DNA from: a virus | DNA: 64,000 nucleotides | IMG/VR virus record: IMGVR_UViG_3300021371_000004 | Coordinates: 1-64,000 of that record | Reading direction: 5' to 3' (one strand) | Shown: positions 1 to 64,000 of the stretch, piece by piece | Layout of the letters: each line of letters opens with the position of its first letter | Numbering within the stretch: the first letter of the stretch is position 1 | Made by a program: the position numbers and the translations under genes | Notes under the pieces: model-generated | The model's database searches: none | What the model was told of the DNA's origin: nothing | The model's input: only the letters and a program-made list of their open reading frames with translations

Positions 1-64
1 ACCAATGGCCTTCTTCGTCCTTCTGTAAGTCCATTGCCTCTAGAAACTCTTGTTTATCTTTCAT
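1..64 (-). CDS. 5' part of a paralog of the adjacent G-x-V repeat protein (runs off window)
   Basis: Reads MKDKQEFLEAMDLQKDEEGHW, near-identical to the N-terminus of ORF 54-329; GAGGA SD upstream. Confidence 0.75.
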   Translation of the reverse strand, partial: MKDKQEFLEAMDLQKDEEGHW

Positions 65-329
65 CGTTGTCCTCCTCGACATACGCCCCATAATGCCACT
101 CTCGTCCGTTGATTGTGCCCTGGACGCCGCCCTCGATATTGCCCCATACATTGCCCCATACATTGCCCCAGACACTGCCCTTGACACTGCCCAAGACATC
201 GAGCTCGACCTGCCCGACATTGCCATCGACCCGCTGGATATCGCCAAAGACAGTGCCATTCACATACCAGTGACCGTTTTCGTCCTGCTGTAAGTCCATT
301 GCATCAATAAACTCTTGTTTATCTTTCAT
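54..329 (-). CDS. Hypothetical protein with G-[NSD]-V-x tetrapeptide repeats (beta-solenoid-like)
   Basis: Start re-assigned to MKDKQEF (SD GGAGA); GSVKGSVWGNVWGNVWGNI encoded by 12-bp tandem repeats. Confidence 0.75.
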   Translation of the reverse strand: MKDKQEFIDAMDLQQDENGHWYVNGTVFGDIQRVDGNVGQVELDVLGSVKGSVWGNVWGNVWGNIEGGVQGTINGREWHYGAYVEEDNDER

Positions 330-495
330 CGTTGTTCTCCTCTTCCACAGTAACGGGTAGGCGTTTCTGTTTCTGTAGTTCTGCCCAGTACCATGTACCA
401 AAGGCATGGGCGAACTTTCTTGGTTGGTGCTCGGGGTTTATATTCTGCGAGTTGTGCTCGGCAAAATACAGTTCCAGTGCTTCATCCAAGTTCAT
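319..495 (-). CDS. Hypothetical protein
   Basis: MNLDEALE start with AAGGA SD; stop overlaps the next gene. Confidence 0.55.
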   Translation of the reverse strand: MNLDEALELYFAEHNSQNINPEHQPRKFAHAFGTWYWAELQKQKRLPVTVEEENNDER

Positions 496-520
496 CGTTA
501 TTATCCTTCTGCCCTTTCCA

Positions 521-739
521 TCATTGTTGTTCTCCTTGATAATATAATCGTACAAAATACTTTCTTGCTATTGCTAACACAGTGAACACCGCTGTCATCA
601 TACAGGATAACAGAAAGGCATCCATCTCCAGATACAGACCAATGCTGAGAAGAACCCAGTTCACAAAAACGTTAACAGGCAGTCCGATAGCAGTATCAAC
701 CACGGACTCGCGAAGTGCATGTTGCTTGTTAGTCATCAC
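521..739 (-). CDS. Small membrane protein, 2 TM
   Basis: Two hydrophobic segments; ATGA overlap with upstream gene. Confidence 0.65.
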   Translation of the reverse strand: MMTNKQHALRESVVDTAIGLPVNVFVNWVLLSIGLYLEMDAFLLSCMMTAVFTVLAIARKYFVRLYYQGEQQ

Positions 740-975
740 ATTTCGCCCAATTTTGCCTGTAACAGTGACAGCGTCACCTGCTCGATAATGTCCTTCCGTG
801 TTTGGATTTTATCCAAGACGGATATGTCGATGTTGATATCATATTTGTCCTCGAACATGTCGAGTATCGTGAGACGAGACAGACTATCTGTTTCCTCGAA
901 TGTGTCAAACCCTTCTTCCTTCAAAGCGTCATCAAGGGCACCGCCGATCTTCTCTTCAAACGTTGACGTTATCAT
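736..975 (-). CDS. Acyl carrier protein-like
   Basis: 79 aa, acidic; TDSLSRLTILDMFEDKYDINID..LDKIQTRKDII matches the ACP pattern DSL..E..F.I.I....EKI.T..D.I. Confidence 0.65.
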   Translation of the reverse strand: MITSTFEEKIGGALDDALKEEGFDTFEETDSLSRLTILDMFEDKYDINIDISVLDKIQTRKDIIEQVTLSLLQAKLGEM

Positions 976-1337
976 TTTACATACTCCTCCGCCAGACCTT
1001 TTTCCAGCATTTCTTCGTTGATGTTTACTTCGTTGATGTGCAGTGTTCCGATGCACCTGCCAAACTTGCCTCGAGGATTGTACTGTGTTGTGCGTAGGAT
1101 GATTGGTATGCCGTCGAACTTGGCATCCCAACACCGTTGCTCCAACCAAAGCGTGGATATTTTTCCTTTCTCTTTCTCGAACAAGTCCCTTGTGCGTACC
1201 TCGGGTGCATCGATACCTGCCAGACGCACCCGCTCCTTGACGAAAACCTCAAACCCAAGATCAATGGTAACGTCAACCGTGTCGCCGTCAACAACCCTAT
1301 CAAGTACCACTTTGTATTCGTACATCTTCATTCCCAT
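972..1337 (-). CDS. Thermonuclease (SNase-like) family nuclease
   Basis: RVVDGDT, RVRLAGIDAPE, GKFGR, NEEMLEKGLA motifs. Confidence 0.9.
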   Translation of the reverse strand: MGMKMYEYKVVLDRVVDGDTVDVTIDLGFEVFVKERVRLAGIDAPEVRTRDLFEKEKGKISTLWLEQRCWDAKFDGIPIILRTTQYNPRGKFGRCIGTLHINEVNINEEMLEKGLAEEYVK

Positions 1338-1339
1338 AT

Positions 1340-1414
1340 TGGTGCCGCCACAAGGAATCGAACCCTGTTCTGAGGATTACAAGTCCCCTGCATCGCCATT
1401 TATGCTTTGGCGGC
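1340..1414 (-). tRNA. trnT: tRNA-Thr(UGU)
   Basis: Acceptor GCCGCCA/TGGCGGC, anticodon arm GGGGA-CTTGTAA-TCCTC, TTCGATT T-loop, encoded CCA. Confidence 0.9.
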
Positions 1415-1430
1415 AAATTTTGTCGTTGTT

Positions 1431-1504
1431 TGGTCAGAGCGGGAGGAATCGAACCTCCGACAAATGCTCCCAAAGCACTTATGTTACCTCTACACTACGC
1501 TCTG
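1431..1504 (-). tRNA. trnP: tRNA-Pro(UGG)
   Basis: Acceptor CAGAGCG/CGCTCTG, anticodon arm AGTGC-TTTGGGA-GCATT, TTCGATT T-loop, encoded CCA. Confidence 0.9.
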
Positions 1505-1524
1505 AATTCTCTACAACGACCTCT

Positions 1525-1553
1525 ATTATCCTTCATCCGGATTGAAAAGGCAA
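1525..1553 (-). promoter_or_regulatory. sigma70-type promoter (class B) upstream of tRNAs
   Basis: TTGCCT-17 bp-GATAAT(AG). Confidence 0.7.
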
Positions 1554-2027
1554 CTATCGCCTCGTCAACCACTTTGATAGGTGTGCCTTGCGCTCCTGTT
1601 CCATTTCGTGCTCTGCCTCCATCATGCACATCTCCTTCTCCAGTTGATCGGCGTCGATCTGCGTCTCAATTTTGCGGATGGGTTTTGGTGCTACCTTCGG
1701 AATCTTTTTCTGGGCAGCAGCATTCAGTTGCCTCCAGTACTTGGATATCCGTGGTGTGCCCTTGGCGTTCTTCTTCAACCAGCGTTCCACCTGCCAGTCC
1801 AGCAGGGTTCCGTGCTTGAGAAAATACTTGGCGGTGATGCAACCTGAGTGACCATCCGCGCCAGTGAAACCGATACCGTTGTCCTCACGGACATCTGAGG
1901 CACGCTTCTCCTCCTCGGTCTGGTTGTTGAATATGACAACCAACGCTCGACCGATGAACCGAGCATTCTGTGCATCGGTGTGTGTACCAATGTACTCGGA
2001 TATGAATTCTTTTGTTACTACTGACAT
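1554..2027 (-). CDS. Hypothetical phage protein
   Basis: 157-aa ORF in a co-oriented series. Confidence 0.75.
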   Translation of the reverse strand: MSVVTKEFISEYIGTHTDAQNARFIGRALVVIFNNQTEEEKRASDVREDNGIGFTGADGHSGCITAKYFLKHGTLLDWQVERWLKKNAKGTPRISKYWRQLNAAAQKKIPKVAPKPIRKIETQIDADQLEKEMCMMEAEHEMEQERKAHLSKWLTRR

Positions 2028-2036
2028 GACATGCCC

Positions 2037-2261
2037 TTATTGGTTATCCAGTAATCGAAATTTCCGTGTCTTTGACGTTGGGAGAGAAAAAATCTCGACA
2101 ATTCCCAACTCAGCGAAATCAAACAACTCATCTTTAATTTGCTGGAGATTCTCGCTGGTGGTTTCTATGTTTGCCTCTTCAGCAATTTCCCGTGTAGTTC
2201 GAAACCATCCCAAATTCTTCAGTGCCTGTAGGATACCGAACGCTGTTACTTGATTTTTCAT
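2037..2261 (-). CDS. Hypothetical protein, possible winged-HTH
   Basis: MKNQVT start with GAGGAG SD directly behind a class A promoter; TTREIAEEANI helix pattern. Confidence 0.6.
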   Translation of the reverse strand: MKNQVTAFGILQALKNLGWFRTTREIAEEANIETTSENLQQIKDELFDFAELGIVEIFSLPTSKTRKFRLLDNQ

Positions 2262-2286
2262 ATGCTTCTCCTCAATCAGAACACCT

Positions 2287-2347
2287 ATTATGGAGCAATT
2301 GAGGTACAAGAACAAGTTGTGAAAAACTGAATAGAATCAACAACTTA
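2287..2347 (-). promoter_or_regulatory. Class A promoter with upstream IHF-consensus site
   Basis: TTGTTC-17-CATAAT; AATCAACAACTTA (WATCAANNNNTTR) at 2335-2347, 19 bp from the -35. Confidence 0.75.
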
Positions 2348-2698
2348 GGGGGATCGGCGGTCTTCTTCCACATTTAGGGACTGGTATACATCACTGTATA
2401 TGTCCTCAACGTATGACAGCGCACGCAGGTAATCGTCACGGTGTGCCGCCTCACAGTGGTTTGGTTGACCAAGCACGTGGAAGAAAGCATCGATGACATG
2501 GTGTATGAAACCAAACCAGCGACTGTCACGATTACGCCATGACCGCGCTGACAAGGACTCACAGGGATTCTTTGACAGAAAGAAGATGGTGTTGATTGCC
2601 TGAGTCAGCGTTGCACCGACTCGGCGAAAATAACCTGGAGAATAATTATGTTTTCTCTTGGGAGTGAGTTCTTCAGGCCAGAAGTCTTCCTGATGCAT
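2345..2698 (-). CDS. Hypothetical protein
   Basis: 117-aa ORF; ESLSARSWR..IDAFF...NHCE pattern seen in phage hypotheticals. Confidence 0.7.
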   Translation of the reverse strand: MHQEDFWPEELTPKRKHNYSPGYFRRVGATLTQAINTIFFLSKNPCESLSARSWRNRDSRWFGFIHHVIDAFFHVLGQPNHCEAAHRDDYLRALSYVEDIYSDVYQSLNVEEDRRSP

Positions 2699-2700
2699 GA

Positions 2701-3300
2701 CTAATCCGATTTAACACGTGTGGGATTATCTATAATGATGCCGTTGATTGGAACAGTTCGGATGTGAGCATCGTGACATATTACCATCAAACGGTTCAAC
2801 TTCTTTGGTAGACCTTCGACCTCGACTTCGACAAAGTGGTTCACTTCCTGCTCGCTGTCTGTCCAAAGAATTTTCTTTGCGGAGAACAATGCTGTTATGA
2901 ACTCTTCGTCTAGTTCCCATATAACACTAAATTCTTTCAGTGGTCCAGCATCCGTCTGGGATGGACGCTGAGCAGAGAATAGAAATTTCTTATCATCGAT
3001 CAAGAACCCACCACGGAAAGAAGTATCTACAAGAGATGCCTGACGCGGGTCGACAAACTTGCCAACGTGCAACCTCAGATCTGTACAGTCTTTGCTGTTT
3101 ATATAAGTGAATGAGATCGATGTCCTCGTTTCCAGATCAACGTACCTGATTCTGGGTGCACCATTACTCATCACAAAACCTTGCCATTTGTTCATCTTTG
3201 GTCTGGGTTGTGATTGTACGTCAAAGACCAAACCCATACCAATCATGAAAATGACTGCAACCCAAAGTAGTTTGCTCATCCACTGGCGTTCTTTCTTCAT
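2701..3300 (-). CDS. Hypothetical exported or membrane-anchored protein
   Basis: N-terminal hydrophobic signal/TM segment LLWVAVIFMIGMGLVF. Confidence 0.7.
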   Translation of the reverse strand: MKKERQWMSKLLWVAVIFMIGMGLVFDVQSQPRPKMNKWQGFVMSNGAPRIRYVDLETRTSISFTYINSKDCTDLRLHVGKFVDPRQASLVDTSFRGGFLIDDKKFLFSAQRPSQTDAGPLKEFSVIWELDEEFITALFSAKKILWTDSEQEVNHFVEVEVEGLPKKLNRLMVICHDAHIRTVPINGIIIDNPTRVKSD

Positions 3301-3566
3301 GAGTTATTTCCCATTATCTTATCAAGGTGTTTCTCAAATGCCACGATCTTTGGTAGACGGTTCTCCCAGTAGATATAATCCTTCTCGTGGTCGCGCTTCA
3401 GGTTATTCAGCAGTGGTTGTATTGCCTCGCGCATGGTAGTAAGTTGGGCACGAACAGCGTCTATCTCCGCTGTTACGTTGTCAACTTCCTTCTTCTGCTC
3501 TTGGATGAGATCGAGTTCATCCAGCGTTACTGCAGTAAAACCAAAATCTTCAAAGTCGTCACTCAT
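3297..3566 (-). CDS. Hypothetical coiled-coil protein typical of T4-like phages
   Basis: DFGFTAV..., PLLNNLK..EKDYIYW.NR motif. Confidence 0.75.
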   Translation of the reverse strand: MSDDFEDFGFTAVTLDELDLIQEQKKEVDNVTAEIDAVRAQLTTMREAIQPLLNNLKRDHEKDYIYWENRLPKIVAFEKHLDKIMGNNS

Positions 3567-3735
3567 CTGAATCTCCCACAGATTCTTCCTCTATAGGTTT
3601 AAACATATCGACGCAGGTGAACGGTTTATCCTCGGGTACATATGCATTTTTAGAACCTGACTTGAAAATCCTGTCCCAATTTGCATCTATCTTTGCTCGA
3701 TCTTCTGGTCTGCGCTTGTCGCCTTTACCATTCAT
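3559..3735 (-). CDS. Hypothetical protein
   Basis: MNGKGDKRRP..NWDRIF; translationally coupled on both sides. Confidence 0.6.
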   Translation of the reverse strand: MNGKGDKRRPEDRAKIDANWDRIFKSGSKNAYVPEDKPFTCVDMFKPIEEESVGDSDE

Positions 3736-3866
3736 TCGTATGGACTCCACTCTCTGTTGCACTTACTGCAACGCCATCTGTTTGGATCGTTGTTCACCAT
3801 ATACCAATCAGTATCCTGTGCACGATGAAACAACTCACACCGAAGTTTTCTGAACCAAGCAATCAT
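3732..3866 (-). CDS. 44-aa putative Zn-ribbon protein (not in ORF track)
   Basis: MIAWFRKLRCELFH...RWRCSKCNREWSPYE; ATGA overlaps at both ends. Confidence 0.6.
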   Translation of the reverse strand: MIAWFRKLRCELFHRAQDTDWYMVNNDPNRWRCSKCNREWSPYE

Positions 3867-4132
3867 AGGATGATTCCGGTCGTCGCAGAAGTCCAACCCT
3901 TCACGAGGTCATCATGCGTCAACAATACTGTCAGCACAACGCTCTTGTTGAACGTAATCTCTGATGGATCTTTCTGACCAGTCATACAAACACCTGGGGC
4001 GAAACCAGCACCCTGATCCTGCTGTACGAACAGACGAGGGTCTGTCAATGTCACAGAGGTTTCGGTTTCTTCTTTTAGGCGACCAACTACTTCACCCAAC
4101 ATACTAACGACTGTTACAACTTCACCTTTCAT
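3863..4132 (-). CDS. Hypothetical small beta-barrel (Sm-like) protein
   Basis: GEVVTV..GEVVGRL...VTLTDPR; ends ATTGIIL. Confidence 0.7.
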   Translation of the reverse strand: MKGEVVTVVSMLGEVVGRLKEETETSVTLTDPRLFVQQDQGAGFAPGVCMTGQKDPSEITFNKSVVLTVLLTHDDLVKGWTSATTGIIL

Positions 4133-4369
4133 TTACTTCTCCTGCTTATCATTCCAACGCTGGATTGCGTCAGTAATTTCTTCTTCGGTATATGTGCCTT
4201 CATCGGCAAGTATATATAGAAGTTCACTTGCGCTAAGTGCACTCTGCTGCTGTCGAAGGATTGACAAAGTGGTACGCTTTATCACCGATCTTGACAGATG
4301 CAACTGACCTATTTTATATGCTGCATACAGAAGGGATGTTGCGAGCAAAGTGTGTGCTATACCTGACAT
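4133..4369 (-). CDS. Hypothetical protein
   Basis: 78-aa ORF, GGAG SD, directly behind the promoter at 4392-4420. Confidence 0.65.
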   Translation of the reverse strand: MSGIAHTLLATSLLYAAYKIGQLHLSRSVIKRTTLSILRQQQSALSASELLYILADEGTYTEEEITDAIQRWNDKQEK

Positions 4370-4391
4370 AAGTTTCTCCTTGATTTATTCT

Positions 4392-4420
4392 ATTCTATTC
4401 CAATGGGAATGGAAAGGCAA
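4392..4420 (-). promoter_or_regulatory. Class B sigma70-type promoter
   Basis: TTGCCT-17-TAGAAT(AG). Confidence 0.7.
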
Positions 4421-5815
4421 CTACATCTTAAACCCTTCGGTGGCAATCTTCTTACCAGCATCCGTTAGGTCAAACACTGGACCATTGTCCTTTTCGGTCT
4501 TACTATCATCCACCAGAGTCTGTTCCTCGGGGTCAACGTCGGACAGTTTCTGTTTGGAATAGTCCACGCCGATAACAAACCGCTTGTTGTTTGTATCGCA
4601 ATAACGATTTTTGAGAACCTTCACCATTATCTGGTTCAGTTCCCTCAACTCATCGTTGCTTATGAGAGCAAACATGAAGTCGGCAGTTGCTGGCAAACCA
4701 AATGATTCGCTGGTGTCTTCAAGACCAACGTCAGAGTTACCAAACCCGCTTCGCGTTGTCTGGGTTGCTGTCATGATAGGCAGGTTAAACTCCACCGCCA
4801 GACCACGCAGTTCCTCTGCTATGCTCTTGATGTATGTGTATGAGTTGATAGAACCACCCTGCTTCATCCTACTGCTGGCACAGATGTTCAGGTAGTCAAT
4901 GTAGACGATGTCAGGAACAAACTTCTTCTTGAGTTTCAACTCATTCAGCAGAGCACGGAAGTGTCCGGCATGTGCCTGTGAGGTTGGGTACTCTTTGATA
5001 ATTAGTCTGCCTTGAGTCTTTGCTGCGATCTTCGCAACCTTGTTGACATACGCCTCCTTGCTGAAGTCTACCAACTTATCGAGAGGCGTGTCAAGCAGGT
5101 TGGAGTCAATGCGCTCCGCGATTCTCTCCTCTGCCATTTCCATAGTGATATACAAAACGTTCTTGCCATCCGATAGGTTAGCAGCAGCATTGTGGCACAT
5201 GAACAAACTCTTACCAACGCCTGTTCCTGCAAGTGCAACGTTCAAGGTCTTGTTGGGTAGACCTAACTTTGTTATTGCGTTGAAATACTCCAGGTCAAAC
5301 GGGATACGTTCTTCCACTTTGTTGTAGAAGTCATGACGTTCGCTGGCACTGTTCAAGTAATCATGACCAACGTTGGTGTCAAACGTAACAGCAAGTGCCT
5401 TTGATAATATCTCTGGCAATGCATTCTTGGTCATCGTCTGGTGCTTACCATCGATGATGGAGATTGACTCCATAACAGCGTTAAATAGTGCGCGGTCTTG
5501 ACACCACTTCTCCGTGTTGTCCAACAACCAATCAGAGTCTGTTTCCTTGTCCTCTGTGAACAACTCAGGGAGTATATCCATTGCGTGTTCAAAGATCTGT
5601 TCACTCGCGGGATTCTCCGATTCCCTCAGGGAGATACGAAAGGCATCCTGTGATGGTATGTTGTTATACTTGGCGACATACTGCACATATTCCTTGAATA
5701 GAAAATTGTGAGTGCCTTCAAAGTAAGCAGCATCCATGAACGGAACCACCTTGCGCATGAAAGCATCGTTCGTGAAGAAGTGCTTCAAGATCATACTGGG
5801 CATATCAGAGTTCAA
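4421..5815 (-). CDS. gp41: Replicative DnaB-like helicase
   Basis: Walker A AGTGVGKS, YITMEMAEERI, IDYLNI, ATQTTRSG, SESFGLPATAD; probable TTG start with GGAG SD. Confidence 0.95.
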   Translation of the reverse strand: MNSDMPSMILKHFFTNDAFMRKVVPFMDAAYFEGTHNFLFKEYVQYVAKYNNIPSQDAFRISLRESENPASEQIFEHAMDILPELFTEDKETDSDWLLDNTEKWCQDRALFNAVMESISIIDGKHQTMTKNALPEILSKALAVTFDTNVGHDYLNSASERHDFYNKVEERIPFDLEYFNAITKLGLPNKTLNVALAGTGVGKSLFMCHNAAANLSDGKNVLYITMEMAEERIAERIDSNLLDTPLDKLVDFSKEAYVNKVAKIAAKTQGRLIIKEYPTSQAHAGHFRALLNELKLKKKFVPDIVYIDYLNICASSRMKQGGSINSYTYIKSIAEELRGLAVEFNLPIMTATQTTRSGFGNSDVGLEDTSESFGLPATADFMFALISNDELRELNQIMVKVLKNRYCDTNNKRFVIGVDYSKQKLSDVDPEEQTLVDDSKTEKDNGPVFDLTDAGKKIATEGFKM

Positions 5816-6197
5816 TTTTTTCTCCTGTTTCCAAGTCAAGGTAAACATTGCCTTGATGTTCATGCAACTCTGTAACTATTTGGACGAGTATCGTGCCAAA
5901 GTAGTTTGCTATCTCGGTGTCGACGACCTGATACCCTTCAGGAAGATCGGGCATGAAAAGAGTCTCATAACCAAACTCCAACCCATCTTTGTCCAATTCA
6001 ACGTTGTTGTACTTGATGACCCAGTCTTCATATTCGCCCTTGAGGATATGTACTGCCCATGCTTCGGGGTCAGATGGGTTTGTTGGGTCTTCAGTCACAA
6101 CATAGTCTACGTTTTCTTCAAGGGAGACTTCTGGTGCATCACCCTTTCGCAGGTGGACAGGAGGAATTTCAACCGTAACTTCTGATTCTTCGTTCAC
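5805..6197 (-). CDS. Probable head vertex assembly chaperone (gp40-like)
   Basis: Lies between uvsX and gp41 as in T4; acidic 130-aa protein. Confidence 0.5.
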   Translation of the reverse strand: MNEESEVTVEIPPVHLRKGDAPEVSLEENVDYVVTEDPTNPSDPEAWAVHILKGEYEDWVIKYNNVELDKDGLEFGYETLFMPDLPEGYQVVDTEIANYFGTILVQIVTELHEHQGNVYLDLETGEKIEL

Positions 6198-6394
6198 TGA
6201 TAATATCCTCCGAGGTATTGTTCCCCTGATTTCCCCTCAACAACGGCATCGCCCTTGCTGACAAAGTTGACATATCCCGCTGGTTCACGGGACTTGTACT
6301 CGGTTTCTTCGATCGCAAGAAGTGGCACCACCTTTCCTACCATATGATAGTACCACTTCAGCGGGTCTTTGCAACTAACAATTTTCAGATACAT
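6194..6394 (-). CDS. Hypothetical protein
   Basis: 66-aa ORF coupled to uvsX stop. Confidence 0.6.
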   Translation of the reverse strand: MYLKIVSCKDPLKWYYHMVGKVVPLLAIEETEYKSREPAGYVNFVSKGDAVVEGKSGEQYLGGYYQ

Positions 6395-7437
6395 TACTCA
6401 ATACCCAGATCAAGGTCGCCAATCTCACCACCGATCTGGTATGAATCAATCACAAACTGTTTGAAGTCGGTCTCCTCGAAAATGGGATCCCAGAACTCAG
6501 CAGTCATGGTATCCTTCTCACGGAGTTTGCCGTTGAGCAACTCGCCAGTCTCCTTATTGACTCGCTGGTACCATCCGTTGTTTGGTTTGATAACGTAACC
6601 ACCCGCCAGACCAATTTCCAGCAAACCAGAATACTTCTCGATACCACCTTCCCATGAAACAGAAACGGGAACCTTTGACTTCTCTCGAACATAACGAGAC
6701 TTTTCAACGTTGATGATAAAGTCATACCCAGTGATTTCGGTACCAGTCTTGTTCTGACGTCGACCGATAATCCAGACGTTGTCTGCTGAGTACATAATGC
6801 CAGTACCACCGGAGACGATGTCCTTCGGAAACAGACCGATCTCCTTGTAGGTGTGGTTGATGGCAAGCATCGGGATATCCTTCATCGTAAGGTATGGCGT
6901 GCACATACGAAACAAACCCTTGAGTGCTTTGGCGCGAGTCATGTCTGCTACTGACTTCTCGTTCATAGCATCTTCCAGTTCCTTCTTGGATGCCATGTTA
7001 CCGATGGAGTCAATCACAACACAAACCTTGTCTTTCTCGTCCAACTCTTCCAATTGGTGCACGAGGTCAAACTTCAATTCCTCAACGTTGGTGATAGGTG
7101 TATGCAGTACACGGTCGGTGTCAATACCAAACGTCTCAAAGTATGCTTGCGGTGAACCAAACTCACTGTCATAGAACAACACGACTGCGTCCTCGTGAGT
7201 GCGCTGGTACGCTGCTGCCATGAGCAGGGCGAAAGATGTCTTGAAGTGCTTGCTTGGACCAGCAAGTACTGTCAGACCACTCGTCAGACCACCATCAACA
7301 TCGCCACTCAGGGCAACGTTGACCATGGGCACACCAGTGTCAACCACGGTCTTGGTTCCAAAGAACTTTGAGTCCTTCAACGGTGCCGACAGTTTGATCT
7401 TGCTGTTCTTCTTCAATTTGTCCATTATGCTTGACAT
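6394..7437 (-). CDS. uvsX: RecA-like recombinase
   Basis: AGPSKHFKT, FYDSEFG, IDSIGN, INHTY, SGGTG motifs. Confidence 0.96.
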   Translation of the reverse strand: MSSIMDKLKKNSKIKLSAPLKDSKFFGTKTVVDTGVPMVNVALSGDVDGGLTSGLTVLAGPSKHFKTSFALLMAAAYQRTHEDAVVLFYDSEFGSPQAYFETFGIDTDRVLHTPITNVEELKFDLVHQLEELDEKDKVCVVIDSIGNMASKKELEDAMNEKSVADMTRAKALKGLFRMCTPYLTMKDIPMLAINHTYKEIGLFPKDIVSGGTGIMYSADNVWIIGRRQNKTGTEITGYDFIINVEKSRYVREKSKVPVSVSWEGGIEKYSGLLEIGLAGGYVIKPNNGWYQRVNKETGELLNGKLREKDTMTAEFWDPIFEETDFKQFVIDSYQIGGEIGDLDLGIE

Positions 7438-7438
7438 A

Positions 7439-8224
7439 TTATGCTTCCTCTTGGTTTTCGGTGTATTCTATAAGTGGTGTTAAACTGGTTTGTATCTCGG
7501 GGATATTTCCTACGCTTGGAAAATAACCAATCCGAGGGTCTGATATGATCGCTCTTTCAGCGTTCATGTAAGAGCACTGACCCGCAGAATGCAGTTGATA
7601 TAATTCTTTACGGAGTTCATTCATAGATTGTGTTCTGGATTGTATAAGTTTCCTTTTAGAAATTGTTACGATTGCTGCTTCTATAGGGGAACAGGGGTGG
7701 TATGAACTTATGTTTATATTCGTGCAGTGTTGCAGGAAGTCGAGGTATTGCTCTACATTTCCGATAGAACCTAAAACAAGGTGGGGTGGGTTACGAAATT
7801 CTTCTTCGCTTTCCGCTGAAATGATAGGAGAAAATATGACCCGATGCAACTGTCTACGCGCATACAGTTCTTCACAAAGACCGTTAATCTTCTCTGGAGG
7901 GATAAATGACCTGACAACAACTGCGGAATCAGAATTGTCGAGGTAATGCTTTATCAACTTGACCGACTCTTTCTCGTCATCGAGGCAGATAAATGTGATG
8001 AGGGGATTCTTCTCGGCAATCTCATCGAGAGTCATTGTTTGAAACAGACTACCCGCTGCCAGTGTGCTCTGATTCAGCAGGACGTTCACATGTTGACCGA
8101 AACACCAAAGTAGGTTCTTCAGGTTATATTCTTCTCCGATAAGGGCGACGGTTGGATTGGAGGTCACCGCGTTTTCGGCGAATAGTGACAGTGGTTGTTC
8201 TTCTTGCATATTGTTGTTCCTCAA
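7439..8224 (-). CDS. Degenerate UDP-glucose/NDP-sugar dehydrogenase-like protein
   Basis: Collinear remnants TFICL, VVVRSFIPP, FSP...EEFRNP..LVLG, PIEAA, DPRIG; no GxGxxG and no GGxC; exact start uncertain. Confidence 0.5.
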   Translation of the reverse strand: MRNNNMQEEQPLSLFAENAVTSNPTVALIGEEYNLKNLLWCFGQHVNVLLNQSTLAAGSLFQTMTLDEIAEKNPLITFICLDDEKESVKLIKHYLDNSDSAVVVRSFIPPEKINGLCEELYARRQLHRVIFSPIISAESEEEFRNPPHLVLGSIGNVEQYLDFLQHCTNINISSYHPCSPIEAAIVTISKRKLIQSRTQSMNELRKELYQLHSAGQCSYMNAERAIISDPRIGYFPSVGNIPEIQTSLTPLIEYTENQEEA

Positions 8225-8235
8225 GTTAGAGATCT

Positions 8236-8264
8236 ATTGTAGTTGAACGGGATTGAGATGTCAA
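8236..8264 (-). promoter_or_regulatory. Class B sigma70-type promoter
   Basis: TTGACA-17-TACAAT(AG). Confidence 0.8.
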
Positions 8265-8932
8265 TAATGCGGATAGATCTGCGCGATTACCTTGGCGCAT
8301 GCCCGAGCAACCAGTATGTGCTCCCGCTGTGTACCGTTAGCACCACGCAGTTCGATATAGTGAATCCAAGAGCGCAGAGTACCATTCATGTACATACGGG
8401 AAACAGTATTTCCTTCGGGCAGTACACAACGTGCTTGTTCCTTGGCGATACCATTTTCAATTGCCCAGTTGTATGCCTTCAAAGACTCATCGATGACACC
8501 CTGTTGCATTGCTTTCCAAGTGGCATCAAGTTCAGAACCTTCTTCCAGTTCTACGCTGTTCTGCCTGTTCTTCTCGTCCTGTAGTCGGGCATCACGCAAC
8601 ACAAACATCTCATCGCCCATTTGGTCGATGTTAGCATATCTTTGACTGAACTCCTGAAATGAGAAAGACCTGTGGCGCAGTATTTGTCTTGCGATATCGC
8701 GAGTGGTTTCTATTTCTAGACAAGCAGAGACCATCTCAAACGGACTGAAATGTTTGTGGTCGATTAGGTATGCCAGCAACCTTTCGTTGGTGTCGGTGTT
8801 CATCTGGTTTGCTGGGTTTGATACTCTGGCGCAGTATGCAATCAATTCGTCCAGTTGCTTTGGTTCTGCTATGGCGTGGTCTGCATCTGCCCAGTATGGA
8901 CCCTGCGAATAACTCACAAGATTAACTTTCAT
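8261..8932 (-). CDS. thyX: Flavin-dependent thymidylate synthase
   Basis: HFSPFE, RQILRHRSFSFQEFSQRY signature, ARCVLP, TQREH. Confidence 0.96.
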   Translation of the reverse strand: MKVNLVSYSQGPYWADADHAIAEPKQLDELIAYCARVSNPANQMNTDTNERLLAYLIDHKHFSPFEMVSACLEIETTRDIARQILRHRSFSFQEFSQRYANIDQMGDEMFVLRDARLQDEKNRQNSVELEEGSELDATWKAMQQGVIDESLKAYNWAIENGIAKEQARCVLPEGNTVSRMYMNGTLRSWIHYIELRGANGTQREHILVARACAKVIAQIYPHY

Positions 8933-9164
8933 CGGCGTTTCCTCTCTCATCACATTGAAGGTATTTGTATCGGGATATAGCGTCAATCCTAAATTTCTTC
9001 CATATCTGCATTTGTTTGGTCGTGCCACCCTTTCTACTCAACTCAGTCAGGTGCGTAATTTCCTTCTTCACTTTCTCGCAGTCACTGCTGGTACTGGCAA
9101 ATACTGATTCACACAAAACCATCATGCCATACAAGGCAAGGAAGAACACAATCGCTCTACTCAT
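8922..9164 (-). CDS. Small exported protein
   Basis: Signal-peptide-like N-terminus (MSRAIVFFLALYGMMVL..VFA); Cys pair in mature part. Confidence 0.55.
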   Translation of the reverse strand: MSRAIVFFLALYGMMVLCESVFASTSSDCEKVKKEITHLTELSRKGGTTKQMQIWKKFRIDAISRYKYLQCDERGNADES

Positions 9165-9166
9165 AA

Positions 9167-10087
9167 TCACTCCTCGAATGTGTTGGCATACGCCCATTCC
9201 AAAGCACCACCTGCTTCTCTGGACAGTGGACGGTTCTCATACCAGTTGCCCGTTTCCTGGTCCAGTTCTTGGCACATCTGAGCAATCTGCTCTTGTGTTA
9301 TGGGATACTTGTTCTTGACGGCATTACATGCCACTGCAATCATAATGCGATACATCTGCGAGTACCAACCAGTTTCACTGACCGACTTATACTTCTCTGC
9401 CATCTTGTTCGGAAAGAACGGACAATCACGATACCCAGACCAAGAGTAGTCTGTGTTGGTCAACTGGGACTTGCGATACTCCAGAACCTGCTCACGCATC
9501 TCTGGTGACATACGGTCAAGAAATGAGTTACCCGTTTTCTCGACATACGGGTGTAACAACTTCAACTTGCCTATGGAGACAGGATCCCCCTCTCCGCGAT
9601 AGAAGAAGTGGTTTGACCCCCGATACAATCCAGGAATATAGTACATGCGCGACAGGTCTTTGGTCTGCTCATCACCAAGTTCACCCAAGTATTTCTGCAA
9701 GGCAAACCAGAATGCTTTTATCTCATCTGCCTCTGCGTTTCTGTCTAGGTCAAACACGATACGAAACTTTGGTTGCTTCACTGTGGAAGATGGCGTGGAG
9801 TATATGACAAACCTGTGCTTTATCGCACTCGCGAGTTTCTCCACATCGCCATCAAATTCGTCAACGTCAACTGCTGCCCATCCACCCCAATACTTCACGG
9901 TTGCGTTTGATCTGGTCGTTCCTTTCTCATAGACAGCAGGACTGATCAACTGCGAATTCTCTTTGCCTGACATGGGAGTCTTTGAGAGCATTTCCAACAG
10001 GTTGGTAAACTCTTCCCATGTATCAAACTGCATGGTCTTGTCGGTTATATTATCAAACGGAGATTTGAAAATTGTTAGTTCGTACAT
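9167..10087 (-). CDS. Putative archaeo-eukaryotic primase (AEP/Prim-Pol-like) with helical C-terminal domain
   Basis: AVDVD (DxD), YSTPSS...PKFRIVF, TKDLSRMYYIP; directly downstream of gp43. Confidence 0.6.
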   Translation of the reverse strand: MYELTIFKSPFDNITDKTMQFDTWEEFTNLLEMLSKTPMSGKENSQLISPAVYEKGTTRSNATVKYWGGWAAVDVDEFDGDVEKLASAIKHRFVIYSTPSSTVKQPKFRIVFDLDRNAEADEIKAFWFALQKYLGELGDEQTKDLSRMYYIPGLYRGSNHFFYRGEGDPVSIGKLKLLHPYVEKTGNSFLDRMSPEMREQVLEYRKSQLTNTDYSWSGYRDCPFFPNKMAEKYKSVSETGWYSQMYRIMIAVACNAVKNKYPITQEQIAQMCQELDQETGNWYENRPLSREAGGALEWAYANTFEE

Positions 10088-10097
10088 AATTTATCCT

Positions 10098-12623
10098 TTA
10101 TCCAAAAAAGTCTTCAAGTGATACTGAATCTTCCTCTTTCCAACCAATCGCCTCGAGTACTGGTCGGACAACAGCAAGGAATGCCTTGTCAAACTGCGTG
10201 TCATAATCGATATACTTGTGCAATCCCAATTCCGGTGGGAGATAGTCAGGAAAGGCGATTACGTTTTCCCTCACTGGGTTTTTCTCATCAAGGTAGATGA
10301 ATTTTATCTTCTCGCCATCCTTGATTATCGTGTTTCTCTTTTCCAACTCATGCTTCTTGATGAGGTTGTTATATAACAGGGAACCACGAACGTGTATGGG
10401 TGTACCCTTCTTGTATATCGTGTCTATGTCCTTCCACTTGGTAACATCAGAAACACCTCGGGGAAACGCGATCTCATGCGGATCCAGTCTGTTGAAGTGT
10501 GAGCGAAACAATTGGATTGCTGTCTGCGTTTCCTTCTCTGTACCGGAGATCATAACCTTGAACAAACCCTTCAGGGCATCACGACAAGAGGCAGGGGTCG
10601 AGGACTTGACTGCCTCAATGCCCATGATCTTCAGTTTAGGTTTGGCATACTGCACACCCTCGTTGTTACGCACGTTGAGGATATAACGCTTCTTGGCGGT
10701 CCAGATACCCGAGTCAGCAATTGCCTCTCGACCCATCACCATCTTGTTCTCATATGCGCTCATGTATGCGGCGAGGTCTTCGTATGATTGGGTGAACAGC
10801 GGCACAAACTTATCATTGCCCATCTGATCAAGCAACTTGACTATCTTCGCCGTGTCGGTCAACCCCATCTTCTTGACCAGTGGACCAAAGTTCACATACA
10901 GCGAGTCAGTGTCCATGGCGACCACATAGTCGAAGTTGTCCGTGCCCACTATCTTGTTCATGTAGTCATTCACTGCGCGTTCTGCCCAGCGTATCGATAA
11001 CTGACCCGACATCGTGATTGCTTCTGCCATGCGGATGTCATAGTACCGAAACCATCTGTTTGCCAACGCGCCATAGAGAGAGTTCATCATGATCTTAATC
11101 GCCATTTGCTGCGAGTCGAGTTTGGCGATATCTTTCTCTGCGGCAGCATCACCTGCCTCCACCCTGCTCTGTAACTGGAGCATGTTCTGCTTTATCTGCT
11201 TTCGCTCGGCATACAGTCCAGAAATGATACTGGGTAGCACACCCTCTTTGCCCTTGCTGAATTGAACACCGTTTGCGGACAATGCATCTTCGGGAGACTC
11301 TGGCGCAGGTCTAGTTTGGTCAAGGCAGTTGTCAACGGTAACGCCCAACGTTCTTGCTTTCAAGATGGTCTCGGGTGACATATTGTACTGCATAATCAAG
11401 TGGGGGTATAGTGAGTTCAAGTCAAACGAGACAATCCAGTCGTGTCGACCCACTTGAGGTTCCTTCACATAACCACCACCGAAGTCCTCTTTGTCATTCT
11501 CTTTCTTGGGAGGTACAACGATCTTGCGCTTACACAGTTCACGATATATGTAAGTGTCCCACAATTGTGTAGTACCAAACGAGTCTTGATAGTTACACCC
11601 ACCCTTGTATGCGATGGTCATTGCCAGTTCAATGAGTCCGATCTTGTCATCCAGTTTCTCAACCAGCAGAACGTCCTTGATGTTATAATCAATGAACTTT
11701 TGATAGTCCTCCTTGTATAGGGTGAACAGGTTGCCGTGTTCCTCGTAAGAGAGTTTCTTCTCGCCGAGTACCACGTTGGCAATGTGATCAAGTTTGTAGG
11801 ATTCTTGTACGCCATATATCAGGTTGCCAAACTTCTGGAACAACTCATAGTAATCCAGTTGCTCAATACCAACCATGTCATAGGTCTGTTGCTTGCGCCC
11901 ATGTCCCGTGGATATATTCTTCTCACGGACAGTATTCCATGGCGACATCTTCTTGTATGTGTCACCACCAATCATGCGCTTCATGCGATTGATAAGGTAT
12001 GGGAAATCAAACCCGCGACAGTTCCAACCAGTGACAACGTCAGGGCAGGTATCCTTGCCGCTCCAGAAGTTCACAAACTTCAACAGCAAGTCAACCTCGC
12101 CATCGCACTTGATGTACTTGATGTCAGCAGGGTCAATGTCAAGGTGCTTCGTACTGGCAGCAGGGTCATACTGGTCAAGGAGTGCCCACACATAGACGGT
12201 GGGATGACCATGATACTTCAGGCAGATAGACTGGACAACGCGGAGCGCATCTTCGGGTTCGGGAAACCCATCCTCACTCTCGACCTCGATGTCTATGTCA
12301 GCAACGAGAACATGCGCTGGGTCAAATTCTATTTGGTTGGGAAATTTGTCTTGGATGTACTGGGCAGCAAAGTTGTTATTGCCGTGTGCCTCAAGAGAGT
12401 CAACATACTCATATCTCTTGCTGAATTCGGTTGCCTCTTTCATGCTTTCGAAGGAGACAGGTTTGACACCGCGACCATCCATGGTCTTCCATTCGGTGTC
12501 GTTACTGGTTGTCAGGTATAAGACAGGGTCAAACGTGTCACGAAACTGCTCACGAATACCGTTGTCATATCCACGGTAACAGATGTTGTTGCCAATACGA
12601 GATATGTTGGTGTAAAACTTCAT
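10098..12623 (-). CDS. gp43: Family B DNA polymerase
   Basis: DIEV exonuclease, SFDLNSLYP, KIMMNSLYGA, MDTDS, KKRY; C-terminal clamp peptide SLEDFFG. Confidence 0.98.
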   Translation of the reverse strand: MKFYTNISRIGNNICYRGYDNGIREQFRDTFDPVLYLTTSNDTEWKTMDGRGVKPVSFESMKEATEFSKRYEYVDSLEAHGNNNFAAQYIQDKFPNQIEFDPAHVLVADIDIEVESEDGFPEPEDALRVVQSICLKYHGHPTVYVWALLDQYDPAASTKHLDIDPADIKYIKCDGEVDLLLKFVNFWSGKDTCPDVVTGWNCRGFDFPYLINRMKRMIGGDTYKKMSPWNTVREKNISTGHGRKQQTYDMVGIEQLDYYELFQKFGNLIYGVQESYKLDHIANVVLGEKKLSYEEHGNLFTLYKEDYQKFIDYNIKDVLLVEKLDDKIGLIELAMTIAYKGGCNYQDSFGTTQLWDTYIYRELCKRKIVVPPKKENDKEDFGGGYVKEPQVGRHDWIVSFDLNSLYPHLIMQYNMSPETILKARTLGVTVDNCLDQTRPAPESPEDALSANGVQFSKGKEGVLPSIISGLYAERKQIKQNMLQLQSRVEAGDAAAEKDIAKLDSQQMAIKIMMNSLYGALANRWFRYYDIRMAEAITMSGQLSIRWAERAVNDYMNKIVGTDNFDYVVAMDTDSLYVNFGPLVKKMGLTDTAKIVKLLDQMGNDKFVPLFTQSYEDLAAYMSAYENKMVMGREAIADSGIWTAKKRYILNVRNNEGVQYAKPKLKIMGIEAVKSSTPASCRDALKGLFKVMISGTEKETQTAIQLFRSHFNRLDPHEIAFPRGVSDVTKWKDIDTIYKKGTPIHVRGSLLYNNLIKKHELEKRNTIIKDGEKIKFIYLDEKNPVRENVIAFPDYLPPELGLHKYIDYDTQFDKAFLAVVRPVLEAIGWKEEDSVSLEDFFG

Positions 12624-12648
12624 TCAGTACTCCATAATATAAGAATCT

Positions 12649-12677
12649 ATTCTACACCAAGCAGAATAGGATAGCAA
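12649..12677 (-). promoter_or_regulatory. Class B promoter for gp43
   Basis: TTGCTA-17-TAGAAT(AG), with extended -10 TG. Confidence 0.65.
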
Positions 12678-12681
12678 CAAA

Positions 12682-12825
12682 TCAAACTAAACCGTATACC
12701 ATTACTCCTGTCCAAGTTAAAACCCAAGCAGACAAGACGAGGTTTAAGAAAAACTCTCTCTTGCGAATGCCCATTGTCTGTGCTTTCTTGTCAAACGGTG
12801 TTTCAATAAAATCTACTTCAGGCAC
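12682..12825 (-). CDS. 47-aa single-TM protein (not in ORF track)
   Basis: GTG start with AGGAGG SD, overlapping regA stop; C-terminal FFLNLVLSAWVLTWTGVMVYGLV. Confidence 0.55.
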   Translation of the reverse strand: MPEVDFIETPFDKKAQTMGIRKREFFLNLVLSAWVLTWTGVMVYGLV

Positions 12826-13232
12826 TACCTATTTCCTCCTATGTTGTATTTTTGACAGAGTTCCCATTCCTTCTTATCTCGAAAGGATACGATCTTTATC
12901 TGTCGTAGTGGGGTCTTGTCTTTTACCTGCTCGTTGTCGACCAAGTTGACCAAACCCCAATCACTAAGCAACGTTGCTATAGTGTTTCTCCTACCCAAAT
13001 CAGAAACCTCAAGGTTCGCTTTCTTGCCATCAAGCAAGAACAACTCCTTGAAGTGGACGATGAAGTATCGTCCCTGTTTGTGTAGTATGTGACAGGACTG
13101 CCACAATTTCTGTTCTTTCCTAGAAGCAACCCCGATACGAGTCAGGGTTTCCCTGACCTTCAGGAAGTCGTCCGGTTCATTTAATGTAATCTCGAGCATT
13201 TCGCTGGGAGACCAAGACGCTAATTCATTCAT
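12825..13232 (-). CDS. regA: Translational repressor RegA
   Basis: PDDFLKVRETLTRIG, QSCHILHKQGRYFIVHFKELF, RRNTIA. Confidence 0.96.
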   Translation of the reverse strand: MNELASWSPSEMLEITLNEPDDFLKVRETLTRIGVASRKEQKLWQSCHILHKQGRYFIVHFKELFLLDGKKANLEVSDLGRRNTIATLLSDWGLVNLVDNEQVKDKTPLRQIKIVSFRDKKEWELCQKYNIGGNR

Positions 13233-13292
13233 GTGATAGACCTATCGCAAAAGTTATTATTATTTCCAAGCATATCATTTATGCGAATGTAT

Positions 13293-13673
13293 TTAGCGTT
13301 TTCCTCCTTTGTACAATTTGCTCTTCAATGCGTCAATCTGCTCTGGCGTGAATAGGTCAATCACACTCTGCGCCTTGCTGTCGCTGTAACCATAATACTC
13401 TTTGATCACGTCAACATTATCGACTTCGGTTTTCTTCGCCCACTTACCAAACCGCTTTTTCTTTCGGATGGTTCCTCGTAAGAAGTCATACTGTAATCGA
13501 CCGTCCAGTTGGTGATATAGGTTCATCTCGTTGGCGAGCATGACGGTATCTTGGAATTGCGACAGACCTCGATTGATCATGAAAGAAGGATACTTATCCT
13601 CCTCCATGGGATCCATTATGTCTTCCTTGGTGTAGTTGATGCTGTTGGTGTAGTCAAACGGATTACTACTCAT
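13293..13673 (-). CDS. gp62: Clamp loader small subunit
   Basis: FMINRGLS...ANEMN, QYDFL, KRFGKWAK, YYGYS..KA. Confidence 0.93.
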   Translation of the reverse strand: MSSNPFDYTNSINYTKEDIMDPMEEDKYPSFMINRGLSQFQDTVMLANEMNLYHQLDGRLQYDFLRGTIRKKKRFGKWAKKTEVDNVDVIKEYYGYSDSKAQSVIDLFTPEQIDALKSKLYKGGKR

Positions 13674-13921
13674 CAGTGTATAGTCTCCGATGAGGGCGGC
13701 AATGCGAGACATTCAGCAACATCCATATACAAACCATACACAAGGTTCTTCCCATATACTTTCTGGAGCATTTGCAATTCTTCTGTCGTGAAGTCTCGCA
13801 GTTTCTCCCCAGCAAGTTTCTGTATCGAATTCAGAAGTTTCTGCAACTTGGCGTAGAGTTCATAGTCGTATTCGCTGTCCTCGAATTCTTCCGAGAGAAT
13901 CTCATCATCATAATCATCCAT
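13673..13921 (-). CDS. Hypothetical acidic protein
   Basis: 82-aa coupled ORF. Confidence 0.55.
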   Translation of the reverse strand: MDDYDDEILSEEFEDSEYDYELYAKLQKLLNSIQKLAGEKLRDFTTEELQMLQKVYGKNLVYGLYMDVAECLALPPSSETIH

Positions 13922-14153
13922 CTTGATTCAATCCCCCTATATCAGAAACACTCTGGATAAACCGTTCGGGTGTAATGTATCTTTTCACAGGAAACCCATT
14001 ATGGTCTTTCACTGCTTCTGTCCAGTTGTGGATATCTATAAACAACTTATCCGATACAGAATTATATGCAACCTTTTGTGCATACCCCACGATCTGCGGC
14101 AGACCATCACCAACCTTTTCCCACAGAACGTAGACTCCTGCCCGATTATCCAT
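13914..14153 (-). CDS. Hypothetical protein
   Basis: Start overlaps gp44 stop. Confidence 0.5.
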   Translation of the reverse strand: MDNRAGVYVLWEKVGDGLPQIVGYAQKVAYNSVSDKLFIDIHNWTEAVKDHNGFPVKRYITPERFIQSVSDIGGLNQDG

Positions 14154-15094
14154 CACAGGTACTCCAGTTGTGCCATACACTCGGTCAAACAAGCAACCAT
14201 ATTCAGTTCATGGTCTGCAACAAATGCCGCCTTGTGCTGATAATCCGCGAGGATGATAACCAGCTGCGGGATGCTATTGGGTTCAACCTTGTCGGTCATG
14301 TTGTCGTACACGCCACGGAATATCGCTGCGCTCTCGGTGTCCATGTTGTTGGCAACCCACTTGCGCATTGACTTGAAGTCTTTTTCCTTCAGGAACCCAA
14401 ACAGGTCTGAGAAGTCGCCGGAGGAATCGGATTTGCCTACCAACACCAGTTCGTTGCCTCGCCTGGATCTCTGCAGTTCATTGAGGATCCTGCGCCAGTC
14501 TGGTGCATGCCGCATAATGAGTTCAGCAATAGAGTTGGGGTTGACATCACCCTTGATGCCTTCCTCGGGCAGTATTTCGTTCATAACTCTCTTCATGAAC
14601 TGTTCGCAGAGTTTCGCCTTCTCTTTCTTGGAGGCATTAAACTCTACAACGCCACAACGAGAGTGTAGCGGTTCGATGATCTTGTTCTTGAAGTTGCAGG
14701 TGAGGATGAAACGACAGTTGTCGCTGAACTCCTCGATGAACCCACGCAATGCAGGTTGGGTTGATTGTGCGTTCAGGTAGTCTGCCTCGTCAAGGATAAC
14801 AACCTTGTATCCACCTTGTAGGGATACGCTGGAAGCAAACTGTTTGATCTTGCCACGGAGGGTGTCGATGTTACCTGACTCCGATGCGTTGATTAGGATA
14901 TTGTCTAGACCAAGTTCGTTACACAGTGCACGCGCAACGGTGGTTTTGCCCAGACCAGCAGTTCCGGTGAACAGGAGGTTTGGCACCTCTCCAGAATCAA
15001 CTATTTCTTGGAATACTTTCTTGATGTGCTCCGGTAGGATACACTCTTGGATAGTCTGAGGTCTGTAAGCCTCCACCCATAACGATTCTCGCAT
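14153..15094 (-). CDS. gp44: Clamp loader large subunit (RFC-like AAA+)
   Basis: LWVEAYRP, GTAGLGKTT, ILDEAD, QPALR, PLHSRC. Confidence 0.96.
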   Translation of the reverse strand: MRESLWVEAYRPQTIQECILPEHIKKVFQEIVDSGEVPNLLFTGTAGLGKTTVARALCNELGLDNILINASESGNIDTLRGKIKQFASSVSLQGGYKVVILDEADYLNAQSTQPALRGFIEEFSDNCRFILTCNFKNKIIEPLHSRCGVVEFNASKKEKAKLCEQFMKRVMNEILPEEGIKGDVNPNSIAELIMRHAPDWRRILNELQRSRRGNELVLVGKSDSSGDFSDLFGFLKEKDFKSMRKWVANNMDTESAAIFRGVYDNMTDKVEPNSIPQLVIILADYQHKAAFVADHELNMVACLTECMAQLEYL

Positions 15095-15120
15095 ACTACA
15101 AACTCCATAATATAAAATAA

Positions 15121-15197
15121 GGTGAGCAGTTTTCCTCTTGCTCAGGAGACGGGTGCGGGTTGCACCGACCAGAGCGAGTTTAGTGTCTTCTCGGGAC
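15121..15197 (-). ncRNA. Candidate structured intergenic RNA (two H-type pseudoknot-like units around a hairpin)
   Basis: GTC-C-CGAG-AA-GAC-ACTAAA-CTCG; GGTGC-AACCC-GCACC; CTC-CT-GAGCA-A-GAG-GAAAAC-TGCTC. Confidence 0.4.
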
Positions 15198-15206
15198 GTT
15201 CGCATA

Positions 15207-15449
15207 CTACGCGCCCATCAAGGCATATGCAGCAGTTACCATTGCGCGGGTTGGAGTGCCCAGACGATAGAATGTCTTGGTTTCGCCCTTGCTGTTGGTT
15301 TTTTCGTTAGCGAATACAGCGTAACCCTGGATGCGGAGTTGACGTACAACTTCGTGTGGGTTCTTTGCGCTGAACCGAGCAGAGATCTGCTTCGCTGTGA
15401 GTTGCTCACCTGCTTTCAGTGAGGTTAATAGACGTGATGCTTGTGACAT
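15207..15449 (-). CDS. Small basic winged-HTH DNA-binding protein
   Basis: LTAKQISARF..KNPHEVVRQLRIQGY...YRLGTP. Confidence 0.75.
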   Translation of the reverse strand: MSQASRLLTSLKAGEQLTAKQISARFSAKNPHEVVRQLRIQGYAVFANEKTNSKGETKTFYRLGTPTRAMVTAAYALMGA

Positions 15450-15504
15450 AATGTATACCATTTTAAATTTGTGCCCGTTGGTAAAGGTGGGCACTCACCT
15501 TATT

Positions 15505-15579
15505 TGGCTGGCGAGGTAGGGATCGAACCTACGACATCCTGATTAACAGTCAGGCGCACTACCGCTGTGCTACTCGCCA
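15505..15579 (-). tRNA. trnN: tRNA-Asn(GUU)
   Basis: Acceptor TGGCGAG/CTCGCCA, anticodon arm CCTGA-CTGTTAA-TCAGG, TTCGATC T-loop, GCCA end. Confidence 0.93.
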
Positions 15580-15588
15580 ATCAACCTG

Positions 15589-15765
15589 TTACAGAGTGTA
15601 GTCACTCTTGATACTTTCCAGTTGTTCGATGCGAGCAGCGTTTTCTGCTGCCCACTTCTCTTCAGAAACGCCATTGCGCTTCGCCTTGGAGTTGGCATAG
15701 GTGTAACCCTTTGCCTGTTCAAGTGCTGCTGCGCGACGTTGCGCTGTTGAGCGTTGTGCTTTCAT
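15589..15765 (-). CDS. 58-aa hypothetical protein (not in ORF track)
   Basis: GAGGAG SD; MKAQRSTAQRRAAALEQAKGYTYANSKAKR... Confidence 0.6.
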   Translation of the reverse strand: MKAQRSTAQRRAAALEQAKGYTYANSKAKRNGVSEEKWAAENAARIEQLESIKSDYTL

Positions 15766-15777
15766 GCATTCTCCTCG

Positions 15778-15999
15778 TTAATCGTTTTCGGATTGAAACT
15801 GCTCACACATCTGGGCGATGTTGACACACTGGTCTCGGAGTTGACCGATAGCAGATAGTTCCTCGCCCTTCACTGCTCCACGTTGACACATAGCGTCGAT
15901 GACGGAGATGGTCGTGCGTGATGCGCGAAAAGATGCGTCATAGATAGGACGGACATCTTCGACGCCGAATGTTTTTTCTTTTGGTTCTTTGGTTGACAT
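15778..15999 (-). CDS. Hypothetical protein following gp45
   Basis: IDAMCQRGAVKGEELSAIGQLRD motif; AAGGA SD. Confidence 0.7.
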   Translation of the reverse strand: MSTKEPKEKTFGVEDVRPIYDASFRASRTTISVIDAMCQRGAVKGEELSAIGQLRDQCVNIAQMCEQFQSEND

Positions 16000-16003
16000 A
16001 CCG

Positions 16004-16678
16004 TTATCCTTCGTATGTGGATGATTTTTCGAGAGCGATGTAGTAAACCACATCAACAGTTTTGCAAGTGAACTTGCTGATCAAACGCGAGGAAACCTCG
16101 ACGTCATAGTCGCCAGAGATCAACTTCAGGTTGGCGATGTTCATAACAAAGCAGAAATTATCTGACTTTGCTGTTCCTGGAACCGTGATGTTGAACGCAT
16201 TTGAGGTAGCGTCTGTGTTGTCTACAACAGACAACTCAATACCACCCTCGGTCGCGGTCACAGAAACCTTGTCGTGACCCAGTGCTGCTGCTGCGCTTCG
16301 GATGCGCTTGAGCGTTGCTTCGTCCAAGGTGAACGTGACTTCTGCTTCGGGCATCGGAATATCCTTCGCCGGAGAAGTCAGAATACCAGGGTCACTGTAG
16401 AAATACTTGACGCTAGATCGACCAGAGGAATCGGATACCTTGACTGAAGAGTCGCCGAACTCCAACGTTGGAGCATCAACAAGACCAAGCACTGACAGGA
16501 ACTCATTCAGGTTATAAACCCCGACGGTCTTGTCAAACGACTGGTCAAGATTAGCAACCGCCATGACGTTCTTTGCTTCGGCGATAGTCTTGACGACATT
16601 GCCTTCGTTCATCACGATATTGTCTTGGATGGTAGCAAAGTTCTTCAGTACTGCCATCGTGTTTTCATTTAACTGCAT
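16004..16678 (-). CDS. gp45: Sliding clamp
   Basis: VLKNFATI, VYNLNEFLSVL, NLKLISGDYDV, YYIALE. Confidence 0.95.
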   Translation of the reverse strand: MQLNENTMAVLKNFATIQDNIVMNEGNVVKTIAEAKNVMAVANLDQSFDKTVGVYNLNEFLSVLGLVDAPTLEFGDSSVKVSDSSGRSSVKYFYSDPGILTSPAKDIPMPEAEVTFTLDEATLKRIRSAAAALGHDKVSVTATEGGIELSVVDNTDATSNAFNITVPGTAKSDNFCFVMNIANLKLISGDYDVEVSSRLISKFTCKTVDVVYYIALEKSSTYEG

Positions 16679-16720
16679 AGTATATTTCCTTGCTGTGGTT
16701 GTTTCTCTAAATGAGATTCT

Positions 16721-16749
16721 ATTATCGTCGAACCGGATTGAGATGTCAA
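16721..16749 (-). promoter_or_regulatory. Class B promoter for gp45 operon
   Basis: TTGACA-17-GATAAT(AG). Confidence 0.8.
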
Positions 16750-16752
16750 CAC

Positions 16753-17247
16753 CTACAGACCCACCTCATACTCAACAGATATCCCGTCTTGGTTTGGGGT
16801 CATACTCACCCCGAATCTTCCCCCTCGAGGGTTCCTCTCGGGCGTCTCGAGGTCGAGTATCACCCTCGGCGACCACTTATACCCACCCGCTACCAGCGGG
16901 TCTCGAGGAGCGCGAGAGGCGTCCAGAGGGACGGTATCGACCCCTGAAACCCTCTCCCCTCGGGCGTCTCCAGCGTCCCCGAGAGGGCGTTGGAGGGTGT
17001 CGAGAGGACGCTGGAGGGCGTTGATACAACCCTCCAGACGCGCCTCGAGGACGCTGAAACGGGTCTCTAGGGCGGTATACTGCGCCTCGAGTAGGGCGTA
17101 ATCGGGTTCCTCGAGGAGGTAATCGACCTCTTCAGTGGGTGGTGCGCCACGAAAGACCAATGTCAGTGGTACAGCAACGCATACGACTATGATAGTCGAG
17201 TCTACGAATCCCCAAAAACGATCCCCCGCAGGGTCAACTTTACTCAT
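16753..17247 (-). CDS. Hypothetical TM + coiled-coil protein in a GC-rich stretch
   Basis: Start overlaps the AAA+ gene stop; N-terminal TM segment; atypical composition. Confidence 0.5.
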   Translation of the reverse strand: MSKVDPAGDRFWGFVDSTIIVVCVAVPLTLVFRGAPPTEEVDYLLEEPDYALLEAQYTALETRFSVLEARLEGCINALQRPLDTLQRPLGDAGDARGERVSGVDTVPLDASRAPRDPLVAGGYKWSPRVILDLETPERNPRGGRFGVSMTPNQDGISVEYEVGL

Positions 17248-18385
17248 CACCCTCACCGTCAACTATGACCGTCTCATCAACCTTGCTGTACAATTCCATG
17301 AATGCGCTCTTGGTCTCATCATCGAAACGGTTGGTACAAACTTCGATGGCAGTGGCGCGTTCGCCGAATATCTCATATGCCTTCACGATGTGAACCAGTC
17401 GGCGAGTTGAGATAATTTCCTCAACGCCACCATCAAGGTAGGTCTTGCGGATAATATCTGCCCAATCAACCAACTTGCCGATGAAGTGATCGTCAGAGAT
17501 ATGCTTGCGCAGGATCTTCTTCTCGATCGCAATGGAAGGGTATTCCTGCTCAAAGGTCACGGGGAAACGCTCAAGGAATGCTTCGTTGAGTACGTTTGTG
17601 CCCATGAACTGACCATCGTCAGAACCCTTGCCCTTGGTGTTGGCAGTAGCAACCACCGTGAAACCATTGGCAGGAGCAATGTACTCGCCAGTTTTCTTGA
17701 TGAAGTACCCTGAACCTTCCATGATAGACTGGAGGCACATAACCTTCCCAGGTGTCACCAAGTCAATCTCGTCGAGCAGGAGTACTGCGCCACGCTCCAT
17801 TGCTTTGATGACTGGACCTTTGAAGAATTTGGTCTCACCATTCACCAAACGGAAACCGCCAATGAGGTCATCCTCGTCGGTTTCTTCGGTGAGGTTGACA
17901 CGAATAACTTCGCGTTTGGACTTGGCACATGCCTGTTCAACCATGTAGGTCTTTCCGTTACCGGATAAACCTGTGATGAACGTCGGATAAAACATACCAG
18001 ACGCGATAACTCGCTCAACCATCTTGAAGTTGCCAAACGGGACATACATCTTGTCCTTCGCTGGTATAAGGTTGTCGCTGAAACCGCTGGAATCCGCGTT
18101 CAGGTTGGCAACCACTGTGGCAGGGGCAACTTGGGCAGCAGGTTTGACCGCAGCGACCTTCGCAGGTACGGAGATCTTCGGAACCTTGCCAGAAGGTTGT
18201 GACTTGCCCAGTGGGGGAAAGTGATATTCGCCGTTATCGGCAAGGTTGTTCGCGTTCAGTACGCGATACAGAGAGTTGATGTCATTCGCCTTCGCGACAT
18301 CCTTGATCTGCTCACGCGACAACGTTCGGGGTTCGTCACCGTACTCATCGGCGAGGAGGGCGACTAACAATTTTGCTTTACTCAT
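17240..18385 (-). CDS. MoxR/CobS-like AAA+ ATPase
   Basis: GLSGNGKT, DEDDLIGGF, LLLDEID, ATANTKGKG, NEAFLERF, STRRL. Confidence 0.92.
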   Translation of the reverse strand: MSKAKLLVALLADEYGDEPRTLSREQIKDVAKANDINSLYRVLNANNLADNGEYHFPPLGKSQPSGKVPKISVPAKVAAVKPAAQVAPATVVANLNADSSGFSDNLIPAKDKMYVPFGNFKMVERVIASGMFYPTFITGLSGNGKTYMVEQACAKSKREVIRVNLTEETDEDDLIGGFRLVNGETKFFKGPVIKAMERGAVLLLDEIDLVTPGKVMCLQSIMEGSGYFIKKTGEYIAPANGFTVVATANTKGKGSDDGQFMGTNVLNEAFLERFPVTFEQEYPSIAIEKKILRKHISDDHFIGKLVDWADIIRKTYLDGGVEEIISTRRLVHIVKAYEIFGERATAIEVCTNRFDDETKSAFMELYSKVDETVIVDGEGDE

Positions 18386-18429
18386 AATATAGACTCACTT
18401 TTGTTTACTAATTCACTCAACGAACAACT

Positions 18430-18490
18430 ATTATCCCGCAAATAGGGTACAAGAACAACTTCCAAATAACCCTGTAATATCAACAACTTA
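18430..18490 (-). promoter_or_regulatory. Class A promoter with IHF site
   Basis: TTGTTC-17-GATAAT; TATCAACAACTTA at 18478-18490, 19 bp from the -35. Confidence 0.75.
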
Positions 18491-20767
18491 CGCAACCCGC
18501 TTCACTATATCCTGCAGCAGAGCACGTGCTTGCTTCTGTCCAGTGGAGGTTTTACCGAATGCCCGTTTCAGCGCACCCTTTGCCGAACCTGCTTCCACGT
18601 CCATGCTCGCATTGCTGACTACCATGTTTTTGCTCCACACGAGGTACATCTCATCGTAACCTTCTACATCGAGCACAGCGTGGAAACCTTTCTTCAACAA
18701 CTTGTAGTTTTCTTCTGCAGTATCATAGGAAACGCGCATGCAACGCATCGCACCCATTGCCGCCGATCTGCCTCTTCCGGAAAATACAAAGTATCCGAGT
18801 ACAGAACTGCCAGTGACATCTTTGAGTATTGACAGCAGAGTGCCAGTATATTTTTCGCCGTTTTTCGGAGCAGAGTATGTCTTTTTGCCATAACGGAGAG
18901 TGATATAGTTTCCTGCCATCTTTCGCGGCAGATCCAGCATATAGTCACGATCACCACTTCCGGCAACATACTTGAGACCGTGCGACGCGCCATCGGTCAG
19001 GAATATAGTGTTCATGATATCCAGACGGTGCTGCTTCTTGAACTCCTCGATCTTGGGTATCAACGCAAGTATAGATGAGTCAAGGGGAGTGCCGCCCAAA
19101 TAGAATGGAGTGAATGTCGGTTTCCATCCGCCCGCATGACGAGCGAGGGTACAAGAACCCATCAATGCATGAGAAATAAACAGCATATCAGACTTCGACA
19201 TCTTTTCGTTGAAGATCTCGATCATACGCAAACATCGATCTGGATTAGCAGTCATCAAACCAGTATCTTGTTCTCTCGGTTCTTCTCTCCTTGCAAGGTA
19301 GTCTGTGAAACCATATACACGGAAAGGCACATTGATTCGGCGACAGAAGTGCGTCATAAGCATAGTTTGCTTCACGACATCTGAGAGTATTTCGGTCATA
19401 GAACCCGAGAGGTCGACCACCATTATAAATCCGTGATTCTTGCCTTTCGGGATACTCTTGACCTTCTTGAATATGTCGTCGCTGCAGCGATAGTTGTTCA
19501 TCTTGAGAGTATCAAGGGTGCCAGAGCGAGAGATACGAGTACGGGAAAGTTGTGTTGCTGACTTCTTCATCTCGAATTCCTTCACCATCAGGGAGATAGA
19601 CCGACGAGCACTGCTGTACCATTCGTCATAGACCTCAGCACCTGATTCCAGTGTTCTCTGGTAGTCGCTTTGGTTATCCATATCTTCACGACACATAGCA
19701 ATCACGTCTTTGTAACCAATGAAGTATTGCTCGTGGTTGTCTGCACGGAGTTCGATATTCAAAACATCTATGCGGGAAGCATCACCAGCATACTCACGTT
19801 CTATAGATTCGCGGAGTGCTTCATCGGTGAATGAACGTGGACCATCTTCTTCTTCAGATACACCACCCTCTGTGCCGCCAGTGTTACCCCACTCTTCTTC
19901 GCCATCGTTGTCATCTTCTTCACCATCCTCTTCGGGCGAGGAGGGGGATGATTCGGTGTCAGACTCTTCTTCGCTGTCACCGTCACCGTCACCGTCGGAT
20001 GAAGAGGAATCTTCTTCCTCTTCGCCTTCGGAAGATTCGTGCGTGGACCCAGACTCACCATCTTCGGCGTCATCCGAGTCGGCATCATCTTCGTCTTCGT
20101 CAAAGTCCTCGTGCATAGAGTAACCAGAACCATCGGAATAGTCGCCCGAGTCATCGTCGCCATCTTCAGACTCTGATTCTTCGTTGCGTTCTTCTTCCTC
20201 TTGCTTCTGCTCTTCTTCTTTTTGTTTGCAGAACTCAAACAATTCGTCAGTCACTTCAACAACTTGTTCCCAAGTCTCGAGTTTGGCGATACGGTCGACC
20301 CACTGAACTTCATCTTCAGCGAATGGAGTGTTTGCCGCCATGCCGCACTTGAAGTGAGTGTTGATTCGGTCAATGAGACCAAATTCGGCAGCGTCTTTAG
20401 AACCAAAGAAACCTTTGGACATCAATTGCTTGTATCCAGAAACAAAGTCGCGTCGCAGTCCAGGGTACTTGCGCTGGATCAATTTCTCGATACGCGCATC
20501 CTCGACCACATTCAGAAAAGACTTATAGTTGCCACCGCGTGAACAAACTGCTTCATGCCATCCCTCTTCGGGTGTATAAAGCGCATGCCCCACTTCGTGC
20601 CCAGTCAGCAGTGACTGAACCGCAGCGTCAACGTCTGCCCACAAAGGCAGGGTCAGCACGCGATTCTTCACGTCGAACATAGCAGTAGGAACATTTTCCT
20701 GTACCACCGTTATATTCTCGTTGGCGAGCAGTTTAGCAACGCTGGAGTTTGTATTGTCAGTAATCAT
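18488..20767 (-). CDS. CobT-like protein: zincin-like N-domain, acidic linker, VWA domain
   Basis: HEVGH...NVVEDARIE; long D/E/S tract; MIDAS DLSGS, GGTPL, FLTDG. Confidence 0.88.
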   Translation of the reverse strand: MITDNTNSSVAKLLANENITVVQENVPTAMFDVKNRVLTLPLWADVDAAVQSLLTGHEVGHALYTPEEGWHEAVCSRGGNYKSFLNVVEDARIEKLIQRKYPGLRRDFVSGYKQLMSKGFFGSKDAAEFGLIDRINTHFKCGMAANTPFAEDEVQWVDRIAKLETWEQVVEVTDELFEFCKQKEEEQKQEEEERNEESESEDGDDDSGDYSDGSGYSMHEDFDEDEDDADSDDAEDGESGSTHESSEGEEEEDSSSSDGDGDGDSEEESDTESSPSSPEEDGEEDDNDGEEEWGNTGGTEGGVSEEEDGPRSFTDEALRESIEREYAGDASRIDVLNIELRADNHEQYFIGYKDVIAMCREDMDNQSDYQRTLESGAEVYDEWYSSARRSISLMVKEFEMKKSATQLSRTRISRSGTLDTLKMNNYRCSDDIFKKVKSIPKGKNHGFIMVVDLSGSMTEILSDVVKQTMLMTHFCRRINVPFRVYGFTDYLARREEPREQDTGLMTANPDRCLRMIEIFNEKMSKSDMLFISHALMGSCTLARHAGGWKPTFTPFYLGGTPLDSSILALIPKIEEFKKQHRLDIMNTIFLTDGASHGLKYVAGSGDRDYMLDLPRKMAGNYITLRYGKKTYSAPKNGEKYTGTLLSILKDVTGSSVLGYFVFSGRGRSAAMGAMRCMRVSYDTAEENYKLLKKGFHAVLDVEGYDEMYLVWSKNMVVSNASMDVEAGSAKGALKRAFGKTSTGQKQARALLQDIVKRVA

Positions 20768-20791
20768 GTCTTCTCCTCAACTTGAACATCT

Positions 20792-20852
20792 ATTATCGTA
20801 CATTTTCAGTACAAGAACAAGTTCGTAAAAGTTCAATAAAATCAACAACTTA
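20792..20852 (-). promoter_or_regulatory. Class A promoter with IHF site
   Basis: TTGTTC-17-GATAAT; AATCAACAACTTA at 20840-20852, 19 bp from the -35. Confidence 0.75.
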
Positions 20853-21110
20853 GGAGTACTTCTTGTGGGAGGTGATGTCCCACTTCTCAACTACTGGCAG
20901 ACCATATGCATCCTCGTCCACAGCAATATAGGCAACCGTCTTGAGGATACGCGCATACCGCACACCATCGAATGTATGAAGTACATGGGGAAAATCCCAC
21001 GCGCCTGTCATGTCATCGGTGTTCGCCGAATACTCATGGAAACCGCGCACGTCCTTCTCAACGAAAGAACCGAGCAGACTGCTATAGTCATCGATCTTAC
21101 ACATACCCAT
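20850..21110 (-). CDS. Hypothetical early protein
   Basis: GAGGAG SD behind class A promoter; RYARILKTVAYIAVDED..G.PVVEKW. Confidence 0.75.
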   Translation of the reverse strand: MGMCKIDDYSSLLGSFVEKDVRGFHEYSANTDDMTGAWDFPHVLHTFDGVRYARILKTVAYIAVDEDAYGLPVVEKWDITSHKKYS

Positions 21111-21140
21111 AATCTGTTGTTCTCCTCAATCAGAACACCT

Positions 21141-21201
21141 ATTATGGAGCAATTGAGGCACAAACACAAGTTGTGAAAAACTGAATAGAATCAGGAACTT
21201 A
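21141..21201 (-). promoter_or_regulatory. Class A promoter, near-duplicate of the 2287-2347 element
   Basis: TTGTGT-17-CATAAT; variant site AATCAGGAACTTA at the same 19-bp offset. Confidence 0.7.
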
Positions 21202-21745
21202 CGCAACCCAGCATATAATCGACAACGATACGTGTGTCATCTGGGGTTTCGTGGGGGAATTGTACCACACATCCCTTTTCAGTACCAAACAGCGTATGCT
21301 GGTCACCGAATTTTTCGAGGATGTTGGTGCACTTGGTGCGGGTTGTCTGGATGAATTTCTCAGACTGTTCAGAACCACGCTGCTTATATCTGCGCTCACG
21401 TTCAGCGTCTGATACGGTCAGGTGGATTATAGTGAGGTCATCACCTGCTGCTGTGAAGAAACCTGCGTTGTTGAGTCGGTCACCTTCGCCAAATATAACT
21501 TCATCCGGTTTGGTTGAGATCCACTCAACTGCTTTTGGTGCTACTGCCATTGAAAGCAGGTCTGTGCCTGAGAAAGTTTTCTCGGGGACATACTTACCAA
21601 GAACTCGAACATTGCCTGATACATGGGTGTCAAGCAGGTCTGTTACTCGCTCCTGTTTCCAGTTCGGACTAAATTCTTCCATGAATTGCTTCATGATGGT
21701 AGACTTACCCGTTCCAGGAATACCCATGATGTATATCAGTTTCAT
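21191..21745 (-). CDS. P-loop nucleotide kinase, putative 5-hydroxymethylpyrimidine DNA kinase (5-HMUDK-like)
   Basis: GIPGTGKST, LGKY..FSGTDLLS, GEGDRL, R..QRGS.QSE; close to an amino acid:DNA transferase. Confidence 0.8.
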   Translation of the reverse strand: MKLIYIMGIPGTGKSTIMKQFMEEFSPNWKQERVTDLLDTHVSGNVRVLGKYVPEKTFSGTDLLSMAVAPKAVEWISTKPDEVIFGEGDRLNNAGFFTAAGDDLTIIHLTVSDAERERRYKQRGSEQSEKFIQTTRTKCTNILEKFGDQHTLFGTEKGCVVQFPHETPDDTRIVVDYMLGCVSS

Positions 21746-22035
21746 TGTAAAAAGGACTCCAAAGTTCCTGCGGCGGGGTAGTCTGCCTTTGACACATATC
21801 CTTTTCTGTTATATCCCTTTTCCAGTGCGCGTGCAGTAGTATCATCGTTCCAACAATTACAGCAGTACCCTTCGTGACCTTTGTACTGTTCGCTGATCAG
21901 GAATTCATTTCCACAGGTGCGACAGTCAAACGTGGTCAACATTTCCGTTCCATATAAAGTCATGTGCTTTACCTCAGATGGGGGTGGTACTTCTCTCGAC
22001 TGACGACCGATAACTTGGGAATTCTTACGTTTCAT
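21742..22035 (-). CDS. Zn-finger protein with C-terminal clamp-binding-like peptide
   Basis: CRTC...CCNC; ends GTLESFLQ; GGAG SD before MKRKNS. Confidence 0.6.
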   Translation of the reverse strand: MKRKNSQVIGRQSREVPPPSEVKHMTLYGTEMLTTFDCRTCGNEFLISEQYKGHEGYCCNCWNDDTTARALEKGYNRKGYVSKADYPAAGTLESFLQ

Positions 22036-22061
22036 ATAGGTTCTCCACAATTTGATATCCT

Positions 22062-22090
22062 ATTCTAACCGAAACAGAATAGGGTGTCAA
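22062..22090 (-). promoter_or_regulatory. Class B promoter
   Basis: TTGACA-17-TAGAAT(AG). Confidence 0.8.
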
Positions 22091-22097
22091 CAACTCA

Positions 22098-23090
22098 TTA
22101 TGCAAAGAATGCCTCGAGTCCACCAGCGTTTCGGTCTACTGGTTCAAAGTTGCCTGTATCCAAAAACAGGTTATATAATTCAGGGTCAATCAGGTCTGTC
22201 AACCATTTCTCTTCCAGACACTCTCGCCTTGCTTGCCACAAGGGTTCCCAGTCTATACCTTCCCACTTATCTGCCTGAACTTTCTTGATCTCTTCTGCCT
22301 GTCGGTCAATGTAGAAACCAAGGTAGCGACCACGACTCCGGCGAAACAACTTCTTGAAGGAGCACAGACTGGTTTCCATAGAAAAGAAGTCTGCCTTGTC
22401 GGCAACATGCGGGTAACGTAACTTGACCTCTTGTAGTATCTCCCTGCCATTTGCTTCGAGAAAGTCTATCTGAGTTGCGTCGAGTTTCACTTTGTTCTTC
22501 TTGGAGTCAACCCACTCAGGTTTGTCCATGGCATAACACATACCGTTACGGTGCGACTTTGACCCACTGCGGTCATGGAACCAGAGACTATCAACGTCAA
22601 CCTTTATGCCACATGTCTGCTTGAGTGTCTGTATATAAAACCAAGAGGTGTAGCGACCAAACTTGTGCCAAGAGTTGACAGTGTCCCACAAAGAGTAGAA
22701 GTCCTTGACAGGGTCACCAACAAAGTTGGCAGTGATTGCTTCATGCTGTGTACGACCACCAACGAAGTCTCTATACGATTCAAACTGTTGGGGCAGGTGA
22801 CCCTTGTTCCACTTGGTGTCTGTCTGGTAGCGTAGGCGTTTGTAGTTGGCGTTGTTCCAAGAACGCAAACGCTCCAGACCCACCAACTCCATATCTGGAA
22901 ATTCGTTCCAAACAACGTATGAGGTTGGCCAGTAATAGGTAGTGCCATAGATCCAAGAGATCCATAGACGCTGTTCTGTGTTATACTCAAACCGATCAAA
23001 GAAGTAATTCTGTAGGTATAGGGATGGGTCACAGTCCTCTATTTCAAGACCACGACCAAACCACTGAGTGAATATCTCCTTATTGTTCAT
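22098..23090 (-). CDS. Amino acid:DNA transferase (aGPT-pyrophosphorylase clade 2-like)
   Basis: D.DP.LY, EQRLW..WIYG.TY, YQTDTKW, HhH-like FGRYTSWFY.Q.L, SHRNG, METSLCSFKK, RYLGFYIDRQ. Confidence 0.8.
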   Translation of the reverse strand: MNNKEIFTQWFGRGLEIEDCDPSLYLQNYFFDRFEYNTEQRLWISWIYGTTYYWPTSYVVWNEFPDMELVGLERLRSWNNANYKRLRYQTDTKWNKGHLPQQFESYRDFVGGRTQHEAITANFVGDPVKDFYSLWDTVNSWHKFGRYTSWFYIQTLKQTCGIKVDVDSLWFHDRSGSKSHRNGMCYAMDKPEWVDSKKNKVKLDATQIDFLEANGREILQEVKLRYPHVADKADFFSMETSLCSFKKLFRRSRGRYLGFYIDRQAEEIKKVQADKWEGIDWEPLWQARRECLEEKWLTDLIDPELYNLFLDTGNFEPVDRNAGGLEAFFA

Positions 23091-23737
23091 AGAAACGCAT
23101 CCAAAGAGAAGTGTGTCGGTTCAAATAGTGTTTCGCGCATCCAGTATTCTCCCACTGACTCAATGGCAGTCTCGACCTTTTCGGTTTTCTTGACACCAAA
23201 GTTGTGGGACTCAAGGGATTCTTCCTTCAGTTTTTCTGCTACCTTGCTTGGCGGGATAGCAACAGAAGGATCCTTCAATGCAAGTTCACGAAACGTCAAC
23301 TGCTCATGTTGGTTCGGGAATATAGGCACGTCACAACGCAGAGAACCAGATGGGTCAACTGCCCAGAAGATGGTGCCATTACGTTTGTGCCATGTAACAG
23401 AAGATGGGGTACAGGACATCTTGAGTCTCTGCATGCCTTGGTTATGCGCCTCTTCCATCACCTTCCAGTATACTTCGGAAGCATAACCTTGCCCCTCCTC
23501 TCCTTCGAGGGTTACTATCTCATACAGGTTGGCATACTTTGACCGCGCACTGAATGTGATGAACACCAGAGCAACCGGATCAATTCCACCTTCCATCAAA
23601 GCAAACGGTGGTTGCTTCACATAGTTCTTGAACCGAAACCAGAGGTTGTGTGAAGACTTCAGGAACTTCGTGTTTGTTCCTTCTGGTTGGGAAGCAATGA
23701 GCGTTTCCACTTCTTCTTTGTTAAGTCGCTTTAGCAT
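23087..23737 (-). CDS. GNAT-family acyltransferase
   Basis: NLYEIVT..GEEGQGYAS (motif A)...SVTWHKRNG (motif B); ends SLDAFL. Confidence 0.7.
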   Translation of the reverse strand: MLKRLNKEEVETLIASQPEGTNTKFLKSSHNLWFRFKNYVKQPPFALMEGGIDPVALVFITFSARSKYANLYEIVTLEGEEGQGYASEVYWKVMEEAHNQGMQRLKMSCTPSSVTWHKRNGTIFWAVDPSGSLRCDVPIFPNQHEQLTFRELALKDPSVAIPPSKVAEKLKEESLESHNFGVKKTEKVETAIESVGEYWMRETLFEPTHFSLDAFL

Positions 23738-24408
23738 GGTTGCAGATCTGCCAGTTCTGGGTCAAAGTATGTTCTATCCATATGTAGACCGAACCCACCG
23801 AAAGTATATTTGACAAGAGGTTCGCAACTGGAAACGTTATCAGTAATTCCTGCTCTTCGGAGAATATCTCTCGTAGAAGCAAACACCATTCCGTTTTTCC
23901 GGTTCGCCATCCAAAGTGGACGTTCATGATTACGAAACGCAGACAGTTCTCCGCCATCGATAGCAACAACTGCCATGCTTCGGTCACGGTACTTTTCGAG
24001 AGGAGTATCTCCTGCTTCGATACAACGCAGTATCAACTCAGAATCGTTCAGTGTTTCTGTTTCATATTCCCATATGTCAGGGTCTTGAGAAATAACTCCG
24101 TTGTGGGCAATTGCTGTTTCTCTGCCCTGAAACGGTTGGTTGTATCGCAGGTCAGAAGTTGAGTATCGGATATGCCCAATCATGGTCATCTTCTGTGTAG
24201 CAGGGTCAACAAACTCACGAGGGTCATACTTCTCGATAAATTCATAAGCAGCAATTGGTTCTTTGTGCGTATGTAGTTTGCCGCAGGAAAGGTATGTGAC
24301 TCCCGTGGCATGCTTACCACGAATCATACTTTCCCTGAACAAACGCTTGACCATCTCGAGGTCTTCCGCGTAGACTTCTTCTAGGTGTACACCAATTACT
24401 CCGCACAT
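23731..24408 (-). CDS. Stand-alone class II (Ntn) glutamine amidotransferase domain
   Basis: MCGVIG N-terminal Cys, RGKHATG, GHIRYST, QPF, AHNGVI, DSELI, RN.ERPLW. Confidence 0.88.
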   Translation of the reverse strand: MCGVIGVHLEEVYAEDLEMVKRLFRESMIRGKHATGVTYLSCGKLHTHKEPIAAYEFIEKYDPREFVDPATQKMTMIGHIRYSTSDLRYNQPFQGRETAIAHNGVISQDPDIWEYETETLNDSELILRCIEAGDTPLEKYRDRSMAVVAIDGGELSAFRNHERPLWMANRKNGMVFASTRDILRRAGITDNVSSCEPLVKYTFGGFGLHMDRTYFDPELADLQPC

Positions 24409-24584
24409 GGTATTTCTATCCATTTGTATATGAATTTGGGATACACAAATAACGCCTTACGATAAGTGTATGTCCCTGTGTGTAAGTGTATGCCATTCTT
24501 CGTGAGAGGATTTGAACCAATGGCGATCTCTTTGTAGAAAGAGATTGTGCCGTTTTTATTCTCATGGTACCAGATCTGCTTCAC
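24396..24584 (-). CDS. Hypothetical protein
   Basis: 62-aa coupled ORF inside the cluster. Confidence 0.45.
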   Translation of the reverse strand: MKQIWYHENKNGTISFYKEIAIGSNPLTKNGIHLHTGTYTYRKALFVYPKFIYKWIEIPCAE

Positions 24585-24853
24585 TTTTCTTCTTCCAAAT
24601 CATGGACGTGGAGTGCAATCAAACCGTAGTGGAGAACTTTCAGCAAGTCCTTTCGGTTCTTACCCTCTTTCTTACCGTACCGTTGGGTGTACTTGATGAC
24701 GTTTCCTAAACAGAAACCCTCTCCATGACCCGCATCGATAACAAACTCGGTTGTCTGGACTTTGTCCTGCGAGTAGTGTTGTCCATAAGTAATGTCAACA
24801 TAATCTCGGAGTTCTTTGATCAGGGCATCTTCGTTATATTTGTAATCGATCAT
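24581..24853 (-). CDS. DUF3310-like protein (often linked to nucleotide-metabolism genes)
   Basis: TYGQHYS, GFCLGNVIKY.QRYGKKEG....DLLK.LHY. Confidence 0.8.
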   Translation of the reverse strand: MIDYKYNEDALIKELRDYVDITYGQHYSQDKVQTTEFVIDAGHGEGFCLGNVIKYTQRYGKKEGKNRKDLLKVLHYGLIALHVHDLEEEK

Positions 24854-24860
24854 ATCATTC

Positions 24861-26258
24861 CTATCCAAAAAATTCATCAAGAGTACCAGCAACATCGAAC
24901 GACTCAGGGTGATACTTGCGAGTCATCTCCTCACCACCGTTGTCTGTCAACCAGTCGTACCATTCATTGTCGTCCCACATGCTCGGTGATACACCGTTCC
25001 AGTATGGTCGCCACAGTTTGTGTTCTTCGTTCAGTCGACGCGAGTCAACGTATGCTCGGCGCAGATGCTCATATTCCCATGTACCCAACTTCAACATATC
25101 TTCTCGGAAGTAGAATACAAGGGACATACGCATCAGGTCATCTTCGCCAGAGTCTGGTGCTTCAATTGGGGTGTTGGCGTGGATGACGCGCATGTTGTCA
25201 ACCAACAGTAAGTCGCCTGGGCGGATATTGATAGCAGCGCGAACTTCTGGGCAGACCAACATGCCGCCTTTCCAGTCTTTCTTACCATCACTTATCACAG
25301 TCAGGTTGCTGAAACCTTCGTTCAACGAACCAGAGTCACGGTGACATGCCATACGTGCATTGCGTTCCTTTGTTGTCGTGTTTACCGTAATGGTAGTGAA
25401 CGTTGTGTCCTCTCCAATCAGAAACTTTGGATCCATTCGGTCAGCGCATTTCTTCTGACGACCATAGCGCACAGGCAGTAGTTCGGCAAAGGTTGCGTCT
25501 AATCGACGAGCAAATGGATAGCATTTCTCAAATACTTCGCGATTATGATCGGTGAAAGCAGTAGCACGACCATAAGGTATGCGAGGATAACGACCATAGA
25601 AACCAGCAATGCCAGACCATATTGCGGTAGCGTACATAGTATCGGAAATAAAGTCCTTGCGCAGAAGTTGTACATATGCCTTTGCTTCCTCGAGAGTCAT
25701 AACTCGCAGTTTGTTCAGTAGTATTGGAAAGAAATCAGTGTAAGTCCCAAACTCTGGTTCAACTTTGGTGCGCAACCAAACGCCACCACGGTTTTCATCG
25801 TCGTTGGGGATAGCAGCAAACTCGGCGAGTGGATCAGAACCGTCGATGTTGGGCGGTTGCCCTTCTTCAAACCAACGCAGAACGTTCAGTTGGTATTGCG
25901 TTACCCAGTCACGGTTGCCTTGAGATTCTTCTCTTGGACCCGCTGCCATGCCTCTGTTGTTTGACTCAATTGCTGCGTCAAACAGACCAGCGTATGCACC
26001 GTCTTGTTCTGCTTGAGTGAATACGTTTTTACGGAATTTAAACGCGATACGGTCTTCAGAAAGTTCCTCGTCTTCAACGCCCATGGAAGGCATATAGAAG
26101 TCCGCATCGGAGTCAACGACGATGTCATAGTGACTTTCGTCTGGATATTGCCCCTTGAGTGCTTCTGAATCTTCGAGAAACAAGGCGACATACACGTCCT
26201 GCCCCTCTGAACCAGTGCTCTTTTGCCAAGAACGACCGCCTATTTGTACTGTTTCCAT
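24861..26258 (-). CDS. TET/JBP-family 2OG-Fe(II) 5-methylpyrimidine dioxygenase
   Basis: TFTTITVN, ACHRD (HxD), GGMLVCPE....IRPGDLLLVD, HANTPI, RMSLVFYFRE; ends TLDEFFG. Confidence 0.88.
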   Translation of the reverse strand: METVQIGGRSWQKSTGSEGQDVYVALFLEDSEALKGQYPDESHYDIVVDSDADFYMPSMGVEDEELSEDRIAFKFRKNVFTQAEQDGAYAGLFDAAIESNNRGMAAGPREESQGNRDWVTQYQLNVLRWFEEGQPPNIDGSDPLAEFAAIPNDDENRGGVWLRTKVEPEFGTYTDFFPILLNKLRVMTLEEAKAYVQLLRKDFISDTMYATAIWSGIAGFYGRYPRIPYGRATAFTDHNREVFEKCYPFARRLDATFAELLPVRYGRQKKCADRMDPKFLIGEDTTFTTITVNTTTKERNARMACHRDSGSLNEGFSNLTVISDGKKDWKGGMLVCPEVRAAINIRPGDLLLVDNMRVIHANTPIEAPDSGEDDLMRMSLVFYFREDMLKLGTWEYEHLRRAYVDSRRLNEEHKLWRPYWNGVSPSMWDDNEWYDWLTDNGGEEMTRKYHPESFDVAGTLDEFFG

Positions 26259-26282
26259 GCGTTTTCCTCAATTTATGCTTCT

Positions 26283-26311
26283 ATTCTACAGGAACCGGAT
26301 TGGGATGTCAA
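26283..26311 (-). promoter_or_regulatory. Class B promoter driving the modification operon
   Basis: TTGACA-17-TAGAAT(AG), 25 bp upstream of the TET/JBP start. Confidence 0.8.
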
Positions 26312-26341
26312 CCACCCCAATTACCCAAAAATTCAGTTGAA

Positions 26342-26512
26342 CTACGCCTCTTCCTCGATCAATTTGCCTTCGAACATACTCCATTTCTTGTTCTTTGTTT
26401 TAAGGACACAACCATCAAAATAAGCAACCTTCACTCCCCCAGAAACCATCTCATTATAAAGGGAAGTGAGGTCGTTATAAGACTTTCTCTTTGGTTTATA
26501 TTCTTTCTTCAT
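26342..26512 (-). CDS. 56-aa hypothetical protein (not in ORF track)
   Basis: MKKEYKPKRKSY...; ATGA overlap with upstream ORF. Confidence 0.5.
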   Translation of the reverse strand: MKKEYKPKRKSYNDLTSLYNEMVSGGVKVAYFDGCVLKTKNKKWSMFEGKLIEEEA

Positions 26513-26721
26513 GGCATTGTTGAGTGGGATCTAGCAATTGCTTCCTTGTAGGCGGGGGTTGACCAAACATTGTCTCGATTCTTCCATTCAGTTCTATCAT
26601 CGAGTGCCTGTTCGAACCCACACAAGGCAGCAAACCCCAAAGCGTCATGGTCATCAACAGCGATGAAGTGAATGCTGTTTCCTTCAGAAACGCGAATTGT
26701 GTAATGCTTCGGAGTAATCAT
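26509..26721 (-). CDS. Hypothetical protein
   Basis: 70-aa ORF after gp46. Confidence 0.55.
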   Translation of the reverse strand: MITPKHYTIRVSEGNSIHFIAVDDHDALGFAALCGFEQALDDRTEWKNRDNVWSTPAYKEAIARSHSTMP

Positions 26722-26733
26722 AATATAACCCTA

Positions 26734-28452
26734 TCAGTTTTTGATTTGTGAGAAGTTTTTAACTTTGGTGAATTCTATCTTTGACTCAAACTTGCCTTCG
26801 AGTATCTCGCCCTTGTGAGATATAATGAAGACGTTAGTGTCTTCACCAAGGGTGTGGATAATCTTCAGGAGGTTATCGATACCTGCTTCGTCGAGAGAAG
26901 AATCAAAGGTCTCATCGAGTATGAGGAGGTTGGTGCTGATGCTGTTCTTCATCTTGGCAACCTGCCTCCAAGTGAATAGCAGTGCCAAGTCAATACGTTG
27001 CTTCTCTCCTTCAGAGAAAGAATCGTATGAGAAAGAATCTCTATGGCGTGAGCGAATCGTTTCTTCAAACTTTTCGTCAAGGTCAAAGTGGACATAGAAG
27101 TCCAAGATGGAGAGGTACTGGTTGACCATCTGGTTAATCACAGGCAGATACTGCTTGATAACCTTGGTCTTGATTCCGCTGTCTTTCAACATCTCTGATA
27201 TGACGGTGTTGTACGCAGATTGGTCGTTCATTGTAGAACGATCGGCGACCAGTTCATGGTATTCTTTCATGAGTTCATCGTATTCGGCATTCGCCGCTGC
27301 CATGTCAGACTGATTGCTACTCAGGGAAGAAATTTCTTCTTGTGTTTTCTTTATGTTTGCAGTGTAAGTTGCCATGGTACGGACATTGCTGTTTATCTCG
27401 CTGAGCAGAACCTGAACCTCTTCCATCTTAGATTCGAATTCAGAGATCTTGCTGTTGGTTGAATCTTTTTCGGCAACAAGTTCTACTTTGGCAGTTTGCA
27501 ACTCTGTTGCCGCTGCCCTTGCCTGTTCGAGTTTTTGTTCACGGAATCCCTCAGCAATGGTTTGGGTGCAGGTTGGACACTCTTCATTATTCTCGTAGAA
27601 TTTGGCTTCCTTCACGAGGTTTTTTATCTTCGTGTTGAACTCTGCCTCAAACCCATTCAACCTCTCCAGATTACCTTGTTGTGCTTTCAGGAGAGGGGAA
27701 ATTTCCTCAGTTACCCCTTCCGCAACTTTTTGGTTCTTGGCATTCTCATCAACGAGTTTGTTTATCTCTGCTGTGGTTTCTTCGATGAAATCTTCTTTCT
27801 GTTTCTGTACATCGTGGTTCAACTTGGAAACGTCGCGGATATACTTCTTCTGCGCGTCAACTTTAGTTTCGTTCATCGCGATTTGGTGGTACACGGTATT
27901 CAGTTTCTCTTTCAGTACCGCATTCTTCTCCTTGAGCAATGCATTCATCTTGGAGAAAACGCCAATGTCCAGAAGGTCTTCGATGACATCCCGTCTGTTG
28001 AGCGCGGACAACTGCATGAATGGTATGAACGAGGAAGAACCAAGCACAACAACTTGGTGGAAGGTCTTGTGGTTGAGTTTCAGGATATTCTGTTCAAGAA
28101 CCTTCTGGTACTCCTTGTTATGGGAGTTCTGGTTTATCATCGTGCCGTCGACATATATCTCAAACTTGATCGGTTTGATGCCGCGCACAACTTTATAGTT
28201 CTTGCTTCCCACGGAAAACTCAACCTCAACAACCATCCCCTTGTCGTTGATCGAGTTTACCAACTGTGCTTTCTTGATACTGCGGTGGGACTTGCCGAAC
28301 AAACCATAGGATATGGCATCAAGCATGGTGGACTTACCCGAACCATTCTGACCTACAACAAGGGTGTGCTTGCTTCTGTCAAGTTGTATCTCTGTCCAGT
28401 TGTCGCCTGTAGAGAGAAAGTTTTTGTATCGGACTGTCTTAAATATAATCAA
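26734..28452 (-). CDS. gp46: Recombination endonuclease ATPase subunit (Rad50-like)
   Basis: GQNGSGKS, CPTC zinc hook, FSEGEK, LILDETFDSSLD, IISH. Confidence 0.96.
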   Translation of the reverse strand: MIIFKTVRYKNFLSTGDNWTEIQLDRSKHTLVVGQNGSGKSTMLDAISYGLFGKSHRSIKKAQLVNSINDKGMVVEVEFSVGSKNYKVVRGIKPIKFEIYVDGTMINQNSHNKEYQKVLEQNILKLNHKTFHQVVVLGSSSFIPFMQLSALNRRDVIEDLLDIGVFSKMNALLKEKNAVLKEKLNTVYHQIAMNETKVDAQKKYIRDVSKLNHDVQKQKEDFIEETTAEINKLVDENAKNQKVAEGVTEEISPLLKAQQGNLERLNGFEAEFNTKIKNLVKEAKFYENNEECPTCTQTIAEGFREQKLEQARAAATELQTAKVELVAEKDSTNSKISEFESKMEEVQVLLSEINSNVRTMATYTANIKKTQEEISSLSSNQSDMAAANAEYDELMKEYHELVADRSTMNDQSAYNTVISEMLKDSGIKTKVIKQYLPVINQMVNQYLSILDFYVHFDLDEKFEETIRSRHRDSFSYDSFSEGEKQRIDLALLFTWRQVAKMKNSISTNLLILDETFDSSLDEAGIDNLLKIIHTLGEDTNVFIISHKGEILEGKFESKIEFTKVKNFSQIKN

Positions 28453-28460
28453 GGTTTACC

Positions 28461-29522
28461 TCAAACAATATCTTGTGATTGTGCTTCTGTCATAAGGTCT
28501 AAGACCTCATTTCTAATACGCTCTTTGTCAAGGGCAGTTTCTACATTCTCGACATATGCGCTGAGAAGGGAAGTCGTGTCTTCGATTTCGATGCCCTCGT
28601 CAGATACGTTTTCCCCAGTAAACTCGGAGAAGTCCTCTTGTATCTTCAGGTCGTAAACGTCACGTTGCATAACTCGGTCAACGAATCTGTCGAAGGTGAA
28701 AGAGTCAGACTTATTCATGACAACAACCTTAACAAACTGGTTGTCGAACCTGGAAGTGTCGAATTCGCTATAGTCTTCCTTCGTGTCATCGTAGTAAACA
28801 CGCTGGAACATAGTCAGAGGGTTTCTAACAGGAGTGAGTTCCCTTGTTTCTGTATCGAGGATGTGGAAGAACTTATCGTCGTGTGCATCGTTCCAGAAGA
28901 ATTCCATCTGGGAACCAAGGTAGTGGATATTGTCTTGGTTAGACTTGACGTGGTAATGACCGGAAAGAACCAACTCAAACCTGTGCAGGTTTTCAGCAGA
29001 CATACCGTGTGTACAAGGCACACCGCGCAGCATGTCAAAACCATTTAACTCGAAGTGCCCGCCGATAACATCAGCAGCGCAATTCTTGAGAAAGTCGTGA
29101 CACTTCTTTTCGTTTTCTGGGCATATCCAAGGAACAAAACCAAACTTCAATCCATCGTAATCAAGTACGCTTGGATCCATTATGATATTCACTTCGTTGA
29201 TGTAGTGTCCCATCAACTCCTTCAGAGAATTCAATTCGTTGGTGTTCTTGAAGTATGTGTCGTGATTACCACAGATAATATCCATGGTAATGTTATCAGC
29301 GCGTAACCTGTCCAGAAAAACTTCTCGGTTACTGTTGAGTGCTTTGACGTTTATCTGTCGTCGATTTTCGTAATAATCCCCCAAGTGGATTATATTTTTG
29401 ATATTGTGTTCTGCCAGATACGGGAAGAATACGTTGTTGTAAAAATTTTCTTGGTAGGCAATGAATATATCACTGCTCTGCCTGATGCCACAATGGGTAT
29501 CATTCAGTATCGCCAACTTCAT
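28461..29522 (-). CDS. gp47: Recombination endonuclease subunit (Mre11-like)
   Basis: DTHCG, HLGD, GNHD, GHFE, SGHYH. Confidence 0.96.
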   Translation of the reverse strand: MKLAILNDTHCGIRQSSDIFIAYQENFYNNVFFPYLAEHNIKNIIHLGDYYENRRQINVKALNSNREVFLDRLRADNITMDIICGNHDTYFKNTNELNSLKELMGHYINEVNIIMDPSVLDYDGLKFGFVPWICPENEKKCHDFLKNCAADVIGGHFELNGFDMLRGVPCTHGMSAENLHRFELVLSGHYHVKSNQDNIHYLGSQMEFFWNDAHDDKFFHILDTETRELTPVRNPLTMFQRVYYDDTKEDYSEFDTSRFDNQFVKVVVMNKSDSFTFDRFVDRVMQRDVYDLKIQEDFSEFTGENVSDEGIEIEDTTSLLSAYVENVETALDKERIRNEVLDLMTEAQSQDIV

Positions 29523-29524
29523 AA

Positions 29525-30112
29525 TTATTCCTCGAAGAAATTAGAGAGGTCTGAGTCGACACGCACAGTGCGTTTCGTCTTCATAACCTTCTTGTGCTCT
29601 TTGACCTTTTCGTCTTTCTCCTTGACGTCATCTATCCTTCTTCGCAGGTTATCGACAAAGGACTGAACTGCCTTGGCGACCTGCGGGTCTTCATCGGCAT
29701 CAATCATGAACTCTTCGAGTCCTGACTCTGCCAGATAATTCATTTTAACTTCCTGCTGCCTTTGTTCTTTCTTGATGCGCCGAAGGAATGCATACCAAGA
29801 GATCTGGGTGAAGTACCCAAACGCATTTGGTTTACCCTTGCGTGTTGCTGCTTCAACGTCATAGTTCTTGCATGCACGGAGGCAATTCTCAACAGCATCC
29901 ATTACCATCTCTTCACGGTAGGTGTAACGAACAAAGTTGGATTTGTGAGAAAGACCCTCTGCGATTTTGAGAAAACACTCGGCAACGTAGGTGGGCATGA
30001 TGGGCGGCACAACCCCATCATTGTCTGCTTTATTGACAGCGGTGACATGGTCAACAACTGCCTGTGAGAACTGTGCATTGTTGACGTAATGCGGACGTTC
30101 ACTTGGTTTCAT
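29525..30112 (-). CDS. gp55: Late-transcription sigma factor
   Basis: HYVNN, FLKIAEGLS..NF..YTYREEM..DA.ENC, NAFGYFTQI...AFLRRI.KE. Confidence 0.95.
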   Translation of the reverse strand: MKPSERPHYVNNAQFSQAVVDHVTAVNKADNDGVVPPIMPTYVAECFLKIAEGLSHKSNFVRYTYREEMVMDAVENCLRACKNYDVEAATRKGKPNAFGYFTQISWYAFLRRIKKEQRQQEVKMNYLAESGLEEFMIDADEDPQVAKAVQSFVDNLRRRIDDVKEKDEKVKEHKKVMKTKRTVRVDSDLSNFFEE

Positions 30113-30145
30113 AATAAATTCCAGTGTTCCTTGATTAGAAACTCT

Positions 30146-30174
30146 ATTCTATACGAACAGGATCGAAATGTCAA
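30146..30174 (-). promoter_or_regulatory. Class B promoter for gp55-47-46
   Basis: TTGACA-17-TAGAAT(AG). Confidence 0.8.
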
Positions 30175-30584
30175 TCTTCGGTCAATAGTTTGGGGGATGA
30201 AGGAAATGACAGAACATTGCTGCTCGAGTCCTCTGTTTCTTCTCCAGTTGTAGTAGATGCATCAGTGAGCATCTCTTGTATGCTAACAAGGGAGTTGGTG
30301 TACTGTTCTATCACCTTCTTACTCGGAGCATTGACAGTTACTATGGATGATGGGTTGATGGAAATCAATACGTCCAACCGCTCGGGGTATGAGATAAATG
30401 GTCGTAAGATATAGTACGAGGTCTTCAAAGATTCGTCATAATCCGGATCTTCGAGTTCCACAGCAACCATTTCAAGTGCGCAGTTGACACTAAACGTAGA
30501 GTCATTTTCGTTGAACTTCTGTGCGATAATTTCTTGTCCAGTTACAAGTTTGACTTGTACAATCTTTTCGTTTTCGACGTTCAT
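30171..30584 (-). CDS. Hypothetical protein downstream of uvsW
   Basis: VKLVTGQEII pattern; usual position in T4-like genomes. Confidence 0.75.
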   Translation of the reverse strand: MNVENEKIVQVKLVTGQEIIAQKFNENDSTFSVNCALEMVAVELEDPDYDESLKTSYYILRPFISYPERLDVLISINPSSIVTVNAPSKKVIEQYTNSLVSIQEMLTDASTTTGEETEDSSSNVLSFPSSPKLLTED

Positions 30585-32044
30585 AGTTTCACCTTATGTA
30601 TTTCTAAATTGAATTTTTCAGTGTTGTACATCTTAACCCTCTCCCCTGCGTGCTTTAGGGTGAAGTTCTTTTTCGACTTAATGGATAAGTCGTCCGACAA
30701 GTCAAACAATAGTGTACCCTGCCCATTATCTGATTTGCGTAATCCCCTACCAATGGACTGCAAAACCTTCACCTGCGATTTAGAAGGCGAGGCAAATACA
30801 ATGTTGTGTAGGTTCTTTATATTGATACCCGTGCTGAACGTTCCCAGGGAAGCAACGATGATGGCACCATCACTACGCTCAACGATTCCTCGAATCGCCT
30901 CACGGTCAGAAACATCAGTACCACCGTGCACATAGAAGACAGTATCGCTCTTTTCCTTGATCATTCCGTAGAGGACTTCTCCATGCTTCTCCACGAACTG
31001 ATACAGCACAAGGGTGTTACCTGTTTGCGTGAGTGCTATGTTTCGTATCAACTTGTTTCTGGGTTCATACCCAACAAGGAAGTCGACTTCTTCCTGATAT
31101 GTTCGGTCTTTGTTTCTTTGTCTTTCCTCTTTTGGGTAGTCCAATAGTAGCATATCGATGTGCAGTTCAGCGAGTGTGCCACTGTCCTGTAGATCCCTTG
31201 TGAACGTGACCCTCTTTGTCGGACCAAACAACCCTTCCAAAACCAGTTTGTTTACCTGTGTGCCATCCAAGGTTCCCGTTGTACCAAACCGATATTCTGC
31301 TTCGGTGCACTTATTCATCATGGTAGTGAGTGATTTTGCTTTGAACAGGTGACACTCATCGCCAAATACGCATCCAAAGGCATCGAACCAGTCCTTTCCA
31401 AGACGATAAACAGACTGCCACGTGGTAACGATAACCCGCTTCTTCGTTATCTTATCCTTGCCGGAATAGATCTTGTGGACTTCGGTTTCTACGTCCATCC
31501 CATAGTCGGAAAAGTCCTTGTACATCTGCTCTACGAGGGAAGTGGTTGGGACGACAACAAGGACAGACTTTTCATAACTGTCCAGATACCAACGCATGAG
31601 ATTGTAGATGATAAATGACTTACCAGAACCAGTTGGTGAAAGAAGCAAGCAACGTTTGTGTTCTATGGCGTGAGTGATTGCATCATACTGGTAGTCACGT
31701 GGAGCAAATGGCATGCCCCAAATTGCCTGAGAAGAAACTAGGTGTTGGTGGTTAACGGTGTTTCTTTGGTTGGGCAGTCCGTAATCACTGTGTTCCATCT
31801 GTAAGTGGTAGTGTCTGTCTGCCGCGAACCTACAGAGTTTTGTATAGAGTCCTACATTCAGTTCTGAAGTAACGCCGGAAAACAGGCGGATTCTTCCGTC
31901 CCATTTGCGCTGCTTGAAGGCGGGCATCCACTTATAACCTGGAGCAAAAAACGCAAAGTATTCGTTCAACTCCGCTCGGATTCCTGCATCACAATCAACG
32001 TACATCATAGAATGGTTTAACATCTTAACCGTAAGTTTTCCCAT
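30581..32044 (-). CDS. uvsW: SF2 DNA helicase
   Basis: PRDYQ, SPTGSGKS, DECH, GTTGT, QSIGRGLR. Confidence 0.96.
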   Translation of the reverse strand: MGKLTVKMLNHSMMYVDCDAGIRAELNEYFAFFAPGYKWMPAFKQRKWDGRIRLFSGVTSELNVGLYTKLCRFAADRHYHLQMEHSDYGLPNQRNTVNHQHLVSSQAIWGMPFAPRDYQYDAITHAIEHKRCLLLSPTGSGKSFIIYNLMRWYLDSYEKSVLVVVPTTSLVEQMYKDFSDYGMDVETEVHKIYSGKDKITKKRVIVTTWQSVYRLGKDWFDAFGCVFGDECHLFKAKSLTTMMNKCTEAEYRFGTTGTLDGTQVNKLVLEGLFGPTKRVTFTRDLQDSGTLAELHIDMLLLDYPKEERQRNKDRTYQEEVDFLVGYEPRNKLIRNIALTQTGNTLVLYQFVEKHGEVLYGMIKEKSDTVFYVHGGTDVSDREAIRGIVERSDGAIIVASLGTFSTGINIKNLHNIVFASPSKSQVKVLQSIGRGLRKSDNGQGTLLFDLSDDLSIKSKKNFTLKHAGERVKMYNTEKFNLEIHKVKL

Positions 32045-32076
32045 AATATATCCACAAGTATTATTCTTGTAGGTAT

Positions 32077-32517
32077 TTAGGCACCTGCTTCAAACTGCTT
32101 CCAGCGAATTGCATTACCTATCGTCTGGTGACGCCACTTCAAGGTGTCGATTATCTCTTTAAGTGCTTCTAGCATGGTTTTGAAGTATACAACCTTTGCT
32201 TCGCTCTGTTGTATCTCTGGGTCGCTGTCATAGTAGTATGACAGGTCACCCTTCATTATCTTCAAACCATCGAATGGGTCGGGGTTCCAACCAAGCGCAG
32301 AAACTTCTTCTTGGGACAACTTGCCGTTGTACCAGAGAAACTTGTTCTTGAGAAGTATTTGCTGTTTCTCTTCTGCTCGTTTCAGAAGCAATTTGGTTTG
32401 TATATGATAACCCAAATACTTCGCGTGCAACTTGGGAGTGTCACGGGAAGCTTCATCAAGGTTATGTCCAATCTCACAGTCTTCGCCCCACTGGGCAAGG
32501 ATATCATTTAAGTCCAT
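32077..32517 (-). CDS. uvsY: Recombination mediator
   Basis: PKLHAKYL, WYNGK, R.QTI.NAI.W..FEAG. Confidence 0.92.
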   Translation of the reverse strand: MDLNDILAQWGEDCEIGHNLDEASRDTPKLHAKYLGYHIQTKLLLKRAEEKQQILLKNKFLWYNGKLSQEEVSALGWNPDPFDGLKIMKGDLSYYYDSDPEIQQSEAKVVYFKTMLEALKEIIDTLKWRHQTIGNAIRWKQFEAGA

Positions 32518-32520
32518 AAA

Positions 32521-33036
32521 TTATTTAATTATCTCAAAGTAGGAAAATCGAAAGGATACTGGAAAGGCGACATATTCAACTGATTGGTTCTGTGCTTCAA
32601 AAGTTATATCACCGACAGCAGTGGGGAGAGCATCAACGTACTTGAACTTGACGCTAGCGTTGTTATGACTGGATAGTGCCACGATGGTTATATCCGCATA
32701 GTTTGGGGTGGTTGACGTTTTACCAGAAAAATTGTCCCTTTTCGTGATCATGTCTTCATTCACGGTTCTCAGCAACCAGTCGTATACCTCTGTATATGAG
32801 TTCATATCTTCGTCGAGAAGAACCTGCATCGACAGATCACTATACTCGATTGAACTTCCAGGCATTGGAACACTGGCGATTCTGGAAAACGGTGTTTCCA
32901 CCGCAGGGCAAGTTGCGCCTGGATGGTTAATTGACTGAACAAAGAATTCAAGGTTGCCGTAGTTTTTACGGTCAATAAGAACCCTGAACCCTGTGGGTTG
33001 AAAATAGTTTATATTAGTACCTATACTGCTCGACAT
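32521..33036 (-). CDS. gp3: Tail completion / tube terminator protein
   Basis: NYFQPTGF, FFVQSIN.PG, LDEDMNSY.E.YDW, F.FSYFEI. Confidence 0.9.
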   Translation of the reverse strand: MSSSIGTNINYFQPTGFRVLIDRKNYGNLEFFVQSINHPGATCPAVETPFSRIASVPMPGSSIEYSDLSMQVLLDEDMNSYTEVYDWLLRTVNEDMITKRDNFSGKTSTTPNYADITIVALSSHNNASVKFKYVDALPTAVGDITFEAQNQSVEYVAFPVSFRFSYFEIIK

Positions 33037-33062
33037 TGTATTCTCCTCTAACCTGACTCTCT

Positions 33063-33090
33063 ATTATCGTTATTTAGGATGAAATGTCAA
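33063..33090 (-). promoter_or_regulatory. sigma70-type promoter with embedded late-like CTAAATA
   Basis: TTGACA-16-GATAAT(AG). Confidence 0.55.
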
Positions 33091-33196
33091 CATATTGTGA
33101 TGAACTTTAAAACGCCTAATTTTTAGGGGCGAAAATTTCAAGGACGATTTGTATATCAACATCATGGAGGTTTTGGGGGTCACCTTTTTTCAGGCA

Positions 33197-33220
33197 TAAA
33201 AAAACCCGCTTGCGCGGGTT
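33197..33220 (-). terminator. Rho-independent terminator after gp23
   Basis: AACCCGC-GCAA-GCGGGTT followed by a T tract. Confidence 0.85.
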
Positions 33221-33312
33221 AAAACCTTTTATAATTATTCTGGTTTTTGTCCCAAGGTAGTGGGATGATTAGACCCGCCTAGACGGGTCTGATCGTTTAC
33301 CAATTTACCGGA

Positions 33313-34647
33313 TTAGGCAGCAACCATCAGGTTGTCTACGCGGAAGATGCGGTAGTATTGGTTAGTCTTAGCATCAGCCAGACCGTTAGCAGGAGTTTCT
33401 CCAACGAAGGGGTTAGAAGCCATGCCGTAGCGTGTCTTGAACCCGATGCGTGGTTGGAAGTCATCCTCGCCAACAGCGCGAACCATTTGCAGAGGAACGT
33501 ATGGGCAGTAGAATACACCTGCGTCATAAGGGTTGGTGCCTTTGTAACCAACGGTTACATAGTCAGCAACAGCATATGGATCGATGTATACACGGATACG
33601 ACCGTTGATAACACCAGCAAAAGTATTGCCAGTATCGTCAACCTGCAGACCAGTGGCCAGAGCAGGAGCGTAGTCGAGTTGACCAGACATGCTCAGGGCA
33701 GTAGCAACGTCAGAAGAGACGATAGCAATGTTACCTTTACCGCGACGAGTATCTTTCGCGATTTGGTTACATTCACGGTCAAGTTGAACCAACAGACCCT
33801 TGAACTTCTCAGCAGACCAACGTCCATCAGCATCAGTGCTGAGGTCGAAGATACCATTTACTGCAGTGTTGTCAGTAGAGGCACCAGTCAATGCTTGGCT
33901 GTTGATAGTACGGATAACTTCACGGTTGATTTCAGCAAGGATCTCAACAGAAAGAATGTTAGCCAGTTCAGACTCAGCGTCCAGACCGTGGATTGCTTTC
34001 AGGTCTTGTGCCAGTTCAATGGTGTACTCTGCTTTCAGGGCACGAGACTTTGCTTCAACAGAAGCTTTCTCGATGCTGAAACCCATCTCAGCGAATTTAC
34101 TTCCGGTGTTACCCAGAGCTTCAGCGTCAACAGTTGGCATAGCACCACCAACACTTGGACCAGTGCGCTGGTCGTGAATAGTGCTGTCAGCGTTAGTGTC
34201 AGTAAGTGTGGCAAGACCAGAAGGTCCACCGCTCTGAGTGACAGAACTGTCGCCAGAGAAAGGAGTTACTGCTTCAGCGAACAATGCTTCGTCACCAGTA
34301 GTTGCTCCACCACGGTCAGACTTGTACTTGCTCTTCATGGCGAAGATCAGTCCAGTAGGACCAGTCATAGGCTGTACGCCACATACGTCATATGCCATAA
34401 GGTTAGGCATAGCGCGACGAACGAGAGAGATCAGTACGGGATCCCAGTTAGCAGCAGAACCAGTGTTGTTAGCAGCAGTTTCGTTCAGAAACTGAGACTG
34501 TGAACCTTCAGCAATCATTGCGCGTTCTTGGTTTTCAAGAACAGCAGCAGTTACATTGCGTCGGTGACGGTCATCGATGCTACCAGCAGATTCTTCGTTA
34601 AGTACTGGTGCCCACTTGGATACCAGTGATTCGTAGTTAATTTCCAT
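33313..34647 (-). CDS. gp23: Major capsid protein
   Basis: KWAPVL, LISLVRRAMP, GVQPMTGPTGLIFAM, LKAEYT.ELAQDLKAIHG, FYCPYVPL, GFKTRYG. Confidence 0.99.
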   Translation of the reverse strand: MEINYESLVSKWAPVLNEESAGSIDDRHRRNVTAAVLENQERAMIAEGSQSQFLNETAANNTGSAANWDPVLISLVRRAMPNLMAYDVCGVQPMTGPTGLIFAMKSKYKSDRGGATTGDEALFAEAVTPFSGDSSVTQSGGPSGLATLTDTNADSTIHDQRTGPSVGGAMPTVDAEALGNTGSKFAEMGFSIEKASVEAKSRALKAEYTIELAQDLKAIHGLDAESELANILSVEILAEINREVIRTINSQALTGASTDNTAVNGIFDLSTDADGRWSAEKFKGLLVQLDRECNQIAKDTRRGKGNIAIVSSDVATALSMSGQLDYAPALATGLQVDDTGNTFAGVINGRIRVYIDPYAVADYVTVGYKGTNPYDAGVFYCPYVPLQMVRAVGEDDFQPRIGFKTRYGMASNPFVGETPANGLADAKTNQYYRIFRVDNLMVAA

Positions 34648-34677
34648 TTTTTAATCTCCTTGAGAGTGTAATGGTTT

Positions 34678-35703
34678 TTACTTTTGGGTGGTTTTACGGA
34701 TTGCGTTGACGTATCGGTCCATAGAAGGAGAAGTTTCTTCAGACAGAGCAACAGCTTCGTCTTCTTCAACAACTTCTTCGGCGACTTCTACACTCTTCGC
34801 AAAGAAAGATTCTTTGATGGTTTCAACTTTCGATGCAAATTGCTCTACATCTTCAAAGTCAACACCCTCAACGAGTTCTTCAAACTTTTCTACCTGAGTA
34901 TCGGCAAGGTCAGCAACTGCTTCAGATACAACCAGTTCGCGCTGGAGCAGTTCAACTGCTTCGCTCAACTCGATTGCGTCTTGAGTGGTAGTGTTAAGAG
35001 CTTCTTCAAGTTCTTCTACCTGATCTGCCAGATCGTCAACTAGGTCAACCTTTGATTCGGGTACTTCGATGTAAGACTCAACGAACAGTCCTTTCAGACC
35101 TTCCATAAAGTTCTCAGCAATCTCGGCACGCAAACCGCTTTCGATAGCAACTTCGTTCTCTGCCATCCAGTTCTCAACAACATAGTTAAGGTAGGAATCG
35201 ACTTTCTCGACCAACTCTTCAGACTGCGCAGCAGTCTCTTCAGCGAGTTTTTCTTCGTAAGCGGATTCAATTCGCTCGACTTCTTCAGCGAGCTTTGATG
35301 CCAATGCTGCTTCAAAGATTACAGCAGTTTTTTCTTTGAACTCTTCTGAAAGAGTTGCTTCGGAATCAACCAGAGCACCCAATTCATCAGAAACAAAGTC
35401 ATCTACATCTTCAGCAACGAGGTCATCATCGGAAAGATCAACGTCTTCGCCCATGATAGCACCGTATGAAGCGGCAAGATCTACCTTCTTCATACCGCTC
35501 AACTTACCGTAAGCGGCAGCGAGCATTGCGCCTTTAGTCTTTGGCATTGGTTCACTGTTACGCTTGTCGCCCTTACGTGCTGGTGCTTGCTTAGTAGCAT
35601 CACCTGCTTTATCAGTAGCGGCAACAGATTGCGCTTCAGCGTTCTTCATGTCATGTCCTTCTGCGACGTCATCATGAAGTTCTACACTATTTTCTTCATC
35701 CAT
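34678..35703 (-). CDS. gp22: Prohead scaffolding/core protein
   Basis: LSEEFKEK.AVIFEAA, YLNYVVENW, FVESYIEVP; acidic coiled coil. Confidence 0.94.
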   Translation of the reverse strand: MDEENSVELHDDVAEGHDMKNAEAQSVAATDKAGDATKQAPARKGDKRNSEPMPKTKGAMLAAAYGKLSGMKKVDLAASYGAIMGEDVDLSDDDLVAEDVDDFVSDELGALVDSEATLSEEFKEKTAVIFEAALASKLAEEVERIESAYEEKLAEETAAQSEELVEKVDSYLNYVVENWMAENEVAIESGLRAEIAENFMEGLKGLFVESYIEVPESKVDLVDDLADQVEELEEALNTTTQDAIELSEAVELLQRELVVSEAVADLADTQVEKFEELVEGVDFEDVEQFASKVETIKESFFAKSVEVAEEVVEEDEAVALSEETSPSMDRYVNAIRKTTQK

Positions 35704-35715
35704 AATGGACTCCTT

Positions 35716-36381
35716 TTATAAGGTTTCTTTTAAAGACGAGAGGAAATTTTTGAACTCACGAGTCTGTTCAGCATACGAATATGTCCGTACAGAAGGAGTA
35801 ACGATTTCAGTCTCTTGTTCTTCACATATTTCCTGAGCGACCAAGATTCCTTTGCTCCACACCCAATCAACGCCTTCCATAATTCCATTAACGAAAGCAT
35901 TTGGTGCTGATGGATCTTGTACAATATCTATTGTACTTAAAGCAAAGTCTTCTCCGACATACGAGGCACCGCCACGTTGCTCAAGACTACCCATACCACG
36001 AGTTGAGACACCAAGGTTGACACCGCCCTCAAGCAAACCCTTTACGATTCTGCCCATAGGAGTATCTAATATTGATGCCTTTCCGATCACATCATTACCT
36101 TCAAAATGAAGATCAGTGATGAGATGCGAAACTTTGTCGAGGTTGACTGTTGGACCTTCGGGATGGTTCAACTCGCCAACTGCTCGGTTTTTTGAAACTT
36201 GTTCTGTAACGTACTTATCAACGGCAGACTTCATAGTTTTCTTCGGGTAGATTCGCCCGTTTCTATTCTTCTGCTCTGACTGTGCAAATACGCCTTCGAT
36301 CTTGAAAGACTTTTCGCCTTTCTCGTTCTTTTCAACGATACATTCAATATTGCTTTCGTTGAACTCAGTAATAAGTTTCAT
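35716..36381 (-). CDS. gp21: Prohead protease
   Basis: KNRNGRIYP, GELNHP, GVSTRGMGSL, DIVQDPSAPNA. Confidence 0.96.
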   Translation of the reverse strand: MKLITEFNESNIECIVEKNEKGEKSFKIEGVFAQSEQKNRNGRIYPKKTMKSAVDKYVTEQVSKNRAVGELNHPEGPTVNLDKVSHLITDLHFEGNDVIGKASILDTPMGRIVKGLLEGGVNLGVSTRGMGSLEQRGGASYVGEDFALSTIDIVQDPSAPNAFVNGIMEGVDWVWSKGILVAQEICEEQETEIVTPSVRTYSYAEQTREFKNFLSSLKETL

Positions 36382-36581
36382 TAAAACAATTCCTTGATTG
36401 CTGCCTCGATAGATTTAACAGCGTCCTTTTCAGAACGGAAGGTGTCGAGGAGGTCACCATCAATGTAAGCATCAAAACCTTTTTGGGTCTTGTATACAGC
36501 ACAAGTTACTTTCTTGTGCTTCTTGGTGTATACAACTTTGCCCTTTGGGGTTTTGTTCCTAAATTCTGAGAAGTATTTCAT
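36381..36581 (-). CDS. Small prohead core protein (gp68 position)
   Basis: Synteny between gp67-like and gp21; late promoter upstream. Confidence 0.6.
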   Translation of the reverse strand: MKYFSEFRNKTPKGKVVYTKKHKKVTCAVYKTQKGFDAYIDGDLLDTFRSEKDAVKSIEAAIKELF

Positions 36582-36587
36582 ACCTTT

Positions 36588-36595
36588 TATTTATA
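36588..36595 (-). promoter_or_regulatory. T4-type late promoter
   Basis: TATAAATA. Confidence 0.8.
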
Positions 36596-36601
36596 CCGAT
36601 T

Positions 36602-37048
36602 CTATTCTTCAGTGTCATCGTCAGAAAGAATATCAGAAATATCTTCTTCTGCTTCTTCTTCGCCGTAGATGCCAAGTTCGTCTTCGACTTCTTCGTGCTC
36701 ATCTTCGGGAAGTTCTAAGTCAGTTTCTGCTTCCAATTCTGCTTCGAAGTCAGTCTCTGCTTCTACTTCGTCGTCTACTTCTGCTTCAACTTCAGCGTCA
36801 AACTCTTGTTCGAACTGATCAGAAAAATCTTCTTCGGCATCGTCTTCGACTTCTTCTGCTTCGGACTCGCCGTTGTAGACTTCTCCAGCAATTCGAATCT
36901 TTTCTTGCTCAAGGGCATCATCTATCCTTCCTGCCATCAGGTCGGCAAAGATCTGTCCTGTTTGGTGACCTTCGCCATTCTTAATTGAATGTAGCAGGTC
37001 ATCGATGCTCGGGGTAACAACTTCCACGTCCAGTGTATCGTCGCTCAT
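36602..37048 (-). CDS. Acidic prohead core protein (gp67-like)
   Basis: Follows portal; F..LM..RI.DALEQ.KI.IA followed by a D/E-rich tail. Confidence 0.7.
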   Translation of the reverse strand: MSDDTLDVEVVTPSIDDLLHSIKNGEGHQTGQIFADLMAGRIDDALEQEKIRIAGEVYNGESEAEEVEDDAEEDFSDQFEQEFDAEVEAEVDDEVEAETDFEAELEAETDLELPEDEHEEVEDELGIYGEEEAEEDISDILSDDDTEE

Positions 37049-37091
37049 AATAATCTCCAGTTAAATGTTACAGATTTATATAGGTTGGTTC

Positions 37092-38651
37092 TTATTGATC
37101 GTCTTCGCCAGCATCTGGGTCAACTTCGCCAGATTCTATCTCAGAAGCGATCTGCTTTTTCATTTCTTCGTTTTCTACATCATTGAATCGGAAGATGTTT
37201 TTCATTACCCAATCTTTACTCAGGTACTCACCAACATACTGTGATGCTTGGTCGACCAATTGAAGTCGTTGCGCGAGAACCTCGGCATCCTTCAACTCGG
37301 TGTAGTGGTTGTCTTTGTAAAAATCAACAGACACTCGGTTGTGGAAAAGTTCTTTCCAATCTGAGTCAGTGATAACACCACGCAGTATAAGTTGTTGCCG
37401 TAGTATATGCAAGAACAACTTGGAGAAGCGTGTGCGCAATCTGGTAATGAATTTTTGAAACTTAATTTCTTCTCGGTTAATTTCCGTGGCGCGACCCAAA
37501 GAGTATGCCGATTCCTGCTCAAGGCGGGAAACAGGCACATTCAATGCTTGGTACACTTTTCGTTGGAAGTATTTGACGTCATCAATCTCGCCAAGGTTAC
37601 TGCCACCTGGAAGTGTAGTCACTTCAGTACCACGACCACCTTCACGGCGAGGCAACCAGAAGTCGTCCAGCATAGACATATGCTTGCGCTGGTCTTTTAG
37701 TTCGCCAGTTGCTTGGTCGTAAACCAGTTTGTTGCGGTAGCGAGTCATCAAGGAGTTAACATACTCCTCAGACTTACCCTTGGGCAGGTTGCCCGTATCA
37801 ACGTAGAAGATTCGACGCTCTGGCGCACGTGCTAAACGATAGATGATAAGAGAGTCTTCCATCATGCGCAGTTGATTGATTGGGCGCATTGCTTTGTGTA
37901 GGTGAGAGACGACCCTTGCTCTGGTTTCATCGAGTAGACCAGAAGTGACATAGGAAACGGAGTCGGTACTTAACCGAACGCTGGTGTTCTGGGCATCATG
38001 TTGCGCCACTGCACCTTTCTTTGATTGATTAGCAGCTTTCTCGTTGAAGATGAAAAACTCTTCAACTCGGTCAACAACCTTCACGCCATCTGGGTTCGTC
38101 TTTTTCTTGACGTTCTTGACCTTACGGATTTTGAGAGAGTCGATGTGTCGAATTTCTTTGATGCCTTCGGATTGTTTGGTAGAATCCACAACAAGGTGGT
38201 GGTATAGTCTACCGTCAACATACCAAGAACGGAAAATGTCATGAGCACGTTCTTCGAAAGAAAGAAGGTTGAGAACTCCTTCGAATTCTTCAACAACCTT
38301 TGTTTTTATTTTGGGCGAAACTTTTACATCATCCAAATTGATGTTAACAAGTGCTTCGTTTTCTGGGACAACGATTGCTTCGTTCACTATCTCTTCGATT
38401 GCCATATCCACTTCGGGGTGGGCAGCATTCATTCGATATTTTTTTATCAGGTCTGTTTGATCTTTGAAATTGAGGTCGGCATAGATGTCCATGTGCATGC
38501 CGTAGTGAAATGATGGTGACGTAACATATCCTGCTCCATCATCGTCTGTGGGTGGAACGACGGATGCTGACGCTTGAGGAGTAATTGCTTCCTTGTCTTT
38601 CTTCGAGCGTTGAATCTCGAATCCAAACAATTTAATTCCATTATCTGCCAT
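37092..38651 (-). CDS. gp20: Portal protein
   Basis: LFGFEI, WYVDGR, IYRLARAPERRIFYVD.GNLPK, DFWLPRREGGRGTE. Confidence 0.98.
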   Translation of the reverse strand: MADNGIKLFGFEIQRSKKDKEAITPQASASVVPPTDDDGAGYVTSPSFHYGMHMDIYADLNFKDQTDLIKKYRMNAAHPEVDMAIEEIVNEAIVVPENEALVNINLDDVKVSPKIKTKVVEEFEGVLNLLSFEERAHDIFRSWYVDGRLYHHLVVDSTKQSEGIKEIRHIDSLKIRKVKNVKKKTNPDGVKVVDRVEEFFIFNEKAANQSKKGAVAQHDAQNTSVRLSTDSVSYVTSGLLDETRARVVSHLHKAMRPINQLRMMEDSLIIYRLARAPERRIFYVDTGNLPKGKSEEYVNSLMTRYRNKLVYDQATGELKDQRKHMSMLDDFWLPRREGGRGTEVTTLPGGSNLGEIDDVKYFQRKVYQALNVPVSRLEQESAYSLGRATEINREEIKFQKFITRLRTRFSKLFLHILRQQLILRGVITDSDWKELFHNRVSVDFYKDNHYTELKDAEVLAQRLQLVDQASQYVGEYLSKDWVMKNIFRFNDVENEEMKKQIASEIESGEVDPDAGEDDQ

Positions 38652-38679
38652 CTTGTTTTCCTGTGTTGTGATATAATAT

Positions 38680-38711
38680 AAAAAAGCAGGAGGAGTTTCC
38701 TCCTCCTGCTT
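38680..38711 (-). terminator. Rho-independent terminator after gp19
   Basis: AAGCAGGAGGAG-GAAA-CTCCTCCTGCTT followed by Ts. Confidence 0.85.
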
Positions 38712-38734
38712 CTACTTATAACGACTCTCCAACC

Positions 38735-39274
38735 TTAGTTGGTGTTGTCGTTTGTCCAGTAGTCGTACTCAACCGTAACGGTGAACTGCTCAATCTCGCC
38801 TACCTGAGAGTAGTCGAGGTCGATAGCAGAAACGTTTACAGGGAAGCAGTTTTTCAAGAAGTAAGTCTTGACACCGCGACCTGCTTGATCGAGTTGAATG
38901 ACTTCCATATTAGAAGCATACGTCCCGAAACCAGCGTTATTAGATTGAATGCCAACGTTTCCGGCATGAGTATTCATGCCGTCCATCCATGCTTCAAAAG
39001 CATCTCGAACTTGGAAGTCAGTGTCATTATAGACAGTGATTGTCCAAGGTTCAAACGTTCGGTCACCCGCCAGTTTGACGATACGCCCACGGAAAGGGAC
39101 TTCAACAGGGTTGATTGTGGATGCAGGCAGTTGCGCTGCACGACACATGAAGTTGGTTATTTCTTTGCTTCCGCCAGAGTATCCTGGGAAACTAACATTA
39201 ACCTCGAACATGTTCGAGCGTGCACCGCCACCGGTCAACTTACCTTTGAAGTCATCTACGCGTAAAATTGCCAT
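38735..39274 (-). CDS. gp19: Tail tube protein
   Basis: GGARSNMF, AAQLP, FRGR..K.AGDRTF..WT.T..ND, F.V...YDYW. Confidence 0.96.
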   Translation of the reverse strand: MAILRVDDFKGKLTGGGARSNMFEVNVSFPGYSGGSKEITNFMCRAAQLPASTINPVEVPFRGRIVKLAGDRTFEPWTITVYNDTDFQVRDAFEAWMDGMNTHAGNVGIQSNNAGFGTYASNMEVIQLDQAGRGVKTYFLKNCFPVNVSAIDLDYSQVGEIEQFTVTVEYDYWTNDNTN

Positions 39275-39297
39275 CTTAATATCTCCTTAGATGATTT

Positions 39298-41088
39298 CTA
39301 TGAAAGCGTACCAATCACTTCTTCAAAATCAAGTCCGGCGCGAGTAGCGACAAAGTTGAGAGTGATGAAGTTGATTGCGTAAGCAGGTTTGATGAATACA
39401 GAAGCAACCAGTTCATTGCGCGCACGCACTTCTTCTGTGTTGTTTCTTGCGTCGCACTGAACGTAGAATTCTTCGATACCGCGACGTGCTTGGATCTCAC
39501 GAAGAAGTGGTTCGACGATTGCTACAAACTCAGAGCGGGTGAATTCATCGTTAAACTCGAACATAAAGTTACGAGCAGCGAGCGCGACAGATTTCTCGAC
39601 CGCGAGGAACAAACGACGAACATTGATGCGATCGAACGCACTTGCTCGTGATTGCTTAGTCTTGTCTCCGAACAACAGGATACCGCGACCACTGAATTGG
39701 ACAATGGGGTTTACATTGGCCTTATACAGCGTGTCTCGTTGCGCCTTGGTAGGAGAGTATGCGATGGAAGTGGCACCGAGGTATTCGCCTCGACGTTCTC
39801 CAGCAGGAGAGTACCATGGTCCGTAATTAGCATCAGTAGCAGCAAGCAGACCAGCAGTACTGGAAGCAGCAGGTACATAGATGTAATTGTCGTTGTACTT
39901 ATCGTATACACGCAGATAGTTGTTATCAACTATCAGATAGGAACCAGCAGTTCCGCCTGGAAACTGATTGGTGGTTGCGAGGGTAGATGTAACAGGATCG
40001 GTATTGCCTACCACTGCTGCGCGATCAGGGGAAGCCACAACAACGCAGTCTTTGCGGGTTGCAGATGCGATTCCAGTCAGGTCATTGACAACAGTTACCT
40101 GCTCTTCGGAATTAGGCATTCCTGGAGCAATGAGTATTTGTACGTCAATTTCGTCTTGGTTCTCGAAGTTGTTGAATGCCTGCGTGTAGTCTGCTGCAAC
40201 AAGTCCAGTGCTGTTTTTCCCGTTAGACAGAGAAACCTCAGCAGAGTCCAGAGATGTGTAGAAAACGTTCTGGGCATAGTCCTTAGTTCCTGATGGTTCG
40301 GTGCCCCAGTTGGAACCATATATCATGACGTCAGAATCGAAGTCGCCGAAACGGATGTACTTAGAAGAGTTGTTGATAACAGATCCAAGGTAGTTGTCAC
40401 CGTTGTCTACTGTCTTTGCGCCCTTCGCAACAGAAACGAATGGGAATACTTCCAAAACAGAACCAACTGTTCCAGATATTGCCCCGTCCTCGTCAATTAC
40501 CGCAACGTGAACTTCGTCATTGGTTATGGTTCCTGCGGGGAATTTCTCTGATGCCCAGGAACTGGTTCCTGGCTGCGCATCGAAGTTGGCACCGTATGCC
40601 CAAGTGTTGAAGTTGTTGACAGTTTCTTGGGAGTTCGCAGAATCTCCTGACTGAATCGAGAAAATAGAAACTTTCAAAGAGTTGCCCAGAATACCTGGAT
40701 ATTTCGCAATGAACATTTCTGAACTCGTGGCGGTTTCCCACTGTTCGTCGTTGTAAACCTCTTGGGTAGAAGAACCACTGACGCTGTTATATGCGCGGTT
40801 AATTGGAACTGCTGATGAAGTTGTCACTTGTCTGTTTACGATAAGGTTTCCGGAGTAACGCAGGTACTGCGCAGCAGAGAAGTAGTCAACAGCGTTGAAT
40901 TCATTCGGAGTTCCGAATACTTCAGCAAGTTGTGCTTCGTCTTGAATGCGAGTGGGTACGTCTACTGGTCCCCAGTTAAAATCTCCAACCATACCGGACA
41001 AAGAAGTTTCGACATTTGGCCCAACGCCAGTGAGGTCGATTTCTTTAACAACGATTGCTGGAGAAACTGATGGTGTTGTAAGTGCCAT
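39298..41088 (-). CDS. gp18: Tail sheath protein
   Basis: SPAIVVKEIDLT, WYSPAG..RG, FDRINVRRLF, FEFNDEFTR, INFITLNF. Confidence 0.97.
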   Translation of the reverse strand: MALTTPSVSPAIVVKEIDLTGVGPNVETSLSGMVGDFNWGPVDVPTRIQDEAQLAEVFGTPNEFNAVDYFSAAQYLRYSGNLIVNRQVTTSSAVPINRAYNSVSGSSTQEVYNDEQWETATSSEMFIAKYPGILGNSLKVSIFSIQSGDSANSQETVNNFNTWAYGANFDAQPGTSSWASEKFPAGTITNDEVHVAVIDEDGAISGTVGSVLEVFPFVSVAKGAKTVDNGDNYLGSVINNSSKYIRFGDFDSDVMIYGSNWGTEPSGTKDYAQNVFYTSLDSAEVSLSNGKNSTGLVAADYTQAFNNFENQDEIDVQILIAPGMPNSEEQVTVVNDLTGIASATRKDCVVVASPDRAAVVGNTDPVTSTLATTNQFPGGTAGSYLIVDNNYLRVYDKYNDNYIYVPAASSTAGLLAATDANYGPWYSPAGERRGEYLGATSIAYSPTKAQRDTLYKANVNPIVQFSGRGILLFGDKTKQSRASAFDRINVRRLFLAVEKSVALAARNFMFEFNDEFTRSEFVAIVEPLLREIQARRGIEEFYVQCDARNNTEEVRARNELVASVFIKPAYAINFITLNFVATRAGLDFEEVIGTLS

Positions 41089-41167
41089 TTTTGTTTCCTC
41101 GTTTTCGATCGAAAAATTATATGTTACATGATAAGTATGACACTCGCCATCGAGCGTTCAATGTTCT

Positions 41168-41175
41168 TATTTATA
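41168..41175 (-). promoter_or_regulatory. T4-type late promoter (gp18)
   Basis: TATAAATA. Confidence 0.8.
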
Positions 41176-41191
41176 CTCCCCAGCATTTACG

Positions 41192-42823
41192 CTAAAATTC
41201 TCGGTCGTACATGCTCCAAGGATCGAGTTTTTCTTCGTATGTAATTTCTTCTACAGGGTCTGGGCGGAAACCAAATGGCGGGACATCCTCTTCAATTTCC
41301 TGCATCCTTTGGTCAAACATCATCTTCTTTATGTTAATGTCTGTGAGTTCTTGGAAGAATGTGGTACTTGTCAAGTAACCAAGCAACACAAAGTTCATCA
41401 CGAGGTCGTCGTGGTTTCCGGGGGATGCTTCATATGAAGCACCCTTGACCTCAAATGTGGATATTTCAAGTATAGTATTCTCGTCGACAATGTCGAGTTT
41501 GTTTGTTTCCATCAGGTCTTTGAATCCGGAGCAACCTATCCTTTTTGTTCTGCGGGTCATCTCTACACCAACTCCGCTGGACTTGGTCATGGACTCCATG
41601 TGGACGTTTTCATATTCCATCTCATGATAGATTCCATTACAAACCAAGGCACCTGCATCGTTTGATTCTATGACGACATATGCAGTGTTGTAGGAATTCG
41701 CCCACTTATAAATAATGTCAGGAAAGAGCAACGGAGAGATAAGATTGTTGCGATAGACAGCGACCTGCTTGAATGGTCTGCTACTGATATCGACTACGTT
41801 AAACGTACTAAAATCCTGCCCCCTTCCTTTTGCAACGTCAACGCACATGACGTATTGCGACCCCTTACGAGGTTCATCGTACACAAGTAGGTCACCGCCT
41901 TCTAGTATCTTGATTGGTCTGGAAGTCTTCAGGTTCAACAGAGTTTCTGGATTGATTAGCGTATCCCCTGTCCCAAAGAACGTATTACCAAACTCTTGGT
42001 CAAACTGAATCTGTGAAGTGTTCGCAATGGTCTCTTGCTTCCATGCTTCATCTCTCCCAGGAACGTCCCACCAATCTACCCTGAATGGTTTGAATTCATT
42101 TACTCCCTGAACTGCACCCTCCCATATCTTATGGAATGGATTGCCGATACCATTGGCAGTTGATGTTACGATAACCTTGGTGTTCTTACCAGAAGATACA
42201 ACAGGATATGTTGACGTGTAGAACTCTGCTGCCTTTTCGACGAAAGCAAACTCATCCATGAACAGCAGGTTAACAGACTGACCCCGAATAGAGGAACCAG
42301 AAGTCGCGGCAGCAAATACTTTTGAGTTGTTACTAAACTCGATCGTGCCTTTGTTCAGACTCTTACAACCTGGCTGAAGAAAGAATGGAAGGTTCTCAAG
42401 CATCAGGGTTATACGAGAGAGCATCTCCCGAGCAGTAGCACCTTTGTTCGCAACGATGGCAATGTTTTGTTCAGTGTGGAATATGGCATACCAAAGTATG
42501 AACCCGACAGAAGAAATAGACTTACCAGATTGGCGGCAAGCAAGGATAACAGAGAACCTGTTATTCATGAAGTGGTCAAACATCTTCTCTTGGTATGGGT
42601 ACAGGTCAAAGGGAACCAGACCATCATTCAAGTTGATAACCTTCAGATATGTCCTCGCAAAGTATGCAGGGTCGGACATGCACTTGGCATATTCCGAAAC
42701 CATGTCCTTGGTCCAATCCTCCTCAACACCGTCTTTCTTTACATGTGGGTTGGCAAGATAGTGGGTGTCGGGTTTTAGTTTGGAATCAGGTATCTGTGCT
42801 ATCTGTAGGGGTGATGTGCTCAT
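41192..42823 (-). CDS. gp17: Terminase large subunit
   Basis: RQSGKS, FMDEFAF, TSTANG, VDVAKGRGQDFS, HDDLVM. Confidence 0.97.
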   Translation of the reverse strand: MSTSPLQIAQIPDSKLKPDTHYLANPHVKKDGVEEDWTKDMVSEYAKCMSDPAYFARTYLKVINLNDGLVPFDLYPYQEKMFDHFMNNRFSVILACRQSGKSISSVGFILWYAIFHTEQNIAIVANKGATAREMLSRITLMLENLPFFLQPGCKSLNKGTIEFSNNSKVFAAATSGSSIRGQSVNLLFMDEFAFVEKAAEFYTSTYPVVSSGKNTKVIVTSTANGIGNPFHKIWEGAVQGVNEFKPFRVDWWDVPGRDEAWKQETIANTSQIQFDQEFGNTFFGTGDTLINPETLLNLKTSRPIKILEGGDLLVYDEPRKGSQYVMCVDVAKGRGQDFSTFNVVDISSRPFKQVAVYRNNLISPLLFPDIIYKWANSYNTAYVVIESNDAGALVCNGIYHEMEYENVHMESMTKSSGVGVEMTRRTKRIGCSGFKDLMETNKLDIVDENTILEISTFEVKGASYEASPGNHDDLVMNFVLLGYLTSTTFFQELTDINIKKMMFDQRMQEIEEDVPPFGFRPDPVEEITYEEKLDPWSMYDREF

Positions 42824-43172
42824 ACTCTGCTGTCACTTCTTTCTCATTGTTTACATCTTGCAGCATTCGTTGCAAGTCAGTGGTGGAACCAATGAAGACA
42901 TTGGTTTGTCCAGCGGGGAGTTCTTTTGGTTTTGGGGCATCTTCTTTTTCGAGATCTTTCTTCTGTTGTTGTAGTCTCAACAACTGGTTGGAAACATCAG
43001 CGGTGTCCTTCATTAGTTTAGCAAGGACTTCATATGCACGAGGGTGTTCGGATTCCTTGGCGACCTCGAGCATCTCCTCCATACCCTCACGACCTTTACA
43101 GATCATATCGTATAGAGTTTCTCGGGCAAACTCGTAATCATTTTCCTTGTCGCCGTTTTCTTTACTCATCAC
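42786..43172 (-). CDS. gp16: Terminase small subunit
   Basis: DYEFARE, SEHPRAYEV, NVFIGSTTDLQRML. Confidence 0.93.
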   Translation of the reverse strand: MMSKENGDKENDYEFARETLYDMICKGREGMEEMLEVAKESEHPRAYEVLAKLMKDTADVSNQLLRLQQQKKDLEKEDAPKPKELPAGQTNVFIGSTTDLQRMLQDVNNEKEVTAEYEHITPTDSTDT

Positions 43173-43181
43173 AAAACCTTA

Positions 43182-43978
43182 TCACGTAAATGGATGTGGC
43201 ACGTATTGATCGCTATCAATTATTTCTGTAGTTATCGTATAGTCTGAATCAGGAGAAACTGGACTGGGGTCGGTCGACAACTTAATCGTCTCGGTATAGT
43301 CAGAATCTCTGGGAGAATCGCCATCCATATTATATAGGTCGATGTCTATCCGGTTGATGATCGCGGTGTCGTCTGCTTTCGGTCCATAGAAATTGACTTT
43401 CATATCAAACTGTAGAGTGTATATGATAGTCCTTCTAGACTCCATGGCACCTTCGAAGTCGTCGCTGAATACAACTGATTGTAGTATAACAGGGACATCT
43501 TCTACGATGTCAACACCATCGACAGGTTTGACTGAAAGCGTATACTGGGGAGCAAAGTATGGAAGTATCTGCTCAACAACCTGCAACGCATCGTCGTGTT
43601 GTTTGGCATATATGCTCAACTCAAAAGAAATTATATATGGAGTTGGCGTATAAAAATTCTTTCCGGTTCCAGCAGTATCTCCAGGTTTACAAAAGGTGTT
43701 CATCTTCGGCAACTGGCGTTGTGGGTCATATTGCATGTTGACGATCTCAAAAGACATGCGTGGTAATTTTATCGCCAGTTGCCTTTCGTTATCTTCTCCA
43801 TTATTCATCTCAGCAATACGCTCGAGGAATTTGCGCTGGGGGCATATGCCAGAGGAACCTTCATCTGGTCATAAGTAGTGCTACCCTTTTTGCGAATTAT
43901 ATAAAGGTTATTGAACATCGCGCCAAATATAGCAACAGACTTTCTGACACGCTCATTATAGAAATGGTCGCCAAAAAT
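43182..43978 (-). CDS. gp15: Tail sheath stabiliser, split by a 1-base frameshift at 43838-43842 and with an ATT apparent start
   Basis: FGDHFYNERVRK..KVPLAYAP in one frame joins QRKFLERI..LPRMSFE..QILPYFAP in the -1 frame. Confidence 0.85.
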
Positions 43979-43982
43979 TGTA

Positions 43983-44594
43983 CTACCCTCCTCTTCCGAA
44001 CGACCAACCAAGACTCAATCTTGCTTCCCATTCTTCCTTCGATACTTTCTGTGACTTATTATTCAGATACATCCACTTCTGCCCAATTCGTTTCTTCTTG
44101 AACTCTGGGTCTGCCCATCGCTTCAGGGCAGCGGTCTTGTAGTTGGTTGTGTCATCTGGTTTCGAGTATGTTATCTTACCTTCACGATGTGCTTTAGTCA
44201 GATTATAGCGAGAACTTTCCCTCTTACGCTCCTTTGATTCTTCGCTCCAGTCTGCGAATGCTCTTCGGTTTTCAAGATTCTTTATACGATCAAACGCAAC
44301 CACAGGTATGGCAATGTTGTCTGTGTGGTTCAGGTAGTTGACGTTCTTGACAAGACCTGCTCGTTTTATAACAGAGCATTCGTGTTGTCTCGCCTTGTCG
44401 GTATCTTCACCAAACGTCTTACGAATATCTATAACTTCTGGTGCTCCATGCTTCTCTGCATATGCCTGCACGTGCTTCGATGAGGTGAAGTAATTCTTCC
44501 ACAACTCAGAAGGATCGCAACCCTTGGCGTATCGAACACCATAGTAAGACATACCGGTGGACCATCTCAAGAGGTAACAGTAACTGTTCCTCAT
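43983..44594 (-). mobile_element. Free-standing GIY-YIG (Seg-like) homing endonuclease
   Basis: YCYLL...YYGVR...YFTSSK..., A..HE..., YLN; basic C-terminus; inserted between gp14 and gp15. Confidence 0.8.
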
Positions 44595-45484
44595 TATACG
44601 ATATCTCCGAATGGATTCTGCTCAGAAAAGTCTAAGAACTCCAAGGCAGAAACGTCGAATGAAGTGACATTGCCATCGGCACCACCAGGACTTGCTGGTT
44701 GAATCTCCTGCAACTCTTCAACGAGAGTTGGGGTAGCGGAAACACCAGACTCATCCCCCACTACAGCAACAGCAGGAGTCAGTGCCCTATATTCGCCGGT
44801 GTTGTTACCGACATGTGCAAGGTACAACTCATTATCCATAGAGTTGACAACCTTTCCGGTCACAACATGGTCTGCGTGGGTCTGTGTGATTGTTTCGCCT
44901 TTAATAAACCCAGCAGAAGTATCCATGGTCAACTTGTATTGGTACGCTGCAAATTCTTCTATGTCGTCTATCTCAGGAACACCAGTATCGAAATCAGCAT
45001 TAGTGTATTCAAACAATTCACAATTCATTCTGAACAGTGGTAGTTTACCCAACTGGTAGAATGGGTTCTCGTCCTCAACCTTCATTATCTCGAAAGTTGA
45101 ACCGCTGAGAGGGACGTGAATCAGATCCCCTTCCCTCGGTCTGTAGTATTTTTCTTCTTCCGTTTCTTGGTGCTTTCGTATCTCGTTGTTCCATCTTCGG
45201 CGTGCCATAAGCAGGGTTGCTGCGTCACGAATCTCTACGCCAAACTTGGAGAATAAATCTCCGTCACCATCAAACCCTTCAATGTTTTCGAGGTAGACTT
45301 CTATCCTGTATGCATATGCGAATCGAGACAATTCCTCGTCATTGAAAATCATATCACGGGAAACAACCTCGCGAGGCAGATAGTATATGTCTGTACCGAA
45401 AAACTTGAGAGACTCTACGATTATGTCTTCGTAGAGGTTCTGCTCGGAGAGAACATTGTGCCGGAAATGTCGGGAAGTCGCCAT
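44594..45484 (-). CDS. gp14: Neck protein
   Basis: EQNLYEDIIVES, YYLPRE, SKFGVEIRD, RPREGDLI, CELFEY, DFSEQNPFG. Confidence 0.95.
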   Translation of the reverse strand: MATSRHFRHNVLSEQNLYEDIIVESLKFFGTDIYYLPREVVSRDMIFNDEELSRFAYAYRIEVYLENIEGFDGDGDLFSKFGVEIRDAATLLMARRRWNNEIRKHQETEEEKYYRPREGDLIHVPLSGSTFEIMKVEDENPFYQLGKLPLFRMNCELFEYTNADFDTGVPEIDDIEEFAAYQYKLTMDTSAGFIKGETITQTHADHVVTGKVVNSMDNELYLAHVGNNTGEYRALTPAVAVVGDESGVSATPTLVEELQEIQPASPGGADGNVTSFDVSALEFLDFSEQNPFGDIV

Positions 45485-45485
45485 A

Positions 45486-46247
45486 TCAACCTACGAAGAA
45501 GTCGGGTGGTACTTCTTGCTCCAACCGCATCCGCTCACGTAACTCGGTTATCTCGGTCTTTGCTTCTTCGAGTATCTGACGACCAGAAATGGTAATACCT
45601 CCAGGTAACTGCATGCCTTCAAACTTGGACATGTTCTGACCCCACTGCTCTTTAATCAAGGCAGTCGTGAAGTCTTTAACGAACATGTCGTTCCAGACAG
45701 ATGAGTTGGTATCTGGATCAACTGTTTGATAGACTTCAAAGGCAACGTGTTTGCCTTCGGTCAACTGTCCATCTTCTATATCGCTGTGCAAGAATATCTT
45801 GTTTGCTCGTCGAGCAAAAGTTATTAAAGGGAGTCCATTGATCTTCATGTCAAGCAGTGCCATATGTTGACGAGTCTGCTCCATATATGCCATACCACCA
45901 GTGCCATACATACCGCTCATATTATGCATATCGCTCATTGCCAATTGGTATTGGAAAGAGAAGAAGTTTGAACTTTGTATGAGAGCATTCGATACAGGAA
46001 ACATCTTTGTAACATATAAGATGTTGTCTGGTATAGTGATGTACTTATTCGCGATATCGGTTGAAGTCATCTGGTATTCATAGTATGCGCGCATAGTGGC
46101 ATCGCCATGAAACTCTTGGTAGACCTGTAGAGCATCGTCAACCTTATCTTCTATCTGGTCTTCATCAACGTTTATCTCGATAACGGGTTCGCCCAGTCTT
46201 CGGAGACTATAGTCTATCAGACCCTGCCTTGATGTTATTACTGCCAT
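45486..46247 (-). CDS. gp13: Neck protein
   Basis: LRRLGEPVIEINV, LIKEQWGQN..KF.GMQLPGG, PPDFFVG. Confidence 0.96.
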   Translation of the reverse strand: MAVITSRQGLIDYSLRRLGEPVIEINVDEDQIEDKVDDALQVYQEFHGDATMRAYYEYQMTSTDIANKYITIPDNILYVTKMFPVSNALIQSSNFFSFQYQLAMSDMHNMSGMYGTGGMAYMEQTRQHMALLDMKINGLPLITFARRANKIFLHSDIEDGQLTEGKHVAFEVYQTVDPDTNSSVWNDMFVKDFTTALIKEQWGQNMSKFEGMQLPGGITISGRQILEEAKTEITELRERMRLEQEVPPDFFVG

Positions 46248-46272
46248 TGGTTTACCCTTCGAAGTTTAGTTC

Positions 46273-46280
46273 TATTTATA
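46273..46280 (-). promoter_or_regulatory. T4-type late promoter (gp13)
   Basis: TATAAATA. Confidence 0.8.
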
Positions 46281-46285
46281 CCATC

Positions 46286-46774
46286 TCAGAAGTTGTGTAT
46301 AGATTTCTGCATATTTTCATATAGAATTCCTGTTTCGAATTCCTTCTTGGTGTAGCACCAGCGTAATAAAGAAACACCCTGATTCGTTATGGTTTCGGTG
46401 GTTCCGGCAGCACCGCCATTTATGTCTATTAGTATTCTTCTAACCTTTGGTTCCCCCTCCTTTATAAAAGAAAAGACTGAATCGTACCCAAGGGTTTCAA
46501 AAATCCAGTGGAAAGTTCTATAGATGTGCATATTGCGCAGGGTTCGCCTTTGTTCTTTGTCGAGACCAGAATCCAATGCAGGACGCCAATTGGCGATTGA
46601 TTTTAATTCGCAGGAGTTTTCTGGTTCACTGGTGATCATCGCTAAATGAAACACTTCTTCATTTAACATACTGACAAAGTATTTGTCACAGACCCAGTGA
46701 TCTAAGTTATGGTTCTGCGCCTTGAGTATCTTTAACCCATTTTCATCCCAATCATTATGAAAGAATTTGATCAC
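46286..46774 (-). CDS. Hypothetical protein
   Basis: 162-aa ORF, GTGA-coupled to upstream gene. Confidence 0.65.
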   Translation of the reverse strand: MIKFFHNDWDENGLKILKAQNHNLDHWVCDKYFVSMLNEEVFHLAMITSEPENSCELKSIANWRPALDSGLDKEQRRTLRNMHIYRTFHWIFETLGYDSVFSFIKEGEPKVRRILIDINGGAAGTTETITNQGVSLLRWCYTKKEFETGILYENMQKSIHNF

Positions 46775-48201
46775 TCTCCGATTAAATCCAGACCTTTATA
46801 TATTTCAAAGACCGGATCTTTTCCTTTGAGAATCTGCTGCACCCGTTCGCCCCCTATATACACACCAGTCGATTTCCTTGTCAATATCAGGGCAGCGAAG
46901 AAAATCCCTTTATCGGAAGGTCCAGATAACCCAGTTCCAAGATACTGCCTAATACTGGTGTGGTCTACGGTTGCAGCAGTTGTATAGGTCACATCCCCTC
47001 CTGTTCCAGAACCGAAGTCGACGGTGGCCACGCCCCATTTATCTAACCTTGCTGCAGATACGTCCGAGGTGCTGGTGGATGACCCATGCCCAGAAGACCA
47101 AGTGCCTCCTTGTGCGACGCTACCTTTTTGAAATAGAATTGATTGCCCATAATCTTGGTCCATCGAGTTTACGCTTCCGTCGCCATCTTCTGATGTATGG
47201 ATCATCCCGATAACCGCAGCGTCATAACCATTTCTCAGATATTGTGGTGCTGTGGTAACCTGTTTAGTAAGTTCCGCTCCTGTCATACTATCTGTGACAA
47301 GGTTGATGTTTTCGGGGTCTTCTAACTCTATAGAAACCGCTGTTATAGTGAAGGATGATGCAACCAATCCATCCCCAACTTCGTCAACGACAAATTCACC
47401 GGTGCCAAAAGAGGATACTTCCAATGAATTTTCTTGTGTGGGGGTCACGGAATATTTTGGGTTTCCACAGATAGCATTATCAAATATTCCGCCGATGGGT
47501 CGGGGAGTATTCAGACCAGATGGAGATTGACTACAAAGCGCATACTGTTTTAGTGTGGTCCCTTGATGCATACCAGCAATGCCGAACGAATAAGTGGCGT
47601 CGTCCCCGCCAGTCGTGGCAGTGTTAACTGCCATAGTGCTGACGGCAAATAGTAGGTTTGGGTTGCAAGAAGAATTAACAAGTGAGTGGGTGTGCGGAAA
47701 CGAAGACATGGTTGCCGTGCTCAGAGAATCTAGGCTGGTGGATTTTATACCGTCACCGCCCAAAGCAATGACGTTGAGTTCAATCGCAGTTCCCTGATCA
47801 TCAGGAGTTATTGTTATGCCACCAGATATCGCAGTGACAAGTCCACTACAACTCAGGGAACCTCCGGAGCTGCTCAGAATCCAATAGGACAACTTACCAG
47901 CGTTTGCTGGCGCGAAAAAATTCGGGTATCCGTTTGAGGTGTCGCTGAAACCTTGATTATGCTCTTCATGAACCCAATGGCATACTGGGTTGGCGAATGC
48001 AGTTCCTTCATCGCACCAAATTGCTAGTGATTGCGAATTCCTGGACTGAGTCTGCTGAGCAGTTGATGGTGCCTTGAATGCATGTACTATCAAAACCTTT
48101 GGGGTTTCGGTTCCAAAGGCGGCAGAAGTTAAACTCGTTTCAGAATAAGAAGTAGTGACCCTTGCGCGAAACACATGAGAGAGTATTTGTTTCTGTGCCA
48201 A
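46771..48201 (-). CDS. Putative virion fibre/adhesin protein
   Basis: 476 aa, G/S/T-rich, beta-type composition, in late structural block. Confidence 0.55.
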   Translation of the reverse strand: MAQKQILSHVFRARVTTSYSETSLTSAAFGTETPKVLIVHAFKAPSTAQQTQSRNSQSLAIWCDEGTAFANPVCHWVHEEHNQGFSDTSNGYPNFFAPANAGKLSYWILSSSGGSLSCSGLVTAISGGITITPDDQGTAIELNVIALGGDGIKSTSLDSLSTATMSSFPHTHSLVNSSCNPNLLFAVSTMAVNTATTGGDDATYSFGIAGMHQGTTLKQYALCSQSPSGLNTPRPIGGIFDNAICGNPKYSVTPTQENSLEVSSFGTGEFVVDEVGDGLVASSFTITAVSIELEDPENINLVTDSMTGAELTKQVTTAPQYLRNGYDAAVIGMIHTSEDGDGSVNSMDQDYGQSILFQKGSVAQGGTWSSGHGSSTSTSDVSAARLDKWGVATVDFGSGTGGDVTYTTAATVDHTSIRQYLGTGLSGPSDKGIFFAALILTRKSTGVYIGGERVQQILKGKDPVFEIYKGLDLIGE

Positions 48202-48220
48202 AATGTATCTCCATCATTTA

Positions 48221-48499
48221 TTATGTTAAAAAGTACATCGTGTCACTATCAACTGAAGATCCGAACACGAGCAACACGTACTCGGTTGCAGTTAAAACCT
48301 GAACTTTGTCGGGTTGGTCGCTGGCAGAGCTTGCTGCGTTATTCACTTCGACAAGATTCTTCGTGGCATACTTTGCGTCCCAGCGGGAGTCAACTTCCGC
48401 CGAGTCTTGTATTTCATTATTCAGGTTCGTGAAGTTATCATCGACCTCATCATGAGTGAGGGGTGAACCCTTACCGGATCTCAATGTGATGTTGGCCAT
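48221..48499 (-). CDS. Small fibre-associated structural protein
   Basis: ITLRSGKGSPLTHDEVDDNFTNLN, a fibre N-terminal-type motif. Confidence 0.65.
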   Translation of the reverse strand: MANITLRSGKGSPLTHDEVDDNFTNLNNEIQDSAEVDSRWDAKYATKNLVEVNNAASSASDQPDKVQVLTATEYVLLVFGSSVDSDTMYFLT

Positions 48500-48525
48500 T
48501 ATTGATTACCTCAATTTAAGCATGG

Positions 48526-48552
48526 AAAGAAGATGGGGTGCGATGCACCCCA
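48526..48552 (-). terminator. Probable terminator hairpin
   Basis: TGGGGTGC-ATC-GCACCCCA followed by TCTTCTTT. Confidence 0.6.
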
Positions 48553-48573
48553 GAGTAGTGATCCTACTTCTTC

Positions 48574-48951
48574 TTATGCTGGAGCTTCGTACGTGAGGGC
48601 AGAGATACTGATCGTGTCTCCGCCGCCAATAGCAGTAGAAGACAGGATAATGTCTCCGCCGCCACCAGTTGCAGTTACATCTCCTTGGAATATAATATCT
48701 GTTCCATTACTGGCCTTGGCTACGAACTTTGTCACAGTTCCAGGATTACAAGAGTCGTCTGCTGTGATCGCAGCTGCGGTAGCAATTCCCGCGCCTGCAG
48801 TTCCTGCAGCATCGAAAGCAGTGGCGGAAAACGTTAGTGTTGCGACCTCCGCGTCGCCAGATGTTAGGAATTCAATTGTTCCACCATCCAGTTGTTCGAC
48901 CACGTGGTCTGCAATACCATTACGGATTGCGGTTGGGTGAGTTACTGCCAT
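48574..48951 (-). CDS. Putative virion structural protein
   Basis: A/G/T-rich 125 aa; AGGAG SD; followed by terminator. Confidence 0.7.
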   Translation of the reverse strand: MAVTHPTAIRNGIADHVVEQLDGGTIEFLTSGDAEVATLTFSATAFDAAGTAGAGIATAAAITADDSCNPGTVTKFVAKASNGTDIIFQGDVTATGGGGDIILSSTAIGGGDTISISALTYEAPA

Positions 48952-48952
48952 T

Positions 48953-49129
48953 TTACTTCTCCTTGATTATAGAATCACTATTTTTATTTGCGTTCGATTG
49001 TTCGAACGACTTGAGTTGCTCTTCGGAAACAGGAACATCAATTTGGACCTCTTCCTTTGTACCGTTTTTACGAACGATTGTAGCAGTCCCAGTAAGTTTT
49101 CCAAAACTGCCCTTCGCTTCTGTACCCAT
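48953..49129 (-). CDS. 58-aa late protein (not in ORF track)
   Basis: MGTEAKGSFGKLTGTATIVRKNG...; fills gap exactly; GGAG and TATAAATA directly upstream. Confidence 0.5.
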   Translation of the reverse strand: MGTEAKGSFGKLTGTATIVRKNGTKEEVQIDVPVSEEQLKSFEQSNANKNSDSIIKEK

Positions 49130-49137
49130 TATTTATA
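49130..49137 (-). promoter_or_regulatory. T4-type late promoter
   Basis: TATAAATA. Confidence 0.7.
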
Positions 49138-49150
49138 CTCCTTTGAATCC

Positions 49151-49513
49151 TCAATCAAATTTAGTTACACTTCGAGAAACTATAAGGTTGCCCTCAAGTA
49201 CTCTCTCAACTGTAGTTAGTCCAGTTCCTTGATCGACAAACTCGACCTCGAGGTCATAGACATACCTTCTTCGGGACATAGAATCTGTTTGCGTGTTCGT
49301 CAACATGAACTCAAACATTCCCTCGGACAGCGGAGGCAACAAACTTGTGGTGAATGATACAGAGTCGCTTGAGTCTGCATCATAACTCCTGTTTGCCCTG
49401 CCCCTGACTGTATATCCGGTAAGGTCCCTTGGCGTCCCATCCGAGGACAACATCTTGACCTGCCACTTAATGTCGGATCCTTGGTCAACTTCTAAATCTT
49501 CGTACTGTGCCAT
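49151..49513 (-). CDS. Ig-like/BppU-N-like structural adaptor protein
   Basis: DQGSD, DLTGYT, LT..QT, RYVYDLEV, RVLEG...VS..VT. Confidence 0.7.
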   Translation of the reverse strand: MAQYEDLEVDQGSDIKWQVKMLSSDGTPRDLTGYTVRGRANRSYDADSSDSVSFTTSLLPPLSEGMFEFMLTNTQTDSMSRRRYVYDLEVEFVDQGTGLTTVERVLEGNLIVSRSVTKFD

Positions 49514-49540
49514 TGTAGATTCAATCTCTTGTTTGTTATC

Positions 49541-49548
49541 TATTTATA
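49541..49548 (-). promoter_or_regulatory. T4-type late promoter
   Basis: TATAAATA. Confidence 0.75.
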
Positions 49549-49555
49549 CTGGGTT

Positions 49556-52500
49556 TTATTCTACGTCAGAAACTCTACAGTTTATCGATCTTATTTTCTG
49601 CTTTCTAATATCTATGCTTCTCGAAACCTTTCTGCTAATGATTGTTCGGGTGTCCTTCTTCTTAACAACCATTTTCTTGCTGAGAGGGATATCTCTATTC
49701 TGGCGAAGGACTTCCAAGGCAGCACTTATCTCAGAAGAAGATGCCACCAAGGAACCGGATGCTGTAACTTCTTTCTCGAAGAAGGGTGTTACAACAACTA
49801 CAGAGTTTCCTGCTTGGGCATTACCTACCCCAGACACCACCCTCTCGGAAGAACCGGAAGATTGCGCATCACCACAGATAAGGACACCGCCAGCAACCAA
49901 AACCTTACTGGCAGAACCAGTAACAGAAGAATTTTGGGAAACTGATTCGCCGGAACCAGAAACCGCCCTCTCAGATACACCAACAACGGAGGATTCTTCA
50001 GAAACAATCTCGCCTTGTCCCTGTCCAGAGATCGCAGCAGAGATGTCAGAATTCGATGTTTGTAAAGAAGCACTCTCTGAGACGACAGTTCTTTCGGTGT
50101 CCGCGTTAGCAACAGAAGATTGAGCAGATAATTCGACTAGGGCAGTGACGACAGACCTTTCTCCGTCACCAGCAACTACAACCAATCCGATCTCTTCTGC
50201 GGTCAGGTCTGTATCTATTCCCACCACAGTTCTGTTTGCTGTAGAGGAAACAGACGAACTACCAGAAACAACGTTTGAATCGGAAGTTATTATCCTTTCA
50301 GCAGATGAGGCAACTTGGGAATTTTGAGAAGATAGTGCTACTGAGGTTCTTAATTCTCTCTCGGTAACAACGTTGACCTGCGAACCAACAACTTCTAACT
50401 CGCCCGAAGATACCACAGAGCGTTCTGCTGAACCCGACAAATTAGATTGTTGAGAAACAAGTTCTTGCGGTGGGTTTACTCCTAAATTTTCTCTTTCCGC
50501 AACTCCGGAAACTCCGGAAACTTGGGATTGAATATCGGCAGATATAGAATTAACAGTTCGCCCAACAGAAGCGGTAGCAATTGCATCTGTCGGTTGAATA
50601 GAAACAGAAGGGGATATTACCCTCTCTGCGACGCCAGAAACAATATTCTCTGGCGTTACTATAAAATCAGAAGTTCCATCTTGGGTGATGACCCTCTCCG
50701 CTACTGCGGAAACCGAGGAATTTCCTGTAACTATTTCTTGCGGTGGGTCTATGCCCAACGATTCTCTTTCTGCAACACCAGATACTTCGGAAACTTGTGA
50801 TTCGATTTGGGGTGAAGTTACTCGACCAATGTTCGAGGTTTCTGTAACAACAGAAGAACCAGCAGAAGGAGATTCAACAAGAACAATAGTTCTTTTACCA
50901 ACGCCAACAATCTCTGAATCGGTCGTAGTGGAGACGGAGGTTGTGGTGGAATTGGTTAGTGCGCTTGGGAAACCAGAAATTGCATCCCCTGCTGCGATAT
51001 TGGCGGCATCGTCGAACCCTTCAGTAAGCAGTATCCAACGAGACACGCCTATGTCTGGGTCCGTTGAGTACACTATAATGTTATACTCACTGCCATCTAT
51101 TCTCTGCCAAACAGAGAAACCTGCGCCCGAGACATATGTCGGGGTGTCGTCATACTCTACAGTAAACTGTACACCTTCTACAAGGTCGTATCTACCGTTT
51201 CTACCAGACGCCAGTCCGGTCAAGACAATTGTGTCGCCTTCATAGTTGATGTTAGAACTAGATTGAGGTATGTTAAGCGGTTCACCGACACCTTCCTCTA
51301 GAACAATAATACGCTCGGCAACACCGGAAGAAATATGAGCGGTGTTTGGTCGTATTTCTATGGGTTCCGCAGAATGTATTTGTTGGACGGAAGCATCTGA
51401 TGTGGTCAGATCCGCCGATGTCGTATAAGATCTGTTGGCGGAGACGGATATTCCCGAGGGTTGGACTTCTACATCACCCGAACCAGAAACAGTCCGATCT
51501 ACATCAGCAGATATTGTCGATGATTGCGACTGAATATCTGCCGAAACCTCAACAACGGTTCTTAGTGCAGATGCAACAACCTCAGATTCTCCGGAGACGG
51601 TCGATCCTCTTGCGAGTTTACCAGATATAATGTCAACTTCTATTGTCGAATTATCTGCTTGAATGCTCGCGTCAATGGAATTAGAAGTTCTGAATCCAAC
51701 GGATACTACCTGCGATTCAGAAACTTCTAAATCCGCGTCACCATTAAACGCCCATTCTGCTGTTCCTGTGACGATAGAATCGCCTGTAACTATTTCTTGC
51801 GGTGGGTCTATACCCAACAATTCTCTTTCCGCAAGTCCATCTACAGAGGATCCTTCTGTTTCTATATTACCAGAACCAGTGATATTCCTTTCAGAGACAC
51901 CAGATAAATTAGAACCAGATGTTTCTAAAGAAACAGAGGATATTATTCCTCTTTCACCAGTACCAGTAGAAACAGACTCTGCGTTTTCTATTGAAACTGT
52001 AGAACGGATTTCCCTCTCAGCAGTACCGGAAGAAAGGTTTTGTTCCGTTGGTCTTATAGAGATTGCTTCGGAAGTTATTAACCTAGTGGCAGAACCGTCG
52101 ACCGAAACAGAATTTGCTTCGAGGGTTGCTTCAGGAGAGACAATTGTTCTCTCTGCTAGAGAAACTATGGATGATTCTGAAGAAGTCAATTCTGCCTGTA
52201 TCGAATTCACTGTACGTCCGACAGTTGCTTCGACTTCGGAAGGCGAGGTTTGTTCTACACCAGAACCAACAACCACAATTCTTTCGCCAACCCCTGCAAC
52301 AACGGCGAGACCGATCTCTTCTGCTGTTAAGTCTGCCTCTATTGCAATGACAGTCCTAGAAACAGAAGATGATACTATGCTATTGCTGACAGTGTCTAGC
52401 GTCGATTGTACAGAAACAACTGTCCTCTCTGCTGTGCCAGATGTTTCTGAACTACCTGCTTCCAAGGAAGAAGATTGTTGCACGACAGTCCGTTCAGATG

Positions 52501-53914
52501 TTCCCGAGGCAGAAGAATTTGTCGTGATGTCGCCTTGTGCGGTGACCTCTCTTTCAGACAATCCAACCGATTCCGATTCACCTGTTACCAGGGATCCTTG
52601 TGCAGTAAGTTCTCTTTCAGAAGTACCGGAGATAGAAGAAGAACCAATTGAGATAGAAATCGATTCAGTCGGTATTATCCTCTCAGAAACCCCAGATATT
52701 TCGGATGAAGAAGATACCAAGGTTCCGGTTGCTGGGTTTATTCTTTCAACGTTTCCGGATACAGAAGACTCCCCCGTAACCATACCGCCTGATACATTGA
52801 TCGTTCTCTCTGCTGTACCAGAAGCAGCGGAGGGTTGTGCAGAAAGGGTCTGTGTAACTCCTCCCTCTTCAACCTCTCTTTCAGCAATGCCAGAAATAAC
52901 CGAGGAAGCGGAAGTTAGTGTACCCGAAGAAGTTGAGTGCCTTTCGCTGGAGGAAGATAACTCAGAAGACTGAGACTGTATGGTTCCTGTGCCAGTTATC
53001 TCGTTCTCAGAAATACCAGCGACAGAAGAAGCAGAGGATTCTATTGTTCCTGTGCCAGTTATCTCATTCTCAGAAACGCCAGAGACAGAAGAAGCAGAGG
53101 ATTCTATTGTTCCTGTGGCGTCTATCTGTCTTTCAGAAGCACCTGAAACGGATGATACAGGTGCACCTAAAGTCCCAGTGCCGGTTATCTCGTTCTCAGA
53201 AGTACCAGTGACAGAAGAAGCAGAGGATTCTATGGTTCCAGTGGCATCTATCTGTCGTTCAGAAGCGCCAGTGGCAGAAGAAGCAGATAAGACTAAAGTC
53301 CCGCTTGCAGAAAATTCTTGAGTAGCATCGAGAGTTGCCGAGACAGTTATCGAAGAAGCAGAGGATTCTAAGGTTCCAGTACCAGTTATCTCGTTCTCAG
53401 AAATACCAGCGACAGAAGAAGCAGAGGATTCTATGGTTCCGGTGCCTGTTATCTCATTCTCAGAAGTACCAGTGACAGAAGAAGCGGAAGCAGTTAAGGT
53501 TCCTGTGCCAGTTATCTCGTTCTCAGAAATACCAGTGACAGAAGAAGCGGATAAGACTAAAGTCCCGCTTGCAGAAAATTCTTGAGTAGCATCGAGAGTT
53601 GCCGAGACAGTTATCGAAGAAGCAGATGAGACTAAAGTCCCAGTGCCTGTTATCTCATTCTCAGAAGTACCAGTGGCAGAAGAACTGGACGCTTCTATGG
53701 TTCCTGTGGCATCTATCTGTCGTTCAGAAGTACCGGAGACATCAACTTGTCCCGCCCCTAACGTGCCTGATCCAGAACGAATAACCTCGGTTGTAGAACC
53801 AACCGTTGCTTCTTGACTAGAAACTTCGCAGGACAGTTCTTGGGTACTGACTGCATATCCAGCAACAACGTATCCGTCAACAGCGTATCTGGTAATTGTG
53901 GAAGATGATGCCAA
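49556..53914 (-). CDS. 1452-aa Ser/Thr/Gly/Glu-rich repetitive (fibre/mucin-like) protein
   Basis: Dozens of ~21-24 aa repeats such as SASSVTGTSENEITGTGTIES; one globular insert; basic C-terminus. Confidence 0.8.
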   Translation of the reverse strand: MASSSTITRYAVDGYVVAGYAVSTQELSCEVSSQEATVGSTTEVIRSGSGTLGAGQVDVSGTSERQIDATGTIEASSSSATGTSENEITGTGTLVSSASSITVSATLDATQEFSASGTLVLSASSVTGISENEITGTGTLTASASSVTGTSENEITGTGTIESSASSVAGISENEITGTGTLESSASSITVSATLDATQEFSASGTLVLSASSATGASERQIDATGTIESSASSVTGTSENEITGTGTLGAPVSSVSGASERQIDATGTIESSASSVSGVSENEITGTGTIESSASSVAGISENEITGTGTIQSQSSELSSSSERHSTSSGTLTSASSVISGIAEREVEEGGVTQTLSAQPSAASGTAERTINVSGGMVTGESSVSGNVERINPATGTLVSSSSEISGVSERIIPTESISISIGSSSISGTSERELTAQGSLVTGESESVGLSEREVTAQGDITTNSSASGTSERTVVQQSSSLEAGSSETSGTAERTVVSVQSTLDTVSNSIVSSSVSRTVIAIEADLTAEEIGLAVVAGVGERIVVVGSGVEQTSPSEVEATVGRTVNSIQAELTSSESSIVSLAERTIVSPEATLEANSVSVDGSATRLITSEAISIRPTEQNLSSGTAEREIRSTVSIENAESVSTGTGERGIISSVSLETSGSNLSGVSERNITGSGNIETEGSSVDGLAERELLGIDPPQEIVTGDSIVTGTAEWAFNGDADLEVSESQVVSVGFRTSNSIDASIQADNSTIEVDIISGKLARGSTVSGESEVVASALRTVVEVSADIQSQSSTISADVDRTVSGSGDVEVQPSGISVSANRSYTTSADLTTSDASVQQIHSAEPIEIRPNTAHISSGVAERIIVLEEGVGEPLNIPQSSSNINYEGDTIVLTGLASGRNGRYDLVEGVQFTVEYDDTPTYVSGAGFSVWQRIDGSEYNIIVYSTDPDIGVSRWILLTEGFDDAANIAAGDAISGFPSALTNSTTTSVSTTTDSEIVGVGKRTIVLVESPSAGSSVVTETSNIGRVTSPQIESQVSEVSGVAERESLGIDPPQEIVTGNSSVSAVAERVITQDGTSDFIVTPENIVSGVAERVISPSVSIQPTDAIATASVGRTVNSISADIQSQVSGVSGVAERENLGVNPPQELVSQQSNLSGSAERSVVSSGELEVVGSQVNVVTERELRTSVALSSQNSQVASSAERIITSDSNVVSGSSSVSSTANRTVVGIDTDLTAEEIGLVVVAGDGERSVVTALVELSAQSSVANADTERTVVSESASLQTSNSDISAAISGQGQGEIVSEESSVVGVSERAVSGSGESVSQNSSVTGSASKVLVAGGVLICGDAQSSGSSERVVSGVGNAQAGNSVVVVTPFFEKEVTASGSLVASSSEISAALEVLRQNRDIPLSKKMVVKKKDTRTIISRKVSRSIDIRKQKIRSINCRVSDVE
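52975..53740. repeat. Coding tandem repeats (~63-bp unit) with a duplicated longer block
   Basis: Recurring gttatctcgttctcagaa..ccag.gacagaagaagc; block gactaaagtcccgcttgcagaaaattcttgagtagcatcgagagttgccgagacagttatcgaagaagcaga occurs twice. Confidence 0.9.
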
Positions 53915-53948
53915 GATGATTCCTAAGAATAAGAAAGACTGAACTTAT

Positions 53949-54599
53949 TTAGGACTCAGAAATTTCCTCGATCAACATCTCTGCCATTTGTTTTCCTGAT
54001 TCGTCTCCGTTGAAAACGAACGCGACCGTAGAACGCAGGCAGTTTGTTCTTGCAGCGTGGTACAGTACTTTATCCGGTTCATCATAAGATCCATAATAAC
54101 CAAACTTACACTGCCAACCCTTAACGTCTGGGGTCACCACATGCTCCTTCGTCGCAGGATCCATATGCTCAAAATATCCATCTCCTGTTTCAGACCAAGT
54201 GAACAGGACATTGTACCCAGGAGCATTTGCATTTGTGTGCCAAGAGATGTATCCACCAGGAGGATAGACTGCTGCCAACGCGTTGTTTCTCGCATTCGCC
54301 CAAGATTGCAGACTTTCTACGAAACTTTCGAAGGAAGATGTGGTGCTTTGCCAAAGTTCCTGATTATTTGTAGAGAAACCTTTAGAGGAAATGTCAACGC
54401 CCAATAACTTTTCTGGGAACCCATCATGTGCTGTGGAACGATAGATAATTTGTTCCCTATATTTTTCACCACACCAACGTTCAACTTCTCCCATCCCACC
54501 GCAAAGGTTAACTTGATCAAAATCTATGTTGTGGAATGTGGGAACAATTGATTCGAGAAGTTCTATAAGTTCTTCATTTTTTATCGGAATATTTCTCAC
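53949..54599 (-). CDS. 2OG-Fe(II) oxygenase-fold protein
   Basis: YPPGGYISWHTN (HxN in place of HxD), LYHAA, distal R (CLRSTVAF). Confidence 0.7.
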   Translation of the reverse strand: MRNIPIKNEELIELLESIVPTFHNIDFDQVNLCGGMGEVERWCGEKYREQIIYRSTAHDGFPEKLLGVDISSKGFSTNNQELWQSTTSSFESFVESLQSWANARNNALAAVYPPGGYISWHTNANAPGYNVLFTWSETGDGYFEHMDPATKEHVVTPDVKGWQCKFGYYGSYDEPDKVLYHAARTNCLRSTVAFVFNGDESGKQMAEMLIEEISES

Positions 54600-55342
54600 A
54601 ATTTTATTTTACTCAGGTCTCTTTCTATTCTAGAGGAAAGGTGGACAAGTACTGCGTTATCCCTCGGCCAATCTGTTACATTTAGACTCGCCCAGTGGTT
54701 CCACCGAAGGTTATCTTTAAAACCTTCGACGATAAGGGGTTTGTATTTAGGTTCCTTGTTCACCAACCACCAAAGGGTGAACTGGTCCCAACGCGCCAGA
54801 CTCTTTGGGTAGAGTTCATAGTCAAATTGCCCATTTTCGTTAATAGGCCACCAGTCTCCGTTATGCTGCTGTACATATTTATCATACCATTCTTGCATAA
54901 ACTGCATGACAAGTTCAGACTTACGGTAAAGGCAGACCCCGCCGCACAGTTCAAAGGTTCCTCCAGGAAACTCAACCTCAGCGAATATATGCCAGTGTTC
55001 TCTTTGCAGTTTAGCGAAAACCATATCTGCTTCGCCCAACTCGTCAAACACCTTAGATATGTCTTCGTGCATAACTTCCATATCAACGTCGAGATAGAAG
55101 GTTGTGTCCCATGGGGTGTTTGCCATGCCCCAAAGTTTCGCCCTGACATGGTCATCGCAGAAAATAACTTTGTCAGCCTCATCTGCCCTGTGATCAAGAA
55201 ACCTTTCCTCGGTCACCAAGCAGATATTTGCTTCGGGGTGGAAGTCTCTTATTCCTTCGATTAGGTTGCATGCCCAACTGTAGTAGATTTCTTTAGTGGA
55301 AGCGACCAGGAGATATCCTTCGGACTTTTTACTCGGCATCAT
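54596..55342 (-). CDS. GT-A fold nucleotide-diphospho-sugar transferase
   Basis: RAKL...TPWDTTFYLDVD (DxD), GGVCLY, WDQFTLWWL, VLVHLS. Confidence 0.8.
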   Translation of the reverse strand: MMPSKKSEGYLLVASTKEIYYSWACNLIEGIRDFHPEANICLVTEERFLDHRADEADKVIFCDDHVRAKLWGMANTPWDTTFYLDVDMEVMHEDISKVFDELGEADMVFAKLQREHWHIFAEVEFPGGTFELCGGVCLYRKSELVMQFMQEWYDKYVQQHNGDWWPINENGQFDYELYPKSLARWDQFTLWWLVNKEPKYKPLIVEGFKDNLRWNHWASLNVTDWPRDNAVLVHLSSRIERDLSKIKL

Positions 55343-55799
55343 AAGTGACAAAACCGATTCCATTTTCTTCCATCATAATAAGTTGTGCGTACATGTACAA
55401 CTCAACTTGCGTCTTGGACCTACGCAACTTCTTCTTGAGTTCTTTGTTTTTTGTTTTAGAGATGCATTCTATTTCTAGAATTTTTATCTTTGAATTGAAC
55501 AGGTGTTCTAGATCTCGAGCAGATTCTTCAGACTTCTTTCTGGCGAGGTGCAGCTGCCTTTCATTTTCCTTCCTTTCCTTTCTTTCTTTGGTGTTAGAAT
55601 CAATCTTTTCGATTCCCAAAGAATCTATCAGTTCTTCATAGTCTGCGTTGACCGCGCCTTGCGGAGAAAATTTGCGGACGGTCAAGACCTGTGTAATTTT
55701 TCTCCCATCATCATCCTCAATATTGAGGATTGCCTCGGCGACCTCTTTAGTATCATTGTGCCAAAATGCATTATCCTGCCAAGTTCTTTTCGAGGCCAC
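55329..55799 (-). CDS. Hypothetical protein
   Basis: 156 aa, GTG start with GGAG SD; LF..K.KILEI...KLRRSK. Confidence 0.7.
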   Translation of the reverse strand: MASKRTWQDNAFWHNDTKEVAEAILNIEDDDGRKITQVLTVRKFSPQGAVNADYEELIDSLGIEKIDSNTKERKERKENERQLHLARKKSEESARDLEHLFNSKIKILEIECISKTKNKELKKKLRRSKTQVELYMYAQLIMMEENGIGFVTYDAE

Positions 55800-55839
55800 G
55801 TTAAATCTCCATAATTAACTGTTACTGATTATATGTATA

Positions 55840-57762
55840 TTACTCTGAAACTTTGACCCACAGAGTATATGAGTTTATTGTTTCTGTTGGATTCGTCACA
55901 GTACTGCCATCATACGAAATAGTGAACTGTTCTGTGAAACTTGCGTTCGAATATCCAGTATACTGTCCAGTGAAATTACCTGTGTACGGAACCTGTATTA
56001 TTGACGGTCTTTGTATAGGTGTTGGTCCGGTGTATTGTCCATCAAACTGACGTTCTCCGGTGTATTGTCCGTCAAAGGTTCTCTGTCCGGTGTACGGCGA
56101 CAACCATTGGCGTTGTCCATCAAACTGACGTTCTCCAGCAAAGGGGCGGTTGACCTGTATAGTACCATAGGTGGTCAAGTATACAACGAAGTACTGCGTG
56201 TATTGACCCGTAAACTGGCGAGTTCCCGCGTACGAGACCACCCTGGAGAAGTATCCAGTACCAATGTAGTACCGGGCGAAGGATTTGTTAACAAGTTGAT
56301 ACTTTCCCGAACCTTGGAACCCGCGTCCGCCAAGGAAACCATTGAAGTAACTTGCTGTCACATAGTTTATGAACCTGTTCGCGTCTATTCGAAGGTACTG
56401 TCCGGTATAATATCTCACATAAGCGGCAGGACCGGAGCGGTTGATGTAGATCAGGAAATTTTGTAAAGGTCCTTCGAAGGATCGATTGGCCTGCGCAGTG
56501 ATGATGTATTTGTCTTCACCATAGGACGTTGTGTTTACTTGTTTGTAGACATCAACAAACCTTGTATATTGTCCGGCATAGTTTGTTTGTTTTTGATGTA
56601 CAATTTCTTTTTGCACTGAACCGGCAAATAGAGAATTAGTTCCTTTTTGAAAGTTTGTCCTAAACCCGTCAAATTGGGTCTGACGAAAACCATCGTATTG
56701 TATCGGCGTAGGTTCTTGTCGAATACTGGTATATTCTCCATCGTACTGAGCACTATATTCCTCTACTCTGGTGGAACCGTCTATTGGTTCACTGTTGTAT
56801 TGTAAGTTTTCTACGGTGTTTCTTGTGTCAAGTATTGTGCCTCTCTCCGACCAAACGCCCGTTTCTCCTTCGCCATTCGGTGTTTCGTTATCCACCAAAA
56901 GTCTATACCTACCGATGTCAGTATACTTTCTTGCATGGCGCACACACTGAGTTATTGCTATACTTTCTTCAGAGCTGGACAATTGTCGAAGACTGACCCC
57001 AGTTCCGGTTGTGTCTATTACGGCGAGTCCGTATCCTGTTCCCACAAGGTCGCCCACATCGAGTGCAGGGGTAGAAGGGTATGGGGTGCCAGTAAGGGGT
57101 GTGTTGTTGATAACAGATTCTTCTAAAGAAGAGTTTGCCAACTTTCTCCAAAGACTGTATCTGGTTGTTCCTCCAGCAGTCTCGTCTTGATATACCTGGT
57201 CATTCCACATTTCCCAAGTTCCGTCGGTAGGGGAATTTAATGCAAGACGAAAAGCACCAGCATACTCTTGATTGAGGTGTTCAGAGAGTATACGTTTACC
57301 GAACCTCACAATACTGTCTGAATCCATCTCACGAATGTCCCCATTACCATCTTGGTAACACAAGCGGAGGTCGGGGTCGGGATAGTTCATTCGCGGTTTA
57401 GTGGTCGCAGAATCGGTGCTCTGTTTAATAGAACGACCAGTTGTTTGAATTGTTAGGGTAGTTCCGTTATGCCCCTCATGATCACCCACAGCGTTGTCAT
57501 AATTGGTGTTAGTATATGTGCCGATGTTGATGTTATCCATACTGGTGTCGACAGTGGTGCCGAGGTATGCGTCAAGAGAACCGTGATAGTTCCTGTCACC
57601 AGAAGCAGGTTTTGGATATTGAGAAAGAAGATACTCCTCCGCGATAGAAGAATAATGTTTCTCTACTATTTCATCAAGGGGCCAGAGCGTATCAACCGGC
57701 GTCGACAACGATCCATTAAGTGTGGTCGATATCGCCAGAGGTGTATCAGAATCAGTTCTCAT
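55840..57762 (-). CDS. Putative virion protein with Y/F-x-G repeats
   Basis: YTGQRTFDGQYTGERQFDGQYTG; 30-bp DNA repeats at about 56020-56140. Confidence 0.7.
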   Translation of the reverse strand: MRTDSDTPLAISTTLNGSLSTPVDTLWPLDEIVEKHYSSIAEEYLLSQYPKPASGDRNYHGSLDAYLGTTVDTSMDNINIGTYTNTNYDNAVGDHEGHNGTTLTIQTTGRSIKQSTDSATTKPRMNYPDPDLRLCYQDGNGDIREMDSDSIVRFGKRILSEHLNQEYAGAFRLALNSPTDGTWEMWNDQVYQDETAGGTTRYSLWRKLANSSLEESVINNTPLTGTPYPSTPALDVGDLVGTGYGLAVIDTTGTGVSLRQLSSSEESIAITQCVRHARKYTDIGRYRLLVDNETPNGEGETGVWSERGTILDTRNTVENLQYNSEPIDGSTRVEEYSAQYDGEYTSIRQEPTPIQYDGFRQTQFDGFRTNFQKGTNSLFAGSVQKEIVHQKQTNYAGQYTRFVDVYKQVNTTSYGEDKYIITAQANRSFEGPLQNFLIYINRSGPAAYVRYYTGQYLRIDANRFINYVTASYFNGFLGGRGFQGSGKYQLVNKSFARYYIGTGYFSRVVSYAGTRQFTGQYTQYFVVYLTTYGTIQVNRPFAGERQFDGQRQWLSPYTGQRTFDGQYTGERQFDGQYTGPTPIQRPSIIQVPYTGNFTGQYTGYSNASFTEQFTISYDGSTVTNPTETINSYTLWVKVSE

Positions 57763-57770
57763 TTAAAACC

Positions 57771-58430
57771 TTATGGGTTTAACAACGTGCCAGATGCATC
57801 ATATATATTAGGTATACGGGCGTTTACCTCATCAATTGCGCCATGTACCGTGTTGGCAGATATTTCAGTGCTGGTTATACTACCAGTGCCCGAAGATGGC
57901 AGAGTGACCGAACCATAGAACTCCGCGTTGGCGTCAGTGAATCTGAGGGCATTCGTACCGCTTGCGCCTGACCGAATCCTTAATTGACCTGACGCGTTGG
58001 TGGAGAGTTGTCCAAAGTTGACCCCATTATCTCGTAGTACGATGTCATTGCCTGTTGCATCAAGGACGATATCGTTTGGGGTGATAATCTGGAAAGTTCC
58101 AGAGGCATTGATTCTGTTGGCACTGGCATCAAACACTGTTTCTATTTCATTGACAGCAGCAACCAAGCTGGACTTATCGGTGGTGGCCAGGGATGACAGA
58201 ACACCTATGTCGCCATCAAGTTCATTGATGGCGTCGACCAAAGATTTGCCTGTGGTCGTCAAACCAGAAAGTTCGAAAGAAGAACCGGAGAGGGGTCCAA
58301 ATGCAGAATCGAGGTATGCAAGGTCAGAGTCTAACTGAGTTCTTCCAAGGTTGAGTTTATCTACCAGTTGCTGGAAAGTGTCCGTGTTCTGATATATTGG
58401 TTGCGCTTTTGGTTGCCATTCGATAGTCAT
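57771..58430 (-). CDS. Putative fibre/structural protein
   Basis: Duplicated LTTT.KSLVDAINEL / LATTDKSSLVAAVNEI motif typical of fibre proteins. Confidence 0.7.
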   Translation of the reverse strand: MTIEWQPKAQPIYQNTDTFQQLVDKLNLGRTQLDSDLAYLDSAFGPLSGSSFELSGLTTTGKSLVDAINELDGDIGVLSSLATTDKSSLVAAVNEIETVFDASANRINASGTFQIITPNDIVLDATGNDIVLRDNGVNFGQLSTNASGQLRIRSGASGTNALRFTDANAEFYGSVTLPSSGTGSITSTEISANTVHGAIDEVNARIPNIYDASGTLLNP

Positions 58431-58431
58431 G

Positions 58432-58659
58432 TTATCTTCCTACGAGTTCTTTTATCAGTTCTTTTAGTTCTGTTATTTCTGATTTGAGATTAGAGACTTC
58501 TGCCTCGATACTTTCCTTTCGCGCTTCCTCAAGAATACGATTCTCCTTGCGCTTTCGAGCAAGGAGAATCTCTTCTTCGTTCGTATTTATAACAGTCCCC
58601 GTTTCTGGGTTCTTATATAATCCAGAACCACCATCAACCTTTAGGTAATCCCGAATCAT
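58432..58659 (-). CDS. Small coiled-coil protein following the VrlC-like gene
   Basis: KVDG.SGLYKNPETG.VIN plus C-terminal heptads. Confidence 0.75.
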   Translation of the reverse strand: MIRDYLKVDGGSGLYKNPETGTVINTNEEEILLARKRKENRILEEARKESIEAEVSNLKSEITELKELIKELVGR

Positions 58660-61600
58660 ATCAGAGCAATTGCCCTAATAGATTCGATAACAGGAGACTG
58701 ACAAGTGTTGGATGATTTCAAAACCAACTTCACTTGAAAGGAAACAAAGTCCGGAAGGTCTCCGTTTTCTCCGCCAATGAGGTAACGATATTCACTGAAA
58801 GTCAGATCATCTTCATTATTAACCCAGACAGACTTCGCGGGGTCGTTTTGCGGAGTAACAAGTACCCAATCTTTCTGGTAAAGGTTTTCGTCTGCCTCAG
58901 CGCCAGTCCTATAATACAGGTCGAAATCTGCACTTGGGGGAACATACATATCGCAAAGAACTTTAAGACCAGACGCTGCTTGTTGCAACTGAACAACCTT
59001 CGTTATGTGCTTAGAAGGACTGGTTCCCAGAGTTGGGTGCGTCTCCGCCACAAAGTTTGCTGGCTTGTTCTTAACGAGGGTTGCTGCTTCTCCCGCAGAA
59101 TCAACTTGGTTATCGATAACGTTATTCATGACAATCATGCCAAGAGACTGTGTATCGATGACAGGCGAAACGTCAGAAACATATCCATTACCAGCAGCAG
59201 ATGCAGCCAGGGTTCCGCCGAAAGACGATATTTGATCGGAGAACAATTCTGCTCCGATGATTATCGAGGGCGCTGAATCATTCAGGTTCGCTATTTCAGA
59301 GTACTCTTGCTCGGCGTTGCCGACATACTTCGGAGTTTCAAAGTAGTGTGTCCCGCCATTTTCAAGGGAAGTTGTTTGGTTATCAATGTCAAACCTGGGG
59401 TCACTAACTCCAGTTGAAGAGATTTGAGAATGATTCACTCCGCTAACGAATGAACCGGAATATTTGATTCCGCAACGTTCGAATTGCATGTCTTGAAAGA
59501 GCAACGTGGCGTTATCTAAAGGCATTGCCCTGTTGGTCTCAATTGCGCTGGAACCAAATGACCCAGAACTGTCAAAACTCCCAGAAGAAAGTGCAACATA
59601 GTAACCGTTCACATCAGGGTCAACAACCTCATTGGATGCATCGGAGATAACAGAAGAAGTAATTCCTTTGTAAGTTCCTGAAGGAAGACCTTCCATCGAA
59701 ACGAGGTCGCCCACGCCTAGTCCATGATTGGGGTGCTCGACCCTGAATCGGGTGGGGTCGTCAGAATCTACGCTCAAAGAAGTACTGTAGTTGTGCATGT
59801 ATTTCTCTAGAGGATTGTTATAGAAATTCGCTCCGCCAAGTTGTTTAAATTTAGCGGTGTAGATACGGTACGTCAAATCTTGATTCTGTTTCGGGGTCCA
59901 GGTGGAACCGTTCTGCGAGAGAAACAAGGAACCCTTCGAGGGTTGTTTGTTGATCCTTCTGCCCGTTGAACCCAAACTCAAATCATATGTAGAAGCAACG
60001 TATGCTTCATAGTTGTCTGTCTCTGCGAGAAGAACAAATGCATACTCGTCGCCGGAGCGCAGATACACTGGTTCTTTGAACTTCATTTTAACAGGGCGTT
60101 CCAGAACTTTGCTTCTGCGATCGAGGTCGTACCCAGCAGCAAAGGTTGCATCATATGCGGAATCCGCGCTGATAAAGACTGAGTGCTGTTCGCTAATAGC
60201 GTCTCTGTCAGGAACACCATTATCAACGCTCCTAATCTGGAGTTGAAGAGGTATCGCGAGGTCAGTACCGCCTTTGTTTGATGTTATTGGCGTTTTGTGT
60301 AAGAAAATATCAATTTCCGTTACAAAGACGCCAGGAACCCCAGAACCTCCATCTACAGTAAATGTCTGGGCAAGGGGATCCCTTGGTTGCCACATACCCC
60401 AGTTGACAGTGTTTGTCGTACTCGTAGAAATAGTATCGCTTCTCGATTCCAGAGTGCTCCTGAAGGCGATTGTTCTGGTTGTCTTGAGTTCCCGTTGCCT
60501 CACATTAACATTACCCTGAGCGGTGTATGTGGAACGCGCCATAGAAAGGGCATTCCCTTCCTTGTCGATAGAAACATCTAAAAGTTTAACAGGCAGTGTT
60601 CCGCATCGAAACTTCCAACCGGTCGCGTTCAAAGCATTGACAGACTTCACAGAACCGTATTCTTTCGCATTCCTTCTACTGTTCTTCTGCCATTGTTCCC
60701 ACTCTTTAACAGAATTGAACCGAGAAGATTTTGGCACAGGTACAGCAGCGTTATTGGGTATCCACAACTCAAAGTATAACTCGCCCCGTTCATCGGTAAT
60801 GAGTTTCTGGGAAGCAGCATCAACATAAAATGGGTGGCGTACAATGTTCACATTGGAAGGAGAATATTCTTTCCTGTGTTGCCCGTTGTCTATATCTTGC
60901 TGCCATGCAGTCTTGGTTCGAACCTTCGTCCACTGCTGCATAGCAACACCGTCCATGAATGCCCAGTAGCGAGTGTTTGGTCGCAAACCTTCTGCCATGG
61001 CATATACACGTCTTTGGCGCATAAACGGAACAGAAAGAATAGCAACTCTCTTGTCGCCGACAACCGTTGTGGCAGAGGTATCGGAAACCAACTCGTTTCG
61101 TACCCTTTGGGTCAATCGAACAACCGAGGTGGTTGTCGTAGTTACCCTTCTCTGTTGGAACCAGCGTCCACTCCACCGACCACCACCAGCGTTTCTTGTA
61201 CGCGAAGAAGTTCTGGAAAATGTTGTTGTACGTGGGATGACAGGTTCGCCGACTCTACGGAAAATCAACTCAGCATTTGTTTGTTTGTCGGGCAACCTTC
61301 TGTTGTCGAACCATATGTCTCGAGCAGGGTTCAGTCGAAGAACACCTTCTCCCATAAACACGTTGAATGGGTTTACGTTATAGTAACCACTTTCTTCGTA
61401 GTCGGCACCTGGACCTTTCCAAGAGATCATCTCCTGTTTCATCGTTGGGTCGAGAACGCTGACATAGTCTAGCATTACGTTGTCGCCGGCAACCTTGGTG
61501 TTTTCTGCAGTAACAGGTCTTCGGGAAGATTGTGTTATGCCGTTCTTGTCTAATACAAACCCTACGTTTTCTTGGGCGAGTTTACTATGCATAGTAAAAT

Positions 61601-64000
61601 TGCCCTCGTCGAGAGAAGAAGTTGCGAAGGAAGCATCGTCAATGAATTCGTTTTCAATCGTGGAAGCAGTGAATGCAACTCCTTTTGAAAAGTCGTCGAC
61701 AAAGAAACCAGTCTTACTTCGAATTTCTCCAGAGGAATTCAACTCAACAAGGTTGGCCGCTTCATTTTCGAGCGTGGATAACGAAACAGTTTCTTCCAAT
61801 TGCGAAACACGTTTGCTAATCTCGTTAATGTCTGTCATTTTGTAAGAACGATAAGTCCTGCGATTGAACCCGATGTCGGTGACACCCTTGGTGTTACCGC
61901 GCATCAATACATCAAACAGAACCATCTCGTTCACCTTCTCAGAAGGTGCGGTTGGTTGTAGTGCCTCTTCTCCTGAATTAACTACAACAAGTGCCTTCAA
62001 GTTTTCGTCGTAAGTCACAGCAATGTGGTCTATTCGATTGTTATAAAAATCGACATTATAATTGATGTTGGATCCATCCAGAGGCATTTCAAACCTTTGA
62101 GCGGAATTTGAGGTGTCGCTCAATGGATCTAGCGTAGGACGAAAGTCTAAGCAGTTATGCAGTTCCAGTACTTCTCCAGTTGCCTTAGAAGTATAAGAAG
62201 GAATATCTCCATAAGAGAAAAAGTCTGAATCCAATTGATAGGAATTGACAGAAAAGTAATCTCCCGATGTACCGTGTTCGAAGTAACCAACTTTGCAGTA
62301 GACTGTATTCACCGAAGAACTTATTCCGTCTGGACGGAGAACTGTCGGAGCATAATAGTTGTCGCGTGCGCCACCATCAAATTCTAAAGCGTCTCCATAG
62401 TCTTCAGATCCATTAGCACTATCTTTCGCTTCTAGGAGTTCAACTCCGTCATACAGCGAGGTAAAGGCAAAGTGTTCGCCGGAAGAATCGAATGTCCTTG
62501 TTGCGGTGAAGTAATCTTCTCGGTAAATTTTACTCCTAACGGCAGGGGCATTTTTCTGGACAAGATAGAAAACTCGATAAGTATTGCCGTTGATGCCACT
62601 AGTGGTTACTGTTGCGGTTTTTCCGACAATAGAGATATTGCCGGTCGGGATGTCGTCCACAGAATTGGTTGCCTGGTTTATGAACAACCATTGACCCTCG
62701 TTGATCAGGTCTTCGTCAGATCCACATGTGATAGTTATTTCGTTACCTATTGCGTTGATTGCCAAATACCTTTGGACAGTAACCTCTGTAGGAACGATTT
62801 GTTTAACCCTTCCTCCTGGGATCTCGAACAAGGAGGTGTTCACCGTGGGATCGGTGAGGTAGAGGTTGCCGTCTTCTAGAACAGGTACAATCCCGCCAGA
62901 GACTTCGTCGTATGCCCTAATTGTTCTCGTGTCCCTAAAATTATTGGAACCATCCATCTTAACATCATAAAGGTGTACCCGATATGAATCACTATCGGCA
63001 GTATTCCTGTTGACAATGGACTTCATTCTGGCACTACCGATTATATCGCCGCCAGTATTGATGAGGTTCAATTTCTTCTGAGTTGCCAGTCCATTCGTTA
63101 ACTTTAAAGAACCGAGGGAATTGTCCTTTGCTGCTTGATCTTCTCCCGCAAAAGAAACATAGTTCTTGTATCCAGTTTGCAGAGTTTGATTCGAAATAGA
63201 AGTGAAAGATTTAGGTTTAGCAGAATTGAACTGTACAGGAACTTGATGCTCAAGACGATAACCATCGAGGTATGCGATGGGATTAGAACCCAATTGGTTA
63301 GCAGGTATCTCATAAACCATGTTGGCGGAGTCGTCGCCTTCGAAAAACTGTACATCAAAATCATTTACGATGAAGTTGCCGTGTGTATCAGAGTGGCGTG
63401 TCGCCATTCGTTTTTCTAATTGGTTGAAATTATCGGTTCCGCCCTTTATCTGTACAATCTTTGAGGCACGAACGGAAGCAAATGTAACGAAGTCTTCGGG
63501 GTCTGCAACCTGATCCCTGGTCGACAAAAACATCTGTATTCGATATCGGTCTGCTCCTGGGGAAGAAAGGTTTGGTCGACTGCCTTGGTTGTCATAAAGG
63601 TCTTCAGTATCTGCCGTTGTCACTATGTCTTGCACAACAAGGAAACCCACCTCGGCGTCTACGTTGTCGATATACTTTCCTATAACAATGGTTTGCTTGG
63701 GTGCATAGACAAAGTGTCCCTGCACATAGAACTCGGCACTCTGCATAGAAAAGAGAACGCCCTTTCCGGTGGAAGTTATCGAGGAACCAATTGGTTGGGT
63801 TCTAACGACAAGCGCAGGAAGATTGCCGTCAACTTCCGTCAGGTCTTCTGCCTCCGAAAAGACCGGAGTAGATGTTTGAACGTCCGTAGAACTGGAAGAC
63901 TGCTCAGAAGAAACATACTTACCGTACAGGGTGGGGTAGTCAGAACCAGATGCGTCAACAACATACGATACTTGGAACTTGAGTCCAGAAGTTCCTGTTT
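58656..64000 (-). CDS. Large VrlC/DUF4815-like baseplate-associated virion protein (5' end beyond window)
   Basis: PGADRY, Y.M.DI..I.KR...LE, KTGFFVDDF, NVNPFNVF, DPLAQTF, GSLFLSQNGSTWT; frame open to the window edge. Confidence 0.88.
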   Translation of the reverse strand, partial: TGTSGLKFQVSYVVDASGSDYPTLYGKYVSSEQSSSSTDVQTSTPVFSEAEDLTEVDGNLPALVVRTQPIGSSITSTGKGVLFSMQSAEFYVQGHFVYAPKQTIVIGKYIDNVDAEVGFLVVQDIVTTADTEDLYDNQGSRPNLSSPGADRYRIQMFLSTRDQVADPEDFVTFASVRASKIVQIKGGTDNFNQLEKRMATRHSDTHGNFIVNDFDVQFFEGDDSANMVYEIPANQLGSNPIAYLDGYRLEHQVPVQFNSAKPKSFTSISNQTLQTGYKNYVSFAGEDQAAKDNSLGSLKLTNGLATQKKLNLINTGGDIIGSARMKSIVNRNTADSDSYRVHLYDVKMDGSNNFRDTRTIRAYDEVSGGIVPVLEDGNLYLTDPTVNTSLFEIPGGRVKQIVPTEVTVQRYLAINAIGNEITITCGSDEDLINEGQWLFINQATNSVDDIPTGNISIVGKTATVTTSGINGNTYRVFYLVQKNAPAVRSKIYREDYFTATRTFDSSGEHFAFTSLYDGVELLEAKDSANGSEDYGDALEFDGGARDNYYAPTVLRPDGISSSVNTVYCKVGYFEHGTSGDYFSVNSYQLDSDFFSYGDIPSYTSKATGEVLELHNCLDFRPTLDPLSDTSNSAQRFEMPLDGSNINYNVDFYNNRIDHIAVTYDENLKALVVVNSGEEALQPTAPSEKVNEMVLFDVLMRGNTKGVTDIGFNRRTYRSYKMTDINEISKRVSQLEETVSLSTLENEAANLVELNSSGEIRSKTGFFVDDFSKGVAFTASTIENEFIDDASFATSSLDEGNFTMHSKLAQENVGFVLDKNGITQSSRRPVTAENTKVAGDNVMLDYVSVLDPTMKQEMISWKGPGADYEESGYYNVNPFNVFMGEGVLRLNPARDIWFDNRRLPDKQTNAELIFRRVGEPVIPRTTTFSRTSSRTRNAGGGRWSGRWFQQRRVTTTTTSVVRLTQRVRNELVSDTSATTVVGDKRVAILSVPFMRQRRVYAMAEGLRPNTRYWAFMDGVAMQQWTKVRTKTAWQQDIDNGQHRKEYSPSNVNIVRHPFYVDAASQKLITDERGELYFELWIPNNAAVPVPKSSRFNSVKEWEQWQKNSRRNAKEYGSVKSVNALNATGWKFRCGTLPVKLLDVSIDKEGNALSMARSTYTAQGNVNVRQRELKTTRTIAFRSTLESRSDTISTSTTNTVNWGMWQPRDPLAQTFTVDGGSGVPGVFVTEIDIFLHKTPITSNKGGTDLAIPLQLQIRSVDNGVPDRDAISEQHSVFISADSAYDATFAAGYDLDRRSKVLERPVKMKFKEPVYLRSGDEYAFVLLAETDNYEAYVASTYDLSLGSTGRRINKQPSKGSLFLSQNGSTWTPKQNQDLTYRIYTAKFKQLGGANFYNNPLEKYMHNYSTSLSVDSDDPTRFRVEHPNHGLGVGDLVSMEGLPSGTYKGITSSVISDASNEVVDPDVNGYYVALSSGSFDSSGSFGSSAIETNRAMPLDNATLLFQDMQFERCGIKYSGSFVSGVNHSQISSTGVSDPRFDIDNQTTSLENGGTHYFETPKYVGNAEQEYSEIANLNDSAPSIIIGAELFSDQISSFGGTLAASAAGNGYVSDVSPVIDTQSLGMIVMNNVIDNQVDSAGEAATLVKNKPANFVAETHPTLGTSPSKHITKVVQLQQAASGLKVLCDMYVPPSADFDLYYRTGAEADENLYQKDWVLVTPQNDPAKSVWVNNEDDLTFSEYRYLIGGENGDLPDFVSFQVKLVLKSSNTCQSPVIESIRAIALI

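Follow-up and report, generated by a model that had tools for sequence, protein, structure and literature searches.

A gene module carried by the viral DNA analyzed here probably (at a probability of about 0.7) represents the post-replicative thymidine hypermodification set of a T4-like environmental phage, including the tethering of its enzymes to the sliding clamp. The window, a stretch of 64,000 nucleotides, covers positions 1 to 64,000 of the IMG/VR record IMGVR_UViG_3300021371_000004, which spans 99 kb and is 55% complete; for comparison, a relative of approximately 153–154 kb that is 85% complete was used, and the two share 91–93% identity in the dioxygenase (5mYOX) gene.

Architecture and conservation of the module

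The module lies between gp46 (26734–28452; SMC_N/AAA_23), which flanks it together with gp47, and the gp45 sliding clamp gene (16004–16678; Pfam gp45-slide_C, 1.5e-12); all coordinates given below refer to the minus strand. It comprises 5mYOX, a DUF3310 protein, a 62-aa ORF, a class II glutamine amidotransferase (GATase), a GNAT, an amino acid:DNA transferase (AADT, formerly aGPT-Pplase clade 2), a 97-aa zinc-ribbon ORF, and a P-loop kinase, while the interval towards gp45 also holds an 86-aa ORF, a CobT-like gene, a CobS-like gene, and a 169-aa ORF. The co-oriented cluster described in the initial annotation was borne out by ORF and Pfam analysis (21191–26258), and its genes mostly overlap: neighboring genes share 4–13 nt, the sole exception being a 62-nt gap that precedes the zinc-ribbon ORF. 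As for the promoter that was said to head the cluster, a candidate site recognized by consensus match (TTGACA-17-TAGAAT, 11 of 12 positions) stands upstream of the 5mYOX gene (26283–26311), and a second 11/12 match precedes the zinc-ribbon ORF (22062–22090); promoter-like sites are overall no more frequent than in shuffled sequences.

The family assignments were all upheld by HMM searches and, for 5mYOX and the GNAT, by fold searches as well. The dioxygenase (24861–26258) is a long-form TET/JBP 5-methylpyrimidine dioxygenase of 465 aa whose match to Pfam Tet_JBP (5.7e-16), at 58.6 bits, clears the cut-off of 34.9, and its H306-x-D308, H360, and R377 are unchanged across 19 homologues. Its AF2 model (pLDDT 84.3) is most similar in Foldseek to CcTet, TET2, and NgTET1 (E 2.5e-10 to 1e-7), and relatives of the enzyme in DLP_6, Cr30, and C48C1 adjoin TAGT or sugar-nucleotide genes. 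The AADT (22098–23090; Pfam ADDT, 2.6e-23) has its nearest cultured relatives in ViI-like phages, at approximately 31% identity; among 18 homologues, including ViI-type and Cr30 proteins, Cys243 is invariant and Asp173 nearly so. The kinase (21191–21745; Pfam Ploopntkinase3, 4.4e-19) is of the 5-hmdU DNA kinase (5-HMUDK) type and carries the Walker A motif GIPGTGKST. The stand-alone class II (Ntn) GATase domain (23731–24408, within an ORF that extends to 24423) matched GATase_6 (1.2e-08; 35.5 against a cut-off of 27) and phrog_4736 (8.8e-23); it starts with Met-Cys-Gly and continues with HIRYST, HNG, and NDSE, motifs that we take to be those by which class II enzymes bind free glutamine, and D[LY]Q occurs C-terminally in 39 of 40 homologues. 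The GNAT N-acyltransferase (23087–23737; 216 aa) is a borderline case in Acetyltransf_1 (3.8e-4; 21.1 against a cut-off of 20.7), although many of its homologues match PF00583 and its AF2 model (pLDDT 94.1) finds SpeG, GCN5, and further N-acetyltransferases in Foldseek (E 4e-06); a tblastn search against cultured phages gave no match for it.

A five-gene core was found in at least 74 of 80 related IMG/VR loci, where it is kept down to approximately 45% identity and in two gene orders. The GATase (78 loci), the AADT (74), and the GNAT (79) are strictly co-inherited. DUF3310 (24581–24895; Pfam DUF3310, 5.6e-13), the real start of which is probably Met15 at 24853, had been listed as part of the cluster, but it is an accessory rather than a core gene, since no more than 20 of the 80 loci contain it, and at varying places. 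The 62-aa ORF (24396–24584), for which no Pfam or phrog family was matched, is kept at 48–65% identity in five close relatives only. The zinc-ribbon ORF has four cysteines and a likely start at 22035 (21742–22035, in a frame open to 22050); family and atlas searches gave no lead for it. It is an optional cassette within the module, missing between the AADT and kinase genes in two of the related loci (L007 and L009).

Proposed chemistry and its alternatives

By analogy with characterized homologues, ThyX (8261–9028; Pfam Thy1, 1.9e-40) would provide ordinary dTMP, and thymine already in DNA would then be converted to 5-hydroxymethyluracil by 5mYOX and to 5-phosphomethyl-dU by the P-loop kinase. 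The conserved cysteine of the AADT would attack C6, and the phosphate would leave as an amine is added; characterized AADTs have been described to release phosphate and to rely on a catalytic cysteine, which is Cys247 in PaMx11 gp46 (PMC11472151). Phage 5mYOXs oxidize thymine after replication (PMC13229309), and the kinase, AADT, and acetyltransferase families work on DNA (PMC8989533). The base that is oxidized (T or 5mC), the nucleophile, and the donor of the acyl group are in each case inferred. For the later steps, the Ntn amidotransferase may split off ammonia from glutamine as the amine to be added, with a PurF-like displacement leading directly to 5-aminomethyl-dU. The GNAT would N-acylate this base, and the end point would be the 5-acetylaminomethyl-dU of PaMx11 or something close to it, reached with neither a glycine adduct nor a flavin lyase. 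The presence of a GATase in place of the PaMx11 flavin lyase suggests this direct glutamine-dependent amination followed by acetylation, although the two steps taken jointly are a tentative reading of gene content.

The proposal of the initial annotation that the hydroxymethyl handle is made on DNA by the dioxygenase fits these data. ThyX is encoded, as had been stated, and profile searches of the 99-kb record (55% complete) gave no match to Thymidylat_synt, DNA_methylase, or ParB_N; searches of the 85%-complete relative likewise brought up no ThyA-like hydroxymethylase, no C5-methyltransferase, and no ParB. Since both sequences are incomplete, a hydroxymethylase or a methyltransferase could sit elsewhere in the genome. 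The same incompleteness leaves some room for 5-methylcytosine, supplied by a methyltransferase of the host or of a phage region not yet sequenced, as the substrate of the dioxygenase, with the kinase and transferase building a cytosine hypermodification. Phage 5mYOXs of clades A and B are indeed 5mC dioxygenases, and some of their contigs carry P-loop kinases (PMC8256090). We nevertheless regard this route as very improbable: besides the missing DNA_methylase match in both sequences, a C5-methyltransferase accompanies only 6% of 5mYOX pathways, the rest being read as thymine dioxygenases (PMC13229309), and the kinase and AADT families have been characterized on 5hmdU (PMC8989533). A less remote, if still doubtful, alternative is that 5-phosphomethyl-dU receives a free amino acid or putrescine from the AADT and the GNAT acylates a free amine of the adduct, the Ntn domain being an amidohydrolase that trims a γ-glutamyl or amide group, or serving an unrelated step; the product would then be a new amino-acid-derived base and not (acetyl)aminomethyl-dU. 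All AADTs characterized so far take amino acids (serine, glycine) or putrescine, not ammonia, and amidotransferases have been placed among the partners of unknown function (Lee et al., 2021; PMC8989533); moreover, the closest cultured kin of the present AADT are the ViI-type serine transferases. Against this, the module lacks a PLP decarboxylase, a radical SAM enzyme, a flavin lyase, and an ATP-dependent amide synthetase, and its GATase both retains the glutamine-binding motifs and is co-inherited with the AADT and GNAT.

Relationship to known hypermodification systems

The initial annotation was right about the gene families and the on-DNA handle, but its presentation of the cluster as a candidate new pathway was overstated. 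This kind of pathway is not new, because clusters of TET/JBP, kinase, AADT, and amidotransferase genes have been described previously: contigs without a dUMP hydroxymethylase were found to carry TET_JBP beside a kinase and an AADT, and formation of 5hmU in situ was proposed (Lee et al., 2021; PMC8989533), and phage enzymes were later shown to have thymine dioxygenase activity, clade C1 5mYOXs being stated to occur consistently alongside GATases, P-loop kinases, and AADTs (O'Toole et al., 2026; PMC13229309). As in those metavirome clusters (clade C1 of PMC13229309; sequences 22–25 in Fig. 2 of PMC8989533), TET/JBP replaces the dUMP hydroxymethylase in the window, a P-loop 5-hmdU DNA kinase, an AADT, and a glutamine amidotransferase adjoin it, and thymine would be oxidized post-replication with no C5-methyltransferase nearby. 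The present 5mYOX, compared by description, is nevertheless longer (465 aa) than the ParB-independent enzymes tested (approximately 290–300 aa; PMC13229309); it reaches about 200 residues further at the N-terminus and closes with a C-terminal tail of the polymerase type.

The 5-AcNmdU pathway of PaMx11 (gp46 AADT, gp47 FAD lyase, gp48 acetyltransferase, gp49 kinase) shares a kinase, an AADT, and an acetyltransferase with the module, and the end products are likely of the same chemical type; however, PaMx11 obtains 5hmdU from a hydroxymethylase rather than from a dioxygenase acting on DNA, and the placement of the Ntn amidotransferase where PaMx11 has the lyase looks new. The 5-NeOmdU pathway of ViI and other Kuttervirus phages (gp247 serine:DNA transferase, gp243 and gp67 kinases, gp226 decarboxylase) differs in its pre-replicative dUMP hydroxymethylase and PLP decarboxylase, and lacks 5mYOX, GATase, and GNAT. 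Base J synthesis (JBP1/2 plus glucosyltransferase) and the phage TET-associated glycosyltransferases start with the same TET/JBP oxidation of thymine in DNA, whereas the module would follow a kinase and transferase route without a glycosyltransferase.

A polymerase-type tail and the sliding clamp

A peptide of the form L-[DE]-x-F-[FL] closes 5mYOX (AGTLDEFFG), the AADT (AGGLEAFFA), the GNAT (FSLDAFL), and the zinc-ribbon protein (AGTLESFLQ), which is the same ending as that of the phage's own gp43, a family B DNA polymerase (10098–12623; Pfam DNA_pol_B, 8.4e-32; SVSLEDFFG); the late sigma factor gp55 (29525–30112; phrog_234, 4.6e-50) ends in DLSNFFEE. When L[DE]x[FY][FLYMI] was sought within the final 10 residues, these four proteins and gp43 were the only carriers among 781 ORFs of the 99-kb record, and four carriers were observed among 108 likely genes against 0.19 expected. 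In the relative, the carriers are gp43, the three enzymes, a 96-aa ORF, and one spurious ORF. The likeness lies at the peptide level, as the codons differ. Across related loci, the tail is retained in 72 of 74 5mYOXs, 8/8 gp43, 46/79 GNATs, and 35/74 AADTs, and in two zinc-ribbon homologues (L022 and L029), and is absent from gp46 (0/26), the GATases (0/78), and gp45 (0/20), as well as from the module kinase and the AADT and kinase of Cr30.

In T4, the tails of gp43 (SLDFLFG) and gp55 (SLDFLYEAND) are established, interchangeable gp45-binding epitopes (PMC2988020), and the gp43 tail of the present phage is probably likewise a peptide that holds the sliding clamp. T4 also has a DNA-modifying enzyme, α-glucosyltransferase, that co-purifies with gp45 (PMC13216743). 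Because 5mYOX, the AADT, the GNAT, and the zinc-ribbon protein carry the tail of the phage's own gp43 and gp55, these proteins are likely, judging from sequence, to dock on the gp45 clamp of newly replicated DNA. A complex predicted for the gp45 trimer and residues 416–465 of 5mYOX lends weak support to such binding: it scored 0.43 (best of three controls, 0.02), with contact agreement between runs of at least 33% and partner pLDDT of at least 34. Of 80 solved complexes, 58 attained the mark applied, 7 of them at a score of 0.60 or less; of 110 mismatched pairs, 2 attained it, both at 0.60 or less. The model could also remember solved clamp–peptide complexes.

Alternatively, the tail may bind another replisome or packaging partner, or act as a degradation or localization signal, with the enzymes locating DNA unaided. 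T4 α-glucosyltransferase binds gp45 although it has no such tail, the loose motif is not specific, given that a baseplate protein ends in GLSDFF, and the complex prediction supports clamp binding weakly. We consider this reading rather unlikely, since the peptide matches the phage's own counterparts of proven T4 epitopes and follows a low-confidence linker (residues 456–463 of 5mYOX), as clamp peptides do, and since its form varies with that of the gp43 tail even in distant lineages. Among 15 genomes, gp43 and 5mYOX pair as FF/FF in 12, LF/LF in two (Cr30 and G004), and FF/FL in one; the TET-associated glycosyltransferase of DLP_6 (LSDLSSFFN) and a weak TAGT-like protein of Cr30 (DLSKLF) resemble the gp43 tails of their own phages; and in the ViI-like SFP10 the tails of the AADT (VNLMSLLKR) and HMUD2 kinase (VSLLGLLSKG) correspond to that of the phage's own polymerase (VNLLSMMGKKG).

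Clamp docking through a gp43-type tail would resemble that of the T4 gp45 ligands (gp43, gp55, gp33, α-glucosyltransferase), in which a flexible linker leads to an acidic-hydrophobic peptide that forms the very C-terminus, except that the DNA-modifying T4 enzyme lacks the tail, whereas here it recurs on several consecutive enzymes of a single pathway. The sharing of the polymerase's clamp-type tail by several pathway enzymes (three or four) appears to be new. Some clade C1 5mYOXs without ParB were reported to be inactive in E. coli (PMC13229309), and, in contrast to the published metavirome clusters, no ParB was found for the window phage, either in its 99-kb record or in the 85%-complete relative. 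The gp45 clamp left on fresh DNA would bring the pathway enzymes to new DNA, and it may fill the activating role that ParB holds for other 5mYOXs.

Gene content and genomic setting of the module

The source record comprises 99,048 bases in IMG/VR, is estimated to be 55% complete, and carries nearly all of its genes on the minus strand. In profile searches the window region proved to be a T4-like phage's replication block, which encodes ThyX (8261–9028) alongside a gp41-like helicase and UvsX, an AEP-type primase-like protein, the gp43 polymerase (10098–12623) together with gp44, the sliding clamp gp45 (16004–16678), a CobS-like and CobT-like pair, gp46 (26734–28452) with gp47 and UvsW, and gp55 (29525–30112). 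Downstream of gp43, a 306-aa protein (9167–10087) matched a PHROG DNA primase family (phrog_9765, 9.7e-42) and no Pfam family. In one related genome (G006 29830–32650, fetched as stretches L098/L099), gp43 appears as a pair of open frames (485 and 375 aa) separated by a gap, perhaps because the gene is split or interrupted there.

Gene calls of the flanks place the cluster between gp46 and gp45, as the initial annotation had it, and HMM searches upheld every family assigned within it: a TET/JBP 5-methylpyrimidine dioxygenase (5mYOX; 24861–26258; Tet_JBP, 5.7e-16), a DUF3310 protein (24581–24895; DUF3310, 5.6e-13), a class II glutamine amidotransferase (GATase; 23731–24423; GATase_6, 1.2e-08), a GNAT (23087–23737; Acetyltransf_1, borderline), an amino acid:DNA transferase (AADT; 22098–23090; ADDT, 2.6e-23), and a P-loop kinase (21191–21745; Ploopntkinase3, 4.4e-19). 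Neighbouring genes overlap by 4–13 nt, the one exception being a 62-nt gap before a 97-aa zinc-ribbon ORF that lies between the AADT and the kinase (21742–22090, including a second TTGACA-17-TAGAAT site located in that gap). This ORF looks like an inserted cassette, since two close relatives (stretches L007 and L009) lack it; distant tailed copies occur within the modules of L022 and L029, and the ORF itself matched no PHROG family and no Pfam family above cut-off (DUF7564, E 0.0046, 17.8 vs. 32.2 bits) and yielded no usable lead in an atlas search. A 92-nt direct repeat of 71% identity (20761–20852 and 21110–21201) closely follows the kinase gene and precedes the genes that come next. A megablast search of cultured phages with the cluster returned zero matches.

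The cluster had been read as a candidate new, fully post-replicative hypermodification pathway. That reading was right in outline, but the concept had already been published: Lee et al. proposed that 5hmU is formed in situ, with partners that include amidotransferases and acetyltransferases (PMC8989533), and phage 5mYOXs were later shown to be post-replicative, sequence-preferring T-dioxygenases, with GATases, P-loop kinases, and AADTs stated to be consistent partners of clade C1 (O'Toole et al., 2026; PMC13229309). Compared to the published 5mYOX systems, the present one has no ParB in the source record or in an 85%-complete relative, a long-form enzyme, and a polymerase-type C-terminal tail.

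A GNAT-alignment search of IMG/VR retrieved 304 stretches, and the module was followed through 80 loci, which encode the GNAT (79), GATase (78), AADT (74), 5mYOX (74), and kinase (62) in two gene orders, with identities down to ~45% and T4-like replication regions in every case. DUF3310, initially counted as a cluster member, falls outside this conserved core (20 of 80 loci); given its patchy occurrence, its variable position, and the lack of any function for it in the literature, it was rejected as a pathway enzyme. The CobS-like and CobT-like genes, which flank the module on one side or the other depending on the lineage, were likewise discarded as members.

Proposed route from thymine to an aminomethylated base

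The 5mYOX scored 58.6 bits against PF12851 (gathering score 34.9), and its HxD...H iron triad (H306, D308, and H360) and 2OG-binding R377 are invariant in the homologue alignment. Its model (pLDDT 84.3) adopts a TET-type double-stranded beta-helix fold, with CcTet, TET2, NgTET1, and CMD1 as the top Foldseek matches, and shows a low-confidence linker preceding the C-terminal tail. At 465 aa the protein is a long form with ~200 additional N-terminal residues; among cultured phages, relatives occur in C48C1 (69% identity), DLP_6 (49%), and Cr30 (38–39%), where they carry the annotation 'SNF2 DNA repair protein' (as in DLP_6) or are listed as hypothetical.

Searches for a ThyA-like protein, a C5-methyltransferase, or ParB found none in the 99,048-base source record, which is 55% complete, or in a 153,883-base relative (G001; 85% complete, with a ~92% identical 5mYOX), and ThyX is encoded in the source record. 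The proposed oxidation of thymine on DNA therefore holds, as far as these incomplete genomes can show. Neither genome contains a PF02195 match, the feature that would assign the enzyme to the ParB-dependent 5mYOX subclass (O'Toole et al., 2026). Directly upstream of a short-form relative ending in RGDPLYAKK (P0172; L101 2449–4033) there is a weak ParB_N match of 21.9 bits (cut-off 26.3). The GDPLY ending recurs in several short-form 5mYOXs and is perhaps a different C-terminal docking motif; the evidence for a ParB linkage of these proteins was too thin to rely on, with weak ParB_N matches in only 2 of 20 records, P0172 included.

The AADT was assigned to PF18724 with 83.4 bits (gathering score 26.2), and its Cys243 is invariant in 18 homologues, ViI-type and Cr30 proteins included. 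In PaMx11 gp46, Cys247 attacks C6 in a catalytic-cysteine mechanism (PMC11472151), and Cys243 would fit such a mechanism as a possible counterpart; a search of PDB sequences with the AADT gave no match, gp46 included. The kinase (PF18751, 69.2 bits vs. 27) carries the Walker A motif GIPGTGKST.

The amidotransferase (GATase_6, 35.5 bits vs. a cut-off of 27) most likely begins with Met-Cys-Gly at 24408, to judge from the Cys that directly follows the initiator Met and from the ORF of a relative, which begins at the same place; this is the form required for an N-terminal nucleophile enzyme. The domain stands alone, with no fused synthase, and matched no PDB sequence. Co-inheritance suggests the AADT as its ammonia-taking partner. 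At the C-terminus (23731–23760), a D-[LY]-Q motif is found within the last nine residues; shared by 39 of the 40 GATase homologues that reach the C-terminus (the window and stretches L017–L095) and different from the clamp-type tail described below, it could serve to dock a partner protein. For the GNAT, the Acetyltransf_1 match is borderline (21.1 vs. 20.7), many homologues bear PF00583, and a profile search of the PDB found an acetyltransferase at E 0.0097 only; the protein carries an EGxGYA motif, and its model (pLDDT 94.1), of the GNAT fold, has its nearest structural neighbours among amine N-acetyltransferases, SpeG and GCN5 included. Tblastn found no match to it among cultured phages, so it and PaMx11 gp48 are not closely homologous.

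By analogy with characterised homologues, thymine would be converted to 5hmU and then to 5-phosphomethyl-dU (5-PmdU), from which an amine would displace the phosphate. In the PaMx11 pathway to 5-AcNmdU, a FAD-dependent glycinylthymine lyase acts between the AADT and the acetyltransferase, whereas here this lyase is absent, and no FAD enzyme was found in the module or in the 80 related loci. The simplest reading of the gene content, which we favour tentatively, is that glutamine-derived ammonia displaces the phosphate in a PurF-like manner to give 5-aminomethyl-dU, which the GNAT would then acetylate, arriving at the PaMx11 type of product by a shorter route. The published nucleoside masses are 257 u for 5-NmdU and 299 u for 5-AcNmdU (PMC8989533). 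A rather less probable alternative, which we consider unlikely, is that the amine is an amino acid and that the adduct is trimmed or acylated later. The module encodes no PLP decarboxylase, radical SAM enzyme, or flavin lyase, and the Ntn amidotransferase and GNAT always adjoin the AADT in the related loci; the absence of adduct-reshaping enzymes and this constant association are our reasons for preferring ammonia. If the ammonia reading is true, direct amination of 5-PmdU would be a reaction not yet described on DNA.

A polymerase-type C-terminal tail on successive enzymes

The gp43 polymerase of this phage ends in an acidic-hydrophobic peptide, L-[DE]-x-F-[FL] (SVSLEDFFG), and gp55 ends in DLSNFFEE. 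Similar ends are borne by the 5mYOX (AGTLDEFFG), the AADT (AGGLEAFFA), the GNAT (FSLDAFL), and the zinc-ribbon ORF (AGTLESFLQ). When the strict pattern L[DE]x[FY][FLYMI] was sought in the last ten residues of all 781 ORFs of the whole record, only five carried it, namely gp43 and the four cluster proteins; among the 108 likely genes there were four carriers against 0.19 expected. In the 153-kb relative G001, the polymerase and the three tailed enzymes again showed the strict pattern, joined by a single 96-aa ORF and a single spurious one. The 96-aa ORF (G001 144569–144859; L159 11569–11859), which ends in NSLEGFM and is the sole other strict-tail protein besides the spurious one, has no PHROG match; that it is a gp33 counterpart is a guess. 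A T4_baseplate family protein ending in GLSDFF (whole record G000 80772–81482, L010 16772–17482; G001 90022–90771) fits the loose pattern, probably by chance though it is conserved in both genomes. A DNA-level repeat as the origin of the tails was ruled out by their differing codons, which in turn indicate that selection acts on the peptide.

In T4, the closely similar acidic-hydrophobic ends of gp43 (SLDFLFG) and gp55 (SLDFLYEAND) are interchangeable gp45-binding epitopes (PMC2988020). When the gp45 trimer was modelled in complex with residues 416–465 of the 5mYOX, the score was 0.43 against 0.02 for the best control, which counts as a weak pass (scores up to 0.60), with contact agreement of at least 33% and partner pLDDT of at least 34; 58 of the 80 solved complexes and 2 of the 110 mismatches attained the mark used.

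The tail is kept in 15 of 18 long-form 5mYOX homologues and, across the related loci, in 72 of 74 5mYOXs and all eight polymerases (8/8); under a looser pattern it occurs in 107/120 AADT and 96/120 GNAT database homologues. It was not found in gp46, GATase, gp45, or the CobS-like protein among the homologues and related loci. It is conserved while the linker varies, and it changes together with the gp43 tail: FF ends are paired in gp43 and 5mYOX of 12 genomes, LF ends are paired in Cr30 and in a marine contig (G004), and one genome is mixed. Judging from these sequences, the 5mYOX tail follows the polymerase tail across lineages.

A hypermodification system that has been characterised by experiment seems to obey the same rule. 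In SFP10 (stretch L016), a ViI-like Salmonella phage, the polymerase (1–624) ends in VNLLSMMGKKG, the HMUD2 5-hmdU DNA kinase of the gp243 type (2120–3025) in VSLLGLLSKG, and the AADT of the ViI gp247 type (3782–5017) in VNLMSLLKR, the respective cores being NLLSMM, SLLGLL, and NLMSLL. A TET-associated glycosyltransferase (TAGT) of DLP_6 ends in LSDLSSFFN, and in Cr30 a protein with weak resemblance to TAGTs (PF20691, E 0.00085, 19.7 vs. 27.5 bits) ends in DLSKLF like the phage's own polymerase. The replicative clamp is not mentioned in the pathway papers (Lee 2018; Lee 2021, PMC8989533; O'Toole 2026, PMC13229309), and Burke 2021 noted a clamp-loader gene close to some clusters and nothing further on clamps (PMC8256090). 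The nearest precedent is the T4 alpha-glucosyltransferase, which co-purifies with gp45 (PMC13216743) yet has no such tail.

Cultured carriers and biological meaning

Several cultured phages carry related modules of different composition. In DLP_6 (L003 6027–10317), the tailed TAGT, a sugar nucleotidyltransferase, and a 5mYOX occupy the same gp46–gp45 slot, a gene set that suggests base-J-like glycosylated hmU in a cultured phage. The module of the cultured phage Cr30 (L004 8995–17888) is mixed, its 5mYOX lying near a dATP/dGTP diphosphohydrolase-N protein, a 409-aa AADT, the TAGT-like DLSKLF protein, and a P-loop kinase. In C48C1 (L001 9001–12448), the 5mYOX, the closest from any cultured phage, is followed by a 344-aa unknown protein and a UDP-galactopyranose mutase, which hints at a galactofuranose-type modification.

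The pathway type is known, and the points of interest, as far as sequence can indicate, are the apparent clamp peptide of the polymerase on successive enzymes and a putative amidotransferase step in place of the flavin lyase. We propose that unrelated folds (5mYOX, AADT, GNAT, TAGT, and HMUD2 kinase) each bear the clamp peptide of their own polymerase, and that the loaded gp45 ring would act both as a moving assembly line and as a DNA-loading activator, the role of ParB elsewhere. ParB, a CTP-dependent clamp, may stabilise 5mYOX on DNA, as O'Toole et al. suggested (PMC13229309), and a replicative-clamp tail in a ParB-less lineage would be its natural counterpart. To the combined reading, in which clamp tethering generally organises post-replicative hypermodification wherever phages have T4-type replisomes and direct ammonia amination occurs in the present phage, we assign a probability of roughly 0.4. 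Both ideas are open to bench tests, since the related 5mYOX and tailed partner enzymes have cultured carriers (Caulobacter phage Cr30, Stenotrophomonas phage DLP_6, and ViI-like phages).

The rationale for post-replicative hypermodification has been called a mystery, and some ParB-less 5mYOXs were reported inactive in E. coli (O'Toole et al., 2026; PMC13229309). The clamp peptide would explain both why modification does not fall behind a fast replisome and why it stays restricted to phage DNA, and a missing cognate loaded clamp would be a concrete reason for that inactivity. The recurrent GATase–GNAT–AADT trio suggests that aminomethyl-uracil is made by a shorter route driven by glutamine, which would add a new DNA-acting enzyme activity, and the polymerase tail at the end of any protein could serve as a signature in searching the genomes of T4-like and ViI-like phages for new enzymes of DNA modification.

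Follow-up and report, generated by a model that had tools for sequence, protein, structure and literature searches.

Polymerase-like C-terminal tails on DNA-modification enzymes of a marine T4-like phage: putative docking peptides for the gp45 sliding clamp

Introduction

Several putative DNA-modification enzymes of a marine T4-like phage end in a peptide that resembles the C-terminus of the phage's own DNA polymerase, gp43. The question raised by this locus is what these shared endings do, and whether they are docking peptides for the sliding clamp gp45. In phage T4, gp43, gp55 and gp33 bind the clamp through tails that can stand in for one another, and the gp55 tail is an established epitope of this kind (PMC2988020). 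Phage DNA hypermodification has so far been studied in terms of free-standing enzymes.

The phage genome is 99 kb in size, and 128 minus-strand open reading frames were scanned. The window, the whole stretch of DNA presented here, comprises the first 64,000 nt. Families were assigned from Pfam or PHROGs profiles. The genome encodes the clamp and its loader (gp44/62) together with the tails:

10098..12623, minus strand: gp43 DNA polymerase, 841 aa; ends ..VSLEDFFG, the reference tail
13293-13712: clamp loader gp62; phrog_225
14153-15205: clamp loader gp44; phrog_168
16004..16678, minus strand: gp45 sliding clamp, 224 aa; PF09116; proposed docking partner
29525..30112, minus strand: gp55 late sigma factor, 195 aa; phrog_234, 4.6e-50; ends ..SDLSNFFEE

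The gp43 C-terminus aligns end to end with that of T4 gp43 (PDB 9ea3), with SLEDFFG over SLDFLFG. The gp45 sequence matches the RB69 and T4 gp45 structures (1B77/1B8H and 1CZD) at E 5e-26, and the gp55 ending, DLSxF[FL]E[EG], is kept in five related contigs.

Enzymes with and without the tail

The modification locus and one further gene that carries the motif are as follows:

21191..21745, minus strand: P-loop nucleotide kinase, 184 aa; PF18751, 4.4e-19; ends ..DYMLGCVSS
21742..22050, minus strand: small CxxC...CxxC (Zn-ribbon-like) open reading frame; ends ..GTLESFLQ
22098..23090, minus strand: amino-acid:DNA transferase (ADDT/aGPT-Pplase), 330 aa; PF18724, 83.4 bits against a cut-off of 26.2; ends ..GGLEAFFA, tail codons ~22101-22124
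23087..23737, minus strand: GNAT acetyltransferase, 216 aa; PF00583, 21.1 bits against a cut-off of 20.7 (marginal); ends ..FSLDAFL, tail codons ~23090-23110
23731..24423, minus strand: glutamine amidotransferase-like protein, 230 aa; PF13522 GATase; ends ..ELADLQPC
24581..24895, minus strand: DUF3310 protein, 104 aa; PF11753; ends ..HVHDLEEEK
24861..26258, minus strand: TET/JBP-type DNA base dioxygenase, 465 aa; PF12851 Tet_JBP, 58.6 bits against a cut-off of 34.9; ends ..GTLDEFFG, tail codons ~24864-24887
80772-81482 of the genome, beyond the window: baseplate protein, PF12322; ends ..GLSDFF

The dioxygenase is assigned to the TET/JBP family by its Pfam match, a predicted double-stranded beta-helix fold and an HxD...H iron triad (H306, D308 and H360) that is invariant in the alignment; thymine and 5mC are alike possible as its base. 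Its AF2 model has a pLDDT of 88.9, and the best PDB folds are CcTet, TET2 and NgTET1 (Foldseek, E down to 5e-10). The ADDT match spans profile positions 11-229 of 232. The GNAT identity is marginal by sequence and clear by predicted fold: the AF2 model (pLDDT 95.8) matches SpeG, GCN5 and RimI-type GNATs with probability 1.00, the best match being SpeG-type. One motif is found on three unrelated folds. In the models the TET tail forms a coil and a short helix at pLDDT 63-75, and GNAT confidence falls to 73-84 at the tail.

Translation of the Zn-ribbon-like open reading frame probably starts at position 21963 (ATG) and would give a product of 73 aa. A family profile search found none above threshold and a homologue search found no relatives, and its tail is known from one sequence only.

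The first-pass annotation had listed the endings of gp43, gp55, TET/JBP, ADDT, GNAT and the Zn-ribbon-like protein, and all six are present at these genes. It had also described the kinase, the amidotransferase and the DUF3310 protein as tail-less, which their C-termini bear out. The motif is likewise absent from kinase orthologues; amidotransferase orthologues end in ..DLQxC or ..DLQ, and those of DUF3310 in ..HVHDLEEG. Tethering would therefore not be a property of the whole pathway. As negative controls within the genome, the glycosyltransferase and 2OG-oxygenase-like proteins of the virion region (53949-55363) have no tail.

Frequency of the motif

Endings of the L-x-x-F-[FL] type (pattern L..F[FL].{0,2}$) are found in 7 of the 128 minus-strand frames, against 0.14 expected from random tails of equal composition or 0.22 from the motif's internal frequency. 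This is an enrichment of ~30-50 fold, far above chance, and the earlier concern that unrelated frames might end this way equally often is set aside. The carriers are gp43, gp55, the TET/JBP dioxygenase, ADDT, GNAT, the Zn-ribbon-like frame and the baseplate protein. With the stricter motif [STG]L[DES].F[FL], all six occurrences in the proteome (31,762 residues) are C-terminal. When C-termini were scored with BLOSUM62 against the gp43 core SLEDFF, TET scored 21 (p~0.0000), ADDT 19 (p~0.0005), gp55 17 (p~0.002) and GNAT 14 (p~0.0075). Either no residue or one follows F[FL] in TET, ADDT, GNAT and the Zn-ribbon-like protein; a T4-type tail allows 0-3.

The baseplate protein is a seventh match that the annotation did not list. 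Its ending is probably a coincidence, as it falls inside a conserved domain, and its homologues end alike inside that domain (GIDDFF in C48C1, GMENFFV in DLP6). Since this protein carries the motif, the motif alone is no proof of clamp binding.

Conservation in orthologues

The tails are conserved at the extreme C-terminus. The TET tail is found there in 116/120 orthologues; 109 of 120 ADDT orthologues end in [GS]L[EG]x[FYW][FML], and a terminal [ST]L[ED]x[FW][LFM] is kept by 104 of 120 for GNAT. These counts speak against the annotation's refuting case of tails that orthologues do not conserve. Column entropy is low at motif positions -1, 0, +1, +3 and +4 and high at +2 and in the linker (0-1.5 bits at motif positions versus 2.3-3.3 in the linker). 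The linker is variable, and usually 0 or 1 residue follows the motif. In TET, however, only ~5 variable residues separate the conserved YHPEA segment from the motif; this is a short tether and counts against clamp docking. Among 50%-identity representatives of the long architecture, the strict tail is found in 13/18 at >=33% identity and in 0/10 below.

The presence of the tail follows that of the clamp. The TET proteins of C48C1 and DLP6, both of which encode gp45, have the tail, and that of gp45-encoding Cr30 has a degenerate one (..GATLF). The TET proteins of S-CBWM1 and HTVC112P are tail-less, and a search of both genomes found no gp45 or gp43; the ADDT of mycobacteriophage Magpie, in which gp45 and gp43 are absent, also lacks a tail. 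The annotation had proposed a check for loss in phages without gp45, which is seen in all three. The TET of P12024L, a 35.7-kb phage whose genome lay outside the gp45 search, has no tail.

Co-variation with the polymerase tail

An unbiased proteome scan for polymerase-like C-termini, performed genome by genome, shows that the enzyme tails co-vary with that of the cognate polymerase:

ViI: polymerase VNLLSMMGKKG; ADDT gp247 SVNLMSLLKR; kinase gp243 SVSLLGLMRKA; HMUDK_hel SVNLLDRLKK
Vibrio phage 1.255.O: polymerase KKARKLW; ADDT KTRKLW; HMUD2 KTKRLW; HMUDK_hel VTKRLW
Cygsa01: polymerase SVMDFFS; ADDT DLMGFFQ; HMUD2 NVFDLF; HMUDK_hel SVLDLF
Cr30: polymerase DLSSLFD; TAGT-like glycosyltransferase DLSKLF
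DLP6: polymerase TLDSFFA; TET TLGDFFV; TAGT DLSSFFN
C48C1: polymerase TLEDFFG; TET SLEEFFV; Dam methyltransferase STLDAFFG

Ackermannviridae relatives of ADDT also display the tail type of their own polymerase. An exception is Aeromonas phage phiA8-29, in which three modification enzymes end in KTK[KR]LW and the polymerase in VNVLKFFK. For ViI gp243 and gp247, action on DNA has been proven biochemically (PMC8989533). In T4, used as a control, the scan returned gp43, gp55 and gp33 only (p<0.001), and no T4 modification enzyme with a polymerase-like tail. The lack of such tails on T4's modification enzymes weighs against docking. A polymerase-like tail is also present on the terminase large subunit of Cygsa01.

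Predicted clamp complex

The annotation had proposed modelling the gp45 trimer with the tails. With GNAT residues 167-216 the predicted complex has an ipSAE of 0.52 (0.48, 0.52 and 0.58 in separate runs), and the best of three controls has 0.00. This one complex passes the mark, with a partner pLDDT of 41-44 and a contact agreement between runs of at least 47%. Of 80 solved complexes used for calibration, 58 pass the mark, as do 2/110 mismatched pairs; at ipSAE <=0.60, it is reached by 7 of the 80 solved complexes and by both passing mismatches. In addition, a solved complex of like kind exists (RB69 gp45 with a peptide, 1B8H), and the predictor may therefore be reproducing a known structure. 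The model lends weak support to docking.

Proposed mechanism

The most likely reading is that the tails are gp45-binding peptides that would place thymidine hypermodification on DNA-loaded clamps. The TET/JBP, ADDT and GNAT endings, [ST/G]-L-[ED]-x-F-[FL], would be short linear motifs for the phage's own gp45 and would dock at the site used by the gp43 and gp55 tails; the Zn-ribbon-like protein probably carries such a motif too. Conservation, loss in phages without gp45, co-variation and the T4 control strongly favour the annotation's proposal of gp43/gp55-like docking peptides, while binding itself stays putative and the modelled complex is weak.

Loading by gp44/62 restricts gp45 to phage DNA that is being replicated or is nicked, and each trimer has three sites. 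Enzymes tethered to it would thus gather on new phage DNA, along which they could slide with the clamp and gain processivity. The pathway may run from T to 5-hmU, phospho-5-hmU and an aminoacyl or acetyl-amino derivative, as a post-replicative series coupled to replication. DNA modification is probably tied physically to replication in this phage. Modification behind the fork and confinement to phage DNA, both put forward in the annotation, could follow from docking, and its suggestion that the tail independently marks DNA as the GNAT substrate is likewise a conjecture.

A broader hypothesis, for which the chances are about even, is a general clamp-client code in gp45-encoding phages (T4-like phages, Ackermannviridae and relatives). 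Enzymes that need to act on nascent DNA would take on a C-terminal tail of the type that the cognate polymerase has in that lineage. Hypermodification would then proceed from the sliding clamp, which would set its timing, extent and restriction to self rather than non-self DNA. Clients would include TET/JBP, ADDT, 5-hmdU DNA kinases, TET-associated glycosyltransferases, Dam, GNATs, small Zn-ribbon proteins and perhaps terminase.

Alternative explanations

The tails might instead bind a common partner other than gp45, such as another hub of the replisome or transcription machinery or a scaffold on which the modification enzymes come together as one complex; they would then look like the polymerase tail because the polymerase uses that partner too. 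The enzyme tails of phiA8-29 are closer to each other than to the polymerase's, the tail-less kinase, DUF3310 and amidotransferase proteins could supply a scaffold, and the weak gp45 model fits as well. This explanation is unlikely, however, as the tails match the phage's own polymerase in seven other gp45-encoding phages, and here gp55 too. In T4 such tails are proven gp45 epitopes and the scan yields three clamp binders only; in Vibrio phage 1.255.O, moreover, the polymerase itself ends in the KxRKLW type. A regulatory role on gp45 itself, with abundant modification enzymes competing with gp43 and gp55 for clamp sites, is quite unlikely. It could time replication or late transcription, or check modification before late expression and packaging. 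Polymerase, late sigma factor and co-activator have only three gp45 sites between them, this genome adds at least four putative clients, and the Cygsa01 terminase hints at wider coordination through the clamp. Yet the clients are overwhelmingly DNA-base enzymes (TET, ADDT, the kinases HMUD2/HMUDK, TAGT, Dam and GNAT), for which tethering is the simpler explanation.

It is very improbable that the endings are no interaction motifs at all but structural C-terminal elements, degradation or localisation tags, or products of chance. Hydrophobic C-termini can serve as protease tags, and the baseplate ending, like those of its C48C1 and DLP6 homologues, does lie within a domain. This reading is nevertheless disfavoured by the fold enrichment over chance, by the recurrence of one motif on unrelated folds after variable linkers and at lower model confidence, and by its loss in gp45-less phages. 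The endings also track the polymerase tail by lineage, including the basic KxRKLW type, which a generic degron would not do.

Comparison with known systems

With docking on gp45 as the preferred reading, the putative epitopes can be compared with those of T4/RB69. In both, a variable linker leads to a motif at the very end of the protein that displays a hydrophobic-acidic pattern (SLDFLFG, SLDFLYEAND and TLDFLL in T4; SLEDFFG, TLDEFFG, GLEAFFA and SLDAFL here). The T4 carriers are polymerase and transcription factors, whereas here they include base-modifying TET/JBP, ADDT and GNAT enzymes whose docking is putative.

Thymidine hypermodification in ViI, M6 and PaMx11 involves a 5-HMUDK kinase, an amino-acid:DNA transferase and an acetyltransferase (PMC8989533), and the word "clamp" does not occur in that paper. 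The P-loop kinase, ADDT/aGPT-Pplase and GNAT-type families, which act on 5-hmdU in DNA, are shared with the present phage, and gp243 and gp247 of ViI bear tails like that of the ViI polymerase. In those phages the modified base is incorporated as a nucleotide, whereas here 5-hmU would presumably be made in DNA by the TET/JBP dioxygenase. Published in-vitro work used C-terminal His tags to express a phage TET and its associated glycosyltransferases, and such tags would hide a motif at that end. No paper describing clamp-docking tails on phage DNA-modifying enzymes was found in the literature.

The nearest precedents are T4 alpha-glucosyltransferase with gp45 and DNMT1 with PCNA. The former interaction is attributed to Sommer et al. 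2004, as cited in PMC13216743, and was confirmed by pull-down in 2026, in a study that also found the glucosylation ratio not to depend chiefly on it (PMC13216743). The effects of clamp docking may accordingly be modest even if it does take place. As here, a post-replicative phage DNA-modifying enzyme is paired with the sliding clamp, by predicted docking in our case, and replication-coupled modification has been proposed. The T4 scan scored no polymerase-like tail on this enzyme, so its binding mode may differ; the present phage displays an explicit conserved motif on several enzyme families.

If the tails dock on gp45, they would help to explain why phage DNA only, and only some of its thymines, are modified. 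They would also provide a sequence rule for finding DNA-acting enzymes in uncultured phages, and would assign DNA as the substrate of, for example, GNAT and small Zn-ribbon proteins.

DNMT1 binds PCNA through a PIP-box (PMC9690074). As predicted here, a short clamp-binding motif on a DNA-modifying enzyme targets newly replicated DNA. DNMT1 is a eukaryotic maintenance methyltransferase with an internal PIP-box, whereas the present case concerns a viral clamp, a C-terminal motif and multi-step thymidine hypermodification. Should docking hold, modification would be mechanistically coupled to replication, as a viral counterpart of DNMT1-PCNA that serves a multi-step pathway.

Genomic setting

A single contig of 99,048 bp, with nearly all of its genes on the minus strand, contains the window as its first 64 kb. 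The source is a marine T4-like myophage, and its nearest named relative at the DNA level is phage C48C1 (Kyanoviridae).

Features of the replication module and the modification cluster
10098-12623, minus strand: gp43, DNA polymerase (replication module)
12825-13232: regA (replication module)
13293-13712: gp62, clamp loader (replication module)
14153-15205: gp44, clamp loader (replication module)
16004-16678, minus strand: gp45, sliding clamp (replication module)
17240-20767, minus strand: AAA/VWA pair, between gp45 and the modification cluster
21191-26258: modification cluster, as follows
21191-21745: P-loop kinase (PF18751)
21742-22050, minus strand: small CxxC (Zn-ribbon-like) ORF, no Pfam family
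22098-23090: amino-acid:DNA transferase, ADDT (PF18724)
23087-23737: GNAT (PF00583)
23731-24423: glutamine amidotransferase (PF13522)
24396-24584: 62-aa ORF, no Pfam family
24581-24895: DUF3310 (PF11753)
24861-26258: TET/JBP dioxygenase (PF12851)
26734-28452: gp46 (replication module)
28461-29522: gp47 (replication module)
29525-30112, minus strand: gp55, late sigma factor (replication module)
30581-32044: UvsW (replication module)
32077-32517: UvsY (replication module)

The AAA/VWA pair consists of an AAA_5/CbbQ_C ATPase (381 aa) and a second protein of 759 aa, which has no Pfam match and contains an extended acidic stretch of low complexity; together they look CobS/CobT-like.

Polymerase-type tails in the genome

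The first-pass annotation read one and the same peptide, L-x-x-F-[FL], at the ends of gp43, gp55 and several modification enzymes, and all the C-termini it quoted are present in the sequence. Among 128 ORFs (a non-overlapping minus-strand set), L..F[FL] followed by zero to two residues ends seven: gp43, gp55, TET, ADDT, GNAT, the small Zn-ribbon-like ORF and a baseplate protein. Against these seven, 0.14 such endings are expected from random tails of like composition and 0.22 from the internal frequency of the motif, an excess that speaks against chance resemblance. The stricter pattern [STG]L[DES].F[FL] occurs six times in the proteome, each time at a C-terminus. The kinase, the amidotransferase and DUF3310 lack the motif, as had been stated, and the same is true in related contigs; nor was it found at the C-termini of the virion-region glycosyltransferase and oxygenase-like proteins.

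The baseplate protein (PF12322; genome 80772-81482, minus strand, outside the window) ends in GLSDFF, and its homologues end alike (GIDDFF in C48C1, GMENFFV in DLP6). It was rejected as a seventh clamp client: these last residues belong to the conserved PF12322 domain, and the match is therefore probably a coincidence, a warning that the motif by itself is not proof of clamp binding.

The host beta-clamp motif is QL[SD]LF, and the L-x-x-F-F spacing seems to fit the T4 type rather than this one. Over the whole of its last 100 residues, gp43 can be aligned with T4 gp43 (PDB 9ea3) right to the C-terminus, which places the end ..EEDSVSLEDFFG over ..EEKASLDFLFG; this alignment makes the tail a homologue of the T4 clamp epitope. 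The gp45 protein matches the RB69 and T4 clamps, including the clamp-peptide complex 1B8H. The T4 proteins gp43, gp55 and gp33 each bind the clamp through a C-terminal epitope, and these epitopes are freely interchangeable (PMC2988020), in agreement with the background on which the first-pass annotation drew. A control scan of all T4 ORF C-termini with SLDFLF (p<0.001) returned only gp43, gp55 (SLDFLYEAND) and gp33 (TLDFLL), the three established clamp binders; no T4 modification enzyme scored, and the modification-enzyme tails described here therefore fall outside the T4 paradigm.

Outside the window, at genome 83784-84083, minus strand, an ORF shows weak homology to T4 gp33 (phmmer E 1e-5); its SLNFL sits nine residues short of the C-terminus rather than at the extreme end. 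Because of this homologue, the small Zn-ribbon-like ORF was rejected as a gp33 substitute.

Conservation and structure of the tails

Among the best 120 database homologues per enzyme, sets that reach down to about 55-60% identity, the motif stands at the extreme C-terminus in 116 TET, 109 ADDT and 104 GNAT proteins. With the sequences anchored at the invariant Leu (position 0), the columns of low entropy are -1 (S/T; G in ADDT), 0 (L), +1 (E/D), +3 (F) and +4 (F/L/M); position +2 and the linker before the motif have high values (2.3-3.3 bits). Usually no residue or one follows the motif. By these comparisons the TET, ADDT and GNAT tails are conserved short linear motifs. AF2 models built from alignments have confident catalytic bodies (pLDDT 88.9 for TET, 95.8 for GNAT), and confidence falls over the last 6-12 residues, modelled as coil plus a one-turn helix. 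Among solved structures, the closest to the TET model are the DNA dioxygenases CcTet, TET2 and NgTET1, and the closest to the GNAT model are SpeG-type amine acetyltransferases.

Among 50%-identity TET representatives of the same long architecture, the strict tail is kept by 13/18 at 33% identity or more and by 0/10 below. A few distant TET/JBP proteins, shorter or multidomain, have T4-like ends, SLDDLFG, SLEDLFGE, DLSEMFG or VLDIFG (cluster representatives P0428, with SLDDLFG, P0446, with SLEDLFGE, P0459 and P0429); viral-contig scans for genomic context gave no match for the short P0428 and P0446.

Co-variation with the polymerase and the clamp

In eight further whole phage genomes, every ORF C-terminus was scored for similarity to the gp43 tail core of the same phage, with internal windows as the null, and the top matches were annotated with Pfam.

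Polymerase tails and matching C-termini in other phages
ViI: polymerase VNLLSMMGKKG; ADDT gp247 SVNLMSLLKR; HMUD2 kinase gp243 SVSLLGLMRKA; HMUDK_hel protein SVNLLDRLKKPE; 70-aa Zn-ribbon protein KVNLLSLMRK
Vibrio phage 1.255.O: polymerase KKARKLW; ADDT KTRKLW; HMUD2 KTKRLW; HMUDK_hel VTKRLW; 98-aa protein KTKRLW
Cygsa01: polymerase SVMDFFS; ADDT DLMGFFQ; HMUD2 NVFDLF; HMUDK_hel SVLDLF; 103-aa protein SLLDFF
C48C1 (gp45 and gp43 present): polymerase TLEDFFG; TET SLEEFFV; Dam-type methyltransferase (PF02086) STLDAFFG
DLP6 (gp45 and gp43 present): polymerase TLDSFFA; TET TLGDFFV; TET-associated glycosyltransferase (PF20691) DLSSFFN
Cr30 (gp45 and gp43 present): polymerase DLSSLFD; TET ..GATLF, degenerate; below-cut-off PF20691 match DLSKLF

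Tail chemistry differs by lineage, being acidic-aromatic, hydrophobic-basic, or basic ending in LW, and in each lineage the modification enzymes follow the type of their own polymerase. For ViI gp243 and gp247, action on DNA has been demonstrated biochemically (PMC8989533). Of the evidence for a common binding site, this lineage-wise match is regarded as the strongest; on comparative grounds it suggests such a site. Aeromonas phage phiA8-29 (KY914485 30798-33913 and 26974-29862) is a partial exception: its three adjacent modification enzymes share KTK[KR]LW, whereas its own polymerase ends in VNVLKFFK; the enzymes thus have the tail type seen on the polymerase of Vibrio phage 1.255.O. Either the clamp can take both kinds of tail, or the phage obtained its modification module from a different one.

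TET homologues were located in six cultured phages, C48C1, DLP6, Cr30, S-CBWM1, HTVC112P and P12024L. A genome search found neither gp45 nor gp43 in S-CBWM1 and HTVC112P, and the TET of each is without the motif; the C-terminal scan of S-CBWM1 found no shared tails. Mycobacteriophage Magpie has no gp45 and no gp43, and its ADDT has no such tail. The expectation that homologues in phages lacking gp45 lose the tail is thus borne out in these three; the TET of P12024L (35.7 kb) is also tail-less, in a genome outside the gp45/gp43 search.

Other candidate clients

The Dam-type N6-adenine methyltransferase of C48C1 (OQ984149 33480-34364) lies directly downstream of gp43. The DLP6 glycosyltransferase (KU682439 24235-25098; PF20691 above cut-off) is encoded near the TET gene, and the weak PF20691 protein of Cr30 at KF301602 55518-56444; both endings match the tail type of the cognate polymerase. 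The terminase large subunit of Pseudomonas phage Cygsa01 (PF03237/PF17289; PP179332 1-1710) ends in SLDDFFNN, resembling the polymerase SVMDFFS, and this may reflect a packaging-clamp link or be coincidental.

In several gp45-encoding phages, the polymerase-type tail of the lineage is also present on small Cys-rich, Zn-ribbon-like proteins with lengths of 69-103 aa.

Small Cys-rich tailed proteins
ViI: NC_015296 30355-30567
Vibrio phage 1.255.O: 60010-60306
Cygsa01: 109399-109710
phiA8-29: 67069-67290
L024, a related marine contig: 3590-3799
Window: 21742-22050, minus strand

The Ackermannviridae-type members belong to phrog_4789, clearly so for ViI and the Vibrio phage and weakly for Cygsa01 (E 0.004). 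The protein of the window had no family match, no relatives in a viral-contig scan and only unnamed clusters in the protein atlas. As a group, the small Cys-rich proteins might constitute another type of clamp client. Related marine T4-like contigs without the modification cluster have, upstream of gp45, further ORFs that lack annotation and end in clamp-type tails: a 69-aa ORF ending ..NLSDFLL in L024 and L027, and a 201-aa ORF ending ..[AT]LEAML in L029 and L030.

Predicted clamp complex

The first-pass annotation proposed folding the gp45 trimer with each C-terminal 10-mer; a complex was predicted for the trimer with GNAT residues 167-216, each with its alignment. The ipSAE was 0.52 (runs 0.48, 0.52, 0.58), the best of three controls reaching 0.00, and the prediction was graded 'weak support', with contact agreement between runs of at least 47% and partner pLDDT of 41-44. 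In calibration the mark was reached by 58/80 solved complexes and 2/110 mismatched pairs; at 0.60 or under, it was reached by only 7 of these 80 and by both passing mismatches. The pass may reflect likeness only, because a like complex is already solved (1B8H). The fragment includes helices that pack on the GNAT body, and partner confidence may have been lowered for this reason.

Proposed role and comparison with known systems

Clamps are put on DNA by gp44/62 at primer-template junctions and nicks, and track along it (PMC2988020; PMC9690074). TET, ADDT and GNAT would dock on DNA-loaded gp45, which would raise the local enzyme concentration on newly made phage DNA and allow scanning. The replisome, or the DNA behind it, would then be the site of a putative pathway that leads from T to 5-hmU (TET/JBP) and on through phosphorylation (kinase) and amino-acid transfer (ADDT) to further tailoring (amidotransferase, GNAT). 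The interpretation proposed in the first-pass annotation is partly supported, by comparative evidence from tail conservation, the gp45-less phages and co-variation; on this evidence docking is very plausible, and the binding itself is putative.

Clamp-bound modification enzymes have precedents. In T4, gp45 is bound by the alpha-glucosyltransferase (Sommer 2004, cited in PMC13216743, where a pull-down confirmed it); that later study, from 2026, ascribes the alpha/beta glucosylation ratio mainly to expression rather than clamp binding. DNMT1 binds PCNA through a PIP box (PMC9690074). In papers on phage TET, T-dioxygenases, thymidine hypermodification and DNA glycosyltransferases, clamp genes appear only as neighbours or not at all (PMC8989533, PMC8256090, PMC13229309, bioRxiv 2023.12.21.572611). 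A literature search, incomplete in coverage and so not proof of novelty, turned up no paper that describes clamp tails of the polymerase type on hypermodification enzymes. The T4-type clamp-binding peptide is itself known, and in T4 only gp43, gp55 and gp33 bear it; here it is also found on modification enzymes, which would make these a new and broad class of clamp clients.
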